A stretch of DNA of 64,000 nt, from IMG/VR virus record IMGVR_UViG_3300042453_001749; one strand, written 5' to 3'. The translations under genes were made by a program, and so were the position numbers. The stretch is from an uncultured virus (IMG/VR IMGVR_UViG_3300042453_001749) (Duplodnaviria > Heunggongvirae > Uroviricota > Caudoviricetes). The notes below the pieces were generated by a model. It was given only the letters and a program-made list of their open reading frames with translations. It had not been told where the DNA came from and made no database searches. This document shows positions 1 to 64,000 of this stretch, one piece after another (the stretch's first letter is position 1; each line of letters starts with the position of its first letter).

Positions 1-40
1 AAGAATCTGACTTTGAAGATAGTGCTAATGGTGTAGCATA

Positions 41-217
41 ATGAACCTCACATATAACCTCAAACAATTCTGGTTGCGAAGATTGATGTGGAGGTGGGCA
101 TATCAAACTTGGACGGACCTTATGACTTATGATGGAACTGACCTTGAATGGGACTTTGAAGATTATCACAATATGTTTTGGGACTATCTGAACTATGGAT
201 ACATTAGAGACTTATGA
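41..217 (+). CDS. Small Trp-rich hypothetical protein (58 aa; not in ORF track)
   Basis: ATG41-TGA217 reads MNLTYNLKQFWLRRLMWRWAYQTWTDLMT...FWDYLNYGYIRDL; start overlaps an upstream TAA, stop overlaps the next ATG (ATGA). Confidence 0.7.
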   Translation: MNLTYNLKQFWLRRLMWRWAYQTWTDLMTYDGTDLEWDFEDYHNMFWDYLNYGYIRDL

Positions 218-408
218 CTAAACTAGTAAGGTGGGAAGAAAACCCAGACGAAATCGTGCTGGAAGAGGTGGAAATGTTTCACCTGGAAAGTATGAACGAA
301 CGGAGTCTATGGGTGGGCATTTACACACAAGACAAAAAGATCTACCACTTGAATATTCACGCTGATGGTGATAAACTGAGATACTACTGGAGCGATGAAA
401 CGCTATGA
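214..408 (+). CDS. Hypothetical phage protein
   Basis: 64 aa ORF with ATGA overlaps at both ends. Confidence 0.75.
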   Translation: MTKLVRWEENPDEIVLEEVEMFHLESMNERSLWVGIYTQDKKIYHLNIHADGDKLRYYWSDETL

Positions 409-614
409 CCCAACTAACACAAGAACAAAGACAAACAATTGAAGACGCACTCAATTCTCTTCCACAACCTGTGAGAAAGGGAATGTATGCTACTATGGAA
501 GGAATTGAAGAACAACTTGCTCGTGGTGATAAAATCATTTTCTATATGAAACCACATAATGTTCCTGGTGGTTTTTCTATTGATAAAATGAGTGTTGGTG
601 ATGAAACGCCGTGA
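405..614 (+). CDS. Hypothetical phage protein
   Basis: 69 aa ORF, translationally coupled to both neighbours. Confidence 0.7.
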   Translation: MTQLTQEQRQTIEDALNSLPQPVRKGMYATMEGIEEQLARGDKIIFYMKPHNVPGGFSIDKMSVGDETP

Positions 615-841
615 CCTGGAAAGAATACTGGCAGATGACCAAATGGGAATGGTTTATTGAAGGTTTCCGCAATATTGAGTATATCATAAATTGTTACACT
701 ACCCAATATCCTTATGGGGTTGATGACTTCTGGGAGGCATTATCGTGGGGTTGGTGTTGCGAATACATCTATCCTTATGATGATCCTTATGATCCTCGTA
801 TGTCGCCAGAACGTAAGTTGAGATTGGGAAGATGGTCTTAA
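611..841 (+). CDS. Trp/Tyr-rich hypothetical protein
   Basis: GTG start overlaps the upstream TGA; 76 aa. Confidence 0.7.
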   Translation: MTWKEYWQMTKWEWFIEGFRNIEYIINCYTTQYPYGVDDFWEALSWGWCCEYIYPYDDPYDPRMSPERKLRLGRWS

Positions 842-1053
842 ACTTTATATTGCCTCTGTGGTATAGATACAAAGAATGGAGATGGGAACGTAAGTGTATC
901 AAACATCTGGGCATGAAACCACAAAAGATGTATGTTTCGAAGGAAGCATATGATGCACTGATTAAGGCAATCAATGAACCACCTGATCCAGAAAGAATTG
1001 CAAGGTTTAAAGAAATACTCAACAAAAAAGCACCATGGGATGAAGAATCATGA
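832..1053 (+). CDS. Hypothetical protein; C-terminus resembles the DUF1778/TacA-type antitoxin tail
   Basis: VSKEAYDALIKAINEPPDP...FKEILNKKAPWD pattern. Confidence 0.6.
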   Translation: MVLNFILPLWYRYKEWRWERKCIKHLGMKPQKMYVSKEAYDALIKAINEPPDPERIARFKEILNKKAPWDEES

Positions 1054-1352
1054 ACTTAATTCAATTTAAACATCGTCAAGACTTTGGACATGATTGGTAT
1101 GTTCAAATTCTCAATACTGGTAAACATGTTCCAAAGTTTATTAGGCATCGATCATTACTGCAATTCTCTGTGAGTTGGAATGATTATCCATCAGGGCCTT
1201 ATGTTCAAATTACAATGGGAAGTAATGGTCTCTTTGGTGCTCTCTTCTGGGTGTATAAGTTTGGATGTGATGTAGATCTGATCTCCCGCACTTGGAGTTG
1301 GGATCATCTACATGAACTTGATGAGGAATCTGACGTTGACGGAGAAGGATAA
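1050..1352 (+). CDS. Hypothetical phage protein
   Basis: 100 aa ORF, ATGA overlap with the upstream gene. Confidence 0.7.
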   Translation: MNLIQFKHRQDFGHDWYVQILNTGKHVPKFIRHRSLLQFSVSWNDYPSGPYVQITMGSNGLFGALFWVYKFGCDVDLISRTWSWDHLHELDEESDVDGEG

Positions 1353-1503
1353 GATCTATTATAATGTTTGGGGTTGTGCTCATCAAAGACGTTATCTTGC
1401 AAAACAAAAAGGCAATTTTGCCCTCTATGATCGTGAGCATGAAACAATTCTAATGTGTCTGAATATCGCAAAATGGATTAAATTTGATTCTGATAGAAAA
1501 TGA
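1312..1503 (+). CDS. Hypothetical phage protein (start may be ATG1321)
   Basis: Fills the gap; ATGA overlap with the next gene. Confidence 0.6.
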   Translation: MNLMRNLTLTEKDKIYYNVWGCAHQRRYLAKQKGNFALYDREHETILMCLNIAKWIKFDSDRK

Positions 1504-1706
1504 ATCCACTTCAATGGAAAACCTGCCCATCATGTAAATGCAATCTTGTAGATGATGAAATCTCTGATGAACTTAAGCATACATGTGAACCTGCTGCATT
1601 TTATTCTAAACTGTTAGGAGGAAGAAATGAACAAACATGGAAAATTGAATATTGGAAATGCCCTGAATGTAATACGGTATTTAAACCAGGAGAGTTAAAT
1701 GTTTAG
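1500..1706 (+). CDS. Small Zn-ribbon protein
   Basis: CPSC...WKCPEC pair of CxxC motifs. Confidence 0.7.
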   Translation: MNPLQWKTCPSCKCNLVDDEISDELKHTCEPAAFYSKLLGGRNEQTWKIEYWKCPECNTVFKPGELNV

Positions 1707-2079
1707 TACACCATTGAAAGGAACAGCAAAGAATAAAACTAAACTGAATTGGTGGGAGTATTGGATTGGTCATTGTTGGATGACTGGTTGGCAATCTATG
1801 AGTATGACTTTTCGTATTTGGTCTGATCTCATGACTTCCAATTATAAGGGTTATGCATTACTGAAAGAAGATGATCCAGAACAAGAATGTATTGAATGGT
1901 TCTGGGCATCATTAAATGAAGATGATGTATATCCAAAAGAGTTTCTTGAATATCTCATGCAACTTGCAGATGATGTAGAAACAGGTAAAGAGAAGGTAGT
2001 TCCATTAGATGAAAACTTCTTTCAAAGACTTAAAGATTTAACCGATGATGTGGAGTTAGATGATGATGAAGAAGAGTAA
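1699..2079 (+). CDS. Trp-rich hypothetical protein with acidic tail
   Basis: 126 aa; AGGAG about 6 nt upstream of the ATG. Confidence 0.75.
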   Translation: MFSTPLKGTAKNKTKLNWWEYWIGHCWMTGWQSMSMTFRIWSDLMTSNYKGYALLKEDDPEQECIEWFWASLNEDDVYPKEFLEYLMQLADDVETGKEKVVPLDENFFQRLKDLTDDVELDDDEEE

Positions 2080-2290
2080 GTATTCTCAATTAAAGAGTTA
2101 TCTTGAGACGAAGCATTCCTATTATGCTGACTTAGGTAAGTACAACCTCGGTGATCGTGAAAGCATGGAGAGTGAGTATAAATGGAGGTTGTTGTGTGAT
2201 ATTATGGAGTATGTTGATTCTCTTGAATTATGGGACGATATTGACCGAAATATGATGAAAAAAGGTGAAAAAGTGATTAAAATCAATTAA
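2060..2290 (+). CDS. Hypothetical phage protein
   Basis: 76 aa; GGAG upstream; last gene before the AT-rich non-coding region. Confidence 0.6.
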   Translation: MMMKKSKYSQLKSYLETKHSYYADLGKYNLGDRESMESEYKWRLLCDIMEYVDSLELWDDIDRNMMKKGEKVIKIN

Positions 2291-2443
2291 AAATGTATTT
2301 AAAAACATATATGTGTTGTTTATATCTTTTCTCAATTAGTTGTTTAAATGAGAATCAATAGGTGTTATTGTTGAGAATAATGAGTGTGGGTCTTGTGTAT
2401 AATGTTCTTATAAATGTGCCCAGGTCTTGTGATCTTAGCCCGC

Positions 2444-2472
2444 ATTCTATCAGAACTCCGCGAAAAAGTCAA
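2444..2472 (-). promoter_or_regulatory. Sigma70-like leftward promoter
   Basis: Minus strand reads TTGACT-17 nt-TAGAAT with an extended -10 TG. Confidence 0.6.
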
Positions 2473-2507
2473 GACCCGCCGAAAAACTATCAGGACCCCG
2501 ACACAAA

Positions 2508-2885
2508 ATCTCGACGAGGACTTGACGAAATCTCGACGAGATCTTATAATACATCAAGAGTCGCCAAACTCTTCAGAATCTCGACTAGATACCCGTCACA
2601 AAATCTAGTCGAGAATCACACATAATATCTCGACTAGATTCACAATATCTTATAACATCTCGACTAGATTCACAATATCTTATACACAAATCTCGTGCTA
2701 GAATCGCACACAATCTCGACGAGATATGCATCAAATCTCGTGCTAGAATCGTGCATAGATCTCGACGAGATATGCATATAGTGCAAGAATCGTGCTGCAC
2801 CCCACTCACCCCTACCCACACCATCTCGATGTGCTTAAGCACACAATCTCGATAAGGTATGCATATATATTCACATGATCTCGAT
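2508..2885. repeat. Array of about 13 ATCTCG-based palindromic or degenerate repeats
   Basis: ATCTCGACGAG(AT) at 2508, 2530, 2713, 2759; ATCTCGACTAGAT at 2578, 2627, 2657; an inverted copy at 2603; ATCTCGTGCTAGAATCG at 2690, 2735; ATCTCGAT at 2823, 2846, 2878. A 28-nt direct repeat lies at 2627-2654 and 2657-2684. Confidence 0.9.
2522..2550 (+). promoter_or_regulatory. Sigma70-like promoter with a palindrome in its spacer
   Basis: TTGACG(2522)-17 nt-TATAAT(2545); ATCTCGACGAGAT at 2530-2542 lies between the boxes. Confidence 0.75.
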
Positions 2886-2896
2886 GCACATATGTA

Positions 2897-2925
2897 TTGA
2901 CATGTGCATGTTCTCATGTTATGAT
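2897..2925 (+). promoter_or_regulatory. Sigma70-like promoter
   Basis: TTGACA-17 nt-TATGAT with an extended TG. Confidence 0.75.
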
Positions 2926-2950
2926 ACATGTAGTTCGCGGACAGATTCTT

Positions 2951-3112
2951 ATGCCTTACGCACAGAAACAAAAGTACAGAATTACTCTTGAACTTGAAGT
3001 CTTCGAAGACTTCGACCCACATCAAATAGATTGGGAAGATCTTTTTGATCTTGGTGGTGATGAGAATGTTAAGGCTTATGTTGAGGATCTGACTTTAGAT
3101 CGAGTATGGTGA
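2951..3112 (+). CDS. Small acidic hypothetical protein (start reassigned to ATG2951)
   Basis: MPYAQKQKYRITLELEVFEDFDPHQIDWEDLF...; the track start TTG2897 is the -35 box. Confidence 0.7.
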   Translation: MPYAQKQKYRITLELEVFEDFDPHQIDWEDLFDLGGDENVKAYVEDLTLDRVW

Positions 3113-3121
3113 TTGTACCAT

Positions 3122-3147
3122 AACCCTAGACATCTGTCTAGGGTTTT
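3122..3147 (+). terminator. Probable intrinsic terminator
   Basis: AACCCTAGAC-atct-GTCTAGGGTT followed by TT. Confidence 0.55.
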
Positions 3148-3160
3148 ATAATATCTTAAT

Positions 3161-3188
3161 ATTCTCAATAAGCACCATTATTGAGAAT
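3161..3188. repeat. Perfect 11-bp inverted repeat
   Basis: ATTCTCAATAA-gcacca-TTATTGAGAAT. Confidence 0.8.
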
Positions 3189-3238
3189 GACCAAAACTCC
3201 CCAAATAGTTAAATACTACTAGACCTGATATCAGTAAC

Positions 3239-3490
3239 ATGTCCGAAGAATTAATTGTTGAAGAAATTGTAGAAGACTACGGTGTATGGGAAAATGCACA
3301 AACTGAGAGCGTAGCAAACTACCTTACTCTAGATGCACTTGGATCTAACCTACGCCACCGCTGCGGTTCTTATAAAGAATTCGTGTTTGAGGCAAATAAG
3401 TTCAGCCTCTACGAAACTCCCGATGGAGTATCATTTAACGATGCGAACGTAAAGTATACCGTACTGGAGAGCCAACTCTGGGACAGTTGA
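3239..3490 (+). CDS. Acidic hypothetical protein
   Basis: 83 aa; late-like TTAAATA at 3209-3215. Confidence 0.65.
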   Translation: MSEELIVEEIVEDYGVWENAQTESVANYLTLDALGSNLRHRCGSYKEFVFEANKFSLYETPDGVSFNDANVKYTVLESQLWDS

Positions 3491-3538
3491 GGTACTGGCA
3501 CACACCCCCTTGCAATTGCCCACGATCTGGTCCATACT
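3479..3538 (+). promoter_or_regulatory. Palindrome-type early promoter 1
   Basis: TGGGACA-N10-TGGCACA, then TTGCAA-17 nt-CATACT(3533). Confidence 0.7.
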
Positions 3539-3565
3539 ACCTGAGTCAACGCAATTTTGTCGATC

Positions 3566-3880
3566 ATGCGTAAGATTGAACAGCAGATGAACAACGCAAT
3601 CAACAATCAGGTTGATTGGAAGTCTGCTAACACCGAGGTCGTGAGTTGCAGCAACGTTACCGATGTGTTTCTGCATGGTAACCTCATCGCTCGGATTGGT
3701 GAAACCTGGATCGAATTGTTTGATGGTGGGCATCAAACTAACACCACCAAGTCTCGCCTGAATGCTATTCTTGCCGAGCATGGTGTGCCTGGTGAGCGTG
3801 TCTTTCAAAAGAACTTTGATTGGTTCGTGAGTCAGGCAGGTGGCGCGATTCCGTTCTTTTCTGGAATGCGTCTTAACTGA
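3566..3880 (+). CDS. Cyanophage-type hypothetical protein (start ATG3566)
   Basis: MRKIEQQMNNAI...LHGNLIARIG...TTKSRLNAIL; lies between a promoter and a terminator. Confidence 0.8.
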   Translation: MRKIEQQMNNAINNQVDWKSANTEVVSCSNVTDVFLHGNLIARIGETWIELFDGGHQTNTTKSRLNAILAEHGVPGERVFQKNFDWFVSQAGGAIPFFSGMRLN

Positions 3881-3903
3881 GGGGAATTCTCCCCTCTTTT
3901 TTT
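3879..3903 (+). terminator. Intrinsic terminator
   Basis: GAGGGGA-attc-TCCCCTC followed by T7. Confidence 0.85.
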
Positions 3904-3919
3904 CTAATTAATATTCGTG

Positions 3920-3978
3920 GTGGACAGTCGGTAAGGTGTCCACTGTTCTCCCCAAAGCACCCTGAGAGGTGCAATACT
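3920..3978 (+). promoter_or_regulatory. Palindrome-type early promoter 2
   Basis: Perfect GTGGACA-N10-TGTCCAC; TGcAATACT -10 at 3973; GGAGG SD downstream. Confidence 0.8.
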
Positions 3979-4001
3979 ATAAGAGTCAAAGGAGGAAATC
4001 A

Positions 4002-4130
4002 ATGTTTGAAGAACTTTGGTCCGAAATCCAAGATGCTCCTGGTGAGATCTTCGACCTTAACATTCCTGAGATTGAAGATAGCGAAGACTTTAACTTCAAT
4101 GATTATCTGAACGGCGATTACGAATACTGA
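4002..4130 (+). CDS. Very acidic microprotein (42 aa; not in track)
   Basis: MFEELWSEIQDAPGEIFDLNIPEIEDSEDFNFNDYLNGDYEY; AAAGGAGG SD. Confidence 0.8.
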   Translation: MFEELWSEIQDAPGEIFDLNIPEIEDSEDFNFNDYLNGDYEY

Positions 4131-4132
4131 TT

Positions 4133-4282
4133 ATGACTCTCACTTCTCTAACTTTTGAAGAATTGGATGCACTGCTCGCTCTCATTGAGTTTCATGATGA
4201 TTGGGACGAAGTGAGTGAAATTGTGGGTGCAGATGTTCCTGTACTGTATGAGAAACTGTCCGAAATGCGTGATGAGGTCTGA
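4133..4282 (+). CDS. Acidic microprotein (49 aa; not in track)
   Basis: MTLTSLTFEELDALLALIEFHDDWDEVSEIVG...; stop overlaps the next ATG. Confidence 0.75.
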   Translation: MTLTSLTFEELDALLALIEFHDDWDEVSEIVGADVPVLYEKLSEMRDEV

Positions 4283-4446
4283 TGACTGCACTTAAGGAGT
4301 ATCACTTCACCGACGAACAAATTGATTTCCTGTTACAAATTGTTCGTGATAATGCACAGTATGAAGATGACGAAGATCGTGAATGGATGGAAGAATTAGC
4401 AAATCAGATTGAAGATCAAATCGTAAATCATCCCACCAACGACTGA
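4282..4446 (+). CDS. Acidic microprotein (54 aa; not in track)
   Basis: MTALKEYHFTDEQIDFLLQIVRDNAQYEDDEDREWMEELANQIEDQ...; TGATG overlap, GAGG upstream. Confidence 0.75.
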   Translation: MTALKEYHFTDEQIDFLLQIVRDNAQYEDDEDREWMEELANQIEDQIVNHPTND

Positions 4447-4449
4447 ATC

Positions 4450-4689
4450 ATGACTAACAACGCTTACACCTGGACTGACGATTTCAGCGGACTTGTTGAG
4501 AAGTATGCTGAGTTCGTGATGGACTCCATGGACATGAAAACGATGGAGCAATTTGTATTTGATACGTTGGTTCAAGAGTATAACAAGTACAGTGAGGAAG
4601 AACTTATCACTGAGATTCGTGAGTGTTATGATGAAGAATGGTTTGCAGATAATGGGATTGAGTTAAAAGAATCCCCCGATGCCGTGTGA
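4450..4689 (+). CDS. Acidic hypothetical protein
   Basis: 79 aa ORF starting 3 nt after the previous stop. Confidence 0.8.
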   Translation: MTNNAYTWTDDFSGLVEKYAEFVMDSMDMKTMEQFVFDTLVQEYNKYSEEELITEIRECYDEEWFADNGIELKESPDAV

Positions 4690-4744
4690 CGGTTGGGGAA
4701 CTGGCACAAGGGGGGTTGCGATCCCCCCGAATCCGTGCAATACT
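4685..4744 (+). promoter_or_regulatory. Palindrome-type early promoter 3
   Basis: TGTGACG-N10-TGGCACA; TTGCGA-17 nt-AATACT(4739) with TG extension. Confidence 0.75.
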
Positions 4745-4750
4745 TAAAGC

Positions 4751-5656
4751 ATGAAAAACACCCACCTCGAACACCCCGAAGATTCCATCCTGACGGGTGA
4801 TCTTTCTGTCCTGGATTGGTTTGTAACTGAGAGCAATCTCAGCGTTAAGATTGATGGTGCTCCTGCGATTGTGTGGGGGATTGATCCTGCCTGCGGCGAG
4901 TTCTTTGTAGGAACCAAGGCAGTTTTTAACAAGAAAAAGATTCGTATTGCTCACAATCATGAGGAGATTGATCTCTTCTATCAAGGTGAAGTTGCGCGTA
5001 TTCTGCACGTTTGCTTTGATTATCTTCCTCGCACCAATTCTATCATCCAAGGTGATTTTATTGGTTTCAGCGGTTGTGATACTTATACTCCCAACACGAT
5101 CACTTATAAGTTTCCTGAAATCGTAGATCAGTGTGTAATCGTTGCACCGCATACGGTATACACTGCTGAGAATGATCTTCGTGATGCTGTTGCTTCCCCG
5201 ATGAAGTTCAGGATCACTGATACTGCTTACGTGAAGTTTGTGCAACCGAATGCATACATTCTGCACGGTCAAACTTCCTTCGCTGATGTAGAAGAGGTGT
5301 GCAACTTTGCCCGCCAAATGTCTACTGCTGTGGAGTTTGTTTCTGATAAGGAAGCAGCGAAGATTAAGCAACAACTGAATGCCTGCATTCGTGCTGGTGA
5401 ACAGATTAGCACTGAGAGCGTAAATGAGTTTGATTGTGATCCTAACCTGATCCGTTTGTGGGCATTGGTGAAGTCAATCAAGGATGATTGTTTGTTCCTT
5501 TGCCGCAATGATGGTCCTGCTGCTTACATCGGTTACAATCGAATTGATGCCGAAGGTTATGTGATGACCAATGAGTTTGGTATGTTTAAGTTGGTCAATC
5601 GTGAGGTCTTTTCCTATCATAATTTCAACAGCGGGCGCTTTCAGTGTGCCGCTTGA
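4751..5656 (+). CDS. Putative covalent nucleotidyltransferase / RNA-ligase-like protein (DUF6267-like from memory)
   Basis: SVKIDG (motif I KxDG), IQGDF, AEGYV and FKLV occur in ligase motif order. Confidence 0.6.
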   Translation: MKNTHLEHPEDSILTGDLSVLDWFVTESNLSVKIDGAPAIVWGIDPACGEFFVGTKAVFNKKKIRIAHNHEEIDLFYQGEVARILHVCFDYLPRTNSIIQGDFIGFSGCDTYTPNTITYKFPEIVDQCVIVAPHTVYTAENDLRDAVASPMKFRITDTAYVKFVQPNAYILHGQTSFADVEEVCNFARQMSTAVEFVSDKEAAKIKQQLNACIRAGEQISTESVNEFDCDPNLIRLWALVKSIKDDCLFLCRNDGPAAYIGYNRIDAEGYVMTNEFGMFKLVNREVFSYHNFNSGRFQCAA

Positions 5657-5703
5657 TTAACTGTCCACCATTCTCCCCATAGCACCCTCTGAGGTGCAAT
5701 ACT
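5645..5703 (+). promoter_or_regulatory. Palindrome-type early promoter 4
   Basis: TGTGCCG-N10-TGTCCAC; TGcAATACT at 5698. Confidence 0.8.
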
Positions 5704-5727
5704 ATAAGAGTCAAAGGAATTCGACCG

Positions 5728-5985
5728 ATGCCGACGACCTACCAGACCAACATCACCGACCGCACTTATAACGGTTGGACCAATTATGAGACCTGGAATG
5801 TTGTTCTCTGGATTGAGAATGATGAGAGCATCTACGACTTCATTCAGCAGCATGATATCTGCTGCTATGAAGATTTGCTGGATGCATTCTATGAATTCGG
5901 CACCAAGGAAACTCCCGATGGTGTACGTTGGGATGATCCTAAGGTGAACCGTGCTGAAATTAACGGCGACGTTTTCGACTTCTGA
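5728..5985 (+). CDS. Phage hypothetical protein (YNGWTNYETW type)
   Basis: 85 aa; AAAGGA SD; recognisable YNGWxNYETW motif. Confidence 0.8.
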   Translation: MPTTYQTNITDRTYNGWTNYETWNVVLWIENDESIYDFIQQHDICCYEDLLDAFYEFGTKETPDGVRWDDPKVNRAEINGDVFDF

Positions 5986-6079
5986 ATCTTAAAATCATGC
6001 TTCGTTTCATTAATCTTTGCCTGCAACCTTTCAATCGCAAGGTTGTAATCTTCACTGTAATCGAACCCCAATTCTGATC

Positions 6080-6220
6080 ATGATTCGCTACGAAGTTCGT
6101 TATCAAGTTCCTTACAATGATTGCGCTTGGCGTTCACAATGGTTCGGAACGTATGATGAGGCAATCCGTATGATCGAATTTTATAAGTCTTGCGGATCGC
6201 CCGCGTACCTTGCCCCTTAG
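6080..6220 (+). CDS. Small hypothetical protein (start ATG6080)
   Basis: MIRYEVRYQVPYNDCAWRSQWFGTYDEAIRMIEFYKSCGSPAYLAP. Confidence 0.7.
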   Translation: MIRYEVRYQVPYNDCAWRSQWFGTYDEAIRMIEFYKSCGSPAYLAP

Positions 6221-6279
6221 TGTGCCAGTCAGCGAACCGTCCACCAAATCGCCCGCTGCCCCCCATAAGGTGCAATACT
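6221..6279 (+). promoter_or_regulatory. Palindrome-type early promoter 5
   Basis: TGTGCCA-N10-CGTCCAC; TGcAATACT at 6274; AAAGGAG SD. Confidence 0.8.
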
Positions 6280-6303
6280 TAAAGAGTCAAAGGAGTTCAA
6301 CCG

Positions 6304-6480
6304 ATGCGCTTCTCACCCGCCACCCGCCTTTCTGATCGCCAGACCGTGTGGGTTGGTTATAAGAATGACGGCAGCAAGTTCAATCGGATTACTGATCCTG
6401 TGGGTCATCCTGCTTCTATCTGGGCAGCACAGTATTCTGAGACCCACGCTGATGATGTCCGCCCTGTAACTTTCGGTTGA
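6304..6480 (+). CDS. Small hypothetical protein (58 aa; not in track)
   Basis: MRFSPATRLSDRQTVWVGYKNDG...; AGGAG SD. Confidence 0.75.
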   Translation: MRFSPATRLSDRQTVWVGYKNDGSKFNRITDPVGHPASIWAAQYSETHADDVRPVTFG

Positions 6481-6539
6481 TTGATGGGAACGGGAGCGCC
6501 CTAAAGACTCCCAGCAAACTCTATCCCGTGTCGATCACA

Positions 6540-7289
6540 ATGTACAACACCACTGGACTTTCTCACCGCGAAGGCGTTAAGAATGAGGACGTTACTGTTC
6601 GTATTCTGAATGAGAAGAAGATTTACCCCGCCACTGTAGAAAAGCGCGGCGGGACTAAGTGTAAGGAAGATGCCGTTGCTGGTTATCAGCGCATCAGCAT
6701 TAAGCGCAAGGATGGTATCACCAACGGATCGTTTGATTGGTTCAACACCAGCGCATACAATGATGTGCTGGGTGATACTTTTGACCACTTCCTTTCCAAC
6801 ATGAAGGAATTGCGTCAGATGCCCGAATCGCTGCGCTCTGATGAAGATTTTGTCCTGAAGATTCGGGATGGTTTCAATGCCCTTTGTGAGTTGGCGTTGG
6901 ATAGTCTTACCTCTGAACAGGTTACTGAGATTCTCCGTCGCGGTTTGATTGATGCTAACTGCGGGTTTGATGTTGTGATCAACGACACCAAGACTTCGGA
7001 GATCTATGTATTCGCTGCAGATCAACATCCTGCACACGATTACATCTCCAACGGTTACTCTATTGTTCTCAAGGGCAACGGTAAGTCCTCCCGCATGATT
7101 TACTTTGTAGATGCGGAGGGTAACGTATACGATTGCGGTCTGCGTTTGCGCGTGACCAGTAACAACGGAATCAATGCATTTCTGGGGACCAGTAAGGCAA
7201 ACCGTAACTCCCAAGTTGTAATTAAGTTGCAACAGGACAAGGTACAACATTTGCTGCGCTCCGTCAAGGCATCAGTGACCACTTACTGA
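6540..7289 (+). CDS. Putative PD-(D/E)xK restriction-endonuclease-like nuclease (start ATG6540)
   Basis: EGVKNE...RGGTKCKEDAV...RISIKRK...GSFDW pattern. Confidence 0.55.
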   Translation: MYNTTGLSHREGVKNEDVTVRILNEKKIYPATVEKRGGTKCKEDAVAGYQRISIKRKDGITNGSFDWFNTSAYNDVLGDTFDHFLSNMKELRQMPESLRSDEDFVLKIRDGFNALCELALDSLTSEQVTEILRRGLIDANCGFDVVINDTKTSEIYVFAADQHPAHDYISNGYSIVLKGNGKSSRMIYFVDAEGNVYDCGLRLRVTSNNGINAFLGTSKANRNSQVVIKLQQDKVQHLLRSVKASVTTY

Positions 7290-7333
7290 ACTGTCCACGA
7301 TTCTCCCCACTGCCCCCCATTCTGGGGCATACT
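7275..7333 (+). promoter_or_regulatory. Palindrome-type early promoter 6
   Basis: GTGACCA-N10-TGTCCAC; CATACT at 7328, same spacing as the other copies. Confidence 0.75.
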
Positions 7334-7390
7334 AAGGACATCGGGGGGAGGGAAGATTCGCCCCCCAAATTCACCTCTACTGAATCGATC

Positions 7391-7546
7391 ATGCGTTACA
7401 TCCCGATGAGCACTTACTCCTTCGATGAGATCGTAGAGCAGTGCCGCAACGCTATCAACAAGGCACCTAAAGAGACCCCCGATTTCTATGATGAGGTTTG
7501 CGAATTTGAAGAGTGGGAGAGTAAGTTCGCAGTCACCGTTTGGTGA
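7391..7546 (+). CDS. Small acidic hypothetical protein (51 aa; not in track)
   Basis: MRYIPMSTYSFDEIVEQCRNAINKAPKETPDFYDEVCEFEEWESKFAVTVW. Confidence 0.7.
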   Translation: MRYIPMSTYSFDEIVEQCRNAINKAPKETPDFYDEVCEFEEWESKFAVTVW

Positions 7547-7596
7547 TCCTGGTTAACACCTTTCCAACCCCATTTCGTGTCGATCACGATTACATC

Positions 7597-7794
7597 ATGA
7601 CCATCCAATCCAAACTCAATTCGTTTATGTCTGATCGGGGTTTCTCCCTGGTCCGTTGTAAGAATCATGCGGTGTGGAAGCATACCTCAGGCGCACAAGT
7701 TGTGACCCCTAAGACTCCTTCCTGCAGTCGCATGTTTAAGAACATTGAGAGGGATATTAATCGCGCACTGAATAGCACTCTCTGCGCCGCCTAA
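7597..7794 (+). CDS. HicA-like small basic protein (start ATG7597)
   Basis: GFSLVRCKNHAVWKHTSGAQVVTPKTPS...KNIERDI fits the HicA alpha-beta-beta-beta-alpha pattern with a His. Confidence 0.6.
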   Translation: MTIQSKLNSFMSDRGFSLVRCKNHAVWKHTSGAQVVTPKTPSCSRMFKNIERDINRALNSTLCAA

Positions 7795-7857
7795 TGTATA
7801 CGGGAACGGCAGCGCCCTAAAAGACTCCAACTGTTCTTTCTTCATTAACACTGACTC

Positions 7858-8007
7858 ATGACTTCTGATCTGTATGTTTCGCTCCTTCGTCAGGGTAGCA
7901 CTGGGAACGAAATTCTTTCGATTCTGGAATCAATTGCTGCTGGCGATGGTGACGCTAACTCTGCTGAAGATTCTGCTGGTCCTACTCTGAATCCCATTGC
8001 GTTCTGA
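7858..8007 (+). CDS. Small hypothetical protein (49 aa; not in track)
   Basis: MTSDLYVSLLRQGSTGNEILSILESIAAG...; followed by a terminator. Confidence 0.7.
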   Translation: MTSDLYVSLLRQGSTGNEILSILESIAAGDGDANSAEDSAGPTLNPIAF

Positions 8008-8015
8008 GTAACACT

Positions 8016-8044
8016 GAGGGGGGCACGAATGCTCCCCTTTTCTT
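8016..8044 (+). terminator. Intrinsic terminator closing the early cassette region
   Basis: GAGGGGGGCA-cgaa-TGCTCCCCTT followed by TTCTT. Confidence 0.8.
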
Positions 8045-8272
8045 ATAGTATTCGTTCTTCCTATTCGTTATCAGCAGCAGTTAAAGTTGCGCCAATTCTT
8101 TATACTTTGGCGGCCGTGCGTATATAAAAGCCTTAACTACCCTAACCTACAAACCTTTGAAAGAGCGAGAGAAATATAAGATCTCTTAAAAAAATTTCTC
8201 ATATATAATACAGCACTTAAATGATTCTCGTAAAAAAAATTCCGCGAAAAATTTTGGGACCAGATTACTTTT

Positions 8273-8434
8273 ATGGAAAGGAAATATAACATATACGCAA
8301 AGGGAACTGCAATTTATACATCTCTAAGCGAAGAAGAATTTCAAAGATCCTGGAAAGATCTCAATAATCTGGTGTCTATTTTTACGGAAGTGAATCGAGA
8401 TGATTTGAGTTACGATGAGATCGTCGCCTCTTGA
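8273..8434 (+). CDS. Small hypothetical protein (53 aa; not in track)
   Basis: MERKYNIYAKGTAIYTSLSEEEFQRSW...LSYDEIVAS. Confidence 0.7.
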   Translation: MERKYNIYAKGTAIYTSLSEEEFQRSWKDLNNLVSIFTEVNRDDLSYDEIVAS

Positions 8435-8459
8435 CTTTCTCTGATATTCTCTCTATAAT
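8431..8459 (+). promoter_or_regulatory. Sigma70-like promoter
   Basis: TTGACT-17 nt-TATAAT; late-like GTAAATA at 8466-8472 as well. Confidence 0.75.
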
Positions 8460-8482
8460 GAATTCGTAAATAGTTTAAACTT

Positions 8483-9253
8483 ATGGCCAAAGGATTTACT
8501 GTAAAAACTACTGCGCCCGCTAAGCAGTCTGCTGAGGAGTGGGACTACGACGCGATTAAAGCGCGTATGCGAGGAAAGTCGATTGTATTCTGTCTACCAG
8601 GCAGAGGTTGTTCTTTCATTTTTCTGAAAAATTTTGTACAACTTTGTTTTGATCTTGTACAAAATCAGATGAGTATTCAGATCTCGCAAGACTACTCATC
8701 AATGGTAAACTTCGCACGTTGCAAAGTTCTCGGAGCAAACGTTCTGAGGGGTCCGAAGCAGGTTCCCTGGGATGGTAAACTGCCTTATGATTATCAACTC
8801 TGGATTGATAGTGATATCGTGTTTACTACAGAAAAGTTCTGGCAACTCTGTGATCTTGCTCTCCCTGCTGAAGGAGATGAGCGCGAAGTCGTCGCTGGTT
8901 GGTACGCTACAGAGGATGGTCACACATCTTCAGTTGCTCACTGGTTGGAAGAAGATGATTTCCGCAAGAACGGTGGCGTGATGAATCACGAAACTGTCGA
9001 TTCACTGAGCAAGCGTAAAAAGCCCTTCACCGTAGACTACACTGGTTTCGGTTGGGTTCTGATTAAGAATGGAGTCTTTGAGAACCTGGAATACCCTTGG
9101 TTCGCTCCTAAGATGCAAGTCTTTGAATCTGGTAATGTTCAGGATATGTGCGGAGAGGACGTTTCGTTCTGTCTCGATGCTATCGATGCTGGATTCAAGA
9201 TCTGGTGCGACCCTCGCGTTCGTGTTGGGCACGAAAAGACTCGCATTATCTGA
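8483..9253 (+). CDS. GT-A fold glycosyltransferase-like protein
   Basis: WIDSD (DxD), TGFGWVLIK, GEDVSFC and VGHEK motifs typical of GT2-like enzymes. Confidence 0.75.
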   Translation: MAKGFTVKTTAPAKQSAEEWDYDAIKARMRGKSIVFCLPGRGCSFIFLKNFVQLCFDLVQNQMSIQISQDYSSMVNFARCKVLGANVLRGPKQVPWDGKLPYDYQLWIDSDIVFTTEKFWQLCDLALPAEGDEREVVAGWYATEDGHTSSVAHWLEEDDFRKNGGVMNHETVDSLSKRKKPFTVDYTGFGWVLIKNGVFENLEYPWFAPKMQVFESGNVQDMCGEDVSFCLDAIDAGFKIWCDPRVRVGHEKTRII

Positions 9254-9402
9254 TGTACAGAATCCTTTACAAGGGTGATGTGATTCATGAGAGCCTCTCA
9301 TATGAGGAGTGTGCAGAGGCTCTCCTTAACCTCTCTGAAGAATTTTATGATTCTGATGGGATGGAATTTGATCCTAATTATATTCAACTGGAGGAAATTT
9401 AA
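9253..9402 (+). CDS. Small acidic hypothetical protein (start ATG9253)
   Basis: MYRILYKGDVIHESLSYEECAEAL...; TGATG and TAATG overlaps. Confidence 0.7.
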   Translation: MYRILYKGDVIHESLSYEECAEALLNLSEEFYDSDGMEFDPNYIQLEEI

Positions 9403-9545
9403 TGGCGCGTAAATCTCTCACTGGAAACAAGGTAGTAATTGAGAGCAAACCCAAGCGAACTCGTCAAGGAACTGGTAAACATACTAAATACTCTGCGAGT
9501 AGCCGTAATGGCGCACGTAAACGTTACAGAGGTCAAGGCAAATGA
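9402..9545 (+). CDS. Small basic protein ending KRYRGQGK (47 aa; not in track)
   Basis: GGAGG SD; MARKSLTGNKVVIESKPKRTRQGTGKHTKYSASSRNGARKRYRGQGK. Confidence 0.75.
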   Translation: MARKSLTGNKVVIESKPKRTRQGTGKHTKYSASSRNGARKRYRGQGK

Positions 9546-9685
9546 GTCAGGTCTTTCAATGGTCTGCAGGACAAGTAAATGGGGGTAATCCCATTACTAA
9601 AACCAGATATGACGGTCCTCCAGGTTATTTTGATGAAACACCACAAACTCAGGAAGAAACTGAGGAAGAAACTCAACCAGAATAA
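9542..9685 (+). CDS. Small hypothetical protein (47 aa; not in track)
   Basis: ATGA overlap; followed by a terminator. Confidence 0.6.
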   Translation: MSQVFQWSAGQVNGGNPITKTRYDGPPGYFDETPQTQEETEEETQPE

Positions 9686-9689
9686 TTTT

Positions 9690-9713
9690 AAAGGGCAATC
9701 TATGCCCTTTTTT
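9690..9713 (+). terminator. Intrinsic terminator
   Basis: AAAGGGCA-atcta-TGCCCTTT followed by TTT. Confidence 0.75.
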
Positions 9714-9730
9714 AATGCGCGTTTATCTCT

Positions 9731-10198
9731 ATGACTTCCGATTTTCTATCAAAGAAAGAATACATTCTTGAATGGATCAAGTTTGTATCGGGCAAAAGAC
9801 CAGAACTTGATGGATTTCCCATTTGTCCCTATGCAGCAGTAGCGAAATATGAGATCGTAGAGTGCTCAGCAGCAGAAATTGAACCGATTGCTGGTAAAGA
9901 TGTAGTAATTTATATCATTGAAGATGAATTTACCCTACCTGAAGTTCAAAAGTGGGTAGATTTCTATAACGAAAAGCATGAACTCTGGGATTTTTTTGAA
10001 GATTGTGCTTCTTATAACACTTTCATCAATGGAGTTCAGACAAATAATGGAAAATATAACTTAATTTTAGGTCAACCTAAGGAAAAATTGAAAAAATTTC
10101 GTGAACAATTAGCAAAAACAACCTATTACACTCACTGGGACAAGGAATATTTGAAAGAAATACTCGGAAATGACTATGATGAATTGATTTCGGGATAG
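9731..10198 (+). CDS. Hypothetical protein (CPYA motif)
   Basis: 155 aa ORF. Confidence 0.75.
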   Translation: MTSDFLSKKEYILEWIKFVSGKRPELDGFPICPYAAVAKYEIVECSAAEIEPIAGKDVVIYIIEDEFTLPEVQKWVDFYNEKHELWDFFEDCASYNTFINGVQTNNGKYNLILGQPKEKLKKFREQLAKTTYYTHWDKEYLKEILGNDYDELISG

Positions 10199-10244
10199 CA
10201 ACCCCGTAAAAAGTTCTGATTTTCATGAAATCAGGAGCAAAACA

Positions 10245-10499
10245 ATGTTTAAACGTACCGATAGGGACTCAAATTACATGCGTGAGATGTGGGGAACTGC
10301 CCACTTAACAAATGATTATGGTTGGGACAAAGAAATCCAAGACAAAAAAATGCTTCGTGAGATCTCAAACGATGATCTCACTCCAAAAAAGCATAATTTC
10401 AATGTTCAAAATGAACTTCATGCGAAAATTCGTAATGATGAAGACTATGATGATTGGGAGTATGGGACAGAACCGCTTTACGAATCAAAAAATCCCTAA
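10245..10499 (+). CDS. Hypothetical protein
   Basis: 84 aa; AGGAG SD. Confidence 0.75.
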   Translation: MFKRTDRDSNYMREMWGTAHLTNDYGWDKEIQDKKMLREISNDDLTPKKHNFNVQNELHAKIRNDEDYDDWEYGTEPLYESKNP

Positions 10500-10505
10500 T
10501 AAATA
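10498..10505 (+). promoter_or_regulatory. T4-type late promoter
   Basis: AATAAATA 20 nt upstream of g25. Confidence 0.7.
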
Positions 10506-10525
10506 AGATAGAATTATAATATTCA

Positions 10526-10927
10526 ATGCCCGTAGAAAGAGTTAGTCGATCTTTCAGAGATGTAAGTATGACGTTTCAGGTTAATCCTTTAACGAAAGAC
10601 TTCATTCAACTTAAAAATGAGAGTGCGATTGCACGAGCAGTTAGAAATTTAATTCTCACTGGTCGTGGTGAAAGATTTTTTGACCCAATCTACGGGTCTG
10701 AAGTTAAAAAATTATTATTTGAAAACGTTGATGTAGAAACCGCCATTACTTTACGTGAAGAAATTCGTTTAGTAATTGAAAACTATGAACCGAGAGTTGT
10801 TGTTAATGATGTAATTGTTACTCCCGACGTAGATAATAATCAGTTTTTAGTTACAATTGATTACAGAATCGTAGGAATTGATGTACCGCAACAAGAGTTA
10901 GAATTTGCATTACTACCAACAAGATAA
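10526..10927 (+). CDS. g25: Baseplate wedge subunit gp25
   Basis: GERFFDPIYGS...LLFE...IENYEPRV signature; sits before g6. Confidence 0.9.
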   Translation: MPVERVSRSFRDVSMTFQVNPLTKDFIQLKNESAIARAVRNLILTGRGERFFDPIYGSEVKKLLFENVDVETAITLREEIRLVIENYEPRVVVNDVIVTPDVDNNQFLVTIDYRIVGIDVPQQELEFALLPTR

Positions 10928-12853
10928 ATGCCACTAGTAAATTTTACAAATTTAGATTTCGATCAAATCAAAGCATCTCTTAGAGAATATCTAAGAGCGA
11001 ATTCCAATTTCACCGACTACGATTTTGACGGATCAAATTTGTCTGCTATTTTAGAATTATTAGCATATAACACTTACATCAATTCTTACAACGCTAACAT
11101 GGTTAGCAATGAAGTTTTTATTGATAGTGCTACCCTTAGAGAAAACGTAGTTTCTCTTGCTCGCAACATCGGGTATGTTCCAAGATCAAAAACTTGTGCG
11201 AAGGCAAATATATCTTTTACAGTCGATACGGCGGGATTTAATCTAGCAACTCGTCCAGTTACTCTTACCCTACAGAAGGGTATGTCCTTTGTTTCTCAGT
11301 CATCTTTTGTAGATAATTATACTTTTGTTGTACCAGAAGATATTGCAGTTCCAGTCGTAAATGGAGTTGCTTCATTTTCAAATGTTGATATTTACGAAGG
11401 GACTTTGCTACAGGCAAACTTTACAGTAGATTCTACTCAAGTAAATCAAAGATTTATTTTAAACAACGCAAACATTGATAATAAAGTTCTATCAGTCTTT
11501 GTAAGAGACAATCAGCAAAGTTCTTTTATTCGTAAATATAAACTTGCTGAGAATCTTTTTGGTGCGACATCATCATCAAGAATATTTTTTATTCAAGAAA
11601 TAGAAGATCAGAGGTATGAACTTATCTTTGGTGACGGTGTGTTTGGTAAGAAGTTAGAAAATACCAACTACATTCAGGTAAATTATCTTGTAACAAACGG
11701 ACCTGTTGCGAATGGAATTGATGAATTTGATTACATCGGTAGAATTGTAGATAACAATGGTAATATAATTACTTCTGGAATAAGCGTTATATCCACGAAT
11801 AATCCAGCTCAGGGTGGAGATGATATCGAATCTGTCTCATCAGTTCGTAAGTATGCGCCAAGAACTTATGCAGCGCAGAATAGAGCAGTTACAGCAGCAG
11901 ACTATGAGGCATTGATTCCACAAATTTATACGGATACTGAATCAGTTTCTACATTTGGTGGGGAAGACGTAGATCCTCCTCAGTATGGAAAGGTTTTTAT
12001 AGTGATCAAACCAAAAACTGGAAATTACCTTCCAAATAGTATAAAAGAAAATATCAAAGATAATATTAAAAAATATAGTGTTGCAGGTATTATACCAGAA
12101 ATTCTTGATCTAAAGTATTTGTATATCGAAACGTTTTCAACTGTTAATTATGATACAAACCTTGCTCCTGGAAATGAATTTATAGAATCTCTTGTAACCG
12201 ATAATATTTCAGCATATGCGAAGTCAAGCGAATTAAATAAGTATGGTGCGAAGTTCAAATATAGTAAATTTTTATCTTTGATAGATAATAGTCATGAATC
12301 AATTACATCGAACATCACAAATATTCAGATTAGAAGAGACTTTACTCCAGTATTAAACAACTTTGGTGAATACGAAATTTGTTTTGGTAATGAATTTCAG
12401 GTCTTAAATTGTCGTGGGTTTAATGTAAGAACCTCGGGATTTAACGTTTCTGGTATTGCCGAAACAGTTTATTTTACAGACCTTCCTAATAATGATGGAG
12501 TAACTGGAACTATATTCTTATTCAAGTTAAATTCTTCAACAAGCTTTGTAGTTTTAAGAAAATCTATTGGAACTATTAATTATGTTAAAGGTGAAATAAA
12601 CTTAAATCCAATTAAGATTACTGGAACTAAGAAGTTTAGAGGAGACAACATTATTGAAATTTCAGCAGTTCCAAAATCAAATGATATTATTGGAAAACAA
12701 GATCTTTATTTACAACTAGATATTAGTAACAGCACAGTAGTTGCTTTACCAGATGACATTTCATCAGGTAATGATCCTGCAGGATCCAATTACTATACTA
12801 AAAATTCATCTTTACTTTCAAGTTATTCAGCTGGGAACATCGTAAGACAGTAA
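10928..12853 (+). CDS. g6: Baseplate wedge subunit gp6
   Basis: LDFDQIKASL...FTDYDFDGS...FIDSATLRENVVSLAR; QNRAVTAADYE. Confidence 0.92.
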   Translation: MPLVNFTNLDFDQIKASLREYLRANSNFTDYDFDGSNLSAILELLAYNTYINSYNANMVSNEVFIDSATLRENVVSLARNIGYVPRSKTCAKANISFTVDTAGFNLATRPVTLTLQKGMSFVSQSSFVDNYTFVVPEDIAVPVVNGVASFSNVDIYEGTLLQANFTVDSTQVNQRFILNNANIDNKVLSVFVRDNQQSSFIRKYKLAENLFGATSSSRIFFIQEIEDQRYELIFGDGVFGKKLENTNYIQVNYLVTNGPVANGIDEFDYIGRIVDNNGNIITSGISVISTNNPAQGGDDIESVSSVRKYAPRTYAAQNRAVTAADYEALIPQIYTDTESVSTFGGEDVDPPQYGKVFIVIKPKTGNYLPNSIKENIKDNIKKYSVAGIIPEILDLKYLYIETFSTVNYDTNLAPGNEFIESLVTDNISAYAKSSELNKYGAKFKYSKFLSLIDNSHESITSNITNIQIRRDFTPVLNNFGEYEICFGNEFQVLNCRGFNVRTSGFNVSGIAETVYFTDLPNNDGVTGTIFLFKLNSSTSFVVLRKSIGTINYVKGEINLNPIKITGTKKFRGDNIIEISAVPKSNDIIGKQDLYLQLDISNSTVVALPDDISSGNDPAGSNYYTKNSSLLSSYSAGNIVRQ

Positions 12854-12854
12854 T

Positions 12855-15800
12855 ATGACCAATACAAGAGTAAAAATCAGTTCAATTTTAGAAAGTCAGC
12901 TTCCAGAATTTATTAGAGAAGAATTTCCTCTAGTAAAGGAATTTTTTACTCAATATTATGAGTCTGTCGATCATCAAGGAGCCCCTGTTGATATACTTCA
13001 AAATATAGACAAATATGTTAAGGTGGAGGAGATCACTAATCTCACTCAAAGTACAACCTTAAAAAATGATATTGAATATTATAACACTACGATTGATGTA
13101 GAATCTACGCAGGGATTTCCTCAAAAGTATGGTCTTCTACAAATTGATGATGAAATTATTACATATGGAAATAAAACAGATACTTCCTTTATAGATTGTT
13201 CCAGAGGATTTTCTGGAATAACCTCCTATAGAAATGGAAACACTTCAGAAAATTTAATATTTTCAACATCTCAGGCAAGTTCCCATACTAAAGATTCTAG
13301 AGTTAAAAACCTGAGTGTAGTATTTCTCAATGAATTTTTAACAAAGGTAAAGAAACAGTTTTCTCCAGGATTTGAATCCAGAACACTAGATCCAAATCTA
13401 GATCAGAATTTATTCATAAAGCAATCAAAAGATTTTTATTCATCTAAAGGAACAGATAATTCATTTAAGATTCTTTTCCAGGCACTTTACAATAAAAACG
13501 TTGAAATCATAAAGCCTAGGGAATACATGTTTAGACCCTCTGACGCTCGTTACAGGGTCACCAGGGACATTATAATTGAGCCTATTAGTGGAGATCCCCT
13601 ATCCCTATTAAATAAAACTTTGAAGCAAGATGTTTCTGATTATTCTTCAAAAGCTTTTGGATCAATTGCTTATGTTGAAAAGTTTACTAAAGATAGTAGA
13701 GACTATTACTATTTGAATCTTGACTATGAATTTAATAAAGATATTGATCTTTCTGGATCAGTATTTGGAAATTTTTCAATTCACCCAAAAACTTCGGTTA
13801 TTAATGTAGATACAATTGCATTAGGTAGTAATACCTTGGATGTTGATTCTACTGTTGGGTTTCCAAATTCAGGATCTTTAATCCTAACTGGGTTTGTTTA
13901 TGATGATGGGGAGTTGGTAGGTATATTTGATCAAACTGTAACATACGGGTCCAAAACTTTAACTCAATTTTTAAACTGTCAAAATGTACCCGAACTCATA
14001 AAAACTAACAAATACGAAGTTAGAATTGATGATTATGCGTATGGAACCAATGATGATGGGGAACAAGTTACAGTTAGAGTGTGTGGATCCTTAAGTGATA
14101 TTGAATTAGAGACTAACACTTATTTTTATAATTCGGGCGATGATATTACAAATATTGTTCTTGGTCAATACAAACCTGGAGTAAAGGAAAATGATTGGTT
14201 AGTAAACCTATCAACTACCTATAATGTTCAAAACATTGTAGAAGATAGTAACATACCAACGTATAGAATTACTACTTATGATTCAAATAGCATTTCACGA
14301 TTTGATAATGTAAATTTAAATACTACTACTGGATTAAGTATTGGAGCAAAAGTTATTAGTGTCTTAGACAGTAGAACTTTTATGATTGGTGAATTATCTT
14401 CTACGTCTTTCATTGTATCTACAGTTGAAAGTGTAACTAGAAAACTTTCTAAAGTAGAAACTTTTGGAAATCAAACTATTGGTAACTTTAGTGCGAATGT
14501 TCAAAATGTTTATTTTGATAATGATGATGTTTATGTTGCATCCCCATCTTTACCAAAATATGAAGAAAGATTAGACATTAGATCGTTCAAAATTAGCACA
14601 GTTTCTGGAAGTTATCAGGATTCTGAAAGTCTTACTGTTAATTTTCATCCATTCTATACTGGGGATGCAATTTATTACAGTGGAGTAAGCACTTCAAATA
14701 GACTTAACATTTTAGACGGTGTTTATTTTGTTAAAAAAATAGACGACAAAACTGTTAGGTTAGCGAAAAGTAGATCAAATATTGATAATAATATTTTTGT
14801 ATCCATTACTGGGGACATTACAAATAATATTATTGAACTTCATGAATTTAAATCTCAAACATTAGAACCACAAAATCTAATTAGAAAAATATCAACTCCA
14901 ATAAATGATACTAAAACTTATCCCACAGAATCTGGATTTGTAGGGATATTGAAAAATGGTGTTGAGGTTTTAAACTATAAATCTAAAGATTATGTTTACT
15001 ACGGTAATATTGAAGATGTTGAGGTTACATCTTCTGGTAAAAATTATGATGTAATCAATCCTCCAATTCTAACGATTTCTGATAAAGTTGGAACTGGAGC
15101 AAGCGCAGTAGTTTCAGTTACTGGGTCACTACAAGAAATTCAAATTATAGATTCTGGTTTTGATTATATACAAGAACCAGTGATTTCTATTTCTGGTGGA
15201 AATGGAAGTGGGGCAAGAGTCTCTGCAAACTTATTGTCTGTTGATCACAAAGTTACTTTCAATTCTTCTGGTTTATCAACGTCTGTTGACGTTATTAATA
15301 GTATAATTGGATTCACCAGTTATCATAAGTTTAGAGATGGTGAGAAAGTTGTATATGAAACAAATGGGCAGACGGCTGTTGCTGGTCTTGTAACAAACTC
15401 AACATATTTTGTTTCGGTACAAACTCCATCTTCAATTAGACTTTATAAAACTTATAATGATGCTATAGCAAAATCTTCAAATTATGTTGGTATAGGTTCA
15501 ACTTATGGCGATGGTAATCATACATTTAGAGCATCTTTGAAGAAAAAGGTAATATCTTCAATTAATGTTGAAGATGGTGGTAGTGGATACTCTTCAAACG
15601 AAACTATTATCAATACTTTAGATCTCAACTCATATAATGATGTTATATTTTCAGATGATCTTTTAAGAATTAAAAATCATGGATATGAAAGTGGAGAAGT
15701 TGTAGTATATAATCCACCCGCATCTCCGATTGGTGGATTATCATCCACTTCTTATTATGTTACTAAAATCGATGATAATCATTTTAAACTATCACAAGTA

Positions 15801-18800
15801 TCAGTAGGATCTACTAATAAAGATTTTTACTATCAAACAAAACAATATATTAATTTAACATCAAAAGGATCTGGTATTCATAGATTTAATTATGAACCAA
15901 TAACAGTATCAGTTTCTGGTATTTTAGGATTTTCTACATCTCCAGATAATTTGTATCAAGCAATTTTACAACCAAAATTCAGGGGAGAAATTGTTTCTGT
16001 TAATTTAATATCTGGTGGAACTTCATATGGTTCGGATAATATTCTTAATTTTAACAGACAACCCGTTTTTCAACTGAATAGCGGATCTTCTGCAACATTA
16101 ATTCCAATCATTTCTAATGGTAGAATTACTGAAGTATTAGTAAACTCTCCAGGATATGGTTATAATTCACCACCAGATTTATTAATAGATGGTGATGGGA
16201 ATGGAGCTATATTAACTCCAGTATTGAGTAACGGAATCATTAGTAGGATAGTTGTAGTTAATGGTGGATATGGTTATTCTTCAGGTAAAACGTCCGTCGT
16301 TGTTATCCCATCTGGATCAGAAGCACAGTTTTCTGCAAAGATCAAATCTTGGAATGTAAATATTTTTGAAAGAATGTATGATTCAAATCAATTAACAATA
16401 GATGATGGAGTCATTGCAGGTGGGTTAAATTCAAGATATGGATTACAATATTCTCATGTATATGCAGCTAGATCTTTAAGAAAAATACTTAAGGCAACTA
16501 AAACAGGACAGGATGGTGATATTATTACAAGACCAGATTTAGATGCAGATTCTGATCCAAATAATACTTACCACTCACCGATAATTGGTTGGGCTTATGA
16601 TGGAAATCCAATTTATGGACCATATGGATACTTAAATGATGCTGGCGGATTTGTAACTAGAATGAAATCCAGTTACACTTTGAATTTGTCTCCAAACAGA
16701 CCTGGAGGATTTCCAAGAGGATTCTTTGTAGAAGACTATTCATATAATTATCCAATAGGTGAAGATTATCTAGATGAACATAATGGAAGATATTGCATAA
16801 CTCCAGAATTTCCAAATGGTGTTTATGCATACTTTGCAACTATTTCAAATGGATCTCCAGATACTGATGGTGCATTTAGAAACCAAAGAAGACCAACTTT
16901 CCCATATATTATTGGAAATACTTATAAATCTAAACCAGAAATATTTAATTATCAAATAGATTCAAATCAAAATGATATTGATTTGAATACAACTTCCTGG
17001 TCTAGAAATACTAAACCATATAATTTAACTGAAAAAAATAGTAGTTATGATTATCTGGTAAATCCAATCAAATTGCAAAAAGAAAATGCTGAGATTGTAA
17101 GTACATCTAGAGGAAAAATAGATTCTGTAAAAATTATATCCCCTGGACAAGATTATCAGGTAGGAGATAGAGTAATATTTAATAACGCTAATACTTCTGG
17201 AAATGGAGCTTCAGCAAAAGTTTCTGAAATTTCTGGTAAATTAGTAAACACTGTTAGCGTTGCTACAAGCACACTTAACAACGTTACTTTCATTCCATAT
17301 GGAGATCAAAAAACTTTCATTGGTATAGTTACAGTTCAGCATAATTATTTAAATAATACTCCCATTATCATTTCAGGATTAAGCACTTCAAATACAGATT
17401 TAAATGGGGTAAAATATATTCAAGTAAAATCTTCAACATTAGTTTTGAATGTTGGTGTAAGTTCTGCTGGCGCTACTGGAATCGTTACAACATTTAAAAT
17501 TAGTGGAGATTTATCCAATGCTAATTTAATTGAAAATGATGTTCTAGGAATTGGTACGGAGAAAGTTAGAATATTAAAAGTTAATAGACCTAGATTAGAG
17601 GTCCTTGTTGAAAGAGAATATGAAAATACTGTAGGATCATCTCATTCTCAATTTTCAGTTCTAACAGAATTTCCTAGAAAATTTTATGTTAGTTCGGGAG
17701 TTAATACTAGTTTAAATTATAGAAGAAATAAGCAAGTATTTTTTGAACCTGAAATTTCTGTTGGAGTAGGAACTACTTCTGGAGTTGGAATTAGTTCAAC
17801 TTTATTGCTCGGTATTATTGAGTATAATACTCCAGTTAGTATTGGAACCAGTTCTCAGACTATTTTAATTTTCAATAATCCTTTAGATATTGATCAATAT
17901 GTATCTGGGGGATATATTAGAATTTCTGATTCTACAACTGCCGTTGGAATGGCGAGTACCGCATTCCATACAACATTCTCCAAAATTGTTGCAGTTGGAA
18001 ATACTTCAATAACTATTGATTTTAATTCTTCTACTCTTAATGGTATTGGGGTTACAGCGTTTGTTGATAAGTTCAAAACTTCTGATATACCAACAAAAAC
18101 AATTTTTATTCCAAATCATGAATTAGAAACTGGAACAGAAGTTACTTATGAAACTGATGGATCTGCTTTATCAGTTTCATTAAATGGGTATTCAAATATT
18201 CAACCTTTGTCCGATTTTAGTTCTTTATTTGTATTGAAAATAAATGAGAACCTTATTGGACTAGCGACATCGAGAGTTGGTCTTGGATCAACTGGTTCAG
18301 TTGTTGGATTGAGCACGTTAACTTCGATTGATACTCTTTTCTTTAATGGAATTGGAACTTCCAGAAATCATAGTTTTGTGACGAATTATAATAATGTTTT
18401 AACTGGAAAGGTTACTACCCACAAAGCTACAGTTTCTACTGCATCGACGCATGGATTAAAAGTTCTAGATAAAGTTAATATTGATGTTGTTTCTGGATTA
18501 TCCACCACTATTGTTGTTGAATATAACTCAACAAACAGAAGAATGGTTATTAACCCAAGTTCTTTTGCTTCTGGGGATGTTAATATTGCAAATGATACTA
18601 TAGCAATTAATAATCATGGATATTATAATGGTCAAAAGGTAATTTATACCACATCCTCTACTGGAATTGGTGGATTAGAAAACAATGGAATTTATTTTGT
18701 AATTGTATATGATGAAAATAATATTCGTTTAGCATCATCATATTATAATGCTACTAGTGTTATTCCAACATACATTAATTTAACCTCAGCATCTTCTGGG

Positions 18801-21800
18801 AAAATTCTTCCAATCAATCCAAAATTAACTATTTTCAAAAATCAAACAATTAATTTTGATTTATCAAGTTCTTCTTTATCCTTCTCTGGACTTTCAGCAT
18901 TTGATTTTGATATTTTTTATGGTTCGGGATTAAATCATATTTTCAAATCTGATGAAAAGAATTCAATCTTTGAAGTTGTAAAAACTGGGACTATTGGATT
19001 TACAACTGCAGTATCTGCTAACCTCCAATTAAAGTTAACAGAAGATACTCCTAAGATACTATACTATGGATTATCTCCCTCAAATTTACTATCAAATTCT
19101 CCAGATAATTTAGGTATTATAAGAGATACTGAAGTCTTTGATGCAAATGCTATAGAGATTCAAAATAGTTTATATTCTGGAACTAATACAATTGTTGGGG
19201 TTACTACAAATACTTTCACATATAATTTAATTCAATCTCCAGAAAAGCAAAGTTACACCAATTTATCAAATTCAAACTGTACATATTCGACAAATTCAGC
19301 ATCAGCATCTGGTCCTATTTCTAAAATAGAAGTTACCAGTGGTGGGTATGGATACAGATCAACTCCAGGAATTTCTTCAGTTATTACTAAGAATGGATCT
19401 TCTGCTACTTTAGTTCCATTTGGAGTTGGAATTGGATCTATACTTTCTATAAGATTTAATGATATTGGATATGATTATTCAGCAGATAAAACTTTAAGAC
19501 CCACTGCAAATCTTCCACAAATATTAAAAGTAAGTCCGCTTTCAGAATTTTCAAGAATTGGAATCACTTCATCTGGAAAATATTATACTAAGGCACCTTC
19601 CTTGGTTGTTATTGATGGTATTTTAAATACTCAGATTAAAGATGTAGATCTTTTCTATAAACTTGGTGATACTGAAGTTTCTATTGCTAGAAACACTACA
19701 ACAATGAGATTTGCTACTCCAAGTATCATTCCTATTAATAATAGTAATGCAATTAAACTCACTTCTTTAGTTTATAACGCAGGTGTCGGTATTGTTACCG
19801 CTGGAATAGCAGTAAGTTATAGTGACGCAGAGAATTTTCCATTCTCTGTTGGGGATAAGATCCTAATAGAAAAATCTTCTATCATTCCTGGAACTGGAAC
19901 TGGTTATAATTCTTCAGATTACGAATATAAACTATTCACAGTAGTATCCACAGATCCAAATATTGGTGGTGAAAATGGAACCATAAGTTATTATATTGGA
20001 GACGTTCTAGAAGGATCCAATACTCCTGGAACTTTTGATCCATTAAATTCAATTGCATCTGCAGTTCCTGAAAAGTTTTTCCCCAAATTTAATTCGGAGA
20101 TAAAGAAAAAGGAATTTTATGATAGAGAAATTGTAAAAACTAATGATGGATTTACTGGAACTGTTGTAAAATGGGACGAGCAAAATAGTTATCTGAAGGT
20201 AAATTCTGTAGATAATTTTACTGTTGGAAGTTTAATTACTGGAGATTCTTCTAGAACTAATGCGTTTGTTGAAGAAATTACTAGATTCAAATCTAAGTAC
20301 AGTGTTGATTCATCTTCAGTTGTAAAAGGTGGGTTTGCTAAAGAAACTGGATTCTTAAATAATGACCTACAAAAACTATCAGATAATGACTATTATCAGA
20401 ACTTTGCATATGCTGTTAAGTCAACTGTTCCTTTAGATATTTGGGATGATGCAGTTCAAAGTTTAAATCACACGCTAGGGTTTAAAAAGTTTAGTGATTT
20501 ATCAATTGAATCAAAAGATGCGAATTCAATTGGTATTGCTACTGCTCAGGATGGTGGGTTAGTGGAAGGAATTAATGATATAGTTACTGTGATTGATTTA
20601 AATTGTGTAAACGATTTTGATCTTGCATCTGAGATTACACTAAACATTAATGGTGAACTTAATTCCGAAACAGTAATCTTTGATTCTAGAATATTACAAG
20701 ATTATTCCGAAGCAGTTTCAAATAGAGTATTAGTAATTGATGATATTAGCAATCAATTTGAAGACAGACCAAGAGTTGAAAATTATAGTGTAGTTGAAGA
20801 ATTTGATTTAGATAGTGCTATTTCTAGAAAGTACTTAACATTTGTACAAGATAAGAGATTTTCTAATAAAAAGCAACTGTTATTCTTATCTTTACTGCAA
20901 GATGGTGTAACTGGATATATCAATCAATATGGTAGATTATTCACCGATGAAGATCTTGGAAATTTTGATTATCAAATTTCTAGTGAAAATAAGGGTCAAT
21001 TAGTCTTTTATCCAACAAATTATGCAGTTAATGATTACTTGATAAACGTAGTATCATATAATCTTGGATATTTTGATATTGATAATTATTCAGCATCATT
21101 TGATCTTGGAGATACCGTACAAATAAAAGCCAATCAAATTGAATTCGTAACTGGAATTACAACGTCAATCGTAAGTATTTCTTCAACATATAGAGCATCA
21201 AAAGTTTTTGTTCAAGTAGATTCTGGAAATGATTTAGAATTTAATGAACTAACAGTTATTCATGATGGAACTAATGTGTCCATACTTGAATATGGGCAAA
21301 TAACAGATCAAACTTCATTAACTTCCCCTGGGCTGGGAACTTTTAGTGGATCAATTACTGGTTCCAATTTAGTTTTACAGTTCACCCCAAATTCTGGAAT
21401 TGCGGGAACTATCACAACTTTAAGAGTTTCCATTGCAAATACTTCATCCAGTGGAGTTGGAACTGATAAACTAAGAAACTCCGAACTTGATTCAAGAATA
21501 ACCTCCATTGCCTCTACTTCATCTCCAGGAATATCTACAGTTTCATCATATGTTCAAGAAAACCTAGAAGAAAAGTATAACGCTGCTTATTTTATTGTAA
21601 GTGTTGAAGATAAAACCAATTCCGAAAGTGAAATTGTTGAGGTGTTAACAATAGATGACGGAACAAATGCTTATATTACGGAATATGGAAACCTAAGAAC
21701 TTCTTCGGGACTTGGAACTTTTGGCGTTGGGATAGCAAATTCAATTACCAATCTACACTTTACTCCAAAATCAAATATTGATGTTGAGGTAAGAGTGTTT

Positions 21801-24800
21801 AAACATGCAATTGGTACACTCAATCCACCAAACTCCAATGGTATTATAAGTATCGATCAAGCAAGTTTAATTGTTGGATCTGGTGCATATATTGGGACAT
21901 CTAATGTAAACACAACATTTGGTTTGTATCATAAGAACAATCCAATCTTTGAAAGAGAATTTGTTGGATCTTCGTCTACTGTTGTTTCTATTGCAGATGA
22001 TACAATCTTCATTCCAAATCACTATTTTGTAACTGGTGAAGAAATTGAGTATCGTCTCCCCGAAAATACGGAAGAGCAACCAATTGGAATTGCTACAACT
22101 TCTTTCGTTGGAATAGGAACTACTGATAAATTACCATCATTGGTTTATGCAATTAAGCAGGATGATAGATTTATTAAACTTGCAACATCTGCTGAAAATG
22201 CTCTTAAAGATATTCCACTTGCTATTGATATCACTAGTGTTGGTATTGGTTCCAGACATAAATTCATTGCAAAAAATCAAAATAGCAAGTCATTAGTCAC
22301 TATTGATAATGTTATCCAAGCACCTGTTTACAACACCACTATTAAAACAAGCTTAGCATCCACTGCAACAGTTTTTGTGGATACATTAGATTTTGTAGGT
22401 GTAAGTAGTTTTGCAGCTGGAAATCTTATTAAAATTAACAATGAGATAATGAAGATTCAGTCAATTTCTGGAACCTCAGTTGGGGTTCTCAGATATAGAC
22501 TTGGTACTGAATTAGAACGTCATGGTTTAGGAAGCACGATTACTAAACTAAATGGAAATTATAACATTGTTGATAATAATCTAACTTTTGACGAAACTCC
22601 ATATGGTGAACGACCACTTCCAGACCCTCAGAATGGAAATGAATTAGATTGGGTTGGAGTCACAACACACTCTACATTTAGTGGTCGTATATTTACAAGA
22701 TCTGGGGAACCACAAAGTACTAATAAAGCTTATTATGATAATATCATATATGATGACATTTCTTCTAATTTTAATGGAATTACCACAACATTTATTTTAA
22801 AATCAGATGGTCAAAATGTTACTGGAGTAACAACGAATAATCCTATTGTTTTAATTGATAATATTTTCCAAAATATTCAAAGAGTTGATACCGCTATTGA
22901 TGTTGTTGGTAACTATGATCTTGATGAAAATCATGGATCTGGGATCAGCACAATAATGTTCCTTGGTCAAACTGGGATACAAACTTCTGATATCAATGTG
23001 TCTAGAATTCCATATGGTGGTGTTTTATATGGTCTCGGATCCACCGAAGGGTTTGGATATCAACCATTAATCTCTGCTGGAGCAACAATTTCAGTTTCTA
23101 TAGCAAATACAATTACAAGCATCAGTATTGGAAATAGTGGATCTGGATACAGATCTGGAATACAAACAACAGTTAACGTATATGCTAAAAATTCATATAC
23201 GTTAGAAAACCGAGTTAGTATTGGAACAGCAGCAATAAGTCTAGGTAGGGTAGTTGGTATTGCGATAACGAATCCATCACCAACAGGAATTGCTCTTACT
23301 GAGTATCCAATTGTCGGAAATACATTTATTTCAACCTCTATTGGAGTTGGATCTACAATTTTATACATTAGCAATCCAAAATATATTTTAATTGGCGATT
23401 ATGTTAGTGTTGATGATCTAATAATCAATGCTTTAGTTGTTGGTGTTGCTTCAACTTCAATTACAATTGGAAGTGGTAGTACGATAGGTTCTTCAATTAC
23501 AACTGGAGAAACTGTTTATATTAAAAAGTTTGCATCACCAGACATTACATTTGATTCCCCAGTTGGATATGCGAGAATACCTTTGGTATATTCGCCAAGT
23601 TCTACTTCTGGAGTCGGAACTGGGGCTTATGTTGATATAATTGTAGGTCAGGGATCTAGTGTTATAGACTTTAATGTTGTTAATAGCGGATTTGGTTACA
23701 AAGAAGGAGAAATTTTAACTATTCCTAGCGGAGGATCTGTTGGAATTCCAACAGATTTAACTAAGACATTTAAAGAATTCCAAATTTTTGTCGATAAAAC
23801 ATTTAATAATGACTTTAGTGCTTGGTCTCTTGGAGAACTTCAATTAATTGATGATATTTCTGGTGCATTTAATGGTTCTAGAACTAGATTTACATTAAAA
23901 GTAGATGGAAAGACAACTTCATTTACAACTAGAAAAGGATCAAATATTGATATTCAAGCAACTTTACTAGTATTCTTAAATGATATCTTACAAGTTCCTG
24001 GAGAAGCATATTTCTTCACTGGAGGAAGTGTAATTACTTTTGCAGAACCTCCAAAAGGTGCTAATGAAGATTATTCGTCTGGTGGAGATACTTGCAAAAT
24101 TCTATACTATAGAGGAACAAAGGATGTTGATGTCGTTGATGTTGATATTCTTGAAACCATTAAAATTGGAGATGATATTACGCTTACAAGTGATGAACAA
24201 TCTCTTGAAGAAGAAGAAAGACTCGTCACTCTCGTAGATTCAACATCTAGTGTTGAAACAAATGCATATAGTGGTCCTGGAGTAACTACAGATCCTAATC
24301 TGCAAAGACCAGTTTACTGGTGCAGACAAACTGAGGATAGAATCGTTAATGGAAGAGAGGTTGGAAAGGATAGAATTCTTTATGAACCAATCATCAATCC
24401 ATTGACCAACATTATATCAAATGTTGGATTAACAACTTCATATGTTTATGTTTCAAGTGTAAAACCATTCTTTAACAGCAGTAAAGAGAACATTGGATCT
24501 CGTTTTGCAAACAAAATTGAGATCTATAATCCTGAAGAAGTATTAGCAGGAGCATCCGCTAGTATTACTGTTAGTGCTGCTGGAACTATTACAAACATTA
24601 GTATCGCAAGTAGTGGTAGAGGTTATTCATCCGCTCCTGCAGTGATCATTGGAGAACCTTATGGAATTGGAAAAACGCAAAGAGCAACTGCAACCTCAAC
24701 TATAACATCTGGTTTTGTTACAACAATAACTTTGGTAAATCCTGGTGCTGGTTATTCTTATGGTGGAGTATCTAATGTAAGCATCAGTAATACTTTCTTT

Positions 24801-25637
24801 GGGCAAGGATGGCCAACTCTCAGTACAGATACTTATAGTGCTATTAGACTTTCGACTGATATTGGAACTGGATTTAATGCTATTGCGGATATTAAGATAG
24901 ATTTGATTAATAAGAAACCACTATCACTTACAATTGTAGAATCTGGTAATAATTATCAGGTTGGGGATGTTTTAAGTGTTTCTAGAATTGGTGAAGTTGT
25001 TCTTTCAACTCCTGCACAATTCTTTGTTACTGAAATTGAAAAACCAATAGTGTTCATTGAACCACCAGATGTTAATCAAAAGGAAATAATTGAAGGTGTA
25101 ACCTTTGAGGGTGATTATGGAATCATAACTGGAGTTGCAAGTACATCAGTTGGTGTAGCATCAACTGGATTAGTTTTTGATCTTTTTATACCAGAATATT
25201 CTGTTATCAGAGATGGGAATATAAACACTGGAATTGGAACTACTGGCGTCAGTGGACTTGGAACTGGATATTACTTTGTAGTCACAAATTCAAATATAGG
25301 TTCAGGAATAACATCCTATGATTTGAGTGGTAATGTTATTGGAGTTGGAACTTCTTGCATAGACAATATCTATCAAGTTGCAGATATTCAATACGCTAAC
25401 AGAAACGCTCTGGGTGTTGGATCAACTAATCTTCTTAGAGTTACCGTTAATGTTTCAAATAATAGCATTTCTGGTTTGGGTTCAAGTGATTTCTTTGGTG
25501 AATTTAGTTGGGGTAGAATTTATACACCATCAAGGAAATCTCCAAAAGAACATTTATCAAATGGTTTCTCTGGAATAGACACATCTCCAGTTGTAAGAAG
25601 ATTGAATCCTCTAAAATATGAACTATACCGACTATAA
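12855..25637 (+). CDS. g7: Giant (4260 aa) gp7-like baseplate wedge initiator / virion structural protein
   Basis: Lies between g6 and g8; N-terminal FYSSKGTDNSFKILF and internal DNDYYQNFAYAVKS gp7-like motifs; many repeat domains. Confidence 0.75.
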   Translation: MTNTRVKISSILESQLPEFIREEFPLVKEFFTQYYESVDHQGAPVDILQNIDKYVKVEEITNLTQSTTLKNDIEYYNTTIDVESTQGFPQKYGLLQIDDEIITYGNKTDTSFIDCSRGFSGITSYRNGNTSENLIFSTSQASSHTKDSRVKNLSVVFLNEFLTKVKKQFSPGFESRTLDPNLDQNLFIKQSKDFYSSKGTDNSFKILFQALYNKNVEIIKPREYMFRPSDARYRVTRDIIIEPISGDPLSLLNKTLKQDVSDYSSKAFGSIAYVEKFTKDSRDYYYLNLDYEFNKDIDLSGSVFGNFSIHPKTSVINVDTIALGSNTLDVDSTVGFPNSGSLILTGFVYDDGELVGIFDQTVTYGSKTLTQFLNCQNVPELIKTNKYEVRIDDYAYGTNDDGEQVTVRVCGSLSDIELETNTYFYNSGDDITNIVLGQYKPGVKENDWLVNLSTTYNVQNIVEDSNIPTYRITTYDSNSISRFDNVNLNTTTGLSIGAKVISVLDSRTFMIGELSSTSFIVSTVESVTRKLSKVETFGNQTIGNFSANVQNVYFDNDDVYVASPSLPKYEERLDIRSFKISTVSGSYQDSESLTVNFHPFYTGDAIYYSGVSTSNRLNILDGVYFVKKIDDKTVRLAKSRSNIDNNIFVSITGDITNNIIELHEFKSQTLEPQNLIRKISTPINDTKTYPTESGFVGILKNGVEVLNYKSKDYVYYGNIEDVEVTSSGKNYDVINPPILTISDKVGTGASAVVSVTGSLQEIQIIDSGFDYIQEPVISISGGNGSGARVSANLLSVDHKVTFNSSGLSTSVDVINSIIGFTSYHKFRDGEKVVYETNGQTAVAGLVTNSTYFVSVQTPSSIRLYKTYNDAIAKSSNYVGIGSTYGDGNHTFRASLKKKVISSINVEDGGSGYSSNETIINTLDLNSYNDVIFSDDLLRIKNHGYESGEVVVYNPPASPIGGLSSTSYYVTKIDDNHFKLSQVSVGSTNKDFYYQTKQYINLTSKGSGIHRFNYEPITVSVSGILGFSTSPDNLYQAILQPKFRGEIVSVNLISGGTSYGSDNILNFNRQPVFQLNSGSSATLIPIISNGRITEVLVNSPGYGYNSPPDLLIDGDGNGAILTPVLSNGIISRIVVVNGGYGYSSGKTSVVVIPSGSEAQFSAKIKSWNVNIFERMYDSNQLTIDDGVIAGGLNSRYGLQYSHVYAARSLRKILKATKTGQDGDIITRPDLDADSDPNNTYHSPIIGWAYDGNPIYGPYGYLNDAGGFVTRMKSSYTLNLSPNRPGGFPRGFFVEDYSYNYPIGEDYLDEHNGRYCITPEFPNGVYAYFATISNGSPDTDGAFRNQRRPTFPYIIGNTYKSKPEIFNYQIDSNQNDIDLNTTSWSRNTKPYNLTEKNSSYDYLVNPIKLQKENAEIVSTSRGKIDSVKIISPGQDYQVGDRVIFNNANTSGNGASAKVSEISGKLVNTVSVATSTLNNVTFIPYGDQKTFIGIVTVQHNYLNNTPIIISGLSTSNTDLNGVKYIQVKSSTLVLNVGVSSAGATGIVTTFKISGDLSNANLIENDVLGIGTEKVRILKVNRPRLEVLVEREYENTVGSSHSQFSVLTEFPRKFYVSSGVNTSLNYRRNKQVFFEPEISVGVGTTSGVGISSTLLLGIIEYNTPVSIGTSSQTILIFNNPLDIDQYVSGGYIRISDSTTAVGMASTAFHTTFSKIVAVGNTSITIDFNSSTLNGIGVTAFVDKFKTSDIPTKTIFIPNHELETGTEVTYETDGSALSVSLNGYSNIQPLSDFSSLFVLKINENLIGLATSRVGLGSTGSVVGLSTLTSIDTLFFNGIGTSRNHSFVTNYNNVLTGKVTTHKATVSTASTHGLKVLDKVNIDVVSGLSTTIVVEYNSTNRRMVINPSSFASGDVNIANDTIAINNHGYYNGQKVIYTTSSTGIGGLENNGIYFVIVYDENNIRLASSYYNATSVIPTYINLTSASSGKILPINPKLTIFKNQTINFDLSSSSLSFSGLSAFDFDIFYGSGLNHIFKSDEKNSIFEVVKTGTIGFTTAVSANLQLKLTEDTPKILYYGLSPSNLLSNSPDNLGIIRDTEVFDANAIEIQNSLYSGTNTIVGVTTNTFTYNLIQSPEKQSYTNLSNSNCTYSTNSASASGPISKIEVTSGGYGYRSTPGISSVITKNGSSATLVPFGVGIGSILSIRFNDIGYDYSADKTLRPTANLPQILKVSPLSEFSRIGITSSGKYYTKAPSLVVIDGILNTQIKDVDLFYKLGDTEVSIARNTTTMRFATPSIIPINNSNAIKLTSLVYNAGVGIVTAGIAVSYSDAENFPFSVGDKILIEKSSIIPGTGTGYNSSDYEYKLFTVVSTDPNIGGENGTISYYIGDVLEGSNTPGTFDPLNSIASAVPEKFFPKFNSEIKKKEFYDREIVKTNDGFTGTVVKWDEQNSYLKVNSVDNFTVGSLITGDSSRTNAFVEEITRFKSKYSVDSSSVVKGGFAKETGFLNNDLQKLSDNDYYQNFAYAVKSTVPLDIWDDAVQSLNHTLGFKKFSDLSIESKDANSIGIATAQDGGLVEGINDIVTVIDLNCVNDFDLASEITLNINGELNSETVIFDSRILQDYSEAVSNRVLVIDDISNQFEDRPRVENYSVVEEFDLDSAISRKYLTFVQDKRFSNKKQLLFLSLLQDGVTGYINQYGRLFTDEDLGNFDYQISSENKGQLVFYPTNYAVNDYLINVVSYNLGYFDIDNYSASFDLGDTVQIKANQIEFVTGITTSIVSISSTYRASKVFVQVDSGNDLEFNELTVIHDGTNVSILEYGQITDQTSLTSPGLGTFSGSITGSNLVLQFTPNSGIAGTITTLRVSIANTSSSGVGTDKLRNSELDSRITSIASTSSPGISTVSSYVQENLEEKYNAAYFIVSVEDKTNSESEIVEVLTIDDGTNAYITEYGNLRTSSGLGTFGVGIANSITNLHFTPKSNIDVEVRVFKHAIGTLNPPNSNGIISIDQASLIVGSGAYIGTSNVNTTFGLYHKNNPIFEREFVGSSSTVVSIADDTIFIPNHYFVTGEEIEYRLPENTEEQPIGIATTSFVGIGTTDKLPSLVYAIKQDDRFIKLATSAENALKDIPLAIDITSVGIGSRHKFIAKNQNSKSLVTIDNVIQAPVYNTTIKTSLASTATVFVDTLDFVGVSSFAAGNLIKINNEIMKIQSISGTSVGVLRYRLGTELERHGLGSTITKLNGNYNIVDNNLTFDETPYGERPLPDPQNGNELDWVGVTTHSTFSGRIFTRSGEPQSTNKAYYDNIIYDDISSNFNGITTTFILKSDGQNVTGVTTNNPIVLIDNIFQNIQRVDTAIDVVGNYDLDENHGSGISTIMFLGQTGIQTSDINVSRIPYGGVLYGLGSTEGFGYQPLISAGATISVSIANTITSISIGNSGSGYRSGIQTTVNVYAKNSYTLENRVSIGTAAISLGRVVGIAITNPSPTGIALTEYPIVGNTFISTSIGVGSTILYISNPKYILIGDYVSVDDLIINALVVGVASTSITIGSGSTIGSSITTGETVYIKKFASPDITFDSPVGYARIPLVYSPSSTSGVGTGAYVDIIVGQGSSVIDFNVVNSGFGYKEGEILTIPSGGSVGIPTDLTKTFKEFQIFVDKTFNNDFSAWSLGELQLIDDISGAFNGSRTRFTLKVDGKTTSFTTRKGSNIDIQATLLVFLNDILQVPGEAYFFTGGSVITFAEPPKGANEDYSSGGDTCKILYYRGTKDVDVVDVDILETIKIGDDITLTSDEQSLEEEERLVTLVDSTSSVETNAYSGPGVTTDPNLQRPVYWCRQTEDRIVNGREVGKDRILYEPIINPLTNIISNVGLTTSYVYVSSVKPFFNSSKENIGSRFANKIEIYNPEEVLAGASASITVSAAGTITNISIASSGRGYSSAPAVIIGEPYGIGKTQRATATSTITSGFVTTITLVNPGAGYSYGGVSNVSISNTFFGQGWPTLSTDTYSAIRLSTDIGTGFNAIADIKIDLINKKPLSLTIVESGNNYQVGDVLSVSRIGEVVLSTPAQFFVTEIEKPIVFIEPPDVNQKEIIEGVTFEGDYGIITGVASTSVGVASTGLVFDLFIPEYSVIRDGNINTGIGTTGVSGLGTGYYFVVTNSNIGSGITSYDLSGNVIGVGTSCIDNIYQVADIQYANRNALGVGSTNLLRVTVNVSNNSISGLGSSDFFGEFSWGRIYTPSRKSPKEHLSNGFSGIDTSPVVRRLNPLKYELYRL

Positions 25638-25640
25638 ATA
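25633..25640 (+). promoter_or_regulatory. T4-type late promoter
   Basis: TATAAATA upstream of g8. Confidence 0.75.
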
Positions 25641-25657
25641 GAAAAAAAACTGCAAAA

Positions 25658-27229
25658 ATGTCTGCAATAATAACTGACCAACTTAGGATTCTTAACGCGA
25701 AAACTTTTGTTTCTGATGTAACTTCAGATTCAAACTCATATTATGCCTTTATTGGTCTTCCAAATGCGTCTGAAATCTCACCAACTTGGGATATAAATCC
25801 ACCTTCGCCAAAAGATAATTTTGACGAAGAAAATAATTATTGGGATACGATGATTGCATTGAAAAAAATAACCTCAGATAATGTTAGGCAGGTTATCAGA
25901 AAAGTAACTTGGACATCTGGTAATGTTTATGATATGTATCGCCATGATATTAGTAGAACAAGGACTGCTAAACCATCTGGATCTACAAGTCTATATTCCT
26001 CAAATTTTTATATTTTAAATAGAGATTATAGAGTTTATATTTGCTTACAGAATGGAACTGATCCAGAAAATCCAGAGGGCAGACCATCTTTAGACGAACC
26101 CACATTTACAGACTTAGAACCTAGGTCTGCGGGAACGAGCGGTGATGGATATATTTGGAAATATTTGTATACGATTAAACCTGGAGACATTGCTAAGTTT
26201 GATTCTACAAATTTTATGCCTGTTCCAACAAATTGGAGCACAAATACTGATGATATAGCAATTAGAGAAAATGCTTCTTCAAGTGGTCAATTAAAAATTG
26301 TTACGATTACTGATAGAGGAACGGCAGTTGGTCCAGCAAATAGAATTTATACCAGAGTTCCAATAAAAGGAGATGGAACTGGAGCGGAGGCAACAATTGT
26401 AATCAATAATGATTCTAAAGTTGAATCTGTTACAATTTCAAAAGGTGGATCTGGATATACATATGGTACAGTTGATTTGTCTGGTGGAAATGTCCCACAA
26501 GGAACTGTAACTCCAAAATTTAATGTAATCATTCCACCAAAAGGTGGTCATGGTGGAGATATATACAGAGAATTGGGAGCATACAATGTCCTAGTTTATG
26601 CTAGAATTGAAAATGATATTCAAAACCCCGATTTTATTACTGGAAATAAAATTGCTAGGGTTGGACTAGTAAAAAACCCACAAAATTATAGTTCATCTAC
26701 TGTTGCATCTTCTACAAAATTAAGTTCGGTGGGTGCTATTATTTTGAGGGGAACTACGAATCCAGATGATTATAAAACTGCAGTATTTAACTATAATTCA
26801 ACAGTAAAACAAACAATTGGTACTGGAGTAACAGTAACTGCAAGAGTCATTTCATATGATCAAAATACTGGAGTATTGAAATATTGGCAAGAAAGATCTC
26901 TTGTTGGTTTTAATACCGATGGTTCAATTAATTCATCCCCAACATATGGATCTGAGTTCAATCTCAATAGATTTACTAAAAATATTTTATCTGGTGGTGT
27001 ACTTACCATTGTTGGTGAAACGTCCACGTTAGGCATTCATACAAGTTTTTCGGGTGTATCAACCACACTAAATAATAGAAAATATTACTTAGGTCAAACG
27101 TTTGAGTCTGGTTTATCAAATCCAGAAGTTCAAAAATACACTGGAGATATTATTTACGTTGATAATAGACCTTCGATTACTAGATCATTAAATCAAAAAG
27201 AAGACATCAAAGTTATTTTGCAATTCTAA
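25658..27229 (+). CDS. g8: Baseplate wedge subunit gp8
   Basis: MSAIITDQLRILNA...DGYIWKYLYTI...YVDNRPSITRSLNQKEDIKVILQF. Confidence 0.9.
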   Translation: MSAIITDQLRILNAKTFVSDVTSDSNSYYAFIGLPNASEISPTWDINPPSPKDNFDEENNYWDTMIALKKITSDNVRQVIRKVTWTSGNVYDMYRHDISRTRTAKPSGSTSLYSSNFYILNRDYRVYICLQNGTDPENPEGRPSLDEPTFTDLEPRSAGTSGDGYIWKYLYTIKPGDIAKFDSTNFMPVPTNWSTNTDDIAIRENASSSGQLKIVTITDRGTAVGPANRIYTRVPIKGDGTGAEATIVINNDSKVESVTISKGGSGYTYGTVDLSGGNVPQGTVTPKFNVIIPPKGGHGGDIYRELGAYNVLVYARIENDIQNPDFITGNKIARVGLVKNPQNYSSSTVASSTKLSSVGAIILRGTTNPDDYKTAVFNYNSTVKQTIGTGVTVTARVISYDQNTGVLKYWQERSLVGFNTDGSINSSPTYGSEFNLNRFTKNILSGGVLTIVGETSTLGIHTSFSGVSTTLNNRKYYLGQTFESGLSNPEVQKYTGDIIYVDNRPSITRSLNQKEDIKVILQF

Positions 27230-27235
27230 AAAATC

Positions 27236-30200
27236 ATGCCCCAAGAAACTAATCTCAACATTACTCCTTATTTTGATGATTTTTTAGCTGATAATGGTGC
27301 TAAGAAAAATAATTACTATAAAGTTTTATTCAAACCTGGATATCCAGTTCAGGCTAGAGAGTTAACTACGCTACAATCAATATTACAAAATCAAATTGAA
27401 CAATTTGGGAATCACGTTTTCAAGGAAGGTAGTGTAGTAATTCCTGGTCAATTAAATTATAATGATAATTTTACTGCTATTGAAGTTGAATCAGAATATC
27501 TTGGAATACCTTTATCTCAATATGTTGAGGATTTAGTTGGAAAGGAAATTGTTGGAGCAAGTTCAAATATTAAAGCAAAAATTTCATACGTTTTAGGTGT
27601 AGAATCTTCTCCTAGAGGTTACTACACGATTTACGTTGATTATACATCATCTGGACAGAACAATCAAGCAGTATTCCAAAATGGAGAAGTTTTAACTTTA
27701 GTTGATTCCTTTGTAAAGGGTGCCTTGGTCATTCAATCTGGTCAAGGATTTTGCTTAACTGCATCAACTAATGCAGCGTCTACTGGATCTTCAGTAGCAA
27801 TATCTGAAGGAGTGTACTTTTTAAGAGGAACTTTTGTCGATGTTCCAGATCAATTAATAGTTTTAGATCCATATTCAAATAGACCATCATATTATGTTGG
27901 TTTTGATATTGAAGAAGAAATTATAACACCAGATGATGATGAGAATTTAAACGATAATGCTCAGGGATTTACAAATTATGCAGCTCCAGGAGCAGACAGA
28001 TTTAAAATCAGAGCAGTTTTAGCAAAGAAAGATATAAATGAGCAATTGAATGAATCTTTCATCCAATTGATGGAGATTAGAGATGGTATAGTTGTATCTT
28101 TAGCTAGAAGAACTCAATATAATGCTCTTAGAGATGAACTAGCAAGAAGAACTTATGATGAATCTGGAGACTATTATGTAACTCCATTTAAAGTTTCCGT
28201 AAAAGAATCTTTAAATGATTATCAAGGAAATAATGGAGCATTTAAGCCAGGAAGAACTACATATCAAAACAATATACCTTCAGAAGATTTAGCAATTTAC
28301 CAAATTTCTCCAGGGAAAGCATACGTTAGGGGATATGAGGTAGAAACAGTTGGTGATATTATGATTGATATCCCTAAAACAAGGGATGTTAAGACTTTAG
28401 AAAATCAGTCAGTTAGTTATCTTACTGGACCTACCTATAGACTTATTAATGTTTATGGGTCTCCTCAATTAGGATTGTCCACTTCTTATACAATTTCATT
28501 AAGAGATAGTAGAGTTGGAACTTCTTCTATTTCTGCTTCTGGGAAAGAAATCGGTTTAGCTAGGGTTTATGACTTTGCATTAGAATCTGGATCTTATAGC
28601 ACATCTTTACCAGCAACTAATGAGTGGGATATATCATTGTATGATATTCAACCATATACTGAATTATTTTTAAATTCAAACCAAACTTTAACTATTCCAA
28701 CACAAATAACAGGAAAATCTAGTGGTGCAGTTGGATTTTTAAGACATGCAGTTACTGCTTCAGGAATCATAACTGCATATGATGTTAAAGGAAAATTTAT
28801 TGTAGGTGAACAATTAATTTATAACGGACAAGAGAATACTGGTATTACTACTGGTGTTACAAGTTATACATTAACTGATGTTCAATCAATTTATGGATCT
28901 GGAACTTCAGGATATTCAACGTTCTCAGGAGACATTAAGTTATCGACATTTAAAAATGTTGGTGCTGTAAGTATCACAACTTCTCATACTGGAACTATCA
29001 GCACGGTTAGATCTGCAACTTATGCATTCCCAACTAATGTAAAAGTTGGAGATATTGTTTCGTACACAACTCCAGGAGAAACTTTACCAACATATTCTAA
29101 AGTCACATCAATAACAAAAAATACTTTAGGAATTACTTCAACTGTTGGTGTTACTGGAGTTTCTACTGGAATTCTTCCAACATCAACGACAAATGTTAGT
29201 GACTTTAAGGTTTTAGGATCTCAACTTCTCCCATCTCAAGACAACACTTTATATACAAAACTACCTCAAAAGTTTGTATCTTCTGTAGACTCTTCAAAAT
29301 CCGATTTAATTATTAGAAAGCAGTACGATGCTTCAATCAGTGGTGGATTGATGAGTCCAATTGTAGCAGATGCTGATGAGACATTTTTACCATTTGATGA
29401 GGAAAGATATGTTCTAGTATTAGCAAATGGATCTGTTCAAGAATTGACTGAAGATAAGATTATTATCAGCAATGGCGGAAAACAAATTGAAATAATTGGA
29501 TTAACTAGTGGAACTTTCACTGGAAAACTAATCGCAACTCTTAGAAAGATTAATGTAAAGAGTAAAGTAAAACAAAAAAGAAGAATTAATTCAATTATCG
29601 TAGATAAGTCCACACTTCCACAGTCTGGTGTTGGTGATACAACTCTAAACGATGGACTAAATTATGGAACTGGTGGGTGGCCTTATGGAACTAGAGTTCA
29701 AGATCAAGAAATTTGTCTGTTAGTTCCTGATGTAACTCAATTGTATGGGGTTTATGAATCTTCTGGAACAGGAACACCAATTCTAACCAAACTTACATTA
29801 ACATCTTTAAATGGTCCAACAGCACAAACTGATGATCTTATAATTGGAGAGCAATTCTTAACTAAGAGTGGTGAATGCTTGGGAATTTATGTAAGTAGAG
29901 TTGATGCAAATAATATTGAAATAATTAAACTAAATGATAACTCAATAAGCACTGGAGAAGTAATTACATTCTCCGAATCTGGAATAGAAGGTTTGGTTTC
30001 AGACATTATAGTTGGCGACACTGATATTTCTACCAACTTTGACTTTTTTGCTGGTCAAGAAGATTCTATTTACAACTATTCTAAGATAATTAGAAAATTT
30101 GATGCTAGACCACCATCTAAAAAAATTAGAATTATTTTTGAAAGCGCGTACTATTCAGATAGTGACGATGGAGATATTACAACGGTTTCTTCATACGACC

Positions 30201-33200
30201 AGTTTAATTATAAAAATATTCCTTTAGCAGATTTTGAGACAAGTTGCTCAGATATCATTGATATCAGACCAAGAGTTTCTCTTTATAACTCTTCACAAGG
30301 AGCAAGATCACCATTTGAATTTTTAGGAAGAAATTATGCAAGTAGCTCAAACTCTGCAAGGAATGTTCTAGCATCTGATGAATCATTCTCTGTTACTTAT
30401 TCGTATTATCTACCAAGAATTGATAGAATTTACTTAACAAAGGATAATGGTTTTAGAGTCGTAAAGGGAGATCCTGCAGATAATCCAACTCCACCAATTC
30501 CAGTTAATGATTCTCTAGAGATTGCAAGAATTAGTCTTCCACCATATCTTGCTGATGTTGGAAAGGCAGTTATTGATATTACTGAGCATAAGAGATATAG
30601 GATGAGCGACATTGCTCGTCTTGAAGATAGAATTTTCAATCTTGAGTACTATACAACTCTGTCTCTATTAGAAACTAAGACTGAAAGTTTGTTTGTTCCT
30701 GATGAAAATGGATTAAACAGATTTAAGTCTGGATTCTTTGTGGATAATTTTACTGATGTTAGACCTCAAATTTTAACAGAACAACCAAGAAACAGTATAG
30801 ATGTTTCTTCTCAAGAATTAAGACCTTCTCACTATACAACTCAGTTAGATCTTCAACTAGGATCGAAATCAGTAATAGGTCTTGGAAGCACTAGTGATCC
30901 AAATATTGATACTAGATTTTTAGAAGATATTATTGGATCAAATATTAGAAAAACTGGTCAACTTTTAACTTTAGATTACTCGGATTCAGTATATCTAAAT
31001 CAACCTTTCGCAACTAGAGCAGTTCCAGTCACCCCATATCTAATTACATCATATAATGGTACAGTTGAATTAAATCCATCTTCAGATATTTGGATTGATA
31101 CTCAAAGACAAAAAACTCAAACTGTAAACATTGATCTATATACACCCATTAATAGTGTTCTTCAATGGACTTTGCCTGGTTACAATCCAGCAAATGGTTT
31201 AGGTCCAATAACCTGGGGATCATGGAATACAACTTGGACTGGATCTCAATCTTCATCTCGAAGAGTTAATGTTGCAAGGAATGGAATTAATCAAGTTACA
31301 ACAACTGTAACTACAACTAAGCAACAAAGAACTGGAACTAGACTTGATTTAAATCCAACAACTACAAGACAAGATTTAGGTGATCGTGTTGTAAGCAGCA
31401 CGGTTATCAACTTCATGAGATCTAGAAATATTGAATTTATTGCAAAAAGATTTAGACCATTTACTCAAGTATTCCCATATTTTGATTCAATTGAAGTTGA
31501 TGGATATTGCTTCCCTAAACTTATCCAAATTGATATGGTTTCAGGAGTCTTTAGCAGAGGAGAAACTGTTGTTGGAAATGTTGGATCTGTTGCTGCGGTT
31601 CCAAATAATAGAGTATCTCCAAGACCTCAAGCTAGATTTAGAATTTGTAATCCAAATCACAAATATGGAAGAATTACAAGACCATCTGACGTATTTACAA
31701 CAGATCCATATACAAGAACTGGATTAATTCCTAGCACATATTCATCAACATCTACTATCCTCAACGTAGATACGTTCAGCATGTCTGAAAAGGCTAATGA
31801 CCAACTATATGGACTGATTATCCCTGGGATGCGGTTGAAGGGTCTTAGAAGTGGCGCTGAGGCGGTAGTTAGAGAAGTTACTTTAGTTACAGATGAAGTA
31901 GGAACGGTCATTGGATCATTCTTAATACCAAATCCAAATGAAGCTACATCTCCAAAATTTGAAACTGGAATTAAAATTTTCAAATTAACAAGTAGTCCAA
32001 CAAATTCGTCTACTGATATTATTAGTAGTGGTCAAGAGCAATATTTTGCTCAGGGAACTTTAAATCAGGTTCAAAAAACTGTCGTTTCCACAAGAGCACC
32101 AAGATTTGATGTTGATACTGTAAGACAAAATAGAACATTAACTAGCACATCTACAAGTACAAGGGTAATTAGACCACCTGATCCACCACCACGTCGTAGT
32201 GGAGACCCATTAGCTCAATCATTTAGAGTTGATGAACCTAGTGGAGTTTTTATCACAAAGGTTGATCTATTCTTAAGAGATAAAGATCCAACTCTTCCAT
32301 TGATGGTTCAGTTAAGAACAATGGAAAATGGAGTTCCAACAACAAATGTTTATCCATTTAGTGAAGTTGTACTGGATTCTGCAAATGTAAACGTTTCTGC
32401 TGCTGGTACTGTAGCTACAACTGTAACGTTCCCATCCCCAGTTTATCTTAAGGGAGATACTGAACATGCAATTGTATTGATGTCGGACTCTGCTCAATAC
32501 TTTGCATGGTGTTCAAGACTTGGTGAAGTTGATATTACAACTCAAGGAGGACCAGAATCAAGGCAGATTATAGTTACAACACAACCAACTCTCGGATCAT
32601 TATTCAAATCTCAAAACGGATCAACATGGGATCCTAGTCAATATGAAGATTTGAAATTTACTCTGTATTCTGCTGATTTTGAAGTTAACAATCTTGGAAC
32701 TGTTAATTTCTTCAATCCAAATCTTGGAATTGGAAATGATCAAATCAGAAATCTGACGCCAGATCCTATTGAATTTATTTCAAGAACGGTTAGAGTGGGA
32801 ATCTCATCTTCAGTTACAGATAACGTATTTGCAGTTGGAAATACTATTGTTCAGGGAGGATCTGGAGCTACAGGAAAATATATTGGAATTGCAGGATCCG
32901 CTACTGGAACTTTAACAATTACAAATGCTGGAATTGGATACACACCAACTGATGGATCTTCTTACACATTTACCAATGTAGTTCTTTCTTCTGTTACTGG
33001 AAGAGGTAGAAATGCTACCGCAGACATTACTATAGGTGCATCTGGTGGTGTTAATGGAATTGCTATTGGTGCAACAATTGTTTCTGGTGGATCTGGATAT
33101 AACATTGGTGATGTATTGACTGCGACTAAAATTGGAAATCTAACTCTCGGAAGAAATGTTAGATTTACTGTCGCACAACTTGGATATAGAAATGAATTGC

Positions 33201-34717
33201 TCATTGATCAGGTTCAAGGATCATTCATCACTGGTACTGGATCAACCATTCGTTATGTTAACAATCTTGGAGTAACCACAGATCTAAATGGTATAGTTGG
33301 TGGAGGAATTACTGCAGTTTCTGTTGTTCAAGATAGTGAAGTCACTGATGGATATCACATTAAGATTAATCACAGAAATCATGGAATGCATTCCAGAACA
33401 AATGAAGTTATATTGAGTGGAATAGGAGCTGATTCAAATCCCGTAAGATTAAATGCAGATTATTCTTCTTCAGCGTCTTCAGATATTGCTTTATCAGATT
33501 CTACAATCTTCACAACATTTGAAGGAATTGGAATTGGAACCACTACCAAAGGTTATGCACTAATTGATAATGAAATCATCTCGTATACTGGTGTTAGTGG
33601 AAATACTTTAACAGGTATTACCAGAGGAATTGACGGTACTATTCCAAATACTTATGGATCTGGATCACTTGTCTACAAGTATGAAAATAATGGTGTATCT
33701 CTAAGAAGAATCAACAAAACACACATCTTAGATGATGCACAAGCAATTGATGCAATAGGTCTTGATCATTACTATCTAAAACTTGATATGAGTGGAAGAG
33801 ATGTTGGAACCGACAATGAGTTGATTGATCGTACATTAACTCAAAGTTTCCCAAGATTACATATTAACCAAACCAAATCTTCTGGTGGTGCTGCCGTTTA
33901 TGCTACACAAAACATAGCATATGAAATGGTACATCCACAAATTCAAGTGTTAAGTCTTCCTGGTACTGAAGTTAGTGCTAGTGTTAGAACAGTTTCTGGA
34001 ACAAGCATTAGCAATAGTTCAGAAATTTCTTTCTTAGATAATGGATTTGAATCGGTTTCATTAAATCAAGATAACTACCTTTCTTCACCAAGAATAGTTT
34101 GTTCAAAGGTTAATGAAGATACTAAACTTGATACTTTACCTGGAAATAAGTCTTTTGAACTTTCGGTTTCTCTTGGATCAGAAAATACAAGAATCTCTCC
34201 AGTAATTGATTTAGATAGAATTGGGTGTATTTTCACTACAAACAGAGTTAATAGTGTTGTTACTGGATTTGCTACAGACGGTAGAGTAAATACAATAATC
34301 AATGATCCCTCAGCATTTACATATGCTATTAAACCCGTTGAATTAGAACTACCAGCAACTTCAATTCGTGTAATTCTTTCAGCATATATTAACAATGAAG
34401 CTGATCTGAGAGCATTATATGCAATTGGAAATAAACCAGAAGAAACTTCTGTTTATAATCTATTCCCTGGATATGATAACTTAGATACCTCTGGATTTAT
34501 TGTAGATCCTTCTAAAAATAGTGGTCTTTCAAACAAAAAAATTCAAAAGGTTAATGAATATCAATCAGATAGTTCTAGATTACCCTTCAAGGAGTATGAA
34601 TTCTTCATCGATAATTTAACTCCATTCAGATTCTATAGTATTAAACTTATTGGTACTTCTACTAATCAGGCATATCCACCAAGAGTAAGAGATCTAAGAG
34701 TGATCGCTTTTGCATAA
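27236..34717 (+). CDS. Large virion structural protein, VrlC-like (DUF4815-like from memory)
   Basis: PYFDDF...VLFKPGYPVQARELTTLQSILQNQ; RFKSGFFVDNF; DPLAQSF. Confidence 0.85.
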   Translation: MPQETNLNITPYFDDFLADNGAKKNNYYKVLFKPGYPVQARELTTLQSILQNQIEQFGNHVFKEGSVVIPGQLNYNDNFTAIEVESEYLGIPLSQYVEDLVGKEIVGASSNIKAKISYVLGVESSPRGYYTIYVDYTSSGQNNQAVFQNGEVLTLVDSFVKGALVIQSGQGFCLTASTNAASTGSSVAISEGVYFLRGTFVDVPDQLIVLDPYSNRPSYYVGFDIEEEIITPDDDENLNDNAQGFTNYAAPGADRFKIRAVLAKKDINEQLNESFIQLMEIRDGIVVSLARRTQYNALRDELARRTYDESGDYYVTPFKVSVKESLNDYQGNNGAFKPGRTTYQNNIPSEDLAIYQISPGKAYVRGYEVETVGDIMIDIPKTRDVKTLENQSVSYLTGPTYRLINVYGSPQLGLSTSYTISLRDSRVGTSSISASGKEIGLARVYDFALESGSYSTSLPATNEWDISLYDIQPYTELFLNSNQTLTIPTQITGKSSGAVGFLRHAVTASGIITAYDVKGKFIVGEQLIYNGQENTGITTGVTSYTLTDVQSIYGSGTSGYSTFSGDIKLSTFKNVGAVSITTSHTGTISTVRSATYAFPTNVKVGDIVSYTTPGETLPTYSKVTSITKNTLGITSTVGVTGVSTGILPTSTTNVSDFKVLGSQLLPSQDNTLYTKLPQKFVSSVDSSKSDLIIRKQYDASISGGLMSPIVADADETFLPFDEERYVLVLANGSVQELTEDKIIISNGGKQIEIIGLTSGTFTGKLIATLRKINVKSKVKQKRRINSIIVDKSTLPQSGVGDTTLNDGLNYGTGGWPYGTRVQDQEICLLVPDVTQLYGVYESSGTGTPILTKLTLTSLNGPTAQTDDLIIGEQFLTKSGECLGIYVSRVDANNIEIIKLNDNSISTGEVITFSESGIEGLVSDIIVGDTDISTNFDFFAGQEDSIYNYSKIIRKFDARPPSKKIRIIFESAYYSDSDDGDITTVSSYDQFNYKNIPLADFETSCSDIIDIRPRVSLYNSSQGARSPFEFLGRNYASSSNSARNVLASDESFSVTYSYYLPRIDRIYLTKDNGFRVVKGDPADNPTPPIPVNDSLEIARISLPPYLADVGKAVIDITEHKRYRMSDIARLEDRIFNLEYYTTLSLLETKTESLFVPDENGLNRFKSGFFVDNFTDVRPQILTEQPRNSIDVSSQELRPSHYTTQLDLQLGSKSVIGLGSTSDPNIDTRFLEDIIGSNIRKTGQLLTLDYSDSVYLNQPFATRAVPVTPYLITSYNGTVELNPSSDIWIDTQRQKTQTVNIDLYTPINSVLQWTLPGYNPANGLGPITWGSWNTTWTGSQSSSRRVNVARNGINQVTTTVTTTKQQRTGTRLDLNPTTTRQDLGDRVVSSTVINFMRSRNIEFIAKRFRPFTQVFPYFDSIEVDGYCFPKLIQIDMVSGVFSRGETVVGNVGSVAAVPNNRVSPRPQARFRICNPNHKYGRITRPSDVFTTDPYTRTGLIPSTYSSTSTILNVDTFSMSEKANDQLYGLIIPGMRLKGLRSGAEAVVREVTLVTDEVGTVIGSFLIPNPNEATSPKFETGIKIFKLTSSPTNSSTDIISSGQEQYFAQGTLNQVQKTVVSTRAPRFDVDTVRQNRTLTSTSTSTRVIRPPDPPPRRSGDPLAQSFRVDEPSGVFITKVDLFLRDKDPTLPLMVQLRTMENGVPTTNVYPFSEVVLDSANVNVSAAGTVATTVTFPSPVYLKGDTEHAIVLMSDSAQYFAWCSRLGEVDITTQGGPESRQIIVTTQPTLGSLFKSQNGSTWDPSQYEDLKFTLYSADFEVNNLGTVNFFNPNLGIGNDQIRNLTPDPIEFISRTVRVGISSSVTDNVFAVGNTIVQGGSGATGKYIGIAGSATGTLTITNAGIGYTPTDGSSYTFTNVVLSSVTGRGRNATADITIGASGGVNGIAIGATIVSGGSGYNIGDVLTATKIGNLTLGRNVRFTVAQLGYRNELLIDQVQGSFITGTGSTIRYVNNLGVTTDLNGIVGGGITAVSVVQDSEVTDGYHIKINHRNHGMHSRTNEVILSGIGADSNPVRLNADYSSSASSDIALSDSTIFTTFEGIGIGTTTKGYALIDNEIISYTGVSGNTLTGITRGIDGTIPNTYGSGSLVYKYENNGVSLRRINKTHILDDAQAIDAIGLDHYYLKLDMSGRDVGTDNELIDRTLTQSFPRLHINQTKSSGGAAVYATQNIAYEMVHPQIQVLSLPGTEVSASVRTVSGTSISNSSEISFLDNGFESVSLNQDNYLSSPRIVCSKVNEDTKLDTLPGNKSFELSVSLGSENTRISPVIDLDRIGCIFTTNRVNSVVTGFATDGRVNTIINDPSAFTYAIKPVELELPATSIRVILSAYINNEADLRALYAIGNKPEETSVYNLFPGYDNLDTSGFIVDPSKNSGLSNKKIQKVNEYQSDSSRLPFKEYEFFIDNLTPFRFYSIKLIGTSTNQAYPPRVRDLRVIAFA

Positions 34718-34718
34718 T

Positions 34719-34940
34719 ATGAAAAATCATTTAAAAGTTGAAGGATACTCAAATTTAGTTCGTGATGACCACAATGGTGCTATTATTAATACAGATTTTT
34801 CCGAATATCAAAAGTATATTGCTATGAGAGAAGCAAAAACTAAGGAGAAGGAACAAGTAAAAACTATTGAAGAAGAAATTGATCAACTCAAATCCGACAT
34901 TAATGAAATAAAGTTCCTTCTAAGGAGTTTAGTAGAATGA
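34719..34940 (+). CDS. Conserved small coiled-coil protein (start ATG34719)
   Basis: KVEGYSNLVRD...GAIINTD...LKSDINEIKFLL. Confidence 0.8.
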   Translation: MKNHLKVEGYSNLVRDDHNGAIINTDFSEYQKYIAMREAKTKEKEQVKTIEEEIDQLKSDINEIKFLLRSLVE

Positions 34941-35140
34941 AACATGAAGATGTAAAATTGGAAGATTTTAGCAAATCTTTTGAATTTGAAAAACTATCTA
35001 GAGATATAGATAGTATAGATGATGTTGATGAACTAAGAAATTTAGTTAAATGCTACATCAAACTCTATATTAAGCAACAAGAAGTAGTAAGTCAGTTAGC
35101 ATTACCAACATGGCCCAACCAACTACCAGACAAGAGTTAG
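34937..35140 (+). CDS. Small helical protein, possibly NblA-like
   Basis: LEDFSKSFEFEKLSRDIDSIDDVDELRNLVKCYIKLYIKQQEVV two-helix pattern. Confidence 0.6.
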   Translation: MKHEDVKLEDFSKSFEFEKLSRDIDSIDDVDELRNLVKCYIKLYIKQQEVVSQLALPTWPNQLPDKS

Positions 35141-35952
35141 TAGATTATTGCAAGCGAAAACTCGGTTATCCAGTATTAGAAATCAATGTTGCAGATGAGC
35201 AAATTGATGATCTGGTAGATGATGCTGTTCAACTTTTTCAAGAAAGGCATTTTGATGGGGTTTATCAAACCTATCTAAAGTACAAAGTTACTCAAGATGA
35301 TGTCGATAGAGGTAGAGCAAAAGGAATTACTGGAGTTGGAATTGCATCAACTTCAGCAAGCGCAGGTATTGGTACAACAACTGTAACTTTTAATTACTAT
35401 GAAAATAGTAATTATTTACAAGTTCCCCCACATGTAATTGGTATCAATAAAATATTTCACTTTGAAGGATCTAATTCAGTTTCAAGTGGAATGTTTAGTA
35501 TTAAGTATCAACTATTTTTAAATGATATTTACTATTGGGGATCTACGGAACTTTTAACTTACTCTATGGTTAAAAGATATCTTGAAGATATTGATTGGTT
35601 ATTAACTACTCAAAAGCAAATTAGATTTAATAAGAGGCAAGATAGATTATATTTGGATATTGACTGGTCTAGTATTGCAGTTGGAGAGTATCTGGTTTTG
35701 GATTGTTATAGAATGATGGATCCCAATGATTATTCCAGAGTCTGGAATGATTCATTTATCAAACCATACTTAACTGCTTTAATTAAGCGTCAATGGGGTC
35801 AAAATATGATGAAATTTAGAGGTGTAAAACTTCCAGGTGGCGTCGAATTAAATGGTAGAGAAATGTATGAAGACGCTCAAAGAGAAATAGATCAGATCAT
35901 GGAAAAGATGTCGAATACTTACGAACTTCCACCATTAGACATGATCGGATAA
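35110..35952 (+). CDS. g13: Neck protein gp13
   Basis: YCKRKLGYPVLEINV...HFDG...QWGQNMMKF.GVKLPGGVELNG. Confidence 0.92.
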   Translation: MAQPTTRQELVDYCKRKLGYPVLEINVADEQIDDLVDDAVQLFQERHFDGVYQTYLKYKVTQDDVDRGRAKGITGVGIASTSASAGIGTTTVTFNYYENSNYLQVPPHVIGINKIFHFEGSNSVSSGMFSIKYQLFLNDIYYWGSTELLTYSMVKRYLEDIDWLLTTQKQIRFNKRQDRLYLDIDWSSIAVGEYLVLDCYRMMDPNDYSRVWNDSFIKPYLTALIKRQWGQNMMKFRGVKLPGGVELNGREMYEDAQREIDQIMEKMSNTYELPPLDMIG

Positions 35953-35956
35953 GCAT

Positions 35957-37357
35957 ATGGCTCTCAACCCATTTTTTCTACAAGGTTCAAAAGGTGAGCA
36001 AAATTTAGTCCAAGACCTCATCAACGAGCAGTTGAGGATGTATGGTGTTGAAATTTACTATATTCCTAGAAGATATATTTCTAAAAAAACAGTTATTAAA
36101 GAAGTCATTCAATCCGAATTTAGAGATGCATATCCAATTGAAGCATATGTAGATTCTTACAATGCTTTTGAGGGGCAGGGAACAATTCTCTCAAAGTTTG
36201 GAGTTCAAGATCTGGATGATTTGAGACTTATCATCTCAAGGGAAAGATTTGAAACTTATATATCACCATTAATGGAGTTTCAAAATATTCCAAATTTAGA
36301 GTTAACTACTAGACCAAAAGAAGGAGACTTAGTTTGGTTCCCTTTAGGTGATAGACTCTTTGAGATTAAATTTGTAGAACATGAAATTCCCTTTTATCAA
36401 TTGGGAAAAAATTATGTTTATACATTAACATGTGAACTCTACAGATATAGCAGTGAAGAAGTTGGAACAGATTTAGATTTCATTGACGACAATGTTAAGG
36501 GTCAAGGATATAGTAAGTCACTTACTTTGGTTGGTTCTGGAAGAACAGCAACTGCTTATACTGGATTGGTAAATGGAGCTGTTTATCAAGTATTGATTAC
36601 AAATAGAGGATCTGGATTTACAACCGCACCAACAGTTGTGTTTGAAAAGTCTCCAGTTTCTGGAGGAACTGCATCTGGAGATGCTATACTTATTAATGGA
36701 TTGGTTGATTGTAATGGTACAACATCTTCCAAAGTTCAGACAATTTTAATAACGAATCCAGGTTATGGATATACTTACGCACCAAAAGTTATTGTTACTG
36801 GGGGTGGTGGATCTGGATTTATTGCCACTTCTAAAATTGGAAACGGAGTTGTTGGTGTTGTAACTATTAGTGATGGTGGAACAGGATACATACTTTCCCA
36901 ACCACCAAATGTTGCAATAACAACTGCTCCTTCTGGAAGTGGAAATGTAAGTGCTGCTGGTACTGCAACAGTAAGCAGTGCATCTACAATTTCAAGAATT
37001 AAAATGACAAATGCTGGAGTTGGATATACACAAAATCCAACCATTTCCATTGGAAGTCCAGTTCTTATTGGATCTGGAAGTTACCAAAACAATGAAATTG
37101 TTGTTGGTTCATCTTCTAGTGCTACTGCAAGAGTTGATTCTTGGAATATAGTTACTAAGAAAATTGAATTAAAAAATATTGTTGGAGACTTCGTTGCTGG
37201 AGAAACTTTAACGGGCCAAACTTCTGGTGCTTCTTATAAAATTTCATACGAAGATGAATTTGATACTAGGGACAAATATGCACAAAATGACGAGATTGAA
37301 CTTGAGGCAGATAAAATTATTGACTTTAGTGAAATAAATCCGTTCGGTACGGTTTAA
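35957..37357 (+). CDS. g14: Neck protein gp14 with a Gly/Thr-rich insertion
   Basis: EQNLVQDLINEQLRMYG...RPKEGDLVWFP...DFSEINPFG. Confidence 0.9.
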   Translation: MALNPFFLQGSKGEQNLVQDLINEQLRMYGVEIYYIPRRYISKKTVIKEVIQSEFRDAYPIEAYVDSYNAFEGQGTILSKFGVQDLDDLRLIISRERFETYISPLMEFQNIPNLELTTRPKEGDLVWFPLGDRLFEIKFVEHEIPFYQLGKNYVYTLTCELYRYSSEEVGTDLDFIDDNVKGQGYSKSLTLVGSGRTATAYTGLVNGAVYQVLITNRGSGFTTAPTVVFEKSPVSGGTASGDAILINGLVDCNGTTSSKVQTILITNPGYGYTYAPKVIVTGGGGSGFIATSKIGNGVVGVVTISDGGTGYILSQPPNVAITTAPSGSGNVSAAGTATVSSASTISRIKMTNAGVGYTQNPTISIGSPVLIGSGSYQNNEIVVGSSSSATARVDSWNIVTKKIELKNIVGDFVAGETLTGQTSGASYKISYEDEFDTRDKYAQNDEIELEADKIIDFSEINPFGTV

Positions 37358-37391
37358 TTTTTTGTTAAATAGTAAATAAACGATTTAAAAA

Positions 37392-38399
37392 ATGTTTGAG
37401 TATTTTTATCACGAAATATTTCGTAGAACGATTATTGGATTTGGAACTCTTTTTAATAATATTACCATTAAAAGAACTGATAATGATGGTAGTTTATTAA
37501 CGGAATTTAAAGTTCCTCTTGCGTATGGTCCAACTCAAAAGTTTCTCGCAAGACTTGAGCAGGTTCCTGATTTAAACAAACCTGTTCAATTTTCTTTACC
37601 AAGAATGTCGTTTGAGTTTATTGGACTTCAATACGATACGACAAGAAAACTTACTCAAACTCAATCGTTTTTAACCACATCAGCATCCAATCCAACTATA
37701 CCTAGAAAGGCATATTTACCAGTTCCATATAATATGGACTTTGAACTTAGCATCATGACTTTAACTAATGATGATATGCTTCAAATTGTCGAGCAAATTC
37801 TTCCATATTTTCAACCAGGATTTACAATTACCATTACTTTAGCATCTGAGATAAATGAAAAAAGAGATATTCCTGTTATATTAAATTCAATATCAATGCA
37901 AGATGATTATGAAGGAAATTATGATACAAGAAGGGCTTTAATTTATACTTTAAGATTTACTGCAAAAACTTATCTATTTGGTCCAGTTCAATCTACTGGC
38001 GTTACGAACGAAATTATCAAAAAAGTTTCTGTTGGATTTATTGCTGGAGAACAAACATCGACTCCAACAAGAGATCTTACTTATTCGGTAGAACCAGTAG
38101 CAACAAAAAATTACACTGGAAGTTCGCAAGCAACACTAGAGTCAAATATAGATTCATCTGTAACATCGATCAGCGTATCTGATGCTTCACAGTTTAGTCA
38201 GTATGACTTTATAACGATTGATAGTGAAACTATGAAAATTACTTCCATAACTGATAATACAATCAAAGTTTCTAGAGGTCAATATAACACAAATTCATCT
38301 GATCACGTTGCAGGATCTGAGATTTTCAAAATTACTGTTGAAGATAATCAACTCATACAGTATGGTGATGATTTTGGATTTAGTGGTCTAACTTTATAA
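37392..38399 (+). CDS. g15: Tail sheath stabiliser/terminator gp15
   Basis: YFYHEIFRRTIIGFGTLFNNI...VPLAYGPTQKFLAR...QIVEQILPYFQP. Confidence 0.92.
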   Translation: MFEYFYHEIFRRTIIGFGTLFNNITIKRTDNDGSLLTEFKVPLAYGPTQKFLARLEQVPDLNKPVQFSLPRMSFEFIGLQYDTTRKLTQTQSFLTTSASNPTIPRKAYLPVPYNMDFELSIMTLTNDDMLQIVEQILPYFQPGFTITITLASEINEKRDIPVILNSISMQDDYEGNYDTRRALIYTLRFTAKTYLFGPVQSTGVTNEIIKKVSVGFIAGEQTSTPTRDLTYSVEPVATKNYTGSSQATLESNIDSSVTSISVSDASQFSQYDFITIDSETMKITSITDNTIKVSRGQYNTNSSDHVAGSEIFKITVEDNQLIQYGDDFGFSGLTL

Positions 38400-38401
38400 T
38401 T

Positions 38402-38839
38402 ATGAGTAAAAAATTTGACGATTTGAATGATACTTTTAATGTTGAGGGAAGCGTTGTGCCAATTAATTCACCTGCCGAAATAGTTACTCAAGAAGAAACT
38501 CCAAAAGCTCTAAATGCTAATGATGATGTTATAAAGGATTATGAATATACAAGAGGAAATCTTTATTCAATTATAGAAAAGGGACAAGAAGCAATTAATG
38601 GTATTTTAGAGTTGGCCCAAGAAAGTGAAATGCCTAGAGCCTATGAAGTTGCAGGTCAATTGATTAAAAATGTAGCAGATGCAACTGATAAGTTGATGGA
38701 TCTGCAAAAGAAATTAAAAGATATCGATGAGACAAAATCATCGAAAGGACCAACTACTGTTAACAACTCACTTTTTGTTGGATCCACTGCTGAGCTTTCT
38801 AAATTTTTAAAAACCATGCAAAATGATACTAAAGAATAA
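38402..38839 (+). CDS. g16: Terminase small subunit gp16
   Basis: DYEYTRGNLYSIIEKGQEA...PRAYEVAGQLIK...FVGSTAEL. Confidence 0.92.
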   Translation: MSKKFDDLNDTFNVEGSVVPINSPAEIVTQEETPKALNANDDVIKDYEYTRGNLYSIIEKGQEAINGILELAQESEMPRAYEVAGQLIKNVADATDKLMDLQKKLKDIDETKSSKGPTTVNNSLFVGSTAELSKFLKTMQNDTKE

Positions 38840-38842
38840 ATA
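38835..38842 (+). promoter_or_regulatory. T4-type late promoter
   Basis: AATAAATA (tandem) upstream of ORF 38869. Confidence 0.65.
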
Positions 38843-38868
38843 AATAAAGATTCTTTTTTATTCTATAA

Positions 38869-40614
38869 ATGTCCAACAATCTGAAACCTCACAAAAATGT
38901 GGAGCAAATTGCCAAAAAACATAAAGTTGACGTTTCAGAAATTGAAAAGCAACTTGCAATGGGAATCAAAGTAGAAAAAGAACATACTAAAAGTGAATCT
39001 ACTGCTAGAACTATTGCCCTTCAGCATTTGGATGAAATTCCAGACTATTATTCTAGATTAAAAAAAGCAGAAAAAGTTTCTGAAGATCTTAGAGATTGGT
39101 TTGGTAAAGGTGGAGAAGGTGGAGTTGGTGGTGGTGGATGGGACCGATACAACACCAAAGGAGAAAGAATTGGTAAATGTGCTCGTGAACCTGGAGAACC
39201 AAAACCAAAATGCCTTTCTAAAGAAAAGGCAGCAAAAATGTCCAAAAGTGAAATTGCTTCAGCAGTAAAAAGAAAGAGAAAACAAGATCCCACAGCAGAT
39301 AGATCTGGAAAAGGAGGAAGACCCATCATGGTTTCAAATAAAATAAAGGAACAATCAGAGGAAAGTAGATATTGCACAAAATGTAAAAAAGTAGAAAAAA
39401 GATCCGAATGCTCTTACGGTCCAGAAATGTGGGATAAAATGACTGTTAAAAATTTTGCTAAGGAAGCAAAGGATCATGAATATTCAATGGCTCGCTCTGA
39501 GTTATCAGCAATAATTAACTCATCAAAAAGACTTAAGAAAAAAGTTTCTAAGGGTGAAGGTGAAATTGAGGCGTGGGTGCAATCAAAAATTACCAGAGCT
39601 GCTGACTATTTAAATTCAGCTGCAGATTATGTTGATAGTGGGGAAATGAAGAAAGAATCTGTTACTATTGAAACTGCTGATGGAAAATCTTTTGCCGAAG
39701 TAATTGATATAATTGGTCCAAATCAAATGGAACCTGTAGTCAATGAAAAATGTTGGGTTGGATATAAGCAAGTTGGCATGAAGAAAAAGGGAAATAAAAC
39801 CGTTCCAAATTGTGTTCCAGAGTCTAAAAGTATCGTTTCAAAAATGTTAGAACAGATTGAAGGAGAAGAACTTCTTCAATCGTTTGAGGAAGAAAATAAA
39901 CCAACGAATCCTTCACTTTGGGCAAAAGCAAAGGCAGCAGCTAAAGCAAAATTTGACGTTTATCCATCAGCATATGCAAATGGGTGGGCTTCAAAATGGT
40001 ATAAATCTAAAGGTGGTGGATGGAAATCCGTAAGGGAGTCTTATGAAGAAGGTGAAGTTTGTGCATATTGTGGATGCGATCCATGCGAATGTGAAGAAGG
40101 TCAAAATTGGGATGGGGAAGAAGAACTGGAAGAATCAGTAAGAATTCCATCAAAAAATGGGCATATTATGATGGTCATAGTCATGTGGAGAGGGCAAACA
40201 TATTCATTAAAAATGTTTTTCCCATCAACAAGAATCCCATCTAAAAAAGATATTTCTACAGAGATTCAAAAAGTATATCCAGATTCAAAAGTAGTATACG
40301 CCAAAGTTTCTAATCTTGAACCTGGACAACCTTTGTTGCAAACAGGTGTTAATGAGGATTGGCAGAAAGTAAATCGCCAAGATAAAACTGATGGATTGAG
40401 TCAGAAAGCAGTTAATGCATATAGACGCGAAAATCCTGGTTCAAAATTACAGACGGCTGTAACAGAAAAAAATCCATCAGGTAAAAGAGCGAAACGCCGT
40501 TCTTCATTTTGTAGTCGTATGAAGGGAATGAAATCTAAACTCACTTCCGCAAAAACTTCTAGAGATCCAGATTCAAGAATTAACAAAGCACTCCGTCGTT
40601 GGAATTGTAATTAA
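38869..40614 (+). CDS. Modular protein made of about 9-10 short domains; candidate head-internal polyprotein
   Basis: Distinct modules joined at xxE-type linkers; late promoter; lies between g16 and g17. Confidence 0.7.
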   Translation: MSNNLKPHKNVEQIAKKHKVDVSEIEKQLAMGIKVEKEHTKSESTARTIALQHLDEIPDYYSRLKKAEKVSEDLRDWFGKGGEGGVGGGGWDRYNTKGERIGKCAREPGEPKPKCLSKEKAAKMSKSEIASAVKRKRKQDPTADRSGKGGRPIMVSNKIKEQSEESRYCTKCKKVEKRSECSYGPEMWDKMTVKNFAKEAKDHEYSMARSELSAIINSSKRLKKKVSKGEGEIEAWVQSKITRAADYLNSAADYVDSGEMKKESVTIETADGKSFAEVIDIIGPNQMEPVVNEKCWVGYKQVGMKKKGNKTVPNCVPESKSIVSKMLEQIEGEELLQSFEEENKPTNPSLWAKAKAAAKAKFDVYPSAYANGWASKWYKSKGGGWKSVRESYEEGEVCAYCGCDPCECEEGQNWDGEEELEESVRIPSKNGHIMMVIVMWRGQTYSLKMFFPSTRIPSKKDISTEIQKVYPDSKVVYAKVSNLEPGQPLLQTGVNEDWQKVNRQDKTDGLSQKAVNAYRRENPGSKLQTAVTEKNPSGKRAKRRSSFCSRMKGMKSKLTSAKTSRDPDSRINKALRRWNCN

Positions 40615-40631
40615 GAGGTAATTTTTTCATT

Positions 40632-42278
40632 ATGTCTGATAGTGTATATCTTGGTAATCCTAATTTAAAAAAAGCAAATACACCAATTCAATTTACTGCT
40701 GAGCAAATTGAAGAATTTATTAAGTGTAAGGAAGATCCCGTTTATTTTGCTAAAAATTATGTAAAAATTGTATCTCTGGATGAAGGATTGGTTCAATTCA
40801 ATCCATATGGATTTCAGGAAAAATTAATTACAAATTTCCATAAACATAGATTTAACATCTGCAAGATGCCCAGGCAGACTGGTAAATCTACTACAGTTAT
40901 ATCATTTCTTTTACACTACACAGTTTTTAACGATAATATAAACATAGGCATTCTTGCAAACAAAGCTGCAACTGCTAGAGAACTTTTGGATAGACTCCAA
41001 ACTGCATATGAAAACCTCCCAAAATGGATGCAGCAAGGAGTTCTCCAGTGGAACAGAGGTTCTTTAGAATTGGAGAATGGATCCAAAATCCTCGCAGCAT
41101 CTACATCAGCATCTGCTGTCCGAGGAATGTCTTTTAACATTATTTTCTTGGACGAATTTGCATTCGTTCCGAATCATATTGCAGATGACTTTTTCAGTTC
41201 CGTATATCCTACAATTTCTTCTGGTAAATCAACAAAAGTAATTATAGTTTCTACCCCAAAGGGTATGAACCACTTTTATAGAATGTGGCATGATGCGGAA
41301 CGTGGTAAAAGTGAATATGTTTTTACCGATGTTCATTGGAGTGAAGTTCCAGGTCGTGACGAAAACTGGAAAAAACAAACAATCGCAAACACTTCAGAAC
41401 AGCAATTTAAAGTTGAATTTGAATGTGAATTTTTAGGATCTGTCGATACTCTCATTGCACCAAGTAAATTAAGAAACTTAGTTTATGATCATCCAAAAAA
41501 ACGTAATGCTGGATTGGACGTATATGAAGATGTTGAGGAGGAGCACGATTATTTAATTACGGTTGACGTTGCTAGAGGTGTGGGGAATGACTATTCGGCT
41601 TTTACGGTCGTAGATATAACCACATTTCCGCACAAAGTTGTTGCAAAATATAGAAACAATGAAATTAAACCTATGCTTTTCCCAAGCATCATTGTAGAAG
41701 TTGCTAAAAACTATAACGATGCTTATATTTTATGTGAGGTAAATGACGTTGGAGATCAAGTTGCATCAATCATTCATTACGATCTTGAGTATAATAATTT
41801 ATTGATGTGTTCTATGCGAGGTAGAGCAGGTCAAATAGTTGGTCAAGGATTTTCTGGAAAGAAAACTCAACTTGGTGTGAAGATGTCTAAAACTGTAAAA
41901 AAAGTTGGATGTCTAAATTTAAAAACAATGATTGAGGAGGATAAATTAATCTTCAGAGATTATGAGATTATGAGTGAATTAACGACTTTCATTCAAAAGC
42001 ATAATTCATTTGAGGCAGAAGAAGGGTGCAATGATGATCTTGCAATGTGTCTTGTAATTTATGCTTGGTTAGTTGCTCAGGATTATTTTAAAGAACTTAC
42101 GGACCAAGATGTTAGAAAACGTTTATATGAAGAGCAAAAGAATCAAATAGAACAAGATATGTCTCCATTTGGATTTATTGTAGATGGTCTTGAAGATGCA
42201 ACTTTCGTTGATTCTCAAGGAGATAGATGGTACACAGATGAATATGGTGATATGTCGTATATGTGGGAATATCAGTAA
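40632..42278 (+). CDS. g17: Terminase large subunit gp17
   Basis: PRQTGKST Walker A; IFLDEFAF Walker B; TVDVARGVGNDYSAF; NDDLAM. Confidence 0.96.
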   Translation: MSDSVYLGNPNLKKANTPIQFTAEQIEEFIKCKEDPVYFAKNYVKIVSLDEGLVQFNPYGFQEKLITNFHKHRFNICKMPRQTGKSTTVISFLLHYTVFNDNINIGILANKAATARELLDRLQTAYENLPKWMQQGVLQWNRGSLELENGSKILAASTSASAVRGMSFNIIFLDEFAFVPNHIADDFFSSVYPTISSGKSTKVIIVSTPKGMNHFYRMWHDAERGKSEYVFTDVHWSEVPGRDENWKKQTIANTSEQQFKVEFECEFLGSVDTLIAPSKLRNLVYDHPKKRNAGLDVYEDVEEEHDYLITVDVARGVGNDYSAFTVVDITTFPHKVVAKYRNNEIKPMLFPSIIVEVAKNYNDAYILCEVNDVGDQVASIIHYDLEYNNLLMCSMRGRAGQIVGQGFSGKKTQLGVKMSKTVKKVGCLNLKTMIEEDKLIFRDYEIMSELTTFIQKHNSFEAEEGCNDDLAMCLVIYAWLVAQDYFKELTDQDVRKRLYEEQKNQIEQDMSPFGFIVDGLEDATFVDSQGDRWYTDEYGDMSYMWEYQ

Positions 42279-42514
42279 TGGATTTAGATGGTCAAATTAG
42301 ATTAGGTCACTTATTACTAAATGATAGAAGATGTAGGGTTTGTGGTCAAATGAAAAATTTGATTGATGACTTCTACAGAACTCGCAGAAACAGAGGATCT
42401 GTTCCATCTTCATACTCTTATGAGTGTAAAGACTGTACGATCAAAAGAATTAAGAAAAGTAGAACAAAAAATGATAAGATTAAGCATATTCCATGGGAAT
42501 ATCCTGACTGGTAA
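42278..42514 (+). CDS. Small Zn-finger protein (start ATG42278)
   Basis: CRVCG...DDFYRTR...YSYECKDC. Confidence 0.7.
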   Translation: MDLDGQIRLGHLLLNDRRCRVCGQMKNLIDDFYRTRRNRGSVPSSYSYECKDCTIKRIKKSRTKNDKIKHIPWEYPDW

Positions 42515-42554
42515 TTTGTTCATGCATGGTTTCCCCATTGAAAATATAGTTTTT

Positions 42555-42562
42555 AATAAATA
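42555..42562 (+). promoter_or_regulatory. T4-type late promoter
   Basis: AATAAATA, with an AGGAG SD before g18. Confidence 0.7.
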
Positions 42563-42594
42563 TTTTCAGACAAACTGAGAATCAGGAGAAAAAC

Positions 42595-44844
42595 ATGGCG
42601 ACTCCTCAATTATCTCCAGGCGTACTCGTCAGAGAAGTTGATCTAACTGTAGGAAGAGCTGATAACGTATTTGACAACGTTGGTGGTATTGCGGGTCCAT
42701 TTGCAAAGGGTCCAGTTAATGAAGTTGTCGATATTACCAGCGAAAAAGATTTACTAAACATTTTTGGATCACCAATCTCTAGCGACAGGCAGTATGAGTA
42801 TTGGTTAAGTGTTTCTTCTTTCCTATCATATGGAGGAAGAGCAAAGGTAGTTAGAGTTGATGGTGGTGCATTAAAGAATGCAATTGTAGGCATTGCATCA
42901 ACAACTCAAGCAGTTAAAATTAGAAATTATGTAGAGTACACCGAAAACTTTAATGGTGATGGTGTTGAATTCTTATATTCTGCTAAAAATCCAGGAACTT
43001 GGGCAAATGGTCTTAAAGTTTGCACAATTGATGGATTTGCAGATCAAAGAATTAGTATTGCAGCATCAGATCCAGTAGGTGCAGGAGTTACTATCGGAAC
43101 TGAAGTTAGAAAATCAGTATCTGGGGAATTATTTGCAGGTATCGGTACAACAAGTACTCTTGGTGGTTATCTAAGAGGAATCGTAGTTGGTGTATCAACT
43201 GCAACAATTGGAAATGGAACCATTGATGTTAAGATTCTCTCTAGAGTTGACGGTAATGGAGTAGAATCTGCTATCGACTATGCTAACGGAAGTGCAACAG
43301 CATCGATCCTAGAAGATGATCTCATCACTTTTAGAGATCCTGATGGAGCAATTTCAATTGGAATTGGAACTACATCAGTTTCTACTGGAGTAGTCGTACA
43401 GGATTCGGCAGATTGGTATGATCAGCAAACTCTTGGATTAACTAACCAAACTCTTTACTGGAAGAATATTGCACCAAGACCAAAAACAACGAACTTTGCT
43501 CTACAAAGAAATTCAAAGAATGATGAAATTCATGTAGTAGTTGTTGATGATCTCGGAACATACACGGGAACCCAAGGAACTATTCTTGAAAAATTCGTTG
43601 GACTTTCCAAAGCAAAAGACGCAACTTCTGAAGTTAATTCACCATCTAAGAACTGGTATAAGCAGTATATTGCTAACTTCTCAAGTTTAATTTATATTGG
43701 TTCTAACTTATCGTCAACTGACGCAATTGCTCCTAAATTTACAACTCCAAATACTGGAATTTCAACTTCTCCAGCATCTCTTGCTGGTGGTGTTTGGGGA
43801 CAAGATGCACAAAACGTAAACTTCAACGTTGTTGGCGCAAAATCATACACCTTAGGTGGAGTTGGAGTAGCTGCTACAAATTGGACTGGAGTTGATTATG
43901 CTGCTGCTGGTACAATGGGGGTCATGGCTCCAACACTTGGAAGTCTGAACACTGCATATGATTTATTCTCAAATGATGACGATGTTCAGGTAGACTTCTT
44001 AATTGGTGGTCCTGGATTAACTAATCAGATTGATTCTCAAGCACTTGCAAACAATATCTTAACCCTTGCAACTCAACGTAAAGATTGTGTTGCTTGCATT
44101 TCTCCATACAGAGATGCTCTAATTGGACCAGAAGGACCAAAAACTCCTGCACAGCAAACTGCAAATGTTAATGAGTTCTTTAACGGAATTACATTATCAA
44201 CTTCTTATGGTGTATTTGATTCTGGTTGGAAGTACACATATGATAGATTCAACAACCAATTCGTCTACATTCCATGTAATGCAGACGTTGCTGGAATGAT
44301 GGTTAGAACAACTCTTGAAAACTATCCTTGGTATTCACCAGCGGGTCAACAAAGAGGTGTCCTAAACAATGCAATCAAACTTGCATACAATCCATCTAAA
44401 GCACAAAGAGATCAGATTTATCCAAATAGAATTAACCCAATTATCTCTTCTCCTGGAGTAGGTCTAATTCTATTCGGTGATAAGACTGCTCTCTCTTATC
44501 AGTCCGCATTTGATAGAATTAATGTTAGAAGACTGTTCATTACTCTCAAGAAAGCACTATCTAGAGCTGCTGAGGCACAACTCTTTGAATTTAACGATAC
44601 AATTACAAGAGCAAACTTTGTAAATATTGTAGAACCTTATCTTCGTGACGTACAAGCGAAGAGAGGCGTATATGACTTCCTAGTTGTTTGTGATGAGTCA
44701 AATAATACACCTGATATTATTGATAATAATGAATTCAGAGCTGATATTTACTTAAAACCAGCGAAGTCCATTAATTATGTTACACTCACATTTGTTGCTA
44801 CACGCACAGGTGTTAGCTTTGATGAAGTTGTGGGTTCTGTTTGA
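42595..44844 (+). CDS. g18: Tail sheath protein gp18
   Basis: SPGVLVREVDLT...PWYSPAGQQRG...SAFDRINVRRLF. Confidence 0.96.
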   Translation: MATPQLSPGVLVREVDLTVGRADNVFDNVGGIAGPFAKGPVNEVVDITSEKDLLNIFGSPISSDRQYEYWLSVSSFLSYGGRAKVVRVDGGALKNAIVGIASTTQAVKIRNYVEYTENFNGDGVEFLYSAKNPGTWANGLKVCTIDGFADQRISIAASDPVGAGVTIGTEVRKSVSGELFAGIGTTSTLGGYLRGIVVGVSTATIGNGTIDVKILSRVDGNGVESAIDYANGSATASILEDDLITFRDPDGAISIGIGTTSVSTGVVVQDSADWYDQQTLGLTNQTLYWKNIAPRPKTTNFALQRNSKNDEIHVVVVDDLGTYTGTQGTILEKFVGLSKAKDATSEVNSPSKNWYKQYIANFSSLIYIGSNLSSTDAIAPKFTTPNTGISTSPASLAGGVWGQDAQNVNFNVVGAKSYTLGGVGVAATNWTGVDYAAAGTMGVMAPTLGSLNTAYDLFSNDDDVQVDFLIGGPGLTNQIDSQALANNILTLATQRKDCVACISPYRDALIGPEGPKTPAQQTANVNEFFNGITLSTSYGVFDSGWKYTYDRFNNQFVYIPCNADVAGMMVRTTLENYPWYSPAGQQRGVLNNAIKLAYNPSKAQRDQIYPNRINPIISSPGVGLILFGDKTALSYQSAFDRINVRRLFITLKKALSRAAEAQLFEFNDTITRANFVNIVEPYLRDVQAKRGVYDFLVVCDESNNTPDIIDNNEFRADIYLKPAKSINYVTLTFVATRTGVSFDEVVGSV

Positions 44845-44876
44845 TAACTAAGTAAATTTAAAGGAGGAACTCTAAA

Positions 44877-45503
44877 ATGTCTACCTTAAGAACAATCTCT
44901 GGATTTAAAGAAAGACTCGCTGGTGGTGGTGCTCGCCCCAATCTATTTGAAGTCAGCATCCCAGCATTCCCAGCAGACCTGGGAATCACTTGGGATAACG
45001 AATCGGTTAGAACTTTCAACTTCTTATGCAAAGCTGCTGCACTTCCAGCATCAAACATTGCACCGATTGAAGTTCCATTTAGAGGACGTATTTTAAAAGT
45101 TGCGGGTGATCGTACATTCGACACCTGGACCGTAACCGTCATCAACGATGAAGACTTCAAACTTAGATCTGCATTTGAACTTTGGATGAACGGAATCAGC
45201 AAACTTGATAATAACACTGGTGCTACTAGCCCAACGTCATACATGGTCAATGCTGAGGTTTACCAACTTGGTCGTGGTGCTGGTGGTGGAAGATTCTCAA
45301 CCAACAACACTCAAGCAGCAGATGGAACTTCAATTAGTCCACTAAGAGCTTATAAGTTCTACGATATTTTCCCAACCAATGTATCTCAGATTGACCTTTC
45401 ATATGATACTGGAGATACAATTGAGGAGTACACCGTAGAATTCCAAGTTCAGTGGTGGACTGCTGGCGAACTAAGCGATCAAACTGGGCAGCAGATTATC
45501 TAA
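44877..45503 (+). CDS. g19: Tail tube protein gp19
   Basis: GGGARPNLFEV...FRGRILKVAGDRTFDTWTVTVIND. Confidence 0.96.
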   Translation: MSTLRTISGFKERLAGGGARPNLFEVSIPAFPADLGITWDNESVRTFNFLCKAAALPASNIAPIEVPFRGRILKVAGDRTFDTWTVTVINDEDFKLRSAFELWMNGISKLDNNTGATSPTSYMVNAEVYQLGRGAGGGRFSTNNTQAADGTSISPLRAYKFYDIFPTNVSQIDLSYDTGDTIEEYTVEFQVQWWTAGELSDQTGQQII

Positions 45504-45509
45504 TAAATA
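45502..45509 (+). promoter_or_regulatory. T4-type late promoter
   Basis: AATAAATA upstream of g20. Confidence 0.7.
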
Positions 45510-45536
45510 GTAGAATAACGGTTCTAAACTTTATTC

Positions 45537-47201
45537 ATGGCAAAACTATTTGGATTTTCTATAGAGGATGAAAATTCTCAATCACCTAATGCAGTATCCC
45601 CCGTTCCTCAATCAAATGAGGACGGGGTTGATCACTATTTAACGTCTGGATTTTTTGGTTCATACGTTGATATTGAGGGTGTATATAGAACTGAATATGA
45701 CCTAATTAGAAGATATAGAGAAATGGCTTTGCATCCAGAAGTTGATGCAGCTATTGAAGATATTGTAAATGAAGCAATTGTATCGGATACTCATGATAGT
45801 CCTGTGGAAATTGAGCTATCCAATTTAAACGCAAGTGATGGAATTAAAAATAAAATTAGAGAAGAATTTGATTATATCAAAGAACTTTTGGATTTTGAAA
45901 AGAAGTCTCATGAAATATACAGAAATTGGTACGTTGATGGAAGACTTTATTATCACAAAGTAATCGACTTAAAAAATCCACAAGAAGGGATTCAGGAATT
46001 AAGATATATTGACGCACTTAAAATGCGTTACATCAGACAAGTTGAGAAGAAAGCAAATCCAAATGCTTTAATGTCTTCAAGACAGTCAATTGATGATCCG
46101 ATGACTGCAGAATTTCCAAAAATTCAAGAATACTTTTTATATAATCCAAAAGGAGTAAGTGGATCAATTTCAGATTCATCAACAAGTAGCGGAAATGTTA
46201 AAATTGCAAAAGATGCCGTAGCATATTGCAACTCTGGACTTGTAGATAGAAACAAAGGGACTGTTCTTTCATATCTACACAAAGCAATTAAATCTCTCAA
46301 TCAACTTAGAATGATTGAGGATTCTCTTGTTATTTACAGATTATCTCGCGCACCCGAGCGTAGAATTTTCTATATTGACGTTGGTAACCTTCCCAAAGTG
46401 AAGGCAGAACAATATCTTCGTGATGTTATGATGCGTTATCGTAACAAACTTGTATATGATGCATCAACTGGAGAAATTCGTGATGATAAGAAATTTATGA
46501 GTATGCTTGAGGACTTTTGGCTTCCTCGTCGTGAAGGTGGTAGAGGAACTGAGATTACTACTCTACCTGGCGGGCAAAATTTGGGAGAAATTACAGATAT
46601 TAATTATTTCCAGAAAAAATTATATCGTTCACTGAATGTTCCCCCATCAAGAATGGATGGTGAAGGTGGATTTAATCTCGGTCGTTCTTCGGAAATTCTT
46701 CGTGATGAACTTAAGTTCACTAAATTTGTATCTAGACTTAGAAAAAGATTTACTAATCTTTTCAATGATATTCTCAAGACTCAACTAATTCTTAAGAATA
46801 TTATTACCCCAGAAGATTGGAATTTGATGAAAAATCATATTCAATATGACTTCTTATATGATAATCATTTCTCTGAATTAAAAGATGCCGAACTTTTAAT
46901 GGAGAGATTAAATCTTGCTGCTACTGCAGAACCATACGTTGGTAAATATTTCTCTCAAGATTTTGTTCGTAGAAAAATTCTCCGTCAAACTGATGTTGAT
47001 ATCAGAGAGCAGGATAAAATCATCGAAAAAGAAATTGAAGATGGTATTATTCCAGATCCAAATGCACCAGTAGATCCTATGACTGGTCAACCTATGAGTC
47101 CAGATCAAATTAATGGGGACGGTGGTGCTGTTCCCATAGATCCTTCAATTGATGAAAAACCAGTTGAAGCTCCCAAAATCCCCAAGGGTGGGGAAATTTA
47201 A
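45537..47201 (+). CDS. g20: Portal protein gp20
   Basis: RAPERRIFYIDVGNLPKVKAEQYL...EDFWLPRREGGRGTEI. Confidence 0.97.
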   Translation: MAKLFGFSIEDENSQSPNAVSPVPQSNEDGVDHYLTSGFFGSYVDIEGVYRTEYDLIRRYREMALHPEVDAAIEDIVNEAIVSDTHDSPVEIELSNLNASDGIKNKIREEFDYIKELLDFEKKSHEIYRNWYVDGRLYYHKVIDLKNPQEGIQELRYIDALKMRYIRQVEKKANPNALMSSRQSIDDPMTAEFPKIQEYFLYNPKGVSGSISDSSTSSGNVKIAKDAVAYCNSGLVDRNKGTVLSYLHKAIKSLNQLRMIEDSLVIYRLSRAPERRIFYIDVGNLPKVKAEQYLRDVMMRYRNKLVYDASTGEIRDDKKFMSMLEDFWLPRREGGRGTEITTLPGGQNLGEITDINYFQKKLYRSLNVPPSRMDGEGGFNLGRSSEILRDELKFTKFVSRLRKRFTNLFNDILKTQLILKNIITPEDWNLMKNHIQYDFLYDNHFSELKDAELLMERLNLAATAEPYVGKYFSQDFVRRKILRQTDVDIREQDKIIEKEIEDGIIPDPNAPVDPMTGQPMSPDQINGDGGAVPIDPSIDEKPVEAPKIPKGGEI

Positions 47202-47207
47202 TAAATA
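47200..47207 (+). promoter_or_regulatory. T4-type late promoter
   Basis: AATAAATA. Confidence 0.65.
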
Positions 47208-47229
47208 AAACAAAGATTGATTAATTAAA

Positions 47230-47397
47230 ATGGAAGAACTACTCGATATGTTTGCTGCTGATGAATCTCCATCAGAAATTAGCGATAAGATTAAAGAACT
47301 TTTATATGCAAAGTCTGCGAATGCTATTGACGAAATAAGACCTGCTGTTGCTGCGTCTTTACTTGGTTTAGATGATCAGGAAGAGGGGGATGAATGA
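47230..47397 (+). CDS. Small acidic prohead-core-like protein (gp67 position; 55 aa; not in track)
   Basis: MEELLDMFAADESPSEISDKIKELLYAKSANAIDEIRPAVAASLL...; directly after the portal gene. Confidence 0.7.
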   Translation: MEELLDMFAADESPSEISDKIKELLYAKSANAIDEIRPAVAASLLGLDDQEEGDE

Positions 47398-47507
47398 TAA
47401 GTGGATGAATTCAACCTTAGATTCTGAGATTTTTTCAGTTAGAGTATCAAATATTGGTTCAGATTCTACCGCTGTTGGAGTATCAATCAGGTGGAGAGAG
47501 ATTTATT

Positions 47508-47515
47508 AATAAATA
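47508..47515 (+). promoter_or_regulatory. T4-type late promoter
   Basis: AATAAATA. Confidence 0.65.
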
Positions 47516-47539
47516 ACTAAAAGTGTATTTAATAAAATA

Positions 47540-48091
47540 ATGGCGCATAGACCAATTGGTGCGGGTATTTCACTTTCAACTACTGCAACTTCTGGGATGA
47601 CCACATCCTTCGCAGTTAAAACAACCAACCTTAGAGTTGTTGCTGTAACTGCAGGTGCATTCATTGCGATTGGAACAAACCCCACTGCAACTACTTCAGA
47701 TTATTATATTGCTGCTGGAGAATCTGCATCTCTTGCTTTAACACGAGCATCAAATAGAGTTGTTGGAATTACTACTGGAGCAACGACAACAATCACTTTT
47801 GCAGAGGGAACTCAAGCGCCATTTGGTGTTGGTGATTTTATTACATTGGAATCTTCTGGTCAAAGTTATTATAACTTTAATCATGTTGAAGTTATTTCCG
47901 TAAATACCTCTTCAAACTACAATGGTGATTTTCAGAGAACGATTGTAGTAAATCATAATTCTAGTGGTATCGTAACTGCATTTTCATCAAAAGATGCAAC
48001 TGCGTATCTCTCTCAAAGAGTAGCAGCTAGAACTGAAGGAGGTTCTGGTGTTGTATATGTTCAACAAGTCCAAGTCACATCCAACGCATAA
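47540..48091 (+). CDS. Probable virion structural protein
   Basis: 183 aa, Thr/Ser/Gly-rich; late promoter; directly upstream of g21. Confidence 0.7.
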   Translation: MAHRPIGAGISLSTTATSGMTTSFAVKTTNLRVVAVTAGAFIAIGTNPTATTSDYYIAAGESASLALTRASNRVVGITTGATTTITFAEGTQAPFGVGDFITLESSGQSYYNFNHVEVISVNTSSNYNGDFQRTIVVNHNSSGIVTAFSSKDATAYLSQRVAARTEGGSGVVYVQQVQVTSNA

Positions 48092-48093
48092 CA

Positions 48094-48744
48094 ATGAAAC
48101 TCATCACAGAAGAAATCGAACAGGTTGAAGTTCTTACAGAAAGCGTAAATGGTAAAAAAACTCTTTATATTCAAGGGGTTTTTCTCCAGAGTGAGCAAGT
48201 AAACCGCAATGGTAGACTTTACAGACTCCCAGTAATGGAAAGAGAAGTAAAGCGTTATAGCGAACAATATGTAAATAAAGGTCGTGCTCTTGGAGAACTT
48301 GGACATCCTGATGGTCCAACTGTAAATTTAGATCGTGTCTCTCATAAAATTGTTGATCTTCATAGAGAAGGAAATAATTTTATTGGTAAAGCACAAATTT
48401 TATCTACACCAATGGGTAAAATTGCAGAATCACTTCTGAAAGAAGGTGTTACTCTCGGAGTCTCTTCTCGTGGGATTGGTTCACTAAAACAAACTCGTGA
48501 AGGGTATAGTGAAGTTGGTGAAGATTTTATGCTTGCAACTGCGGCAGATATTGTTGCTGATCCTTCTGCACCTGATGCTTTTGTTCAAGGAATTATGGAA
48601 GGAAAAGAATGGGTATGGGATGGTGGAATTTTAAGAGAGAAGGCGGCATCAAGAACATATAGACGTATCAATACGTTAGTTGATGAAAAAAGACTTGAAG
48701 AGCATAAATTAAACTTATTCAATAATTTTCTTGCAAATTTGTAA
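48094..48744 (+). CDS. g21: Prohead protease gp21
   Basis: ALGELGHP...LGVSSRGIGS...DIVADPSAPDA. Confidence 0.96.
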   Translation: MKLITEEIEQVEVLTESVNGKKTLYIQGVFLQSEQVNRNGRLYRLPVMEREVKRYSEQYVNKGRALGELGHPDGPTVNLDRVSHKIVDLHREGNNFIGKAQILSTPMGKIAESLLKEGVTLGVSSRGIGSLKQTREGYSEVGEDFMLATAADIVADPSAPDAFVQGIMEGKEWVWDGGILREKAASRTYRRINTLVDEKRLEEHKLNLFNNFLANL

Positions 48745-48746
48745 TT

Positions 48747-48754
48747 TATAAATA
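48747..48754 (+). promoter_or_regulatory. T4-type late promoter
   Basis: TATAAATA. Confidence 0.75.
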
Positions 48755-48793
48755 AATATAGATTAAATAACTAAGGTTAATCGGAGAGTTCAA

Positions 48794-49984
48794 ATGTCTC
48801 GTGGAGATTTACAAGAAATGGAAGTAGGCACAAAGCAATCCAGAACCGCTGTTAATGCTGGAGCAAAAGCAGCAGAGGGTATGCCTAAACTAACCACAGG
48901 TATTCCTGATGGTCAAACTGGAGGTTGGGAAGACTTAGGTGGACCCACACCACAGAACTACAAGTCTGATGATGATTCAGCGAAGTTAAAAACACCAGGA
49001 TCAACCCTTAAGCAAGTTAAGGATATTGTAACTAAGGGCGCTAAGTCTGCTGATGCAATGCCTCATATGAAGTCTTCTGTAAAAGAGGAGACTGAAGAGG
49101 ATGATGAGGATCTAATTGATGAGACAGAAGAACTCGATGATGAAGATCTTGAAGAGGTAGACGAAGAGACTTTCTCAGAAGCAAAAGAGAAAGAAGAAGA
49201 GGATGAGGAGGATGAAGAGGACGAAGAAGAGAAGGATGAGAAGAAAAAGATGAAAGAAGAACTTAACATCGAAGAAGATGTTAATGCTCTAGTAGAAGGT
49301 GAGGAACTTTCTGAAGAATTCAAAGAAAAGGCTAAGACCATCTTTGAAGCAGCTCTTAGAAGTAAAGTTACTCAAATTCGTGAGGCTCTTGAAGTTAAGT
49401 ACGAAGAGCGCCTCATCGAAGAAGTCGAAGAGATCAAAGCCGAACTCACCGAGCGTGTTGATTCATATTTAGAGTATGTTTGCGAAGAGTGGGTATCGGA
49501 AAATGAGCTCGCAATTGAGCATGGTCTCAAAGGCGAACTCACCGAGTCCTTCCTCGGTGGTCTGAAAGGACTTTTTGAAGAACATTATGTAACAATCCCT
49601 GAAGATAAATATGATGTGCTAGAGAGCATGGTAGAAAAACTTGATGAAATGGAAGAAAAACTCAACGAGCAAATCGAAAGAAATATCCATCTAAACAAGC
49701 GTCTCGCAGAGTCGGTTGCTGATGGAATCTTTGAACAGGTTTCTGAGGGTCTAGCGGCTACTCAGAAAGACAAGCTCGCTTCACTTGCCGAAAGTGTTGA
49801 GTTTGAAAGTGAAACAGAATATCGTGAAAAACTGGAGACTTTGAAGGAAGCATATTTTCCATCAAGAGTTGGATCTCCATCCGCTAAGTCTGAAACTCTA
49901 TCAGAAGGTGTAGAAGGTGGTCCTGAAGCAATTTCAGGAACAATGGCTCATTATCTAAAGAGTCTTTCAGCATTCAGCAAATAA
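48794..49984 (+). CDS. g22: Prohead scaffold gp22
   Basis: ELSEEFKEKAKTIFEAA...VDSYLEYVCEEW; lies between g21 and g23. Confidence 0.93.
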   Translation: MSRGDLQEMEVGTKQSRTAVNAGAKAAEGMPKLTTGIPDGQTGGWEDLGGPTPQNYKSDDDSAKLKTPGSTLKQVKDIVTKGAKSADAMPHMKSSVKEETEEDDEDLIDETEELDDEDLEEVDEETFSEAKEKEEEDEEDEEDEEEKDEKKKMKEELNIEEDVNALVEGEELSEEFKEKAKTIFEAALRSKVTQIREALEVKYEERLIEEVEEIKAELTERVDSYLEYVCEEWVSENELAIEHGLKGELTESFLGGLKGLFEEHYVTIPEDKYDVLESMVEKLDEMEEKLNEQIERNIHLNKRLAESVADGIFEQVSEGLAATQKDKLASLAESVEFESETEYREKLETLKEAYFPSRVGSPSAKSETLSEGVEGGPEAISGTMAHYLKSLSAFSK

Positions 49985-50040
49985 CTGAATTTAATATTAA
50001 TCAAACCCAAAAAACACACTTTAGTAAAAGGTAAACGCAA

Positions 50041-51486
50041 ATGTTCCATTCAGAACAATTGCAGGAAAAGTGGGCACCTCTCCTCAACTATGAGGGTCTT
50101 GATCCAATCAAAGATTCGCACAGAAGAGCGGTAACCGCAGTCCTGCTAGAAAACCAAGAAAGATTTTTAAGAGAGCAAACAGCTTTCGATCAAGGATCCA
50201 TGAGCTATCTCATGGAAACCCCAACCTCAAACACTGGCTCATATTCAGCAAGTGGAGCTGGTGCTAATGCTAGTGGTTTTAGTGCTGGTGCAACTGCAGC
50301 AGGTCCTGTTGCTGGTTTCGACCCCGTTCTGATCTCTCTGATCAGACGTGCAATGCCTAACCTTGTTGCATATGACCTCGCTGGCGTTCAGCCAATGAAT
50401 GGTCCTACTGGACTCATCTTTGCGATGCGTTCACGTTACGGCAACCAGAACGGCACTGAAGCATTCTACAATGAAGTAGATACTGCTTATTCAGGTCAGA
50501 ACGAAGGTTTCGACCTCACCAATGGTTTCACTGATGTTAACGCTGGTATGGGTACTACTGCCCAATCTGGTAGCAACCCATCAGTTCTCAACCCTGTAGG
50601 AACAGCTTCATCTGTTGGTTACAGAGTTGGTCAGGGCATGAGAACTGACGACGCTGAGGATCTTGGATCAACGGGCGACAACTTCAACGAAATGAGCTTC
50701 TCAATCGAGAAGATCAGCGTCACTGCGAAGTCACGCGCTCTGAAAGCCGAGTACTCACTTGAGCTTGCTCAAGACCTTAAGGCAATCCACGGTCTGAATG
50801 CTGAAGCGGAATTAGCAAATATTCTCTCAACTGAGATTCTTGCTGAAATCAACCGCGAAGTTATCAGAACCATCTACAAGGTTGCTGAGCAAGGTGCTGT
50901 TCAGAATACTGCAACTGCTGGTGTATTCGACCTCGACGTTGACTCCAACGGTCGTTGGTCAGTTGAGAAGTTCAAGGGTCTTCTTTTCCAAATCGAGCGT
51001 GATGCTAACGCAATCGCACAAAGAACTCGTAGAGGAAAGGGCAACATCATCATGTGCTCTGCTGACGTTGCTTCAGCATTGACCATGGCTGGTGTTCTCG
51101 ACTACACCCCTGCACTCAACGCTAACCTCAACGTTGATGATACTGGCAATACTTTTGCTGGTACTCTCATGGGTAAGTATCGTGTTTATATCGATCCTTA
51201 TGCTGCTAACCTCACCGCAGGTAATGCATCTCCTGGTAACCAGTACTATGTTGTTGGTTATAAGGGTTCTTCACCTTACGATGCAGGTCTCTTCTATTGC
51301 CCATATGTACCCCTCCAGATGGTACGTGCAGTTGGAGAGAACACCTTCCAGCCTAAGATCGGCTTTAAGACCCGTTATGGTCTCGTTGCAAACCCATTTG
51401 CAGAAGGAACCAATCAGGGTCTCGGTGCTCTCCACATCAATAGCAACCGCTACTACAGAAGAGTTGCTGTTAAGAACCTCATGTGA
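50041..51486 (+). CDS. g23: Major capsid protein gp23
   Basis: GVQPMNGPTGLIFAMR...AKSRALKAEYSLELAQDLKAIHG...FQPKIGFKTRYG. Confidence 0.98.
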   Translation: MFHSEQLQEKWAPLLNYEGLDPIKDSHRRAVTAVLLENQERFLREQTAFDQGSMSYLMETPTSNTGSYSASGAGANASGFSAGATAAGPVAGFDPVLISLIRRAMPNLVAYDLAGVQPMNGPTGLIFAMRSRYGNQNGTEAFYNEVDTAYSGQNEGFDLTNGFTDVNAGMGTTAQSGSNPSVLNPVGTASSVGYRVGQGMRTDDAEDLGSTGDNFNEMSFSIEKISVTAKSRALKAEYSLELAQDLKAIHGLNAEAELANILSTEILAEINREVIRTIYKVAEQGAVQNTATAGVFDLDVDSNGRWSVEKFKGLLFQIERDANAIAQRTRRGKGNIIMCSADVASALTMAGVLDYTPALNANLNVDDTGNTFAGTLMGKYRVYIDPYAANLTAGNASPGNQYYVVGYKGSSPYDAGLFYCPYVPLQMVRAVGENTFQPKIGFKTRYGLVANPFAEGTNQGLGALHINSNRYYRRVAVKNLM

Positions 51487-51508
51487 TCTAAGTTCACAAG
51501 GTTATTTG

Positions 51509-51535
51509 GAGGGTCCTTCGGGACCCTCTTTTTTT
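51509..51535 (+). terminator. Intrinsic terminator with a cUUCGg tetraloop
   Basis: GAGGGTCC-TTCG-GGACCCTC followed by T7. Confidence 0.92.
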
Positions 51536-51553
51536 ATCTAAATAGTTAAAAAA

Positions 51554-52129
51554 ATGGCTACACAGAAGAACATTTACGATAATCAAATTCAGAATAGGAA
51601 TTTTTTATCTCCTATTGGATTTAGATTTACATTACAAAAGTCTCCAAAAGTTGCCTTTTTTAGCAATCAAGCAAATATTCCAGCTTTGGATTTTGGAGTT
51701 GCTACACAAACAAATTATTTAAGAGATATTCCACATCTTGGCGATAAGATGGAATTTGAAGATTTTAGTCTTCGATTTTTAGTGGATGAAAATCTTGAAA
51801 ATTATATGGAGATACAAAATTGGATGCGAGGAATTGCTTTTCCAGAATCTCTACAACAGATTTACGACATTCAAAGAAAGGGAAAAAATATGGATCTTCA
51901 ACCGAAGACCATGTTGAATGTTTATTCAGATGCAACACTTTTAGTTTTAACAAGCAATAATACTTCAAACTTTAAAATTAAATTTAGAGATATTTTTCCC
52001 ATCTCTTTATCAACATTAACTTTTGACGCTACCTCTTCAGATGTTGAATACTTTACCGCAGAAGTCAGATTTAAATATTTGATGTATAATATTACAGATA
52101 TGAACGGAAACGACCTACACCCCTTATGA
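51554..52129 (+). CDS. g3: Tail tube terminator / completion protein gp3
   Basis: NRNFLSPIGFRF...FLVDENLENYMEIQNW...FPISLSTLTFDA; late-like CTAAATA at 51538. Confidence 0.88.
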   Translation: MATQKNIYDNQIQNRNFLSPIGFRFTLQKSPKVAFFSNQANIPALDFGVATQTNYLRDIPHLGDKMEFEDFSLRFLVDENLENYMEIQNWMRGIAFPESLQQIYDIQRKGKNMDLQPKTMLNVYSDATLLVLTSNNTSNFKIKFRDIFPISLSTLTFDATSSDVEYFTAEVRFKYLMYNITDMNGNDLHPL

Positions 52130-52563
52130 CGATTGACCTTGATACCATTCAAGAAATGTGGGAAAAAGATGCAAAAATAGATATTGATAATCTACACACA
52201 GAATCTTTAAATATTCCCGTTCTTCATGCAAAATACTTTGATTTATACAATAACATTCAGTTATTGAAAAAACGTGCTGAACAACAGAAAAAAAATATTC
52301 GTCACGAAAGGTATGAATATTATACTGGGAAGGCAGATCCAGAAATTTATGTAGAGAATCCTTTTCCCAAAAAAATCAGAGACAAAGAAACTCTACAAAA
52401 ATATCTTGATGCTGATGAAAGACTATCTCAAGTTTGTCTCAAAATTGAGTACTATGAAACTCTCCTAAATTATATTGAGAGTATTCTTAAAGTGATTTTG
52501 AATAGAACTTATCAAATTAAGAATGCTATTGAATTTATAAGATTCCAAGCAGGATATGGTTAA
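52126..52563 (+). CDS. uvsY: Recombination mediator UvsY
   Basis: ESLNIPVLHAKY...YYTGKA...RTYQIKNAIEF. Confidence 0.92.
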   Translation: MTIDLDTIQEMWEKDAKIDIDNLHTESLNIPVLHAKYFDLYNNIQLLKKRAEQQKKNIRHERYEYYTGKADPEIYVENPFPKKIRDKETLQKYLDADERLSQVCLKIEYYETLLNYIESILKVILNRTYQIKNAIEFIRFQAGYG

Positions 52564-54031
52564 TAAAAGTGCAAATCTCACCATTTCAAAGTCTAACGAA
52601 GTTTTTCTTAAGATAGAAACGGAACCACATATTGAATATGAACTAAGGGATTATTTTAAATTTGAAGTTCCTAACGCAAAGTTCATGCCCCAATATAGGG
52701 GCAGAAATTGGAATGGTGAAATACATTTGTTTGATATGAGAACCAAACATTTGTATATTGGTCTGCTTGATAAATTGATTTCATTTTGCAAGTCGTATAA
52801 TTATACCTACGCATTTAAAGAAAATAAATTTTACGGGTTACCTTTTGAAATAAATGAAGAGATATCTTTAGAAGGTGTATCTGATTATATGAAATCTATT
52901 TGCTCGCATACTCCTAGATCGTATCAAATTGAGGGAGTATACGATGCTCTAAGACATAATAGAAAGTTACTGATATCACCGACTGCCTCAGGTAAATCTC
53001 TGATGATTTATTCTGTAGTAAGATACTTTGTAGATAAACAGAAAAAAATCCTCTTAGTTGTTCCAACGACATCTCTTGTAGAGCAGATGTATAAAGACTT
53101 TGAAGATTATGGTTGGGATGCTGAGACATACTGCCACCGAATATATTCTGGTAGAGAAAAGACTAATGAGTTTTCAGTCACTATCACTACCTGGCAATCT
53201 ATCTATAAACTTGAACGTTCGTTCTTTAACAATTATGACGTTATAATTGGTGATGAGGCACACTTATTTAAAAGTAAGTCTCTTATCGAAATTATGACTA
53301 AGGCTCATAATGCAAAATATCGTTTTGGATTTACTGGAACACTAGATGGAACTCAGACTCATAAGTGGGTATTAGAAGGACTCTTTGGACCTTCTTATAA
53401 GGTGATTAGGACAGCAGAATTAATGGAAAGGGGTCATGTATCCAAATTAGATATTAATTGCATAGTTCTAAAACACAAACCACAAAAGTTTGAGACTTTT
53501 GAGGATGAGATTCAATTTATTATTACTCACGAAAAAAGAAATAACTTTATTAAAAACCTATCCGTAAGTTTAAGGGGAAATACTTTGGTCTTGTTTAGTA
53601 GAGTGGAAACTCATGGTCAACCACTTTACGAACTCATAAATAGTTCTGTAAACGATGGTAGAAAAGTATTTTACGTTCATGGTGGAGTTGGTGCTGAAGA
53701 ACGTGAAAGAATTAGAGAAATAACTGAAAAGGAATCTAATGCAATTATCATCGCTTCATACGGTGTATTTTCTACAGGTGTGAATATTAAAAATCTACAC
53801 AATGTAGTTTTTGCATCTCCAAGTAAATCTAGAATTAGAAACCTGCAAAGTATTGGTAGAGTTTTAAGAAAAAGTCAAACCAAAAATAAAGCAATGTTAT
53901 ATGATATTGCAGATGATTGTACTTATAACTCTAGAAAAAATTATACATTAAATCATTTAATTGAAAGAATTAAAATTTACAATGAAGAAAATTTTAATTA
54001 CGAAATACATACAATAAATTTAAAATCATGA
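52556..54031 (+). CDS. uvsW: RNA-DNA/DNA helicase UvsW
   Basis: SPTASGKS, GDEAH, FGFTGT, LQSIGRVLR. Confidence 0.95.
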   Translation: MVNKSANLTISKSNEVFLKIETEPHIEYELRDYFKFEVPNAKFMPQYRGRNWNGEIHLFDMRTKHLYIGLLDKLISFCKSYNYTYAFKENKFYGLPFEINEEISLEGVSDYMKSICSHTPRSYQIEGVYDALRHNRKLLISPTASGKSLMIYSVVRYFVDKQKKILLVVPTTSLVEQMYKDFEDYGWDAETYCHRIYSGREKTNEFSVTITTWQSIYKLERSFFNNYDVIIGDEAHLFKSKSLIEIMTKAHNAKYRFGFTGTLDGTQTHKWVLEGLFGPSYKVIRTAELMERGHVSKLDINCIVLKHKPQKFETFEDEIQFIITHEKRNNFIKNLSVSLRGNTLVLFSRVETHGQPLYELINSSVNDGRKVFYVHGGVGAEERERIREITEKESNAIIIASYGVFSTGVNIKNLHNVVFASPSKSRIRNLQSIGRVLRKSQTKNKAMLYDIADDCTYNSRKNYTLNHLIERIKIYNEENFNYEIHTINLKS

Positions 54032-54417
54032 TAGAAGACGATTTTTATGCAACAGTCAAATTAAAAAATGGAGAAGAGATCTTCGCTAAGGTTGCTGCCT
54101 GCGAAGAGGATGATAGAACTATGATTCTAGTTTCTAATCCAATCATCGTATCTCCAATTATGAGTAGAAACGGTCCAGTTGGATATAGAGTAGAACCTTG
54201 GTTAAAAACTTCATCTGAAGATCTTATTGTATTAAATATGGAAGATGTCCTTACAATGACGGAATCTTCAGATATTAATATTATTAAAATGTATCAGAAT
54301 TTTGTAAGGCAATCAGATTCTATGGATGCATCTGAAAAGATTAGCAGAAAAATGGGATATATTGCTAACGTCAATGATGCTAAAGATATTTTAGAGAAAC
54401 TCTATAAAAAAAGCTAA
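54028..54417 (+). CDS. Conserved T4-like hypothetical protein between uvsW and g55
   Basis: 129 aa; ATVKLKNGEEIFAKV...VEPW. Confidence 0.8.
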   Translation: MIEDDFYATVKLKNGEEIFAKVAACEEDDRTMILVSNPIIVSPIMSRNGPVGYRVEPWLKTSSEDLIVLNMEDVLTMTESSDINIIKMYQNFVRQSDSMDASEKISRKMGYIANVNDAKDILEKLYKKS

Positions 54418-54446
54418 AACTAATCTTATCAACCTCGACAAAGGTT

Positions 54447-54475
54447 ATTATACACACTTGAGGAACCCTTGTCAA
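54447..54475 (-). promoter_or_regulatory. Perfect-consensus sigma70 promoter on the minus strand
   Basis: Reverse complement reads TTGACA-17 nt-TATAAT. Confidence 0.7.
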
Positions 54476-54497
54476 GTATAAAAAAAAGTGTTATACT
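54469..54497 (+). promoter_or_regulatory. Sigma70-like promoter for g55
   Basis: TTGTCA-17 nt-TATACT with an extended TG. Confidence 0.7.
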
Positions 54498-54522
54498 ACC
54501 TACATAATGAATATAAATTTAA

Positions 54523-55020
54523 ATGATTGCTACAGACACGATGACCAAAAGAAAGAGGTCAGTACATTACGTTAATAACAAAGACTTTTTAGATGCATTA
54601 ATTGTTTATCGTAATGCTGTAAGAGATGCTGCTGAAAAGGGAGAACCAAAACCTAAGATTCCAAATTATCTTGGTGAGTGTTTTCTTAAAATTGCAACTC
54701 ATTTATCGTTTAAACCTAATTTTGTAAATTATATCTTTAAAGATGATATGATTTCGGATGGGATTGAAAATTGTGTTCAATACATTCATAATTTCAATCC
54801 AGAAAAATCCACTAATCCATTTGCTTATTTTACTCAAATTATTCACTACGCATTTTTGAGGAGAATTCAAAAAGAGAAGAAGCAACTGGAAATTAAAAAT
54901 AAAATTCTTGAAAAGACTGGATACGACGAAGTGTTCGTTGATAACAACAGCATTGACGGATCCAACTACAGCGACTATAATAGTATCAAGGACAACGTAC
55001 ACTCAAAATTCCGTTACTGA
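54523..55020 (+). CDS. g55: Late-transcription sigma factor gp55
   Basis: HYVNNKDFL...DMISDGIENC..Y..NF...NPFAYFTQI...AFLRRIQKEKKQ. Confidence 0.95.
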   Translation: MIATDTMTKRKRSVHYVNNKDFLDALIVYRNAVRDAAEKGEPKPKIPNYLGECFLKIATHLSFKPNFVNYIFKDDMISDGIENCVQYIHNFNPEKSTNPFAYFTQIIHYAFLRRIQKEKKQLEIKNKILEKTGYDEVFVDNNSIDGSNYSDYNSIKDNVHSKFRY

Positions 55021-55024
55021 TAAA

Positions 55025-55072
55025 TGCTCCAAAGTGTTGTAAAATATAAATAATATTAAACATTTTGGAGCA
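55025..55072 (+). promoter_or_regulatory. RBS-sequestering hairpin with a late promoter in its loop
   Basis: TGCTCCAAAGTGTT(55025-55038) pairs with AACATTTTGGAGCA(55059-55072); TATAAATA at 55045-55052. Confidence 0.8.
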
Positions 55073-55073
55073 A

Positions 55074-55631
55074 ATGCCGAACCAATATTCAAACTCAAGA
55101 AGTAATAGATTAAAAGCAATAGAAGAAGGTAAAAAAACTTATATTGGATCTACTGCATGTAAGCACTGTGGTAGTTATGAAAAGTATGTGAGTAGTTACA
55201 ATTGTTCTCCATGTTCTATTAAAAAAGGATTAGAGAAACTTAATAATGAGGAGTTGATGAAACCTTATAGAACTAAAGAAAAATGGGCAGCAAATAGAGA
55301 AAGAAGAAAAGAAAAAATTAGAGAGAATAATAAAAAATATTCTTCCACTGAAAGGGGTAAAGCATTATCTGCAGAAAAACAAAGAAGAAGATATGCTCGA
55401 CTAAAACAAGGTATTCCTATAGAAATTACCGAAGAAGATCTTCGCCAAATCCAACAAATATATCAAAAGGCACAACACTTGACTTCTTCTACTGGTGTGC
55501 AGTATGATGTAGATCATATAATTCCTTTATTTGAAGGTGGTCTGCACCATCCAAATAATCTCCAAATTATTACTCACGAAGAGCATCTTATGAAAACTGC
55601 TGAAGAAAATAGCAGGAGACAATCAAAATGA
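55074..55631 (+). mobile_element. Free-standing HNH homing endonuclease gene (start ATG55074)
   Basis: YDVDHIIPL..GGLHHPNNLQIITHEEH HNH core; N-terminal CxxC pair; inserted between g55 and g47. Confidence 0.85.
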
Positions 55632-56668
55632 AAGTGGCTATAATTAGTGACCAGCACTTCGGGTGTCGTAAAAACTCAAAGTTATTTCATGATTACTTTT
55701 TGAAGTTTTATAATGATGTTTTTTTCCCAACGCTTGAAAGTGAGGGAATTACAACAGTAATTGATATGGGAGATACCTTTGATTCTAGAAAAGGTATTGA
55801 TTTCTCTGCACTCTCCTGGGCAAAAAATCATTATTATGATCGTCTCAAAAGTATGGGATGTAGTGTAATTACAGTTGTTGGAAACCATACAGCATACTAT
55901 AAAAATACTAATGATGTTAACGCTGTAGATTTGCTTTTAAGGGAATATTCAAATGTTCGTGTTGTCTCAGACCCAGAAGAATTGAACATTCACGGATTGA
56001 AGATTTTGTTTATTCCTTGGATCAATGATCAAAATAAAGAAAAGTCATTTAAAATGATTCAAAAAAGCAACTGTAAAGTTGCTATGGGTCATTTGGAATT
56101 GAATGGATTTTCTGCTTATCGTGGTCATGTAATGGATCATGGATATGATGGGGATATCTTTGCTAAGTATGAAAAGGTCTTCTCTGGACATTATCATACA
56201 CGTTCCAGTGATGGAAAGATATTTTATTTGGGAAATCCATATGAGATTTACTGGAATGATGTGAATGATACTCGTGGGTTTCATATTTTTGATACTGAAA
56301 CTTTGGATCATACTCCAGTAAATAACCCATATAAAATGTTTCATAACATTTATTATGAAGATACTCCACATCAAATGTTTGACGTTAGGGAGTATCAGAA
56401 TAAAATTGTTAAGATTATTGTAAGAAAAAAGTCAGATCAGAAAAAATTTGAAAAATTTGTCGATAAGCTGTATACTGCTAATGTAGCTGAACTAAAAGTT
56501 GTTGAAAATTTTCAGATTCAAGGATCTGAAGAATTTGAAGCATTTGAATCAGAAGATACGCTTTCTATTTTGAATAGATATATTCAGGAGTCTGAATCTA
56601 ACTTGGATAAGTCTTTTATCCAAAAGTTAATTTCTGAAATCTATCAAGAGGCGTGTGAATTGGTTTAA
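55628..56668 (+). CDS. g47: Recombination nuclease gp47 (Mre11/SbcD-like)
   Basis: SDQHFG, MGDTFD, VGNH and SGHYH metallophosphoesterase motifs. Confidence 0.95.
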   Translation: MKVAIISDQHFGCRKNSKLFHDYFLKFYNDVFFPTLESEGITTVIDMGDTFDSRKGIDFSALSWAKNHYYDRLKSMGCSVITVVGNHTAYYKNTNDVNAVDLLLREYSNVRVVSDPEELNIHGLKILFIPWINDQNKEKSFKMIQKSNCKVAMGHLELNGFSAYRGHVMDHGYDGDIFAKYEKVFSGHYHTRSSDGKIFYLGNPYEIYWNDVNDTRGFHIFDTETLDHTPVNNPYKMFHNIYYEDTPHQMFDVREYQNKIVKIIVRKKSDQKKFEKFVDKLYTANVAELKVVENFQIQGSEEFEAFESEDTLSILNRYIQESESNLDKSFIQKLISEIYQEACELV

Positions 56669-56670
56669 AA

Positions 56671-56931
56671 ATGTTCATACTAACAAAAGAAGGGTTTGAA
56701 GAAGAGGGCGCGTATTCAGTTTCTAATGAATATGGCGAGCAAATTCTTTACCTTTTTGAAGAGGAAGATGACGCACAAAGATATTCTTTAATGTTGGAAG
56801 ATAGAGGTTATTCTGATATGAACGTTGTTGAAATAGATGATGACCTCTTGTTAAAGGCATGTGACCTTCATGATTACAAATATACTATAATTACACCTAA
56901 CGACATTGTGATTCCTCCAGAAGATCTTTAA
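56671..56931 (+). CDS. Small acidic hypothetical protein
   Basis: 86 aa; LFEEEDDAQRY; lies between g47 and g46. Confidence 0.8.
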   Translation: MFILTKEGFEEEGAYSVSNEYGEQILYLFEEEDDAQRYSLMLEDRGYSDMNVVEIDDDLLLKACDLHDYKYTIITPNDIVIPPEDL

Positions 56932-56932
56932 T

Positions 56933-58642
56933 ATGATTTTATTTCAAAAAATTCGCTGGAAAAATTTTCTATCCACTGGAAATCAATTTACCGAAATTAA
57001 TTTTACGAACAACTCAACCAATTTAATTGTTGGTACAAATGGTGCTGGAAAATCAACAGTTCTTGATGCACTTACGTTTTCTTTGTTTGGAAAACCATTT
57101 CGCAAAATTAATAAACCACAATTAGTCAATACTGTAAATGAAAAAGACTGTAAGGTTGAAGTAGAGTTTTCTATTGGTACGACAGAATGGAAAGTTGTTC
57201 GTGGAATTAAACCAGCAGTATTTGAAATTTATCGAAATGGATCTGCTCTAGATCAAAGTTCTGCTGCTCTGGATCAGCAGAAATGGTTGGAACAAAATGT
57301 TTTGAAAATGAATTATAAGTCTTTTACTCAGATTGTAATTCTAGGTTCAAGTACTTTTGTTCCATTTATGCAACTTCCAGCTGCTCACAGAAGAGAAGTT
57401 ATTGAGGATCTTTTGGATATTAAGATCTTTTCTTCGATGAATCTCATTATCAAAGATAAGATTCGTCAGTCCAAGGAAGAAATTAAAACTCTTGAATTGA
57501 AAAAGGAATCTCTTCAAGAAAAGATTAATATGCAAAAAAACTTCATTGAAGAATTGGAGAATCGTGGTAACGCAAATATAAATGCTAATAAGGAAAAAAT
57601 CACCAAGTTAGACGCTGAAGTTGGCGTCTATATGGAAGAAAACGCCAAGACTGAAGAAGAAATTTTTAAGTATACAAAGGAGCAAGAAGAAGTCGTTGGT
57701 GCTGGTGAAAAGTTAGTAAAGCTTAACAATCTTAAGGGTAAAATTTCTCAAAAAGTATCTTCTATTACCAAAGAACATAAGTTTTTCACAGAGAATACGG
57801 TCTGTCCTACCTGCACACAAACGATTGAAGAAGAGTTTCGGTTAAATAGAATTACAGACGCTCAAAATAAGGCAAAGGAACTCCAGAAAGGTTTTCAAGA
57901 ACTTGAGGAGACTATAAAGTTAGAACAGGAGAGAGAGCGTCAATTCACAGTTCTATCTAAGGAGATTACGAAACTCAATCATGAGATTTCTCAAAACAAT
58001 ACTCGGATTTCCCTCAACCAGAGACAAATACGAGACCTTGAATCTGAAATTCAAACTATTACCACTCAACTTGAAAACCGAAATACTGAACATGAGAAAC
58101 TAGAAATCTTCGGCACAGAACTAAAAACTACATACGACGTTCTCTCAGAGAAGAAAAATTTAATAAACTACTACGATTTCACTTATAGTTTGCTTAAGGA
58201 CGGGGGAGTAAAAACTAAAATCATCAAGAAGTATCTACCGCTGATAAATCAGCAAGTAAACCGTTATCTTCAGATGATGGATTTCTACATTAATTTTACT
58301 CTTGATGAGGAGTTTAACGAAACCGTCCAATCACCCATTCACGAAGATTTTTCCTATGCTTCTTTTAGTGAAGGAGAAAAAATGAGAATCGATCTTTCCC
58401 TTCTTTTTACTTGGAGGGAAGTTGCAAGATTCAAAAATTCAGTCAATACCAATCTATTGATCATGGATGAGGTATTCGATAGTTCTCTTGATGGATTTGG
58501 AACAGATGAGTTCTTAAAAATTATTCGTTACGTTATCAAGGACGCAAATATCTTTGTTATCTCTCACAAAGATGGTATGCAAGATAAGTTTGAAAATGTA
58601 ATCAAATTTGATAAAATTAAAGGATTTAGCAGAATGGTATGA
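56933..58642 (+). CDS. g46: Recombination ATPase gp46 (Rad50/SbcC-like)
   Basis: GTNGAGKST; CPTC zinc hook; FSEGEK; IMDEVFD. Confidence 0.96.
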   Translation: MILFQKIRWKNFLSTGNQFTEINFTNNSTNLIVGTNGAGKSTVLDALTFSLFGKPFRKINKPQLVNTVNEKDCKVEVEFSIGTTEWKVVRGIKPAVFEIYRNGSALDQSSAALDQQKWLEQNVLKMNYKSFTQIVILGSSTFVPFMQLPAAHRREVIEDLLDIKIFSSMNLIIKDKIRQSKEEIKTLELKKESLQEKINMQKNFIEELENRGNANINANKEKITKLDAEVGVYMEENAKTEEEIFKYTKEQEEVVGAGEKLVKLNNLKGKISQKVSSITKEHKFFTENTVCPTCTQTIEEEFRLNRITDAQNKAKELQKGFQELEETIKLEQERERQFTVLSKEITKLNHEISQNNTRISLNQRQIRDLESEIQTITTQLENRNTEHEKLEIFGTELKTTYDVLSEKKNLINYYDFTYSLLKDGGVKTKIIKKYLPLINQQVNRYLQMMDFYINFTLDEEFNETVQSPIHEDFSYASFSEGEKMRIDLSLLFTWREVARFKNSVNTNLLIMDEVFDSSLDGFGTDEFLKIIRYVIKDANIFVISHKDGMQDKFENVIKFDKIKGFSRMV

Positions 58643-59382
58643 AAGTTTTAATCACTGGACACAAGGGATTTATTGGTAAACACGTTTATGATGATTGGGT
58701 AGCAACTCATAATCATTGGGTGATGGGAATGGATTTCCCCTTTGATATTGGGAATTTTGATGGTGGAGATTATGATCTTGTAATTCATCTTGCTGCTTTT
58801 GCAGACATTAGGGATAGCCAAGAAAATCCAGAAAAATATTATGAAAATAATGTTCTTAAAACTAAGAAATTATTTGATTGGTGTAGGGAAACAAATACTC
58901 GTCTTTTGTATGCATCTTCAAGCACCGTAGAAGAGGACTATTGGACTAATCCATATGCGATGACGAAGTGGATTAATGAAGTGATGGCTCCACCAAATTC
59001 AGTTGGTATGAGATTTACTACAGTTTATGGTCCAGGTGGTCGTGGTAACATGATGTATGATTTACTTAAAGATGGTAAGGCAACGTATGTAACCAATCAT
59101 AAAAGAGATTGGATTCATGTAAAAGATGTTTGTCGCGCTATCAGATATCTTGCAGCAAGTGATGTAACTGGACCTGTTCCTGTTGGTACTGGGAAGTCGG
59201 TAAAGGTTTCTGATTTAGCAGCGGCATTTGGTCAAGGGCATCTGCCAGTTAAGGAACTGACCCCTGGGGAAAGACAGGACAACGTTGCAGATGTTAAAAT
59301 ACTAACTAGTATTGGGTGGTTTCCCACCATCAACATTCTGGACACCATCGATGAACACTCCAAATTGGCAGCACCACTCTAA
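58639..59382 (+). CDS. NAD-dependent epimerase/dehydratase (extended SDR)
   Basis: TGHKGFIG, HLAA, YASS, YAMTK, RFTTVYG, RDWIHVKD. Confidence 0.9.
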   Translation: MKVLITGHKGFIGKHVYDDWVATHNHWVMGMDFPFDIGNFDGGDYDLVIHLAAFADIRDSQENPEKYYENNVLKTKKLFDWCRETNTRLLYASSSTVEEDYWTNPYAMTKWINEVMAPPNSVGMRFTTVYGPGGRGNMMYDLLKDGKATYVTNHKRDWIHVKDVCRAIRYLAASDVTGPVPVGTGKSVKVSDLAAAFGQGHLPVKELTPGERQDNVADVKILTSIGWFPTINILDTIDEHSKLAAPL

Positions 59383-59572
59383 GAAAGAACAGAAACGAAA
59401 ACTTAAACCGCAAGCACTGCGCCAAGCGAAAGCACGTCTGGCCCAGTTCAAGAAGCGTCACATGAACCGCTCCAATGGGGCGGTTTCGTCGTATTATACG
59501 TTCATACGAAATAAAACCAATGTCTGTTCGCCACGAAATCAAATCTCAACTTGCGAAACTCCTTGCAACTGA
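59351..59572 (+). CDS. Small basic hypothetical protein (start ATG59351)
   Basis: MNTPNWQHHSKKEQKRKLKPQALRQAKARL; its tail runs through the downstream promoter. Confidence 0.55.
   Translation: MNTPNWQHHSKKEQKRKLKPQALRQAKARLAQFKKRHMNRSNGAVSSYYTFIRNKTNVCSPRNQISTCETPCN
59439..59497 (+). promoter_or_regulatory. Palindrome-type early promoter 7 (degenerate)
   Basis: TGGCCCA-gttcaagaag-CGTCACA; TATTAT at 59492, same 29-nt gap. Confidence 0.55.
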
Positions 59573-61703
59573 AGATCTTGTAGTTGAGCATAAGAAGGTT
59601 TCTACTGCCTGTTTCAATGTCCATACTCGTGTGCTAACTCTTCCTCTGTGGGAAAAGGCAAGCAATACTGTTTATGATCTTCTGGTTGGGCATGAAGTTG
59701 GTCATGCACTTTTTACTCCTGATGAGGATTGGACTGAGACTGCTAAGATTCCTTCTCAGTTTGTGAATGTGGTTGAGGATGCTCGTGTCGAGAAGTTGAT
59801 GAAGCGCAAGTACATGGGACTTGCAAAAACTTTCTTTAATGGGTATCAAGAACTTAATGAAGATGATTTCTTTCAAATTGCAGATGAAGATATCTCCACT
59901 TTTAATCTTGCCGATAGGGCAAATCTTTACTTTAAAGTTGGTAACTTTGTAACTCTGGATTTTAATCCCGAAGAAAAAGAAATCATTGATTTGATTTCTT
60001 CATCGGAGACTTTTTCTGATGTTCTGATTGCTGCAGAGGAACTTTATAAGTATTGTAAAAAAGAACAGGAGCAACAGCAGAAAGTTGCTGACTTTGATTC
60101 TCATCAGCAAGAGGGTCAATCTGGTAGTCTTTCGGATCAAAATTCTGAACAGGAATCTGAGGATCAGGAGGAAGGTGAATCGGATTCTTCTCAACCAGAA
60201 CAATCTGATGAATCTGGATCTGCTCAAGGTGATCAAGTTAGTCAACAAATTCCTGATGTTGAATCTGATCCAGAGGTTCGTACTGCAGATTCTTTGGAGG
60301 ATAAGATTCGTGATCTTGTGAATCATGATGGATACGAAAACATTTATGTTGAAGTTCCTCAAGTTAATCTTGATACCGTAGTTGCTAAAAACGAAGAAGT
60401 TCATACTGAAATCAATTCTTCTTTTAAAGTGCAACAAGAACGTTGTGATCTAAACGCTGAACAGAATAATCACACTTCTAGTAATCTCTATAAGGATGTT
60501 GATTTGCAATTTAATTCTTTTAAATCTTCGGCACAGAAGGAGGTTAATTATCTTGTAAAAGAGTTTGAGTGTCGTAAAGCAGCAGACTCCTATGCTCGTG
60601 CGACTGTTGCTCGTACTGGTGTTCTTGATACTTCTCGTTTGCATTCTTATAAGTATAGTGAAGACCTTTTTAAAAAGGTTACTGTGATTCCTGACGGTAA
60701 GAATCATGGACTGGTTTTTATTTTGGATTGGTCTGGATCCATGCAAAACGTTCTCATCGATACTTGTAAGCAACTCTTCAATCTGGTTTGGTTCTGTAAG
60801 AAAGTCTCTATTCCTTTTGAGGTGTATGCTTTCACTAATGAGTGGCGTTCTCCCGTGTATGATTATCAAAATGATTCTTACACTCCTGCAGATCGCTCTT
60901 CTCATTACGAAAAGAAAAATGGACTTCTTTGCGTAGACGAAAGTTTTGCACTGATGAATATTCTTACCAGTAAAGTTTCTGGTAAAGAATTGGAAAATCA
61001 AATGCGTAACATTTGGCGTCTTGCATATTGCTTCAAAAACAATTACTATTGCTCGTACACTTATCCCAATCGTCTTTCTCTTTCAGGAACTCCCTTGAAT
61101 GAAGCACTTATTTCCCTTCATCAAATTCTTCCCAAGTTCCAGCGAGAAAATAAACTTCAAAAGGTGCAGTGCATCGTACTGACTGATGGAGAAGCATCTC
61201 ACATTCCATACCATTCCGAAGTGAAACGCGCATGGGAAGATGATATTCGTATTGGAACTCGTCATATCAATCCAGATCGCACTTTTCTTCGTGATCGGAA
61301 AATTGGCGCTACCTATAAATTTAATTATGGTTATCATGAATTTACTGATCTTCTTCTTAAAAATCTTAAGGATAAATTCCCTTCAGTAAACTTTATTGGT
61401 ATGCGTGTTCTTGAATCTCGTGAAGCACAACGCTTTATTGGTCTTTACCACAACGCATCCGATAAGCAGTATGAAGTAATCCAAAACGATTGGAAAAAAC
61501 TTCGTAGTTTTACGATCACTAATTCTGGATATGCGGCATACTTTGGACTTGCTGCTTCTGCACTCTCCCAAGATACTGAGTTTGAAGTTAGCAATCCTAT
61601 GACGGCAACGAAAGCACAAATTAAAAATGCTTTTGTTAAATCACTTAAAACTAAAAAACTGAATAAGAAAGTCCTTGGAGAGTTTATTGAACTGGTTGCC
61701 TGA
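59520..61703 (+). CDS. HExxH metallopeptidase-like + acidic linker + vWA protein (CobT-like; start ATG59520)
   Basis: GHEVGHAL; NVVEDARVE; ILDWSGSM (MIDAS); GTPLNE; LTDGE. Confidence 0.85.
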   Translation: MSVRHEIKSQLAKLLATEDLVVEHKKVSTACFNVHTRVLTLPLWEKASNTVYDLLVGHEVGHALFTPDEDWTETAKIPSQFVNVVEDARVEKLMKRKYMGLAKTFFNGYQELNEDDFFQIADEDISTFNLADRANLYFKVGNFVTLDFNPEEKEIIDLISSSETFSDVLIAAEELYKYCKKEQEQQQKVADFDSHQQEGQSGSLSDQNSEQESEDQEEGESDSSQPEQSDESGSAQGDQVSQQIPDVESDPEVRTADSLEDKIRDLVNHDGYENIYVEVPQVNLDTVVAKNEEVHTEINSSFKVQQERCDLNAEQNNHTSSNLYKDVDLQFNSFKSSAQKEVNYLVKEFECRKAADSYARATVARTGVLDTSRLHSYKYSEDLFKKVTVIPDGKNHGLVFILDWSGSMQNVLIDTCKQLFNLVWFCKKVSIPFEVYAFTNEWRSPVYDYQNDSYTPADRSSHYEKKNGLLCVDESFALMNILTSKVSGKELENQMRNIWRLAYCFKNNYYCSYTYPNRLSLSGTPLNEALISLHQILPKFQRENKLQKVQCIVLTDGEASHIPYHSEVKRAWEDDIRIGTRHINPDRTFLRDRKIGATYKFNYGYHEFTDLLLKNLKDKFPSVNFIGMRVLESREAQRFIGLYHNASDKQYEVIQNDWKKLRSFTITNSGYAAYFGLAASALSQDTEFEVSNPMTATKAQIKNAFVKSLKTKKLNKKVLGEFIELVA

Positions 61704-61710
61704 ATAAATA
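61703..61710 (+). promoter_or_regulatory. T4-type late promoter
   Basis: AATAAATA upstream of ORF 61734. Confidence 0.65.
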
Positions 61711-61733
61711 CCTGAAAAGGTTTTTTATCGATA

Positions 61734-62288
61734 ATGAAGACTTTTCAGGAATTCATGGTAGAATGTCATTCCATTCAAGAGACTTCTCTTACTCGTGTAA
61801 TGAGAAAGTCTGAAAAGGGTGGAATGGCGATTCTTTCAGGTCAAAGGGGCGATAAATCTAAAAAAGAAAACAAGGAAAGGTCCGCAAGAACTGAAAGAAG
61901 AATTAGAGGTGCTGGTCTTCCAGGACCTACTAAAGTATCTGGACGTTATACAGAAAATCCAGGAACACCACAAGAGAAAAAAGTGGGCGAAAAGTCTCAC
62001 GTAGTTTCTTCTGGTAAAATGGGTAAGAGAAAGTTCAAGAAAACTGTAGAGAAACTTGGAACCGAAGGTGGATTAAAGCATAAGCGTAATGTGAAAGGTT
62101 CATCCAAAGACGACCAAGATTCTGTGTTGATTCAACGTAAAGGTAAAGGAGAGGCAACTCTTAAAGGAACTTCAAAAACATCTTGGCCTGGTAAGGGTAA
62201 AAATGTTGGAGTTGGAAAAATGAAACCAGGAAGAACTGGTGAGTTTGATACAAAAGTCAAGAACAAAACATTTACTTATGAAAAATAA
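61734..62288 (+). CDS. Basic protein with a T4-like capsid-targeting N-terminus
   Basis: MKTFQEFMVE...IQE, then a Lys/Gly-rich body. Confidence 0.7.
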   Translation: MKTFQEFMVECHSIQETSLTRVMRKSEKGGMAILSGQRGDKSKKENKERSARTERRIRGAGLPGPTKVSGRYTENPGTPQEKKVGEKSHVVSSGKMGKRKFKKTVEKLGTEGGLKHKRNVKGSSKDDQDSVLIQRKGKGEATLKGTSKTSWPGKGKNVGVGKMKPGRTGEFDTKVKNKTFTYEK

Positions 62289-62463
62289 ATTTCCACTAGA
62301 ACATGTAGTCAAATACGATACCAAGGAAGTTTGGGTGAAGTGTGATAGCGCAATTACTGCAATGGGTGTTCCTGCTATGGTTGAAAAGTATTACCCTGGT
62401 TATAAAGGTCATTGTGGTAGCAAGGAGTATCTTGATACACTCCGAAACCAGTTTCAAAACTGA
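62278..62463 (+). CDS. Small hypothetical protein (start ATG62278)
   Basis: MKNKFPLEHVVKYDTKEVWVKCDSAITAMG...YYPGY. Confidence 0.7.
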   Translation: MKNKFPLEHVVKYDTKEVWVKCDSAITAMGVPAMVEKYYPGYKGHCGSKEYLDTLRNQFQN

Positions 62464-62502
62464 CCACTGGGGTTCCTAGCGACCCCGTTTTTCTTCTATA
62501 AT
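62444..62502 (+). promoter_or_regulatory. Palindrome-type early promoter 8
   Basis: GAAACCA-gtttcaaaac-TGACCAC; TATAAT at 62497, same 29-nt gap. Confidence 0.7.
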
Positions 62503-62530
62503 GACTACAGTTGAAACAAACCACTTCATT

Positions 62531-63658
62531 ATGTCCCGCATCAAAATGACCGACGATCAAATCATCAACGATCTGAAAAATACTTTCGGTAAGGAGTTTA
62601 CTGCTGCAGATGTTCGGGGTTATTGTGCATCGAAAAATCTTTCATATCCCACTGTAACTAAGCGTCTTGATCAATTTAAAGTTGGCCGCGGAAAGTGGAA
62701 CTTGGAAGTGACGCAACAAAAGGTTCAAGAAATTGAACGTTCTTTCCAAAGTGTATCTGTGCTGCCTGAAGTGCATCAAAATCTTATTCCTACTAAAGAT
62801 GATACCTTCGTCAAGTTTGGTAACTTTAACGATATTAAAAAAATTATTCAGTCCCGTCTTTTTTATCCTACGTTTGTTACGGGTCTGTCGGGTAACGGTA
62901 AAACGTTCTCTGTGGAGCAAGCGTGTGCTCAATTGGGTCGTGAGTTGATTCGTGTAAATATCACGATTGAGACTGATGAGGATGACCTGATTGGTGGTTT
63001 CCGTCTTGTGAATGGCGAAACCGCATGGCACAATGGTCCCGTTATTGAGGCACTGGAGCGTGGTGCAATTCTCCTGCTGGACGAGATTGACCTTGCTTCT
63101 AACAAGATTCTGTGTCTGCAATCTGTTCTGGAAGGTAAAGGTGTCTTCCTGAAGAAGATTGGACGTTTCGTTCAACCTGCCCCTGGTTTCAATGTGGTTG
63201 CTACTGCTAACACGAAAGGTAAGGGCAGCGATGATGGGCGCTTTATCGGCACCAACGTGCTCAATGAGGCGTTCCTGGAGCGTTTCCCTGTGACTCTGGA
63301 GCAGTCCTATCCTGCCCCTTCTGTGGAGCAGAAGATCCTTGAGGGCATCGCCCTGAACCTTGGTGTGGAGGATCGCAACTTCTGCAAGCGTCTGGTTGAT
63401 TGGGCAGACATTATTCGTAAGACTTTCTTTGATGGTGGTATTGAGGAAATCATTAGTACCCGTCGTCTGGTTCATATCATCCGCGCTTACAGCATTTTTA
63501 ACGATAAGGCAAAGGCAATTCAAGTGTGCGTCAATCGCTTTGATGATGAAACCAAGCAGGCATTCCTTGAACTGTATGATAAGGTTGATGCTGATTTCCA
63601 ACTCCCCACCAACAACATCCAAACCACTGGTCTCCTTGACGATCAACCTCCCTTTTGA
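62531..63658 (+). CDS. cobS: MoxR/CobS-like AAA+ ATPase (start probably ATG62531, because ATG62501 overlaps the -10 box)
   Basis: GLSGNGKT, LLLDEID, ATANTKG, NEAFLERF, ISTRRL. Confidence 0.9.
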   Translation: MSRIKMTDDQIINDLKNTFGKEFTAADVRGYCASKNLSYPTVTKRLDQFKVGRGKWNLEVTQQKVQEIERSFQSVSVLPEVHQNLIPTKDDTFVKFGNFNDIKKIIQSRLFYPTFVTGLSGNGKTFSVEQACAQLGRELIRVNITIETDEDDLIGGFRLVNGETAWHNGPVIEALERGAILLLDEIDLASNKILCLQSVLEGKGVFLKKIGRFVQPAPGFNVVATANTKGKGSDDGRFIGTNVLNEAFLERFPVTLEQSYPAPSVEQKILEGIALNLGVEDRNFCKRLVDWADIIRKTFFDGGIEEIISTRRLVHIIRAYSIFNDKAKAIQVCVNRFDDETKQAFLELYDKVDADFQLPTNNIQTTGLLDDQPPF

Positions 63659-63664
63659 TATAAT
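63636..63664 (+). promoter_or_regulatory. Sigma70-like promoter
   Basis: TTGACG-17 nt-TATAAT with an extended TG. Confidence 0.75.
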
Positions 63665-63698
63665 TGGGGAAGGTAAATTATGACCCTTCCCCTTTATT

Positions 63699-64000
63699 AT
63701 GGATGAGCATCTTTACGGAACAGAATATGTGTTCTCAATTAACTCAAACGATCAAATTACAATTGATAAAAAACAAGTACCTATGAGTGAAACTAAAAAC
63801 CATCTTTGGAAATACAACGAAGATAAAATTCTCAAGGATGTTGAAGATTATGTGACCAGCACTTACGGCAGCCACTATTGTGGACATAATCAAGATTACA
63901 AAGATATTCAAACTATTGACTTGATGGCGGCAAAAGATCTTGCGGTTGGTTTCTGTCAGTCAAATATTCTAAAGTATGGAAGTCGCTATGGTGATAAAGA
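63699..64000 (+). CDS. Partial CDS, DUF3310-like (HY...IQTID...FCQSNILKY.SRYG.K); start ATG63699 or 63783
   Basis: Open frame to the window end. Confidence 0.7.
   Translation, partial: MDEHLYGTEYVFSINSNDQITIDKKQVPMSETKNHLWKYNEDKILKDVEDYVTSTYGSHYCGHNQDYKDIQTIDLMAAKDLAVGFCQSNILKYGSRYGDK

Follow-up and report, generated by a model that had tools for sequence, protein, structure and literature searches.

The DNA analysed here (the window, 64,000 nt) comes from a T4-like ocean cyanophage. ORF581 (P0001) is a single open frame of 581 residues on the + strand (38869..40614), with an in-frame stop directly before its ATG. The small terminase gene (38402-38839; phrog_445, 1.9e-54) is located on its 5' side and the large terminase gene (40632-42278) on its 3' side, and so ORF581 lies between g16 and g17, where the earlier note had placed it. 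The features of the locus, together with those of the two head genes discussed below, are as follows.

38836..38846, + strand: late-promoter-like motif made of two overlapping ATAAATA copies, overlapping the g16 stop codon and lying 23-33 nt before the ORF581 ATG
38902..39072 (aa 12-68), + strand: M1, DUF5661, four-helix unit; net charge 0; pLDDT about 90
39085..39351 (aa 73-161), + strand: M2, Gly-rich basic unit with the Cys pair C104/C115; net charge +11
39367..39444 (aa 167-192), + strand: M3, CxxC...C mini-unit; net charge +3
39472..39648 (aa 202-260), + strand: M4, helical hairpin; net charge -1
39649..39747 (aa 261-293), + strand: M5, variable unit of acidic character with VNE (39739-39747) at its end; pLDDT below 50
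39748..39822 (aa 294-318), + strand: M6, CW..GYK...PNC beta-hairpin with a Cys pair, ending in VPE (39814-39822); net charge +5
39823..39891 (aa 319-341), + strand: acidic linker ending in FEE
39892..40038 (aa 342-390), + strand: M7, PSAYANGW unit ending in VRE (40030-40038), Pfam DUF5872 in relatives; net charge +7
40039..40134 (aa 391-422), + strand: acidic linker and Cys-rich M8 (CxxCxCxxCxC), ending in LEE (40126-40134); net charge -13
40135..40356 (aa 423-496), + strand: M9, alpha/beta unit ending in VNE (40348-40356); net charge +5
40357..40611 (aa 497-581), + strand: M10, DUF6321, helical, with conserved Cys548 and Cys580; net charge +16
48094..48744, + strand: gp21-type prohead protease, the proposed processing enzyme (phrog_207, 1.8e-82)
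50209..50217, + strand: LME of gp23 (aa 57-59), at the place of the T4 maturation site LTE/A

The ATAAATA motif occurs 14 times in the window, against a chance expectation of 28.1; all copies are on the + strand, and most of them lie 19-42 nt upstream of ORF starts. The strict T4 late promoter TATAAATA is absent upstream of ORF581, and TATAAATG overlaps the ORF581 start codon; gene starts in this window are marked by the shorter ATAAATA rather than by the strict T4 form. The position of the ATAAATA pair in front of the ATG and the placement of the other copies bear out the late promoter that the earlier note had assigned to the gene.

ORF581 matches the phrog_727 profile nearly end to end (E 2.2e-58), its residues 15-580 aligning to positions 68-430 of the 450 in the profile, and all 16 of its PHROG matches are of 'unknown function'. 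It belongs to the T4-GC119 family through S-SM2, in which the tblastn match (92095-93924) falls within the T4-GC119 entry (91801-93927). The window contains no further family member. T4-GC119 is present in 15 of 16 cyanophage genomes with a length of 276-2985 nt, usually between g16 and g17 (Sullivan et al. 2010, PMC3037559), and members are found elsewhere in P-SSM4, P-SSM7 and S-SSM7 (PMC3037559). T4-GC119, phrog_727 and the DUF6321 'virion proteins' of cyanophages are thus ORF581's own family, which is known as virion protein T4-GC119. In the accessible literature it is called no more than hypothetical or structural, and we found there neither a dissection into domains nor a joint motif or a proposal of processing, nor any paper putting forward a polyprotein.

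ORF581 is a beads-on-a-string protein that consists of eight HMM-recognised modules and two short ones, connected by acidic linkers of low predicted confidence. All ten units and tripeptides listed in the earlier note are present as written, and its description of most units as basic and the linkers as acidic agrees with the computed charges, which are +11 for M2, +3 for M3, +5 for M6, +7 for M7, +5 for M9 and +16 for M10 and range from -2 to -13 in the linkers, the whole protein having a pI of 9.3. M1 and M10 pass the Pfam thresholds of DUF5661 (PF18905; aa 12-68, 62.9 bits, cut-off 27, E 3.7e-17) and DUF6321 (PF19846; aa 504-578, 55.0 bits, cut-off 28.5, E 1.3e-14), respectively. M2 is bracketed by VSE (39076-39084) before its start and IKE (39343-39351) at its end, and 99% of 120 close relatives retain this IKE. 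The residues after the M6 end are V in 95%, P in 77% and E in 51% of relatives, the column aligned to FEE is [ILV]xE in 95% of the 120 close relatives, and the VRE at the M7 end is kept in 93%. M5 is missing in 115 of the 120, and M8 is found in about a third; S-SCSM1 ORF29 contains M8 and a unit similar to M5.

The AlphaFold2 model of ORF581 (pTM 0.25) has confident modules, and pLDDT falls below 50 in the segments that join them, at residues 68-89, 137-163, 194-200, 261-293, 389-398 and 402-428. A separate M9+M10 model has a mean pLDDT of 82.1, with M9 at 92-95. The predicted complex of the scaffold gp22 with M10 (aa 497-581) scores 0.00, which weighs neither for nor against binding. A Foldseek search of the whole model against the PDB gives no match at E ≤ 0.001, and VIA-align wide gives none at Z ≥ 8, its best Z of 6.4 being to generic helical hairpins on aa 193-260 (the M4 region). 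The best Z of the M9+M10 model is 5.1, to the epsilon subunit of B. subtilis RNA polymerase (54 residues aligned, rmsd 2.4), and T7 Gp2 and phi29 p6 reach 4.3 each, all of them inside the stated noise of the tool. The fold matches were rejected as a guide to function. Searches of BFVD and of the ESM Atlas return only family members and clusters of ORF581's own family, respectively.

The family comprises 10,047 cluster representatives at E ≤ 0.001 (50% identity clusters). Among 383 collected relatives the modules recur in many orders, such as M4-M2-M6-M7-M10, M6-M4-M9-M10 and M7-M2, in agreement with the modular, swappable architecture that the earlier note had read from a single sequence. The full eight-module order of ORF581 is found in 109 of the 383, at 55-80% identity, and the order M2-M7-M10 in 94. 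M10 is the near-universal C-terminal unit (350 matches in the 383 proteins), with at least 10 residues beyond it in only 10 distinct cases, and it forms a stand-alone small gene in the three podoviruses examined. Long relatives contain extra domains, namely a Zeta-toxin-like kinase (P0276, P0304), a glucosaminidase (P0303), HicA (P0324) and a cytidylyltransferase-like domain (P0359). An HExxH stretch is present in P0276 and P0303, and P0303, P0351 and P0367 have sub-threshold metallopeptidase matches (DUF6782, 20.8 bits, cut-off 27; Peptidase_M78, 13.8-15.6 bits).

T4 gp21 cleaves head-internal proteins after [ILV]-x-E. Seven of the ten joints proposed in the earlier note fit this motif (VSE, IKE, VNE, VPE, VRE, LEE and VNE), but AKE, KKE and FEE do not. 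ORF581 contains 10 [ILV]xE tripeptides against 8.4±2.6 in 2000 shuffles (P=0.32), and so simple over-representation of the motif in ORF581 is rejected; the scaffold gp22 (28 versus 15.0±3.1) and gp21 (11 versus 5.3±1.9) are enriched in it. Three more [ILV]xE fall within modules, at residues 22, 54 and 531. With hxE denoting I, L, V or M at the first position, conserved hxE inside modules includes LDE in M1 and VTE in M10, the latter kept in 97% of close relatives, and an unselective protease would cut these as well, which counts against processing.

Because the module limits had been drawn with the Glu sites of ORF581 already known, a break-point test independent of hand-set boundaries was carried out. 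Among 149 diverse relatives, 44% of local-similarity stretches start within a few residues of an hxE site of ORF581; random sites reach 14±8% (P=0.0006) and the remaining Glu residues 25±9% (P=0.018). Likewise, 51% of stretches end within a few residues of such sites, compared with 15% and 21%, respectively (P ≤ 0.0002). Thus, the placement of hxE in ORF581 exceeds chance, whereas the number of [ILV]xE does not.

The same holds at the family level. Of 545 module starts in 151 diverse representatives of 50% identity clusters, 241 are preceded by an [ILVM]xE whose Glu is at -1 or -2; 2000 within-flank shuffles give 42.7±6.2, with a maximum of 62. The motif precedes 64/70 starts of M9, 53/61 of M7, 43/74 of M2, 31/65 of M6 and 42/116 of M10, but it is rare before M1 (0/29), M3 (6/47) and M4 (2/83). 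M3 has hxE at -6 in 19/47 starts. The offsets peak sharply, with 139 at -1 and 103 at -2, compared with 4-41 at -12 to -3 and 0-3 within modules. Of 462 module ends, 167 are followed by the motif at +2/+3, and every 100 aa contain 0.52 hxE inside modules but 3.21 outside them. The motif at module starts persists whatever the upstream neighbour, as is seen before M9 (M1 2/2, M3 2/3, M4 4/4, M6 7/7, M7 12/14, other 37/40), and the P1' residue at M9 joints is Ala or Ser in 88%. These counts are not independent events because flanks are inherited along with modules. Microhomology at the joints as a driver of shuffling was set aside because a degenerate three-residue motif gives little DNA identity.

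The N-terminus of T4 IPII and IPIII is MKTYQEFIAE/A. A T4 capsid-targeting-like (CTS-like) leader of 10 residues stands directly before the first module in 30 of the 383 relatives (e.g. MKSLKSFMSE/RCWPGYK), and all carriers are among the 132 relatives in which M2 is the first module recognised. None of the 159 M1-first relatives has such a leader, and ORF581 starts MSNNLKPHKNVE without one. In other cyanophages M9 exists as a gene of its own, headed by a CTS-like leader: a stand-alone M9-like gene adjoins the putative polyprotein gene in S-SCSM1 (MKTFKQFMSE/S), DSL-LC02 (MKSFNQFLSE/S) and S-SRM01 (MKSFKQFISE/S). In the window itself, an ORF at 61734-62288 starts MKTFQEFMVE/C, and therefore the source phage uses CTS-like leaders. 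Its gp21 shares 42% identity with that of T4 across 192 aligned residues. T4 gp23 maturation removes 65 residues (PMC9958956); the aligned sites are LTE/A in T4 (residue 65) and S-CREM2 and IAE/Q in S-SM2, and the LME of the window is two columns off.

Whole-virion mass spectrometry shows, with weak signals, that family members are virion-associated in S-SM1, S-SCSM1 and S-CREM2, in three independent CsCl-purified preparations. In S-SM1 virions T4-GC119 has 13 peptide counts, compared with 119 for gp23, 22 for gp22 and 8 for gp21 (PMC3037559 Table S8, File S1), Table S8 of Sullivan 2010 giving peptide counts only. S-CREM2 ORF137, which contains M9 and M10 by HMM search, is represented by 4 peptides and 4.1% coverage (PMC10665884 Table 3). 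S-SCSM1 ORF29 is annotated as 'virion protein' from mass spectrometry, and the S-SCSM1 supplement lists it only as hypothetical. Syn9 encodes a family member, yet no peptides of it are detected in virions (PMC3037559). The same virion proteomes also list apparent non-structural enzymes. The accessible literature on the family records no cleavage product, N-terminus after Glu or gel size.

Since the joints carry the T4-type head-protease motif, ORF581 is probably loaded into the capsid and cut. The best explanation of the comparisons, to which we give about an even chance of being correct, is that ORF581, expressed late, is a polyprotein carried as head cargo, whose roughly ten mini-modules fold independently and are cut apart by the gp21-type protease. 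This is what the earlier note had proposed, and module shuffling, the boundary motif, virion-associated relatives, the leaders, and the conserved protease and gp23 site speak for it, as do the gene's own late promoter, the beads-on-a-string model and the stand-alone M10 of the podoviruses, which has no hxE leader (0/3). It is weakened by the chance-level number of [ILV]xE in ORF581, the misfit of AKE, KKE and FEE, the missing leader of ORF581 and the M1-first relatives, the joints of M1, M3 and M4, and the low virion signals (4 peptides in S-CREM2, none in Syn9).

In such a process, ORF581 would be built into the prohead core, and the activated gp21-type protease would then cut after the Glu of the [ILVM]-x-E that brackets most modules, candidate sites in ORF581 being after residues 72, 161, 293, 318, 390, 422 and 496. 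Products of roughly 3-15 kDa would thereby be set free. Basic products might stay on the packaged DNA or leave with it at ejection, and acidic linker pieces might exit as scaffold fragments do; the roles suggested in the earlier note, that the products condense DNA or act as injected effectors, may apply to them.

ORF581 resembles T4 IPII and IPIII, and also IPI and Alt, in being a late-expressed, basic, non-essential-looking putative head cargo of a T4-type phage. Its joints carry hydrophobic-x-Glu, the cleavage motif of the T4 internal proteins, the protease is homologous, and a similar leader is present in a subset of relatives and in the ORF at 61734. Unlike IPII and IPIII, ORF581 lacks an N-terminal 10-residue CTS ending in hxE, and it has no match in the T4 genome, internal and core proteins included, at E ≤ 1. 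Whereas T4 internal proteins lose one short N-terminal leader, the ORF581 chain would release up to about ten units. The available part of Iyer, Burroughs, Anand, de Souza and Aravind 2017 (PMC5512222), which contains no mention of cyanophages, describes polyvalent proteins as mosaics of 2 to 15 distinct domains per polypeptide, and proposes that they are delivered along with the DNA and split into their units by an embedded metallopeptidase. As far as that part defines them, ORF581 shares their many unrelated domains, mosaic between relatives, and their late or virion gene neighbourhood, and its delivery and processing would be alike. It differs from the polyvalent proteins portrayed there in lacking their hallmark conflict and processing domains (metallopeptidase, nucleases, toxins, lysozyme), its modules being 20-90 aa, and its processing would be carried out by the prohead protease at linker motifs rather than by an embedded metallopeptidase. 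In the giant phages phiKZ, 201phi2-1 and SPN3US, which belong to a different lineage from the phage of ORF581, many proteins of the head interior are substrates of a gp21-related protease, which cuts after a Glu that follows a short motif, sometimes at several sites per protein; these cleavages mostly trim propeptides off large proteins, and a string of shuffled mini-modules is undescribed in the available text (PMC9026906).

Another way to account for the data is that the chain stays uncleaved and works whole, as a multi-domain protein of the virion or one associated with DNA, such as a flexible, poly-basic DNA binder in or on the head, the [ILVM]xE at module edges being conserved parts of the modules, such as strand starts and helix caps, beside Glu-rich linkers. 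This is unlikely, though it has a real minority share of the probability. It would fit the chance-level site number and missing leader of ORF581, the eight-module order intact in 109 relatives and the conserved hxE inside M1 and M10, and, since flanks travel with modules, conservation alone is expected. However, five or more unrelated modules have at their edges, and on both sides, the pattern of a variable I, L, V or M, a free middle residue and a near-invariant Glu, and hxE is depleted six-fold inside modules. In addition, a T4-like CTS ending in hxE right before the first module of relatives is hard to explain without processing.

If the chain is processed, the peptidase could be another one, either zincin-type as in polyvalent proteins or a host protease, acting before or after delivery. 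The HExxH stretches of P0276 and P0303 and the weak matches of P0303, P0351 and P0367 point that way, as does the autoprocessing put forward in the available part of PMC5512222, but those matches are under Pfam thresholds, ORF581 has no peptidase domain, and its joint motif is of the T4 gp21 type, common to the ends of CTS-like leaders and the gp23 site, making this very improbable. It is also improbable that ORF581 is not a head protein at all but an accessory of DNA packaging or replication that sticks to DNA or particles and contaminates sensitive virion proteomes. Its position between terS and terL, its strongly basic nature, the low peptide counts, the failure to detect it in Syn9 virions and the apparent non-structural enzymes in the same proteomes would be expected of such a protein. 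Nevertheless, the g16-g17 gap is, according to the available part of PMC3037559, a known hypervariable insertion hot-spot and not a functional operon slot, members in P-SSM4, P-SSM7 and S-SSM7 are located elsewhere, family members were detected in three independent CsCl-purified preparations, and relatives carry CTS-like leaders.

The polyprotein reading leads to a tentative proposal, somewhat short of an even chance, that ORF581 and its relatives are a protease-decoded cargo cassette, in which mini-proteins spliced between hxE joints are carried as one chain into the prohead and then released by the head protease. DUF6321, universal at the C-terminus, would serve for retention or bind DNA, and DUF5661 would be a cleavable targeting domain in the leaderless forms. 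If so, the cargo could be any mini-protein and, in relatives, also a toxin-like kinase, HicA or a wall hydrolase. One gene under endless reshuffling would in this way provide effectors, DNA-bound or injected, in a tailored set, and with more than 10,000 clusters at 50% identity it would rank with the commonest devices for effector delivery in the surface ocean.

Polyproteins are a hallmark of RNA viruses; to our knowledge, tailed phages are not recognised as using them. If the polyprotein reading is true, the most abundant myoviruses of the ocean would carry, in a single hypervariable gene, a swappable set of mini-proteins delivered by the capsid, which would explain the hot-spot status of the g16-g17 gap, give the function-free DUFs 5661, 5872 and 6321 a testable role, and link the T4 internal-protein system to the concept of the polyvalent protein.

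The window is the structural region of a T4-like cyanophage, with the gene order g13, g14, g15, g16 (small terminase), ORF581, g17 (large terminase), endonuclease VII, g18, g19, g20, a phrog_682 ORF, g21 (prohead protease), g22 (scaffold) and g23, and its closest named records are Prochlorococcus and Synechococcus myoviruses such as P-TIM68 (77% nucleotide identity across the terminase part). ORF581 (38869–40614, + strand) is a single unbroken frame of 581 aa with an in-frame stop immediately before its ATG, and it occupies the slot between the two terminase genes to which an earlier note had assigned it. The heptamer ATAAATA occurs 14 times in the window against 28 expected, always on the + strand and mostly 19–42 nt 5′ of ORF starts. 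Because of this strand bias and position, we regard it as the core of the late promoter; an overlapping pair 23–33 nt 5′ of the ATG would provide ORF581 with its own copy, in agreement with the late promoter proposed before. The strict T4 octamer TATAAATA does not occur 5′ of ORF581. The neck genes are preceded by two giant ORFs (12855–25637 and 27236–34717, both + strand; 4260 and 2493 aa), which probably encode structural proteins of the baseplate or fibre type.

Pfam domains are assigned solely to the two ends of ORF581, DUF5661 (aa 12–68) and DUF6321 (aa 504–578), both above threshold. In PHROGs, phrog_727 (unknown function) is matched over nearly its full length, and there are many partial matches to short single-piece families. 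When ORF581 is aligned with 120 close relatives, blocks sharing about 90% identity alternate with variable, indel-rich stretches, and eight modules were delimited from these conserved blocks; M5 and M8 are two additional short units. AlphaFold2 (68-row alignment) predicts confident modules, linkers with pLDDT <50 and a pTM of 0.25, and the modelled architecture is that of beads on a string. Net charge is positive for most modules (M2 +11, M10 +16) and negative for the linkers (as low as −13), in agreement with the earlier description.

Conserved blocks of ORF581, and module starts in 151 representative proteins at which the putative joint motif hxE ([ILVM]xE) has its Glu at −1 or −2
M1: aa 12–68; 0/29, none
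M2: aa 73–158; 43/74, intermediate
M3: aa 167–192; 6/47, rare
M4: aa 202–260; 2/83, rare
M6: aa 295–315; 31/65, intermediate
M7: aa 343–387; 53/61, strong
M9: aa 423–492; 64/70, strong, followed by Ala or Ser in 88%
M10: aa 497–581; 42/116, intermediate

Over-representation of [ILV]xE in ORF581 as a mere count is ruled out by its chance-level number (10 against 8.4±2.6 expected, P=0.32). The motif is enriched in the scaffold and prohead protease of the window; these proteins are themselves substrates by T4 precedent. Seven of the ten xxE joints proposed earlier fit the motif, and AKE, KKE and FEE do not. Among 151 representative proteins, hxE stands at 241 of 545 module starts, compared with 42.7±6.2 (maximum 62) when the 12-residue flanks are shuffled. 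It is retained where the upstream neighbour has been exchanged, shows a mirror peak after module ends (+2/+3 in 167/462) and is 6 times rarer within modules than outside. Since module limits had been set with the query known, a boundary-free test was run on the ends of phmmer local matches between ORF581 and 149 relatives. These ends cluster near residues 70, 160, 199, 262, 291, 319, 338, 391, 418 and 495, and meet hxE of the query more often than random sites or other Glu residues (P 0.018 to <0.0002). Module boundaries in homologues coincide with Glu sites beyond chance, but not for every module type, M1, M3 and M4 being the exceptions. In all joint counts the flanks are inherited along with the modules and the instances are not independent events. 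The case rests on the recurrence of one motif around five or more unrelated modules. At the family level, the joint observation is real and well beyond chance.

The gp21 of the window is 42% identical to T4 gp21, which prefers Leu/Ile-x-Glu. In T4 gp23, the site of maturation is LTE↓A at residue 65 (here the arrow marks the cut, and in other sequences the matching point); it aligns with LTE↓A of S-CREM2 and IAE↓Q of S-SM2, and LME↓T of the window gp23 is two columns off in the alignment. Published accounts place the cleavage on the C-terminal side of a Glu that ends a short motif (PMC9026906) and describe the loss of 65 residues from T4 gp23 at maturation (PMC9958956).

The capsid-targeting sequence is the first ten residues of T4 IPII and IPIII (PMC9026906, available portion), both of which start MKTYQEFIAE↓A in the T4 record. 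Of the 383 family proteins, 30 carry a similar leader that adjoins the first module directly; these 30 all belong to the short M2-M7-M10 class. In S-SCSM1, DSL-LC02 and S-SRM01, the putative polyprotein gene is followed directly by a stand-alone M9-like gene of 102–106 aa with a T4-like 10-residue leader; the window contains no such gene.

Stand-alone M9-like genes in extracted phage loci (leader MKTFKQFMSE↓S and similar)
L001:4777–5097
L002:5878–6198
L003:6196–6504

The window ORF 61734–62288 starts MKTFQEFMVE↓C, 7/10 identical to the T4 leader, and is the only Met-initiated window frame of at least 40 aa fitting the leader pattern. The leaders in the 30 relatives, the M9-like genes and this ORF suggest that the lineage possesses the T4-type logic of targeting and cleavage, and that members of the ORF581 family make use of it. 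The ORF (+ strand, 184 aa, late, promoter motif at 61704–61710) matches Pfam S-AdoMet_lyase (PF23780; 30.5 bits, cut-off 28, aa 33–106) and is a candidate for a SAM lyase, an enzyme of the anti-restriction type, that is packaged in the capsid and injected. Nearly all of 79 IMG/VR relatives, collected by a search partly seeded with the leader, retain the leader. Just 5′ of this ORF lies a 742-aa ORF (59475–61703, + strand) matching phrog_459 'peptidase' (E 5.5e-268).

ORF581 matches >7,800 proteins of similar length and 7,200 shorter ones; an exhaustive search gives 10,047 cluster representatives at E≤0.001, and tblastn gives 509 phage records, none reaching 80% query coverage. Module HMMs find the window order in 109 and M2-M7-M10 in 94 of the 383 collected proteins, together with dozens of further orders, permutations included, bearing out the proposed shuffling between phages. 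M10 is nearly always the final module, and is a gene of its own (84–105 aa) in three podoviruses examined. These stand-alone DUF6321 proteins, very basic, are encoded by podoviruses of Prochlorococcus and Pelagibacter (L005:4959–5377 of P-SCSP1g, L006:4938–5222, L007:4899–5216); in P-SCSP1g the gene is found between the major capsid gene, which it directly follows, and a tail tubular gene, and is followed by a second poly-basic ORF of 58 aa. In the long metagenomic relatives P0276, P0303, P0304, P0324 and P0359, the same mini-modules and C-terminal DUF6321 are joined to Zeta-toxin-like kinase, glucosaminidase, HicA and cytidylyltransferase-like domains. P0276 and P0303 contain an HExxH stretch, and metallopeptidase matches in P0303, P0351 and P0367 are sub-threshold only.

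A tblastn match in S-SM2 lies inside the T4-GC119 entry of Sullivan et al. (2010), identifying the family as T4-GC119. In S-SM1 virions, T4-GC119 has 13 peptide counts, compared with 119 for gp23, 22 for gp22 and 8 for gp21; the gene is absent from S-PM2, and present in Syn9 with no virion detection (PMC3037559, Table S8). S-CREM2 ORF137, which module HMMs resolve as M9+M10, has 4 peptides (4.1% coverage), equal in count to the prohead protease (PMC10665884, Table 3), and S-SCSM1 ORF29 has been annotated as a virion protein on the basis of MS. These data are of detection only and silent on cut versus uncut protein. The low counts could reflect low copy number, or fragments so rich in Lys/Arg that trypsin leaves few usable peptides; for ORF581, the predicted fragments have 0–7 tryptic peptides of usable length each.

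Protease-processed head cargo, with cleavage predicted from motif placement, is the best explanation of ORF581, and we give it about an even chance. The family-level placement of the motif speaks for the polyprotein cut at xxE sites that the earlier note had proposed, and the motif-poor M1, M3 and M4 joints and the leaderless class of the window protein speak against it. No CTS-like leader is found on ORF581 or on any of 159 M1-first relatives, which also favours the main rival, a rather unlikely one, that ORF581 is an uncleaved beads-on-a-string virion protein. The T4 leader is a conserved feature of IPII and IPIII only, and not of other core proteins (PMC9958956, available portion). Since other T4 core proteins also lack it, its absence weakens the head-cargo case without excluding it.

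ORF581 fits the polyvalent-protein concept, for which processing by an embedded metallopeptidase has been proposed; the available portion of that paper does not mention cyanophages (PMC5512222). Pfam finds none of the hallmark domains of polyvalent proteins in ORF581. Literature on DUF6321, DUF5661/DUF5872 and cyanophage prohead protease or capsid targeting yielded no polyprotein proposal. ORF581 has no sequence similarity to proteins of the T4 genome. As processed head cargo, the ORF581 family would resemble the T4 internal proteins in being late, basic, capsid-targeted and protease-trimmed, the trimming being predicted for ORF581, but many products, not one, would be expected from ORF581.
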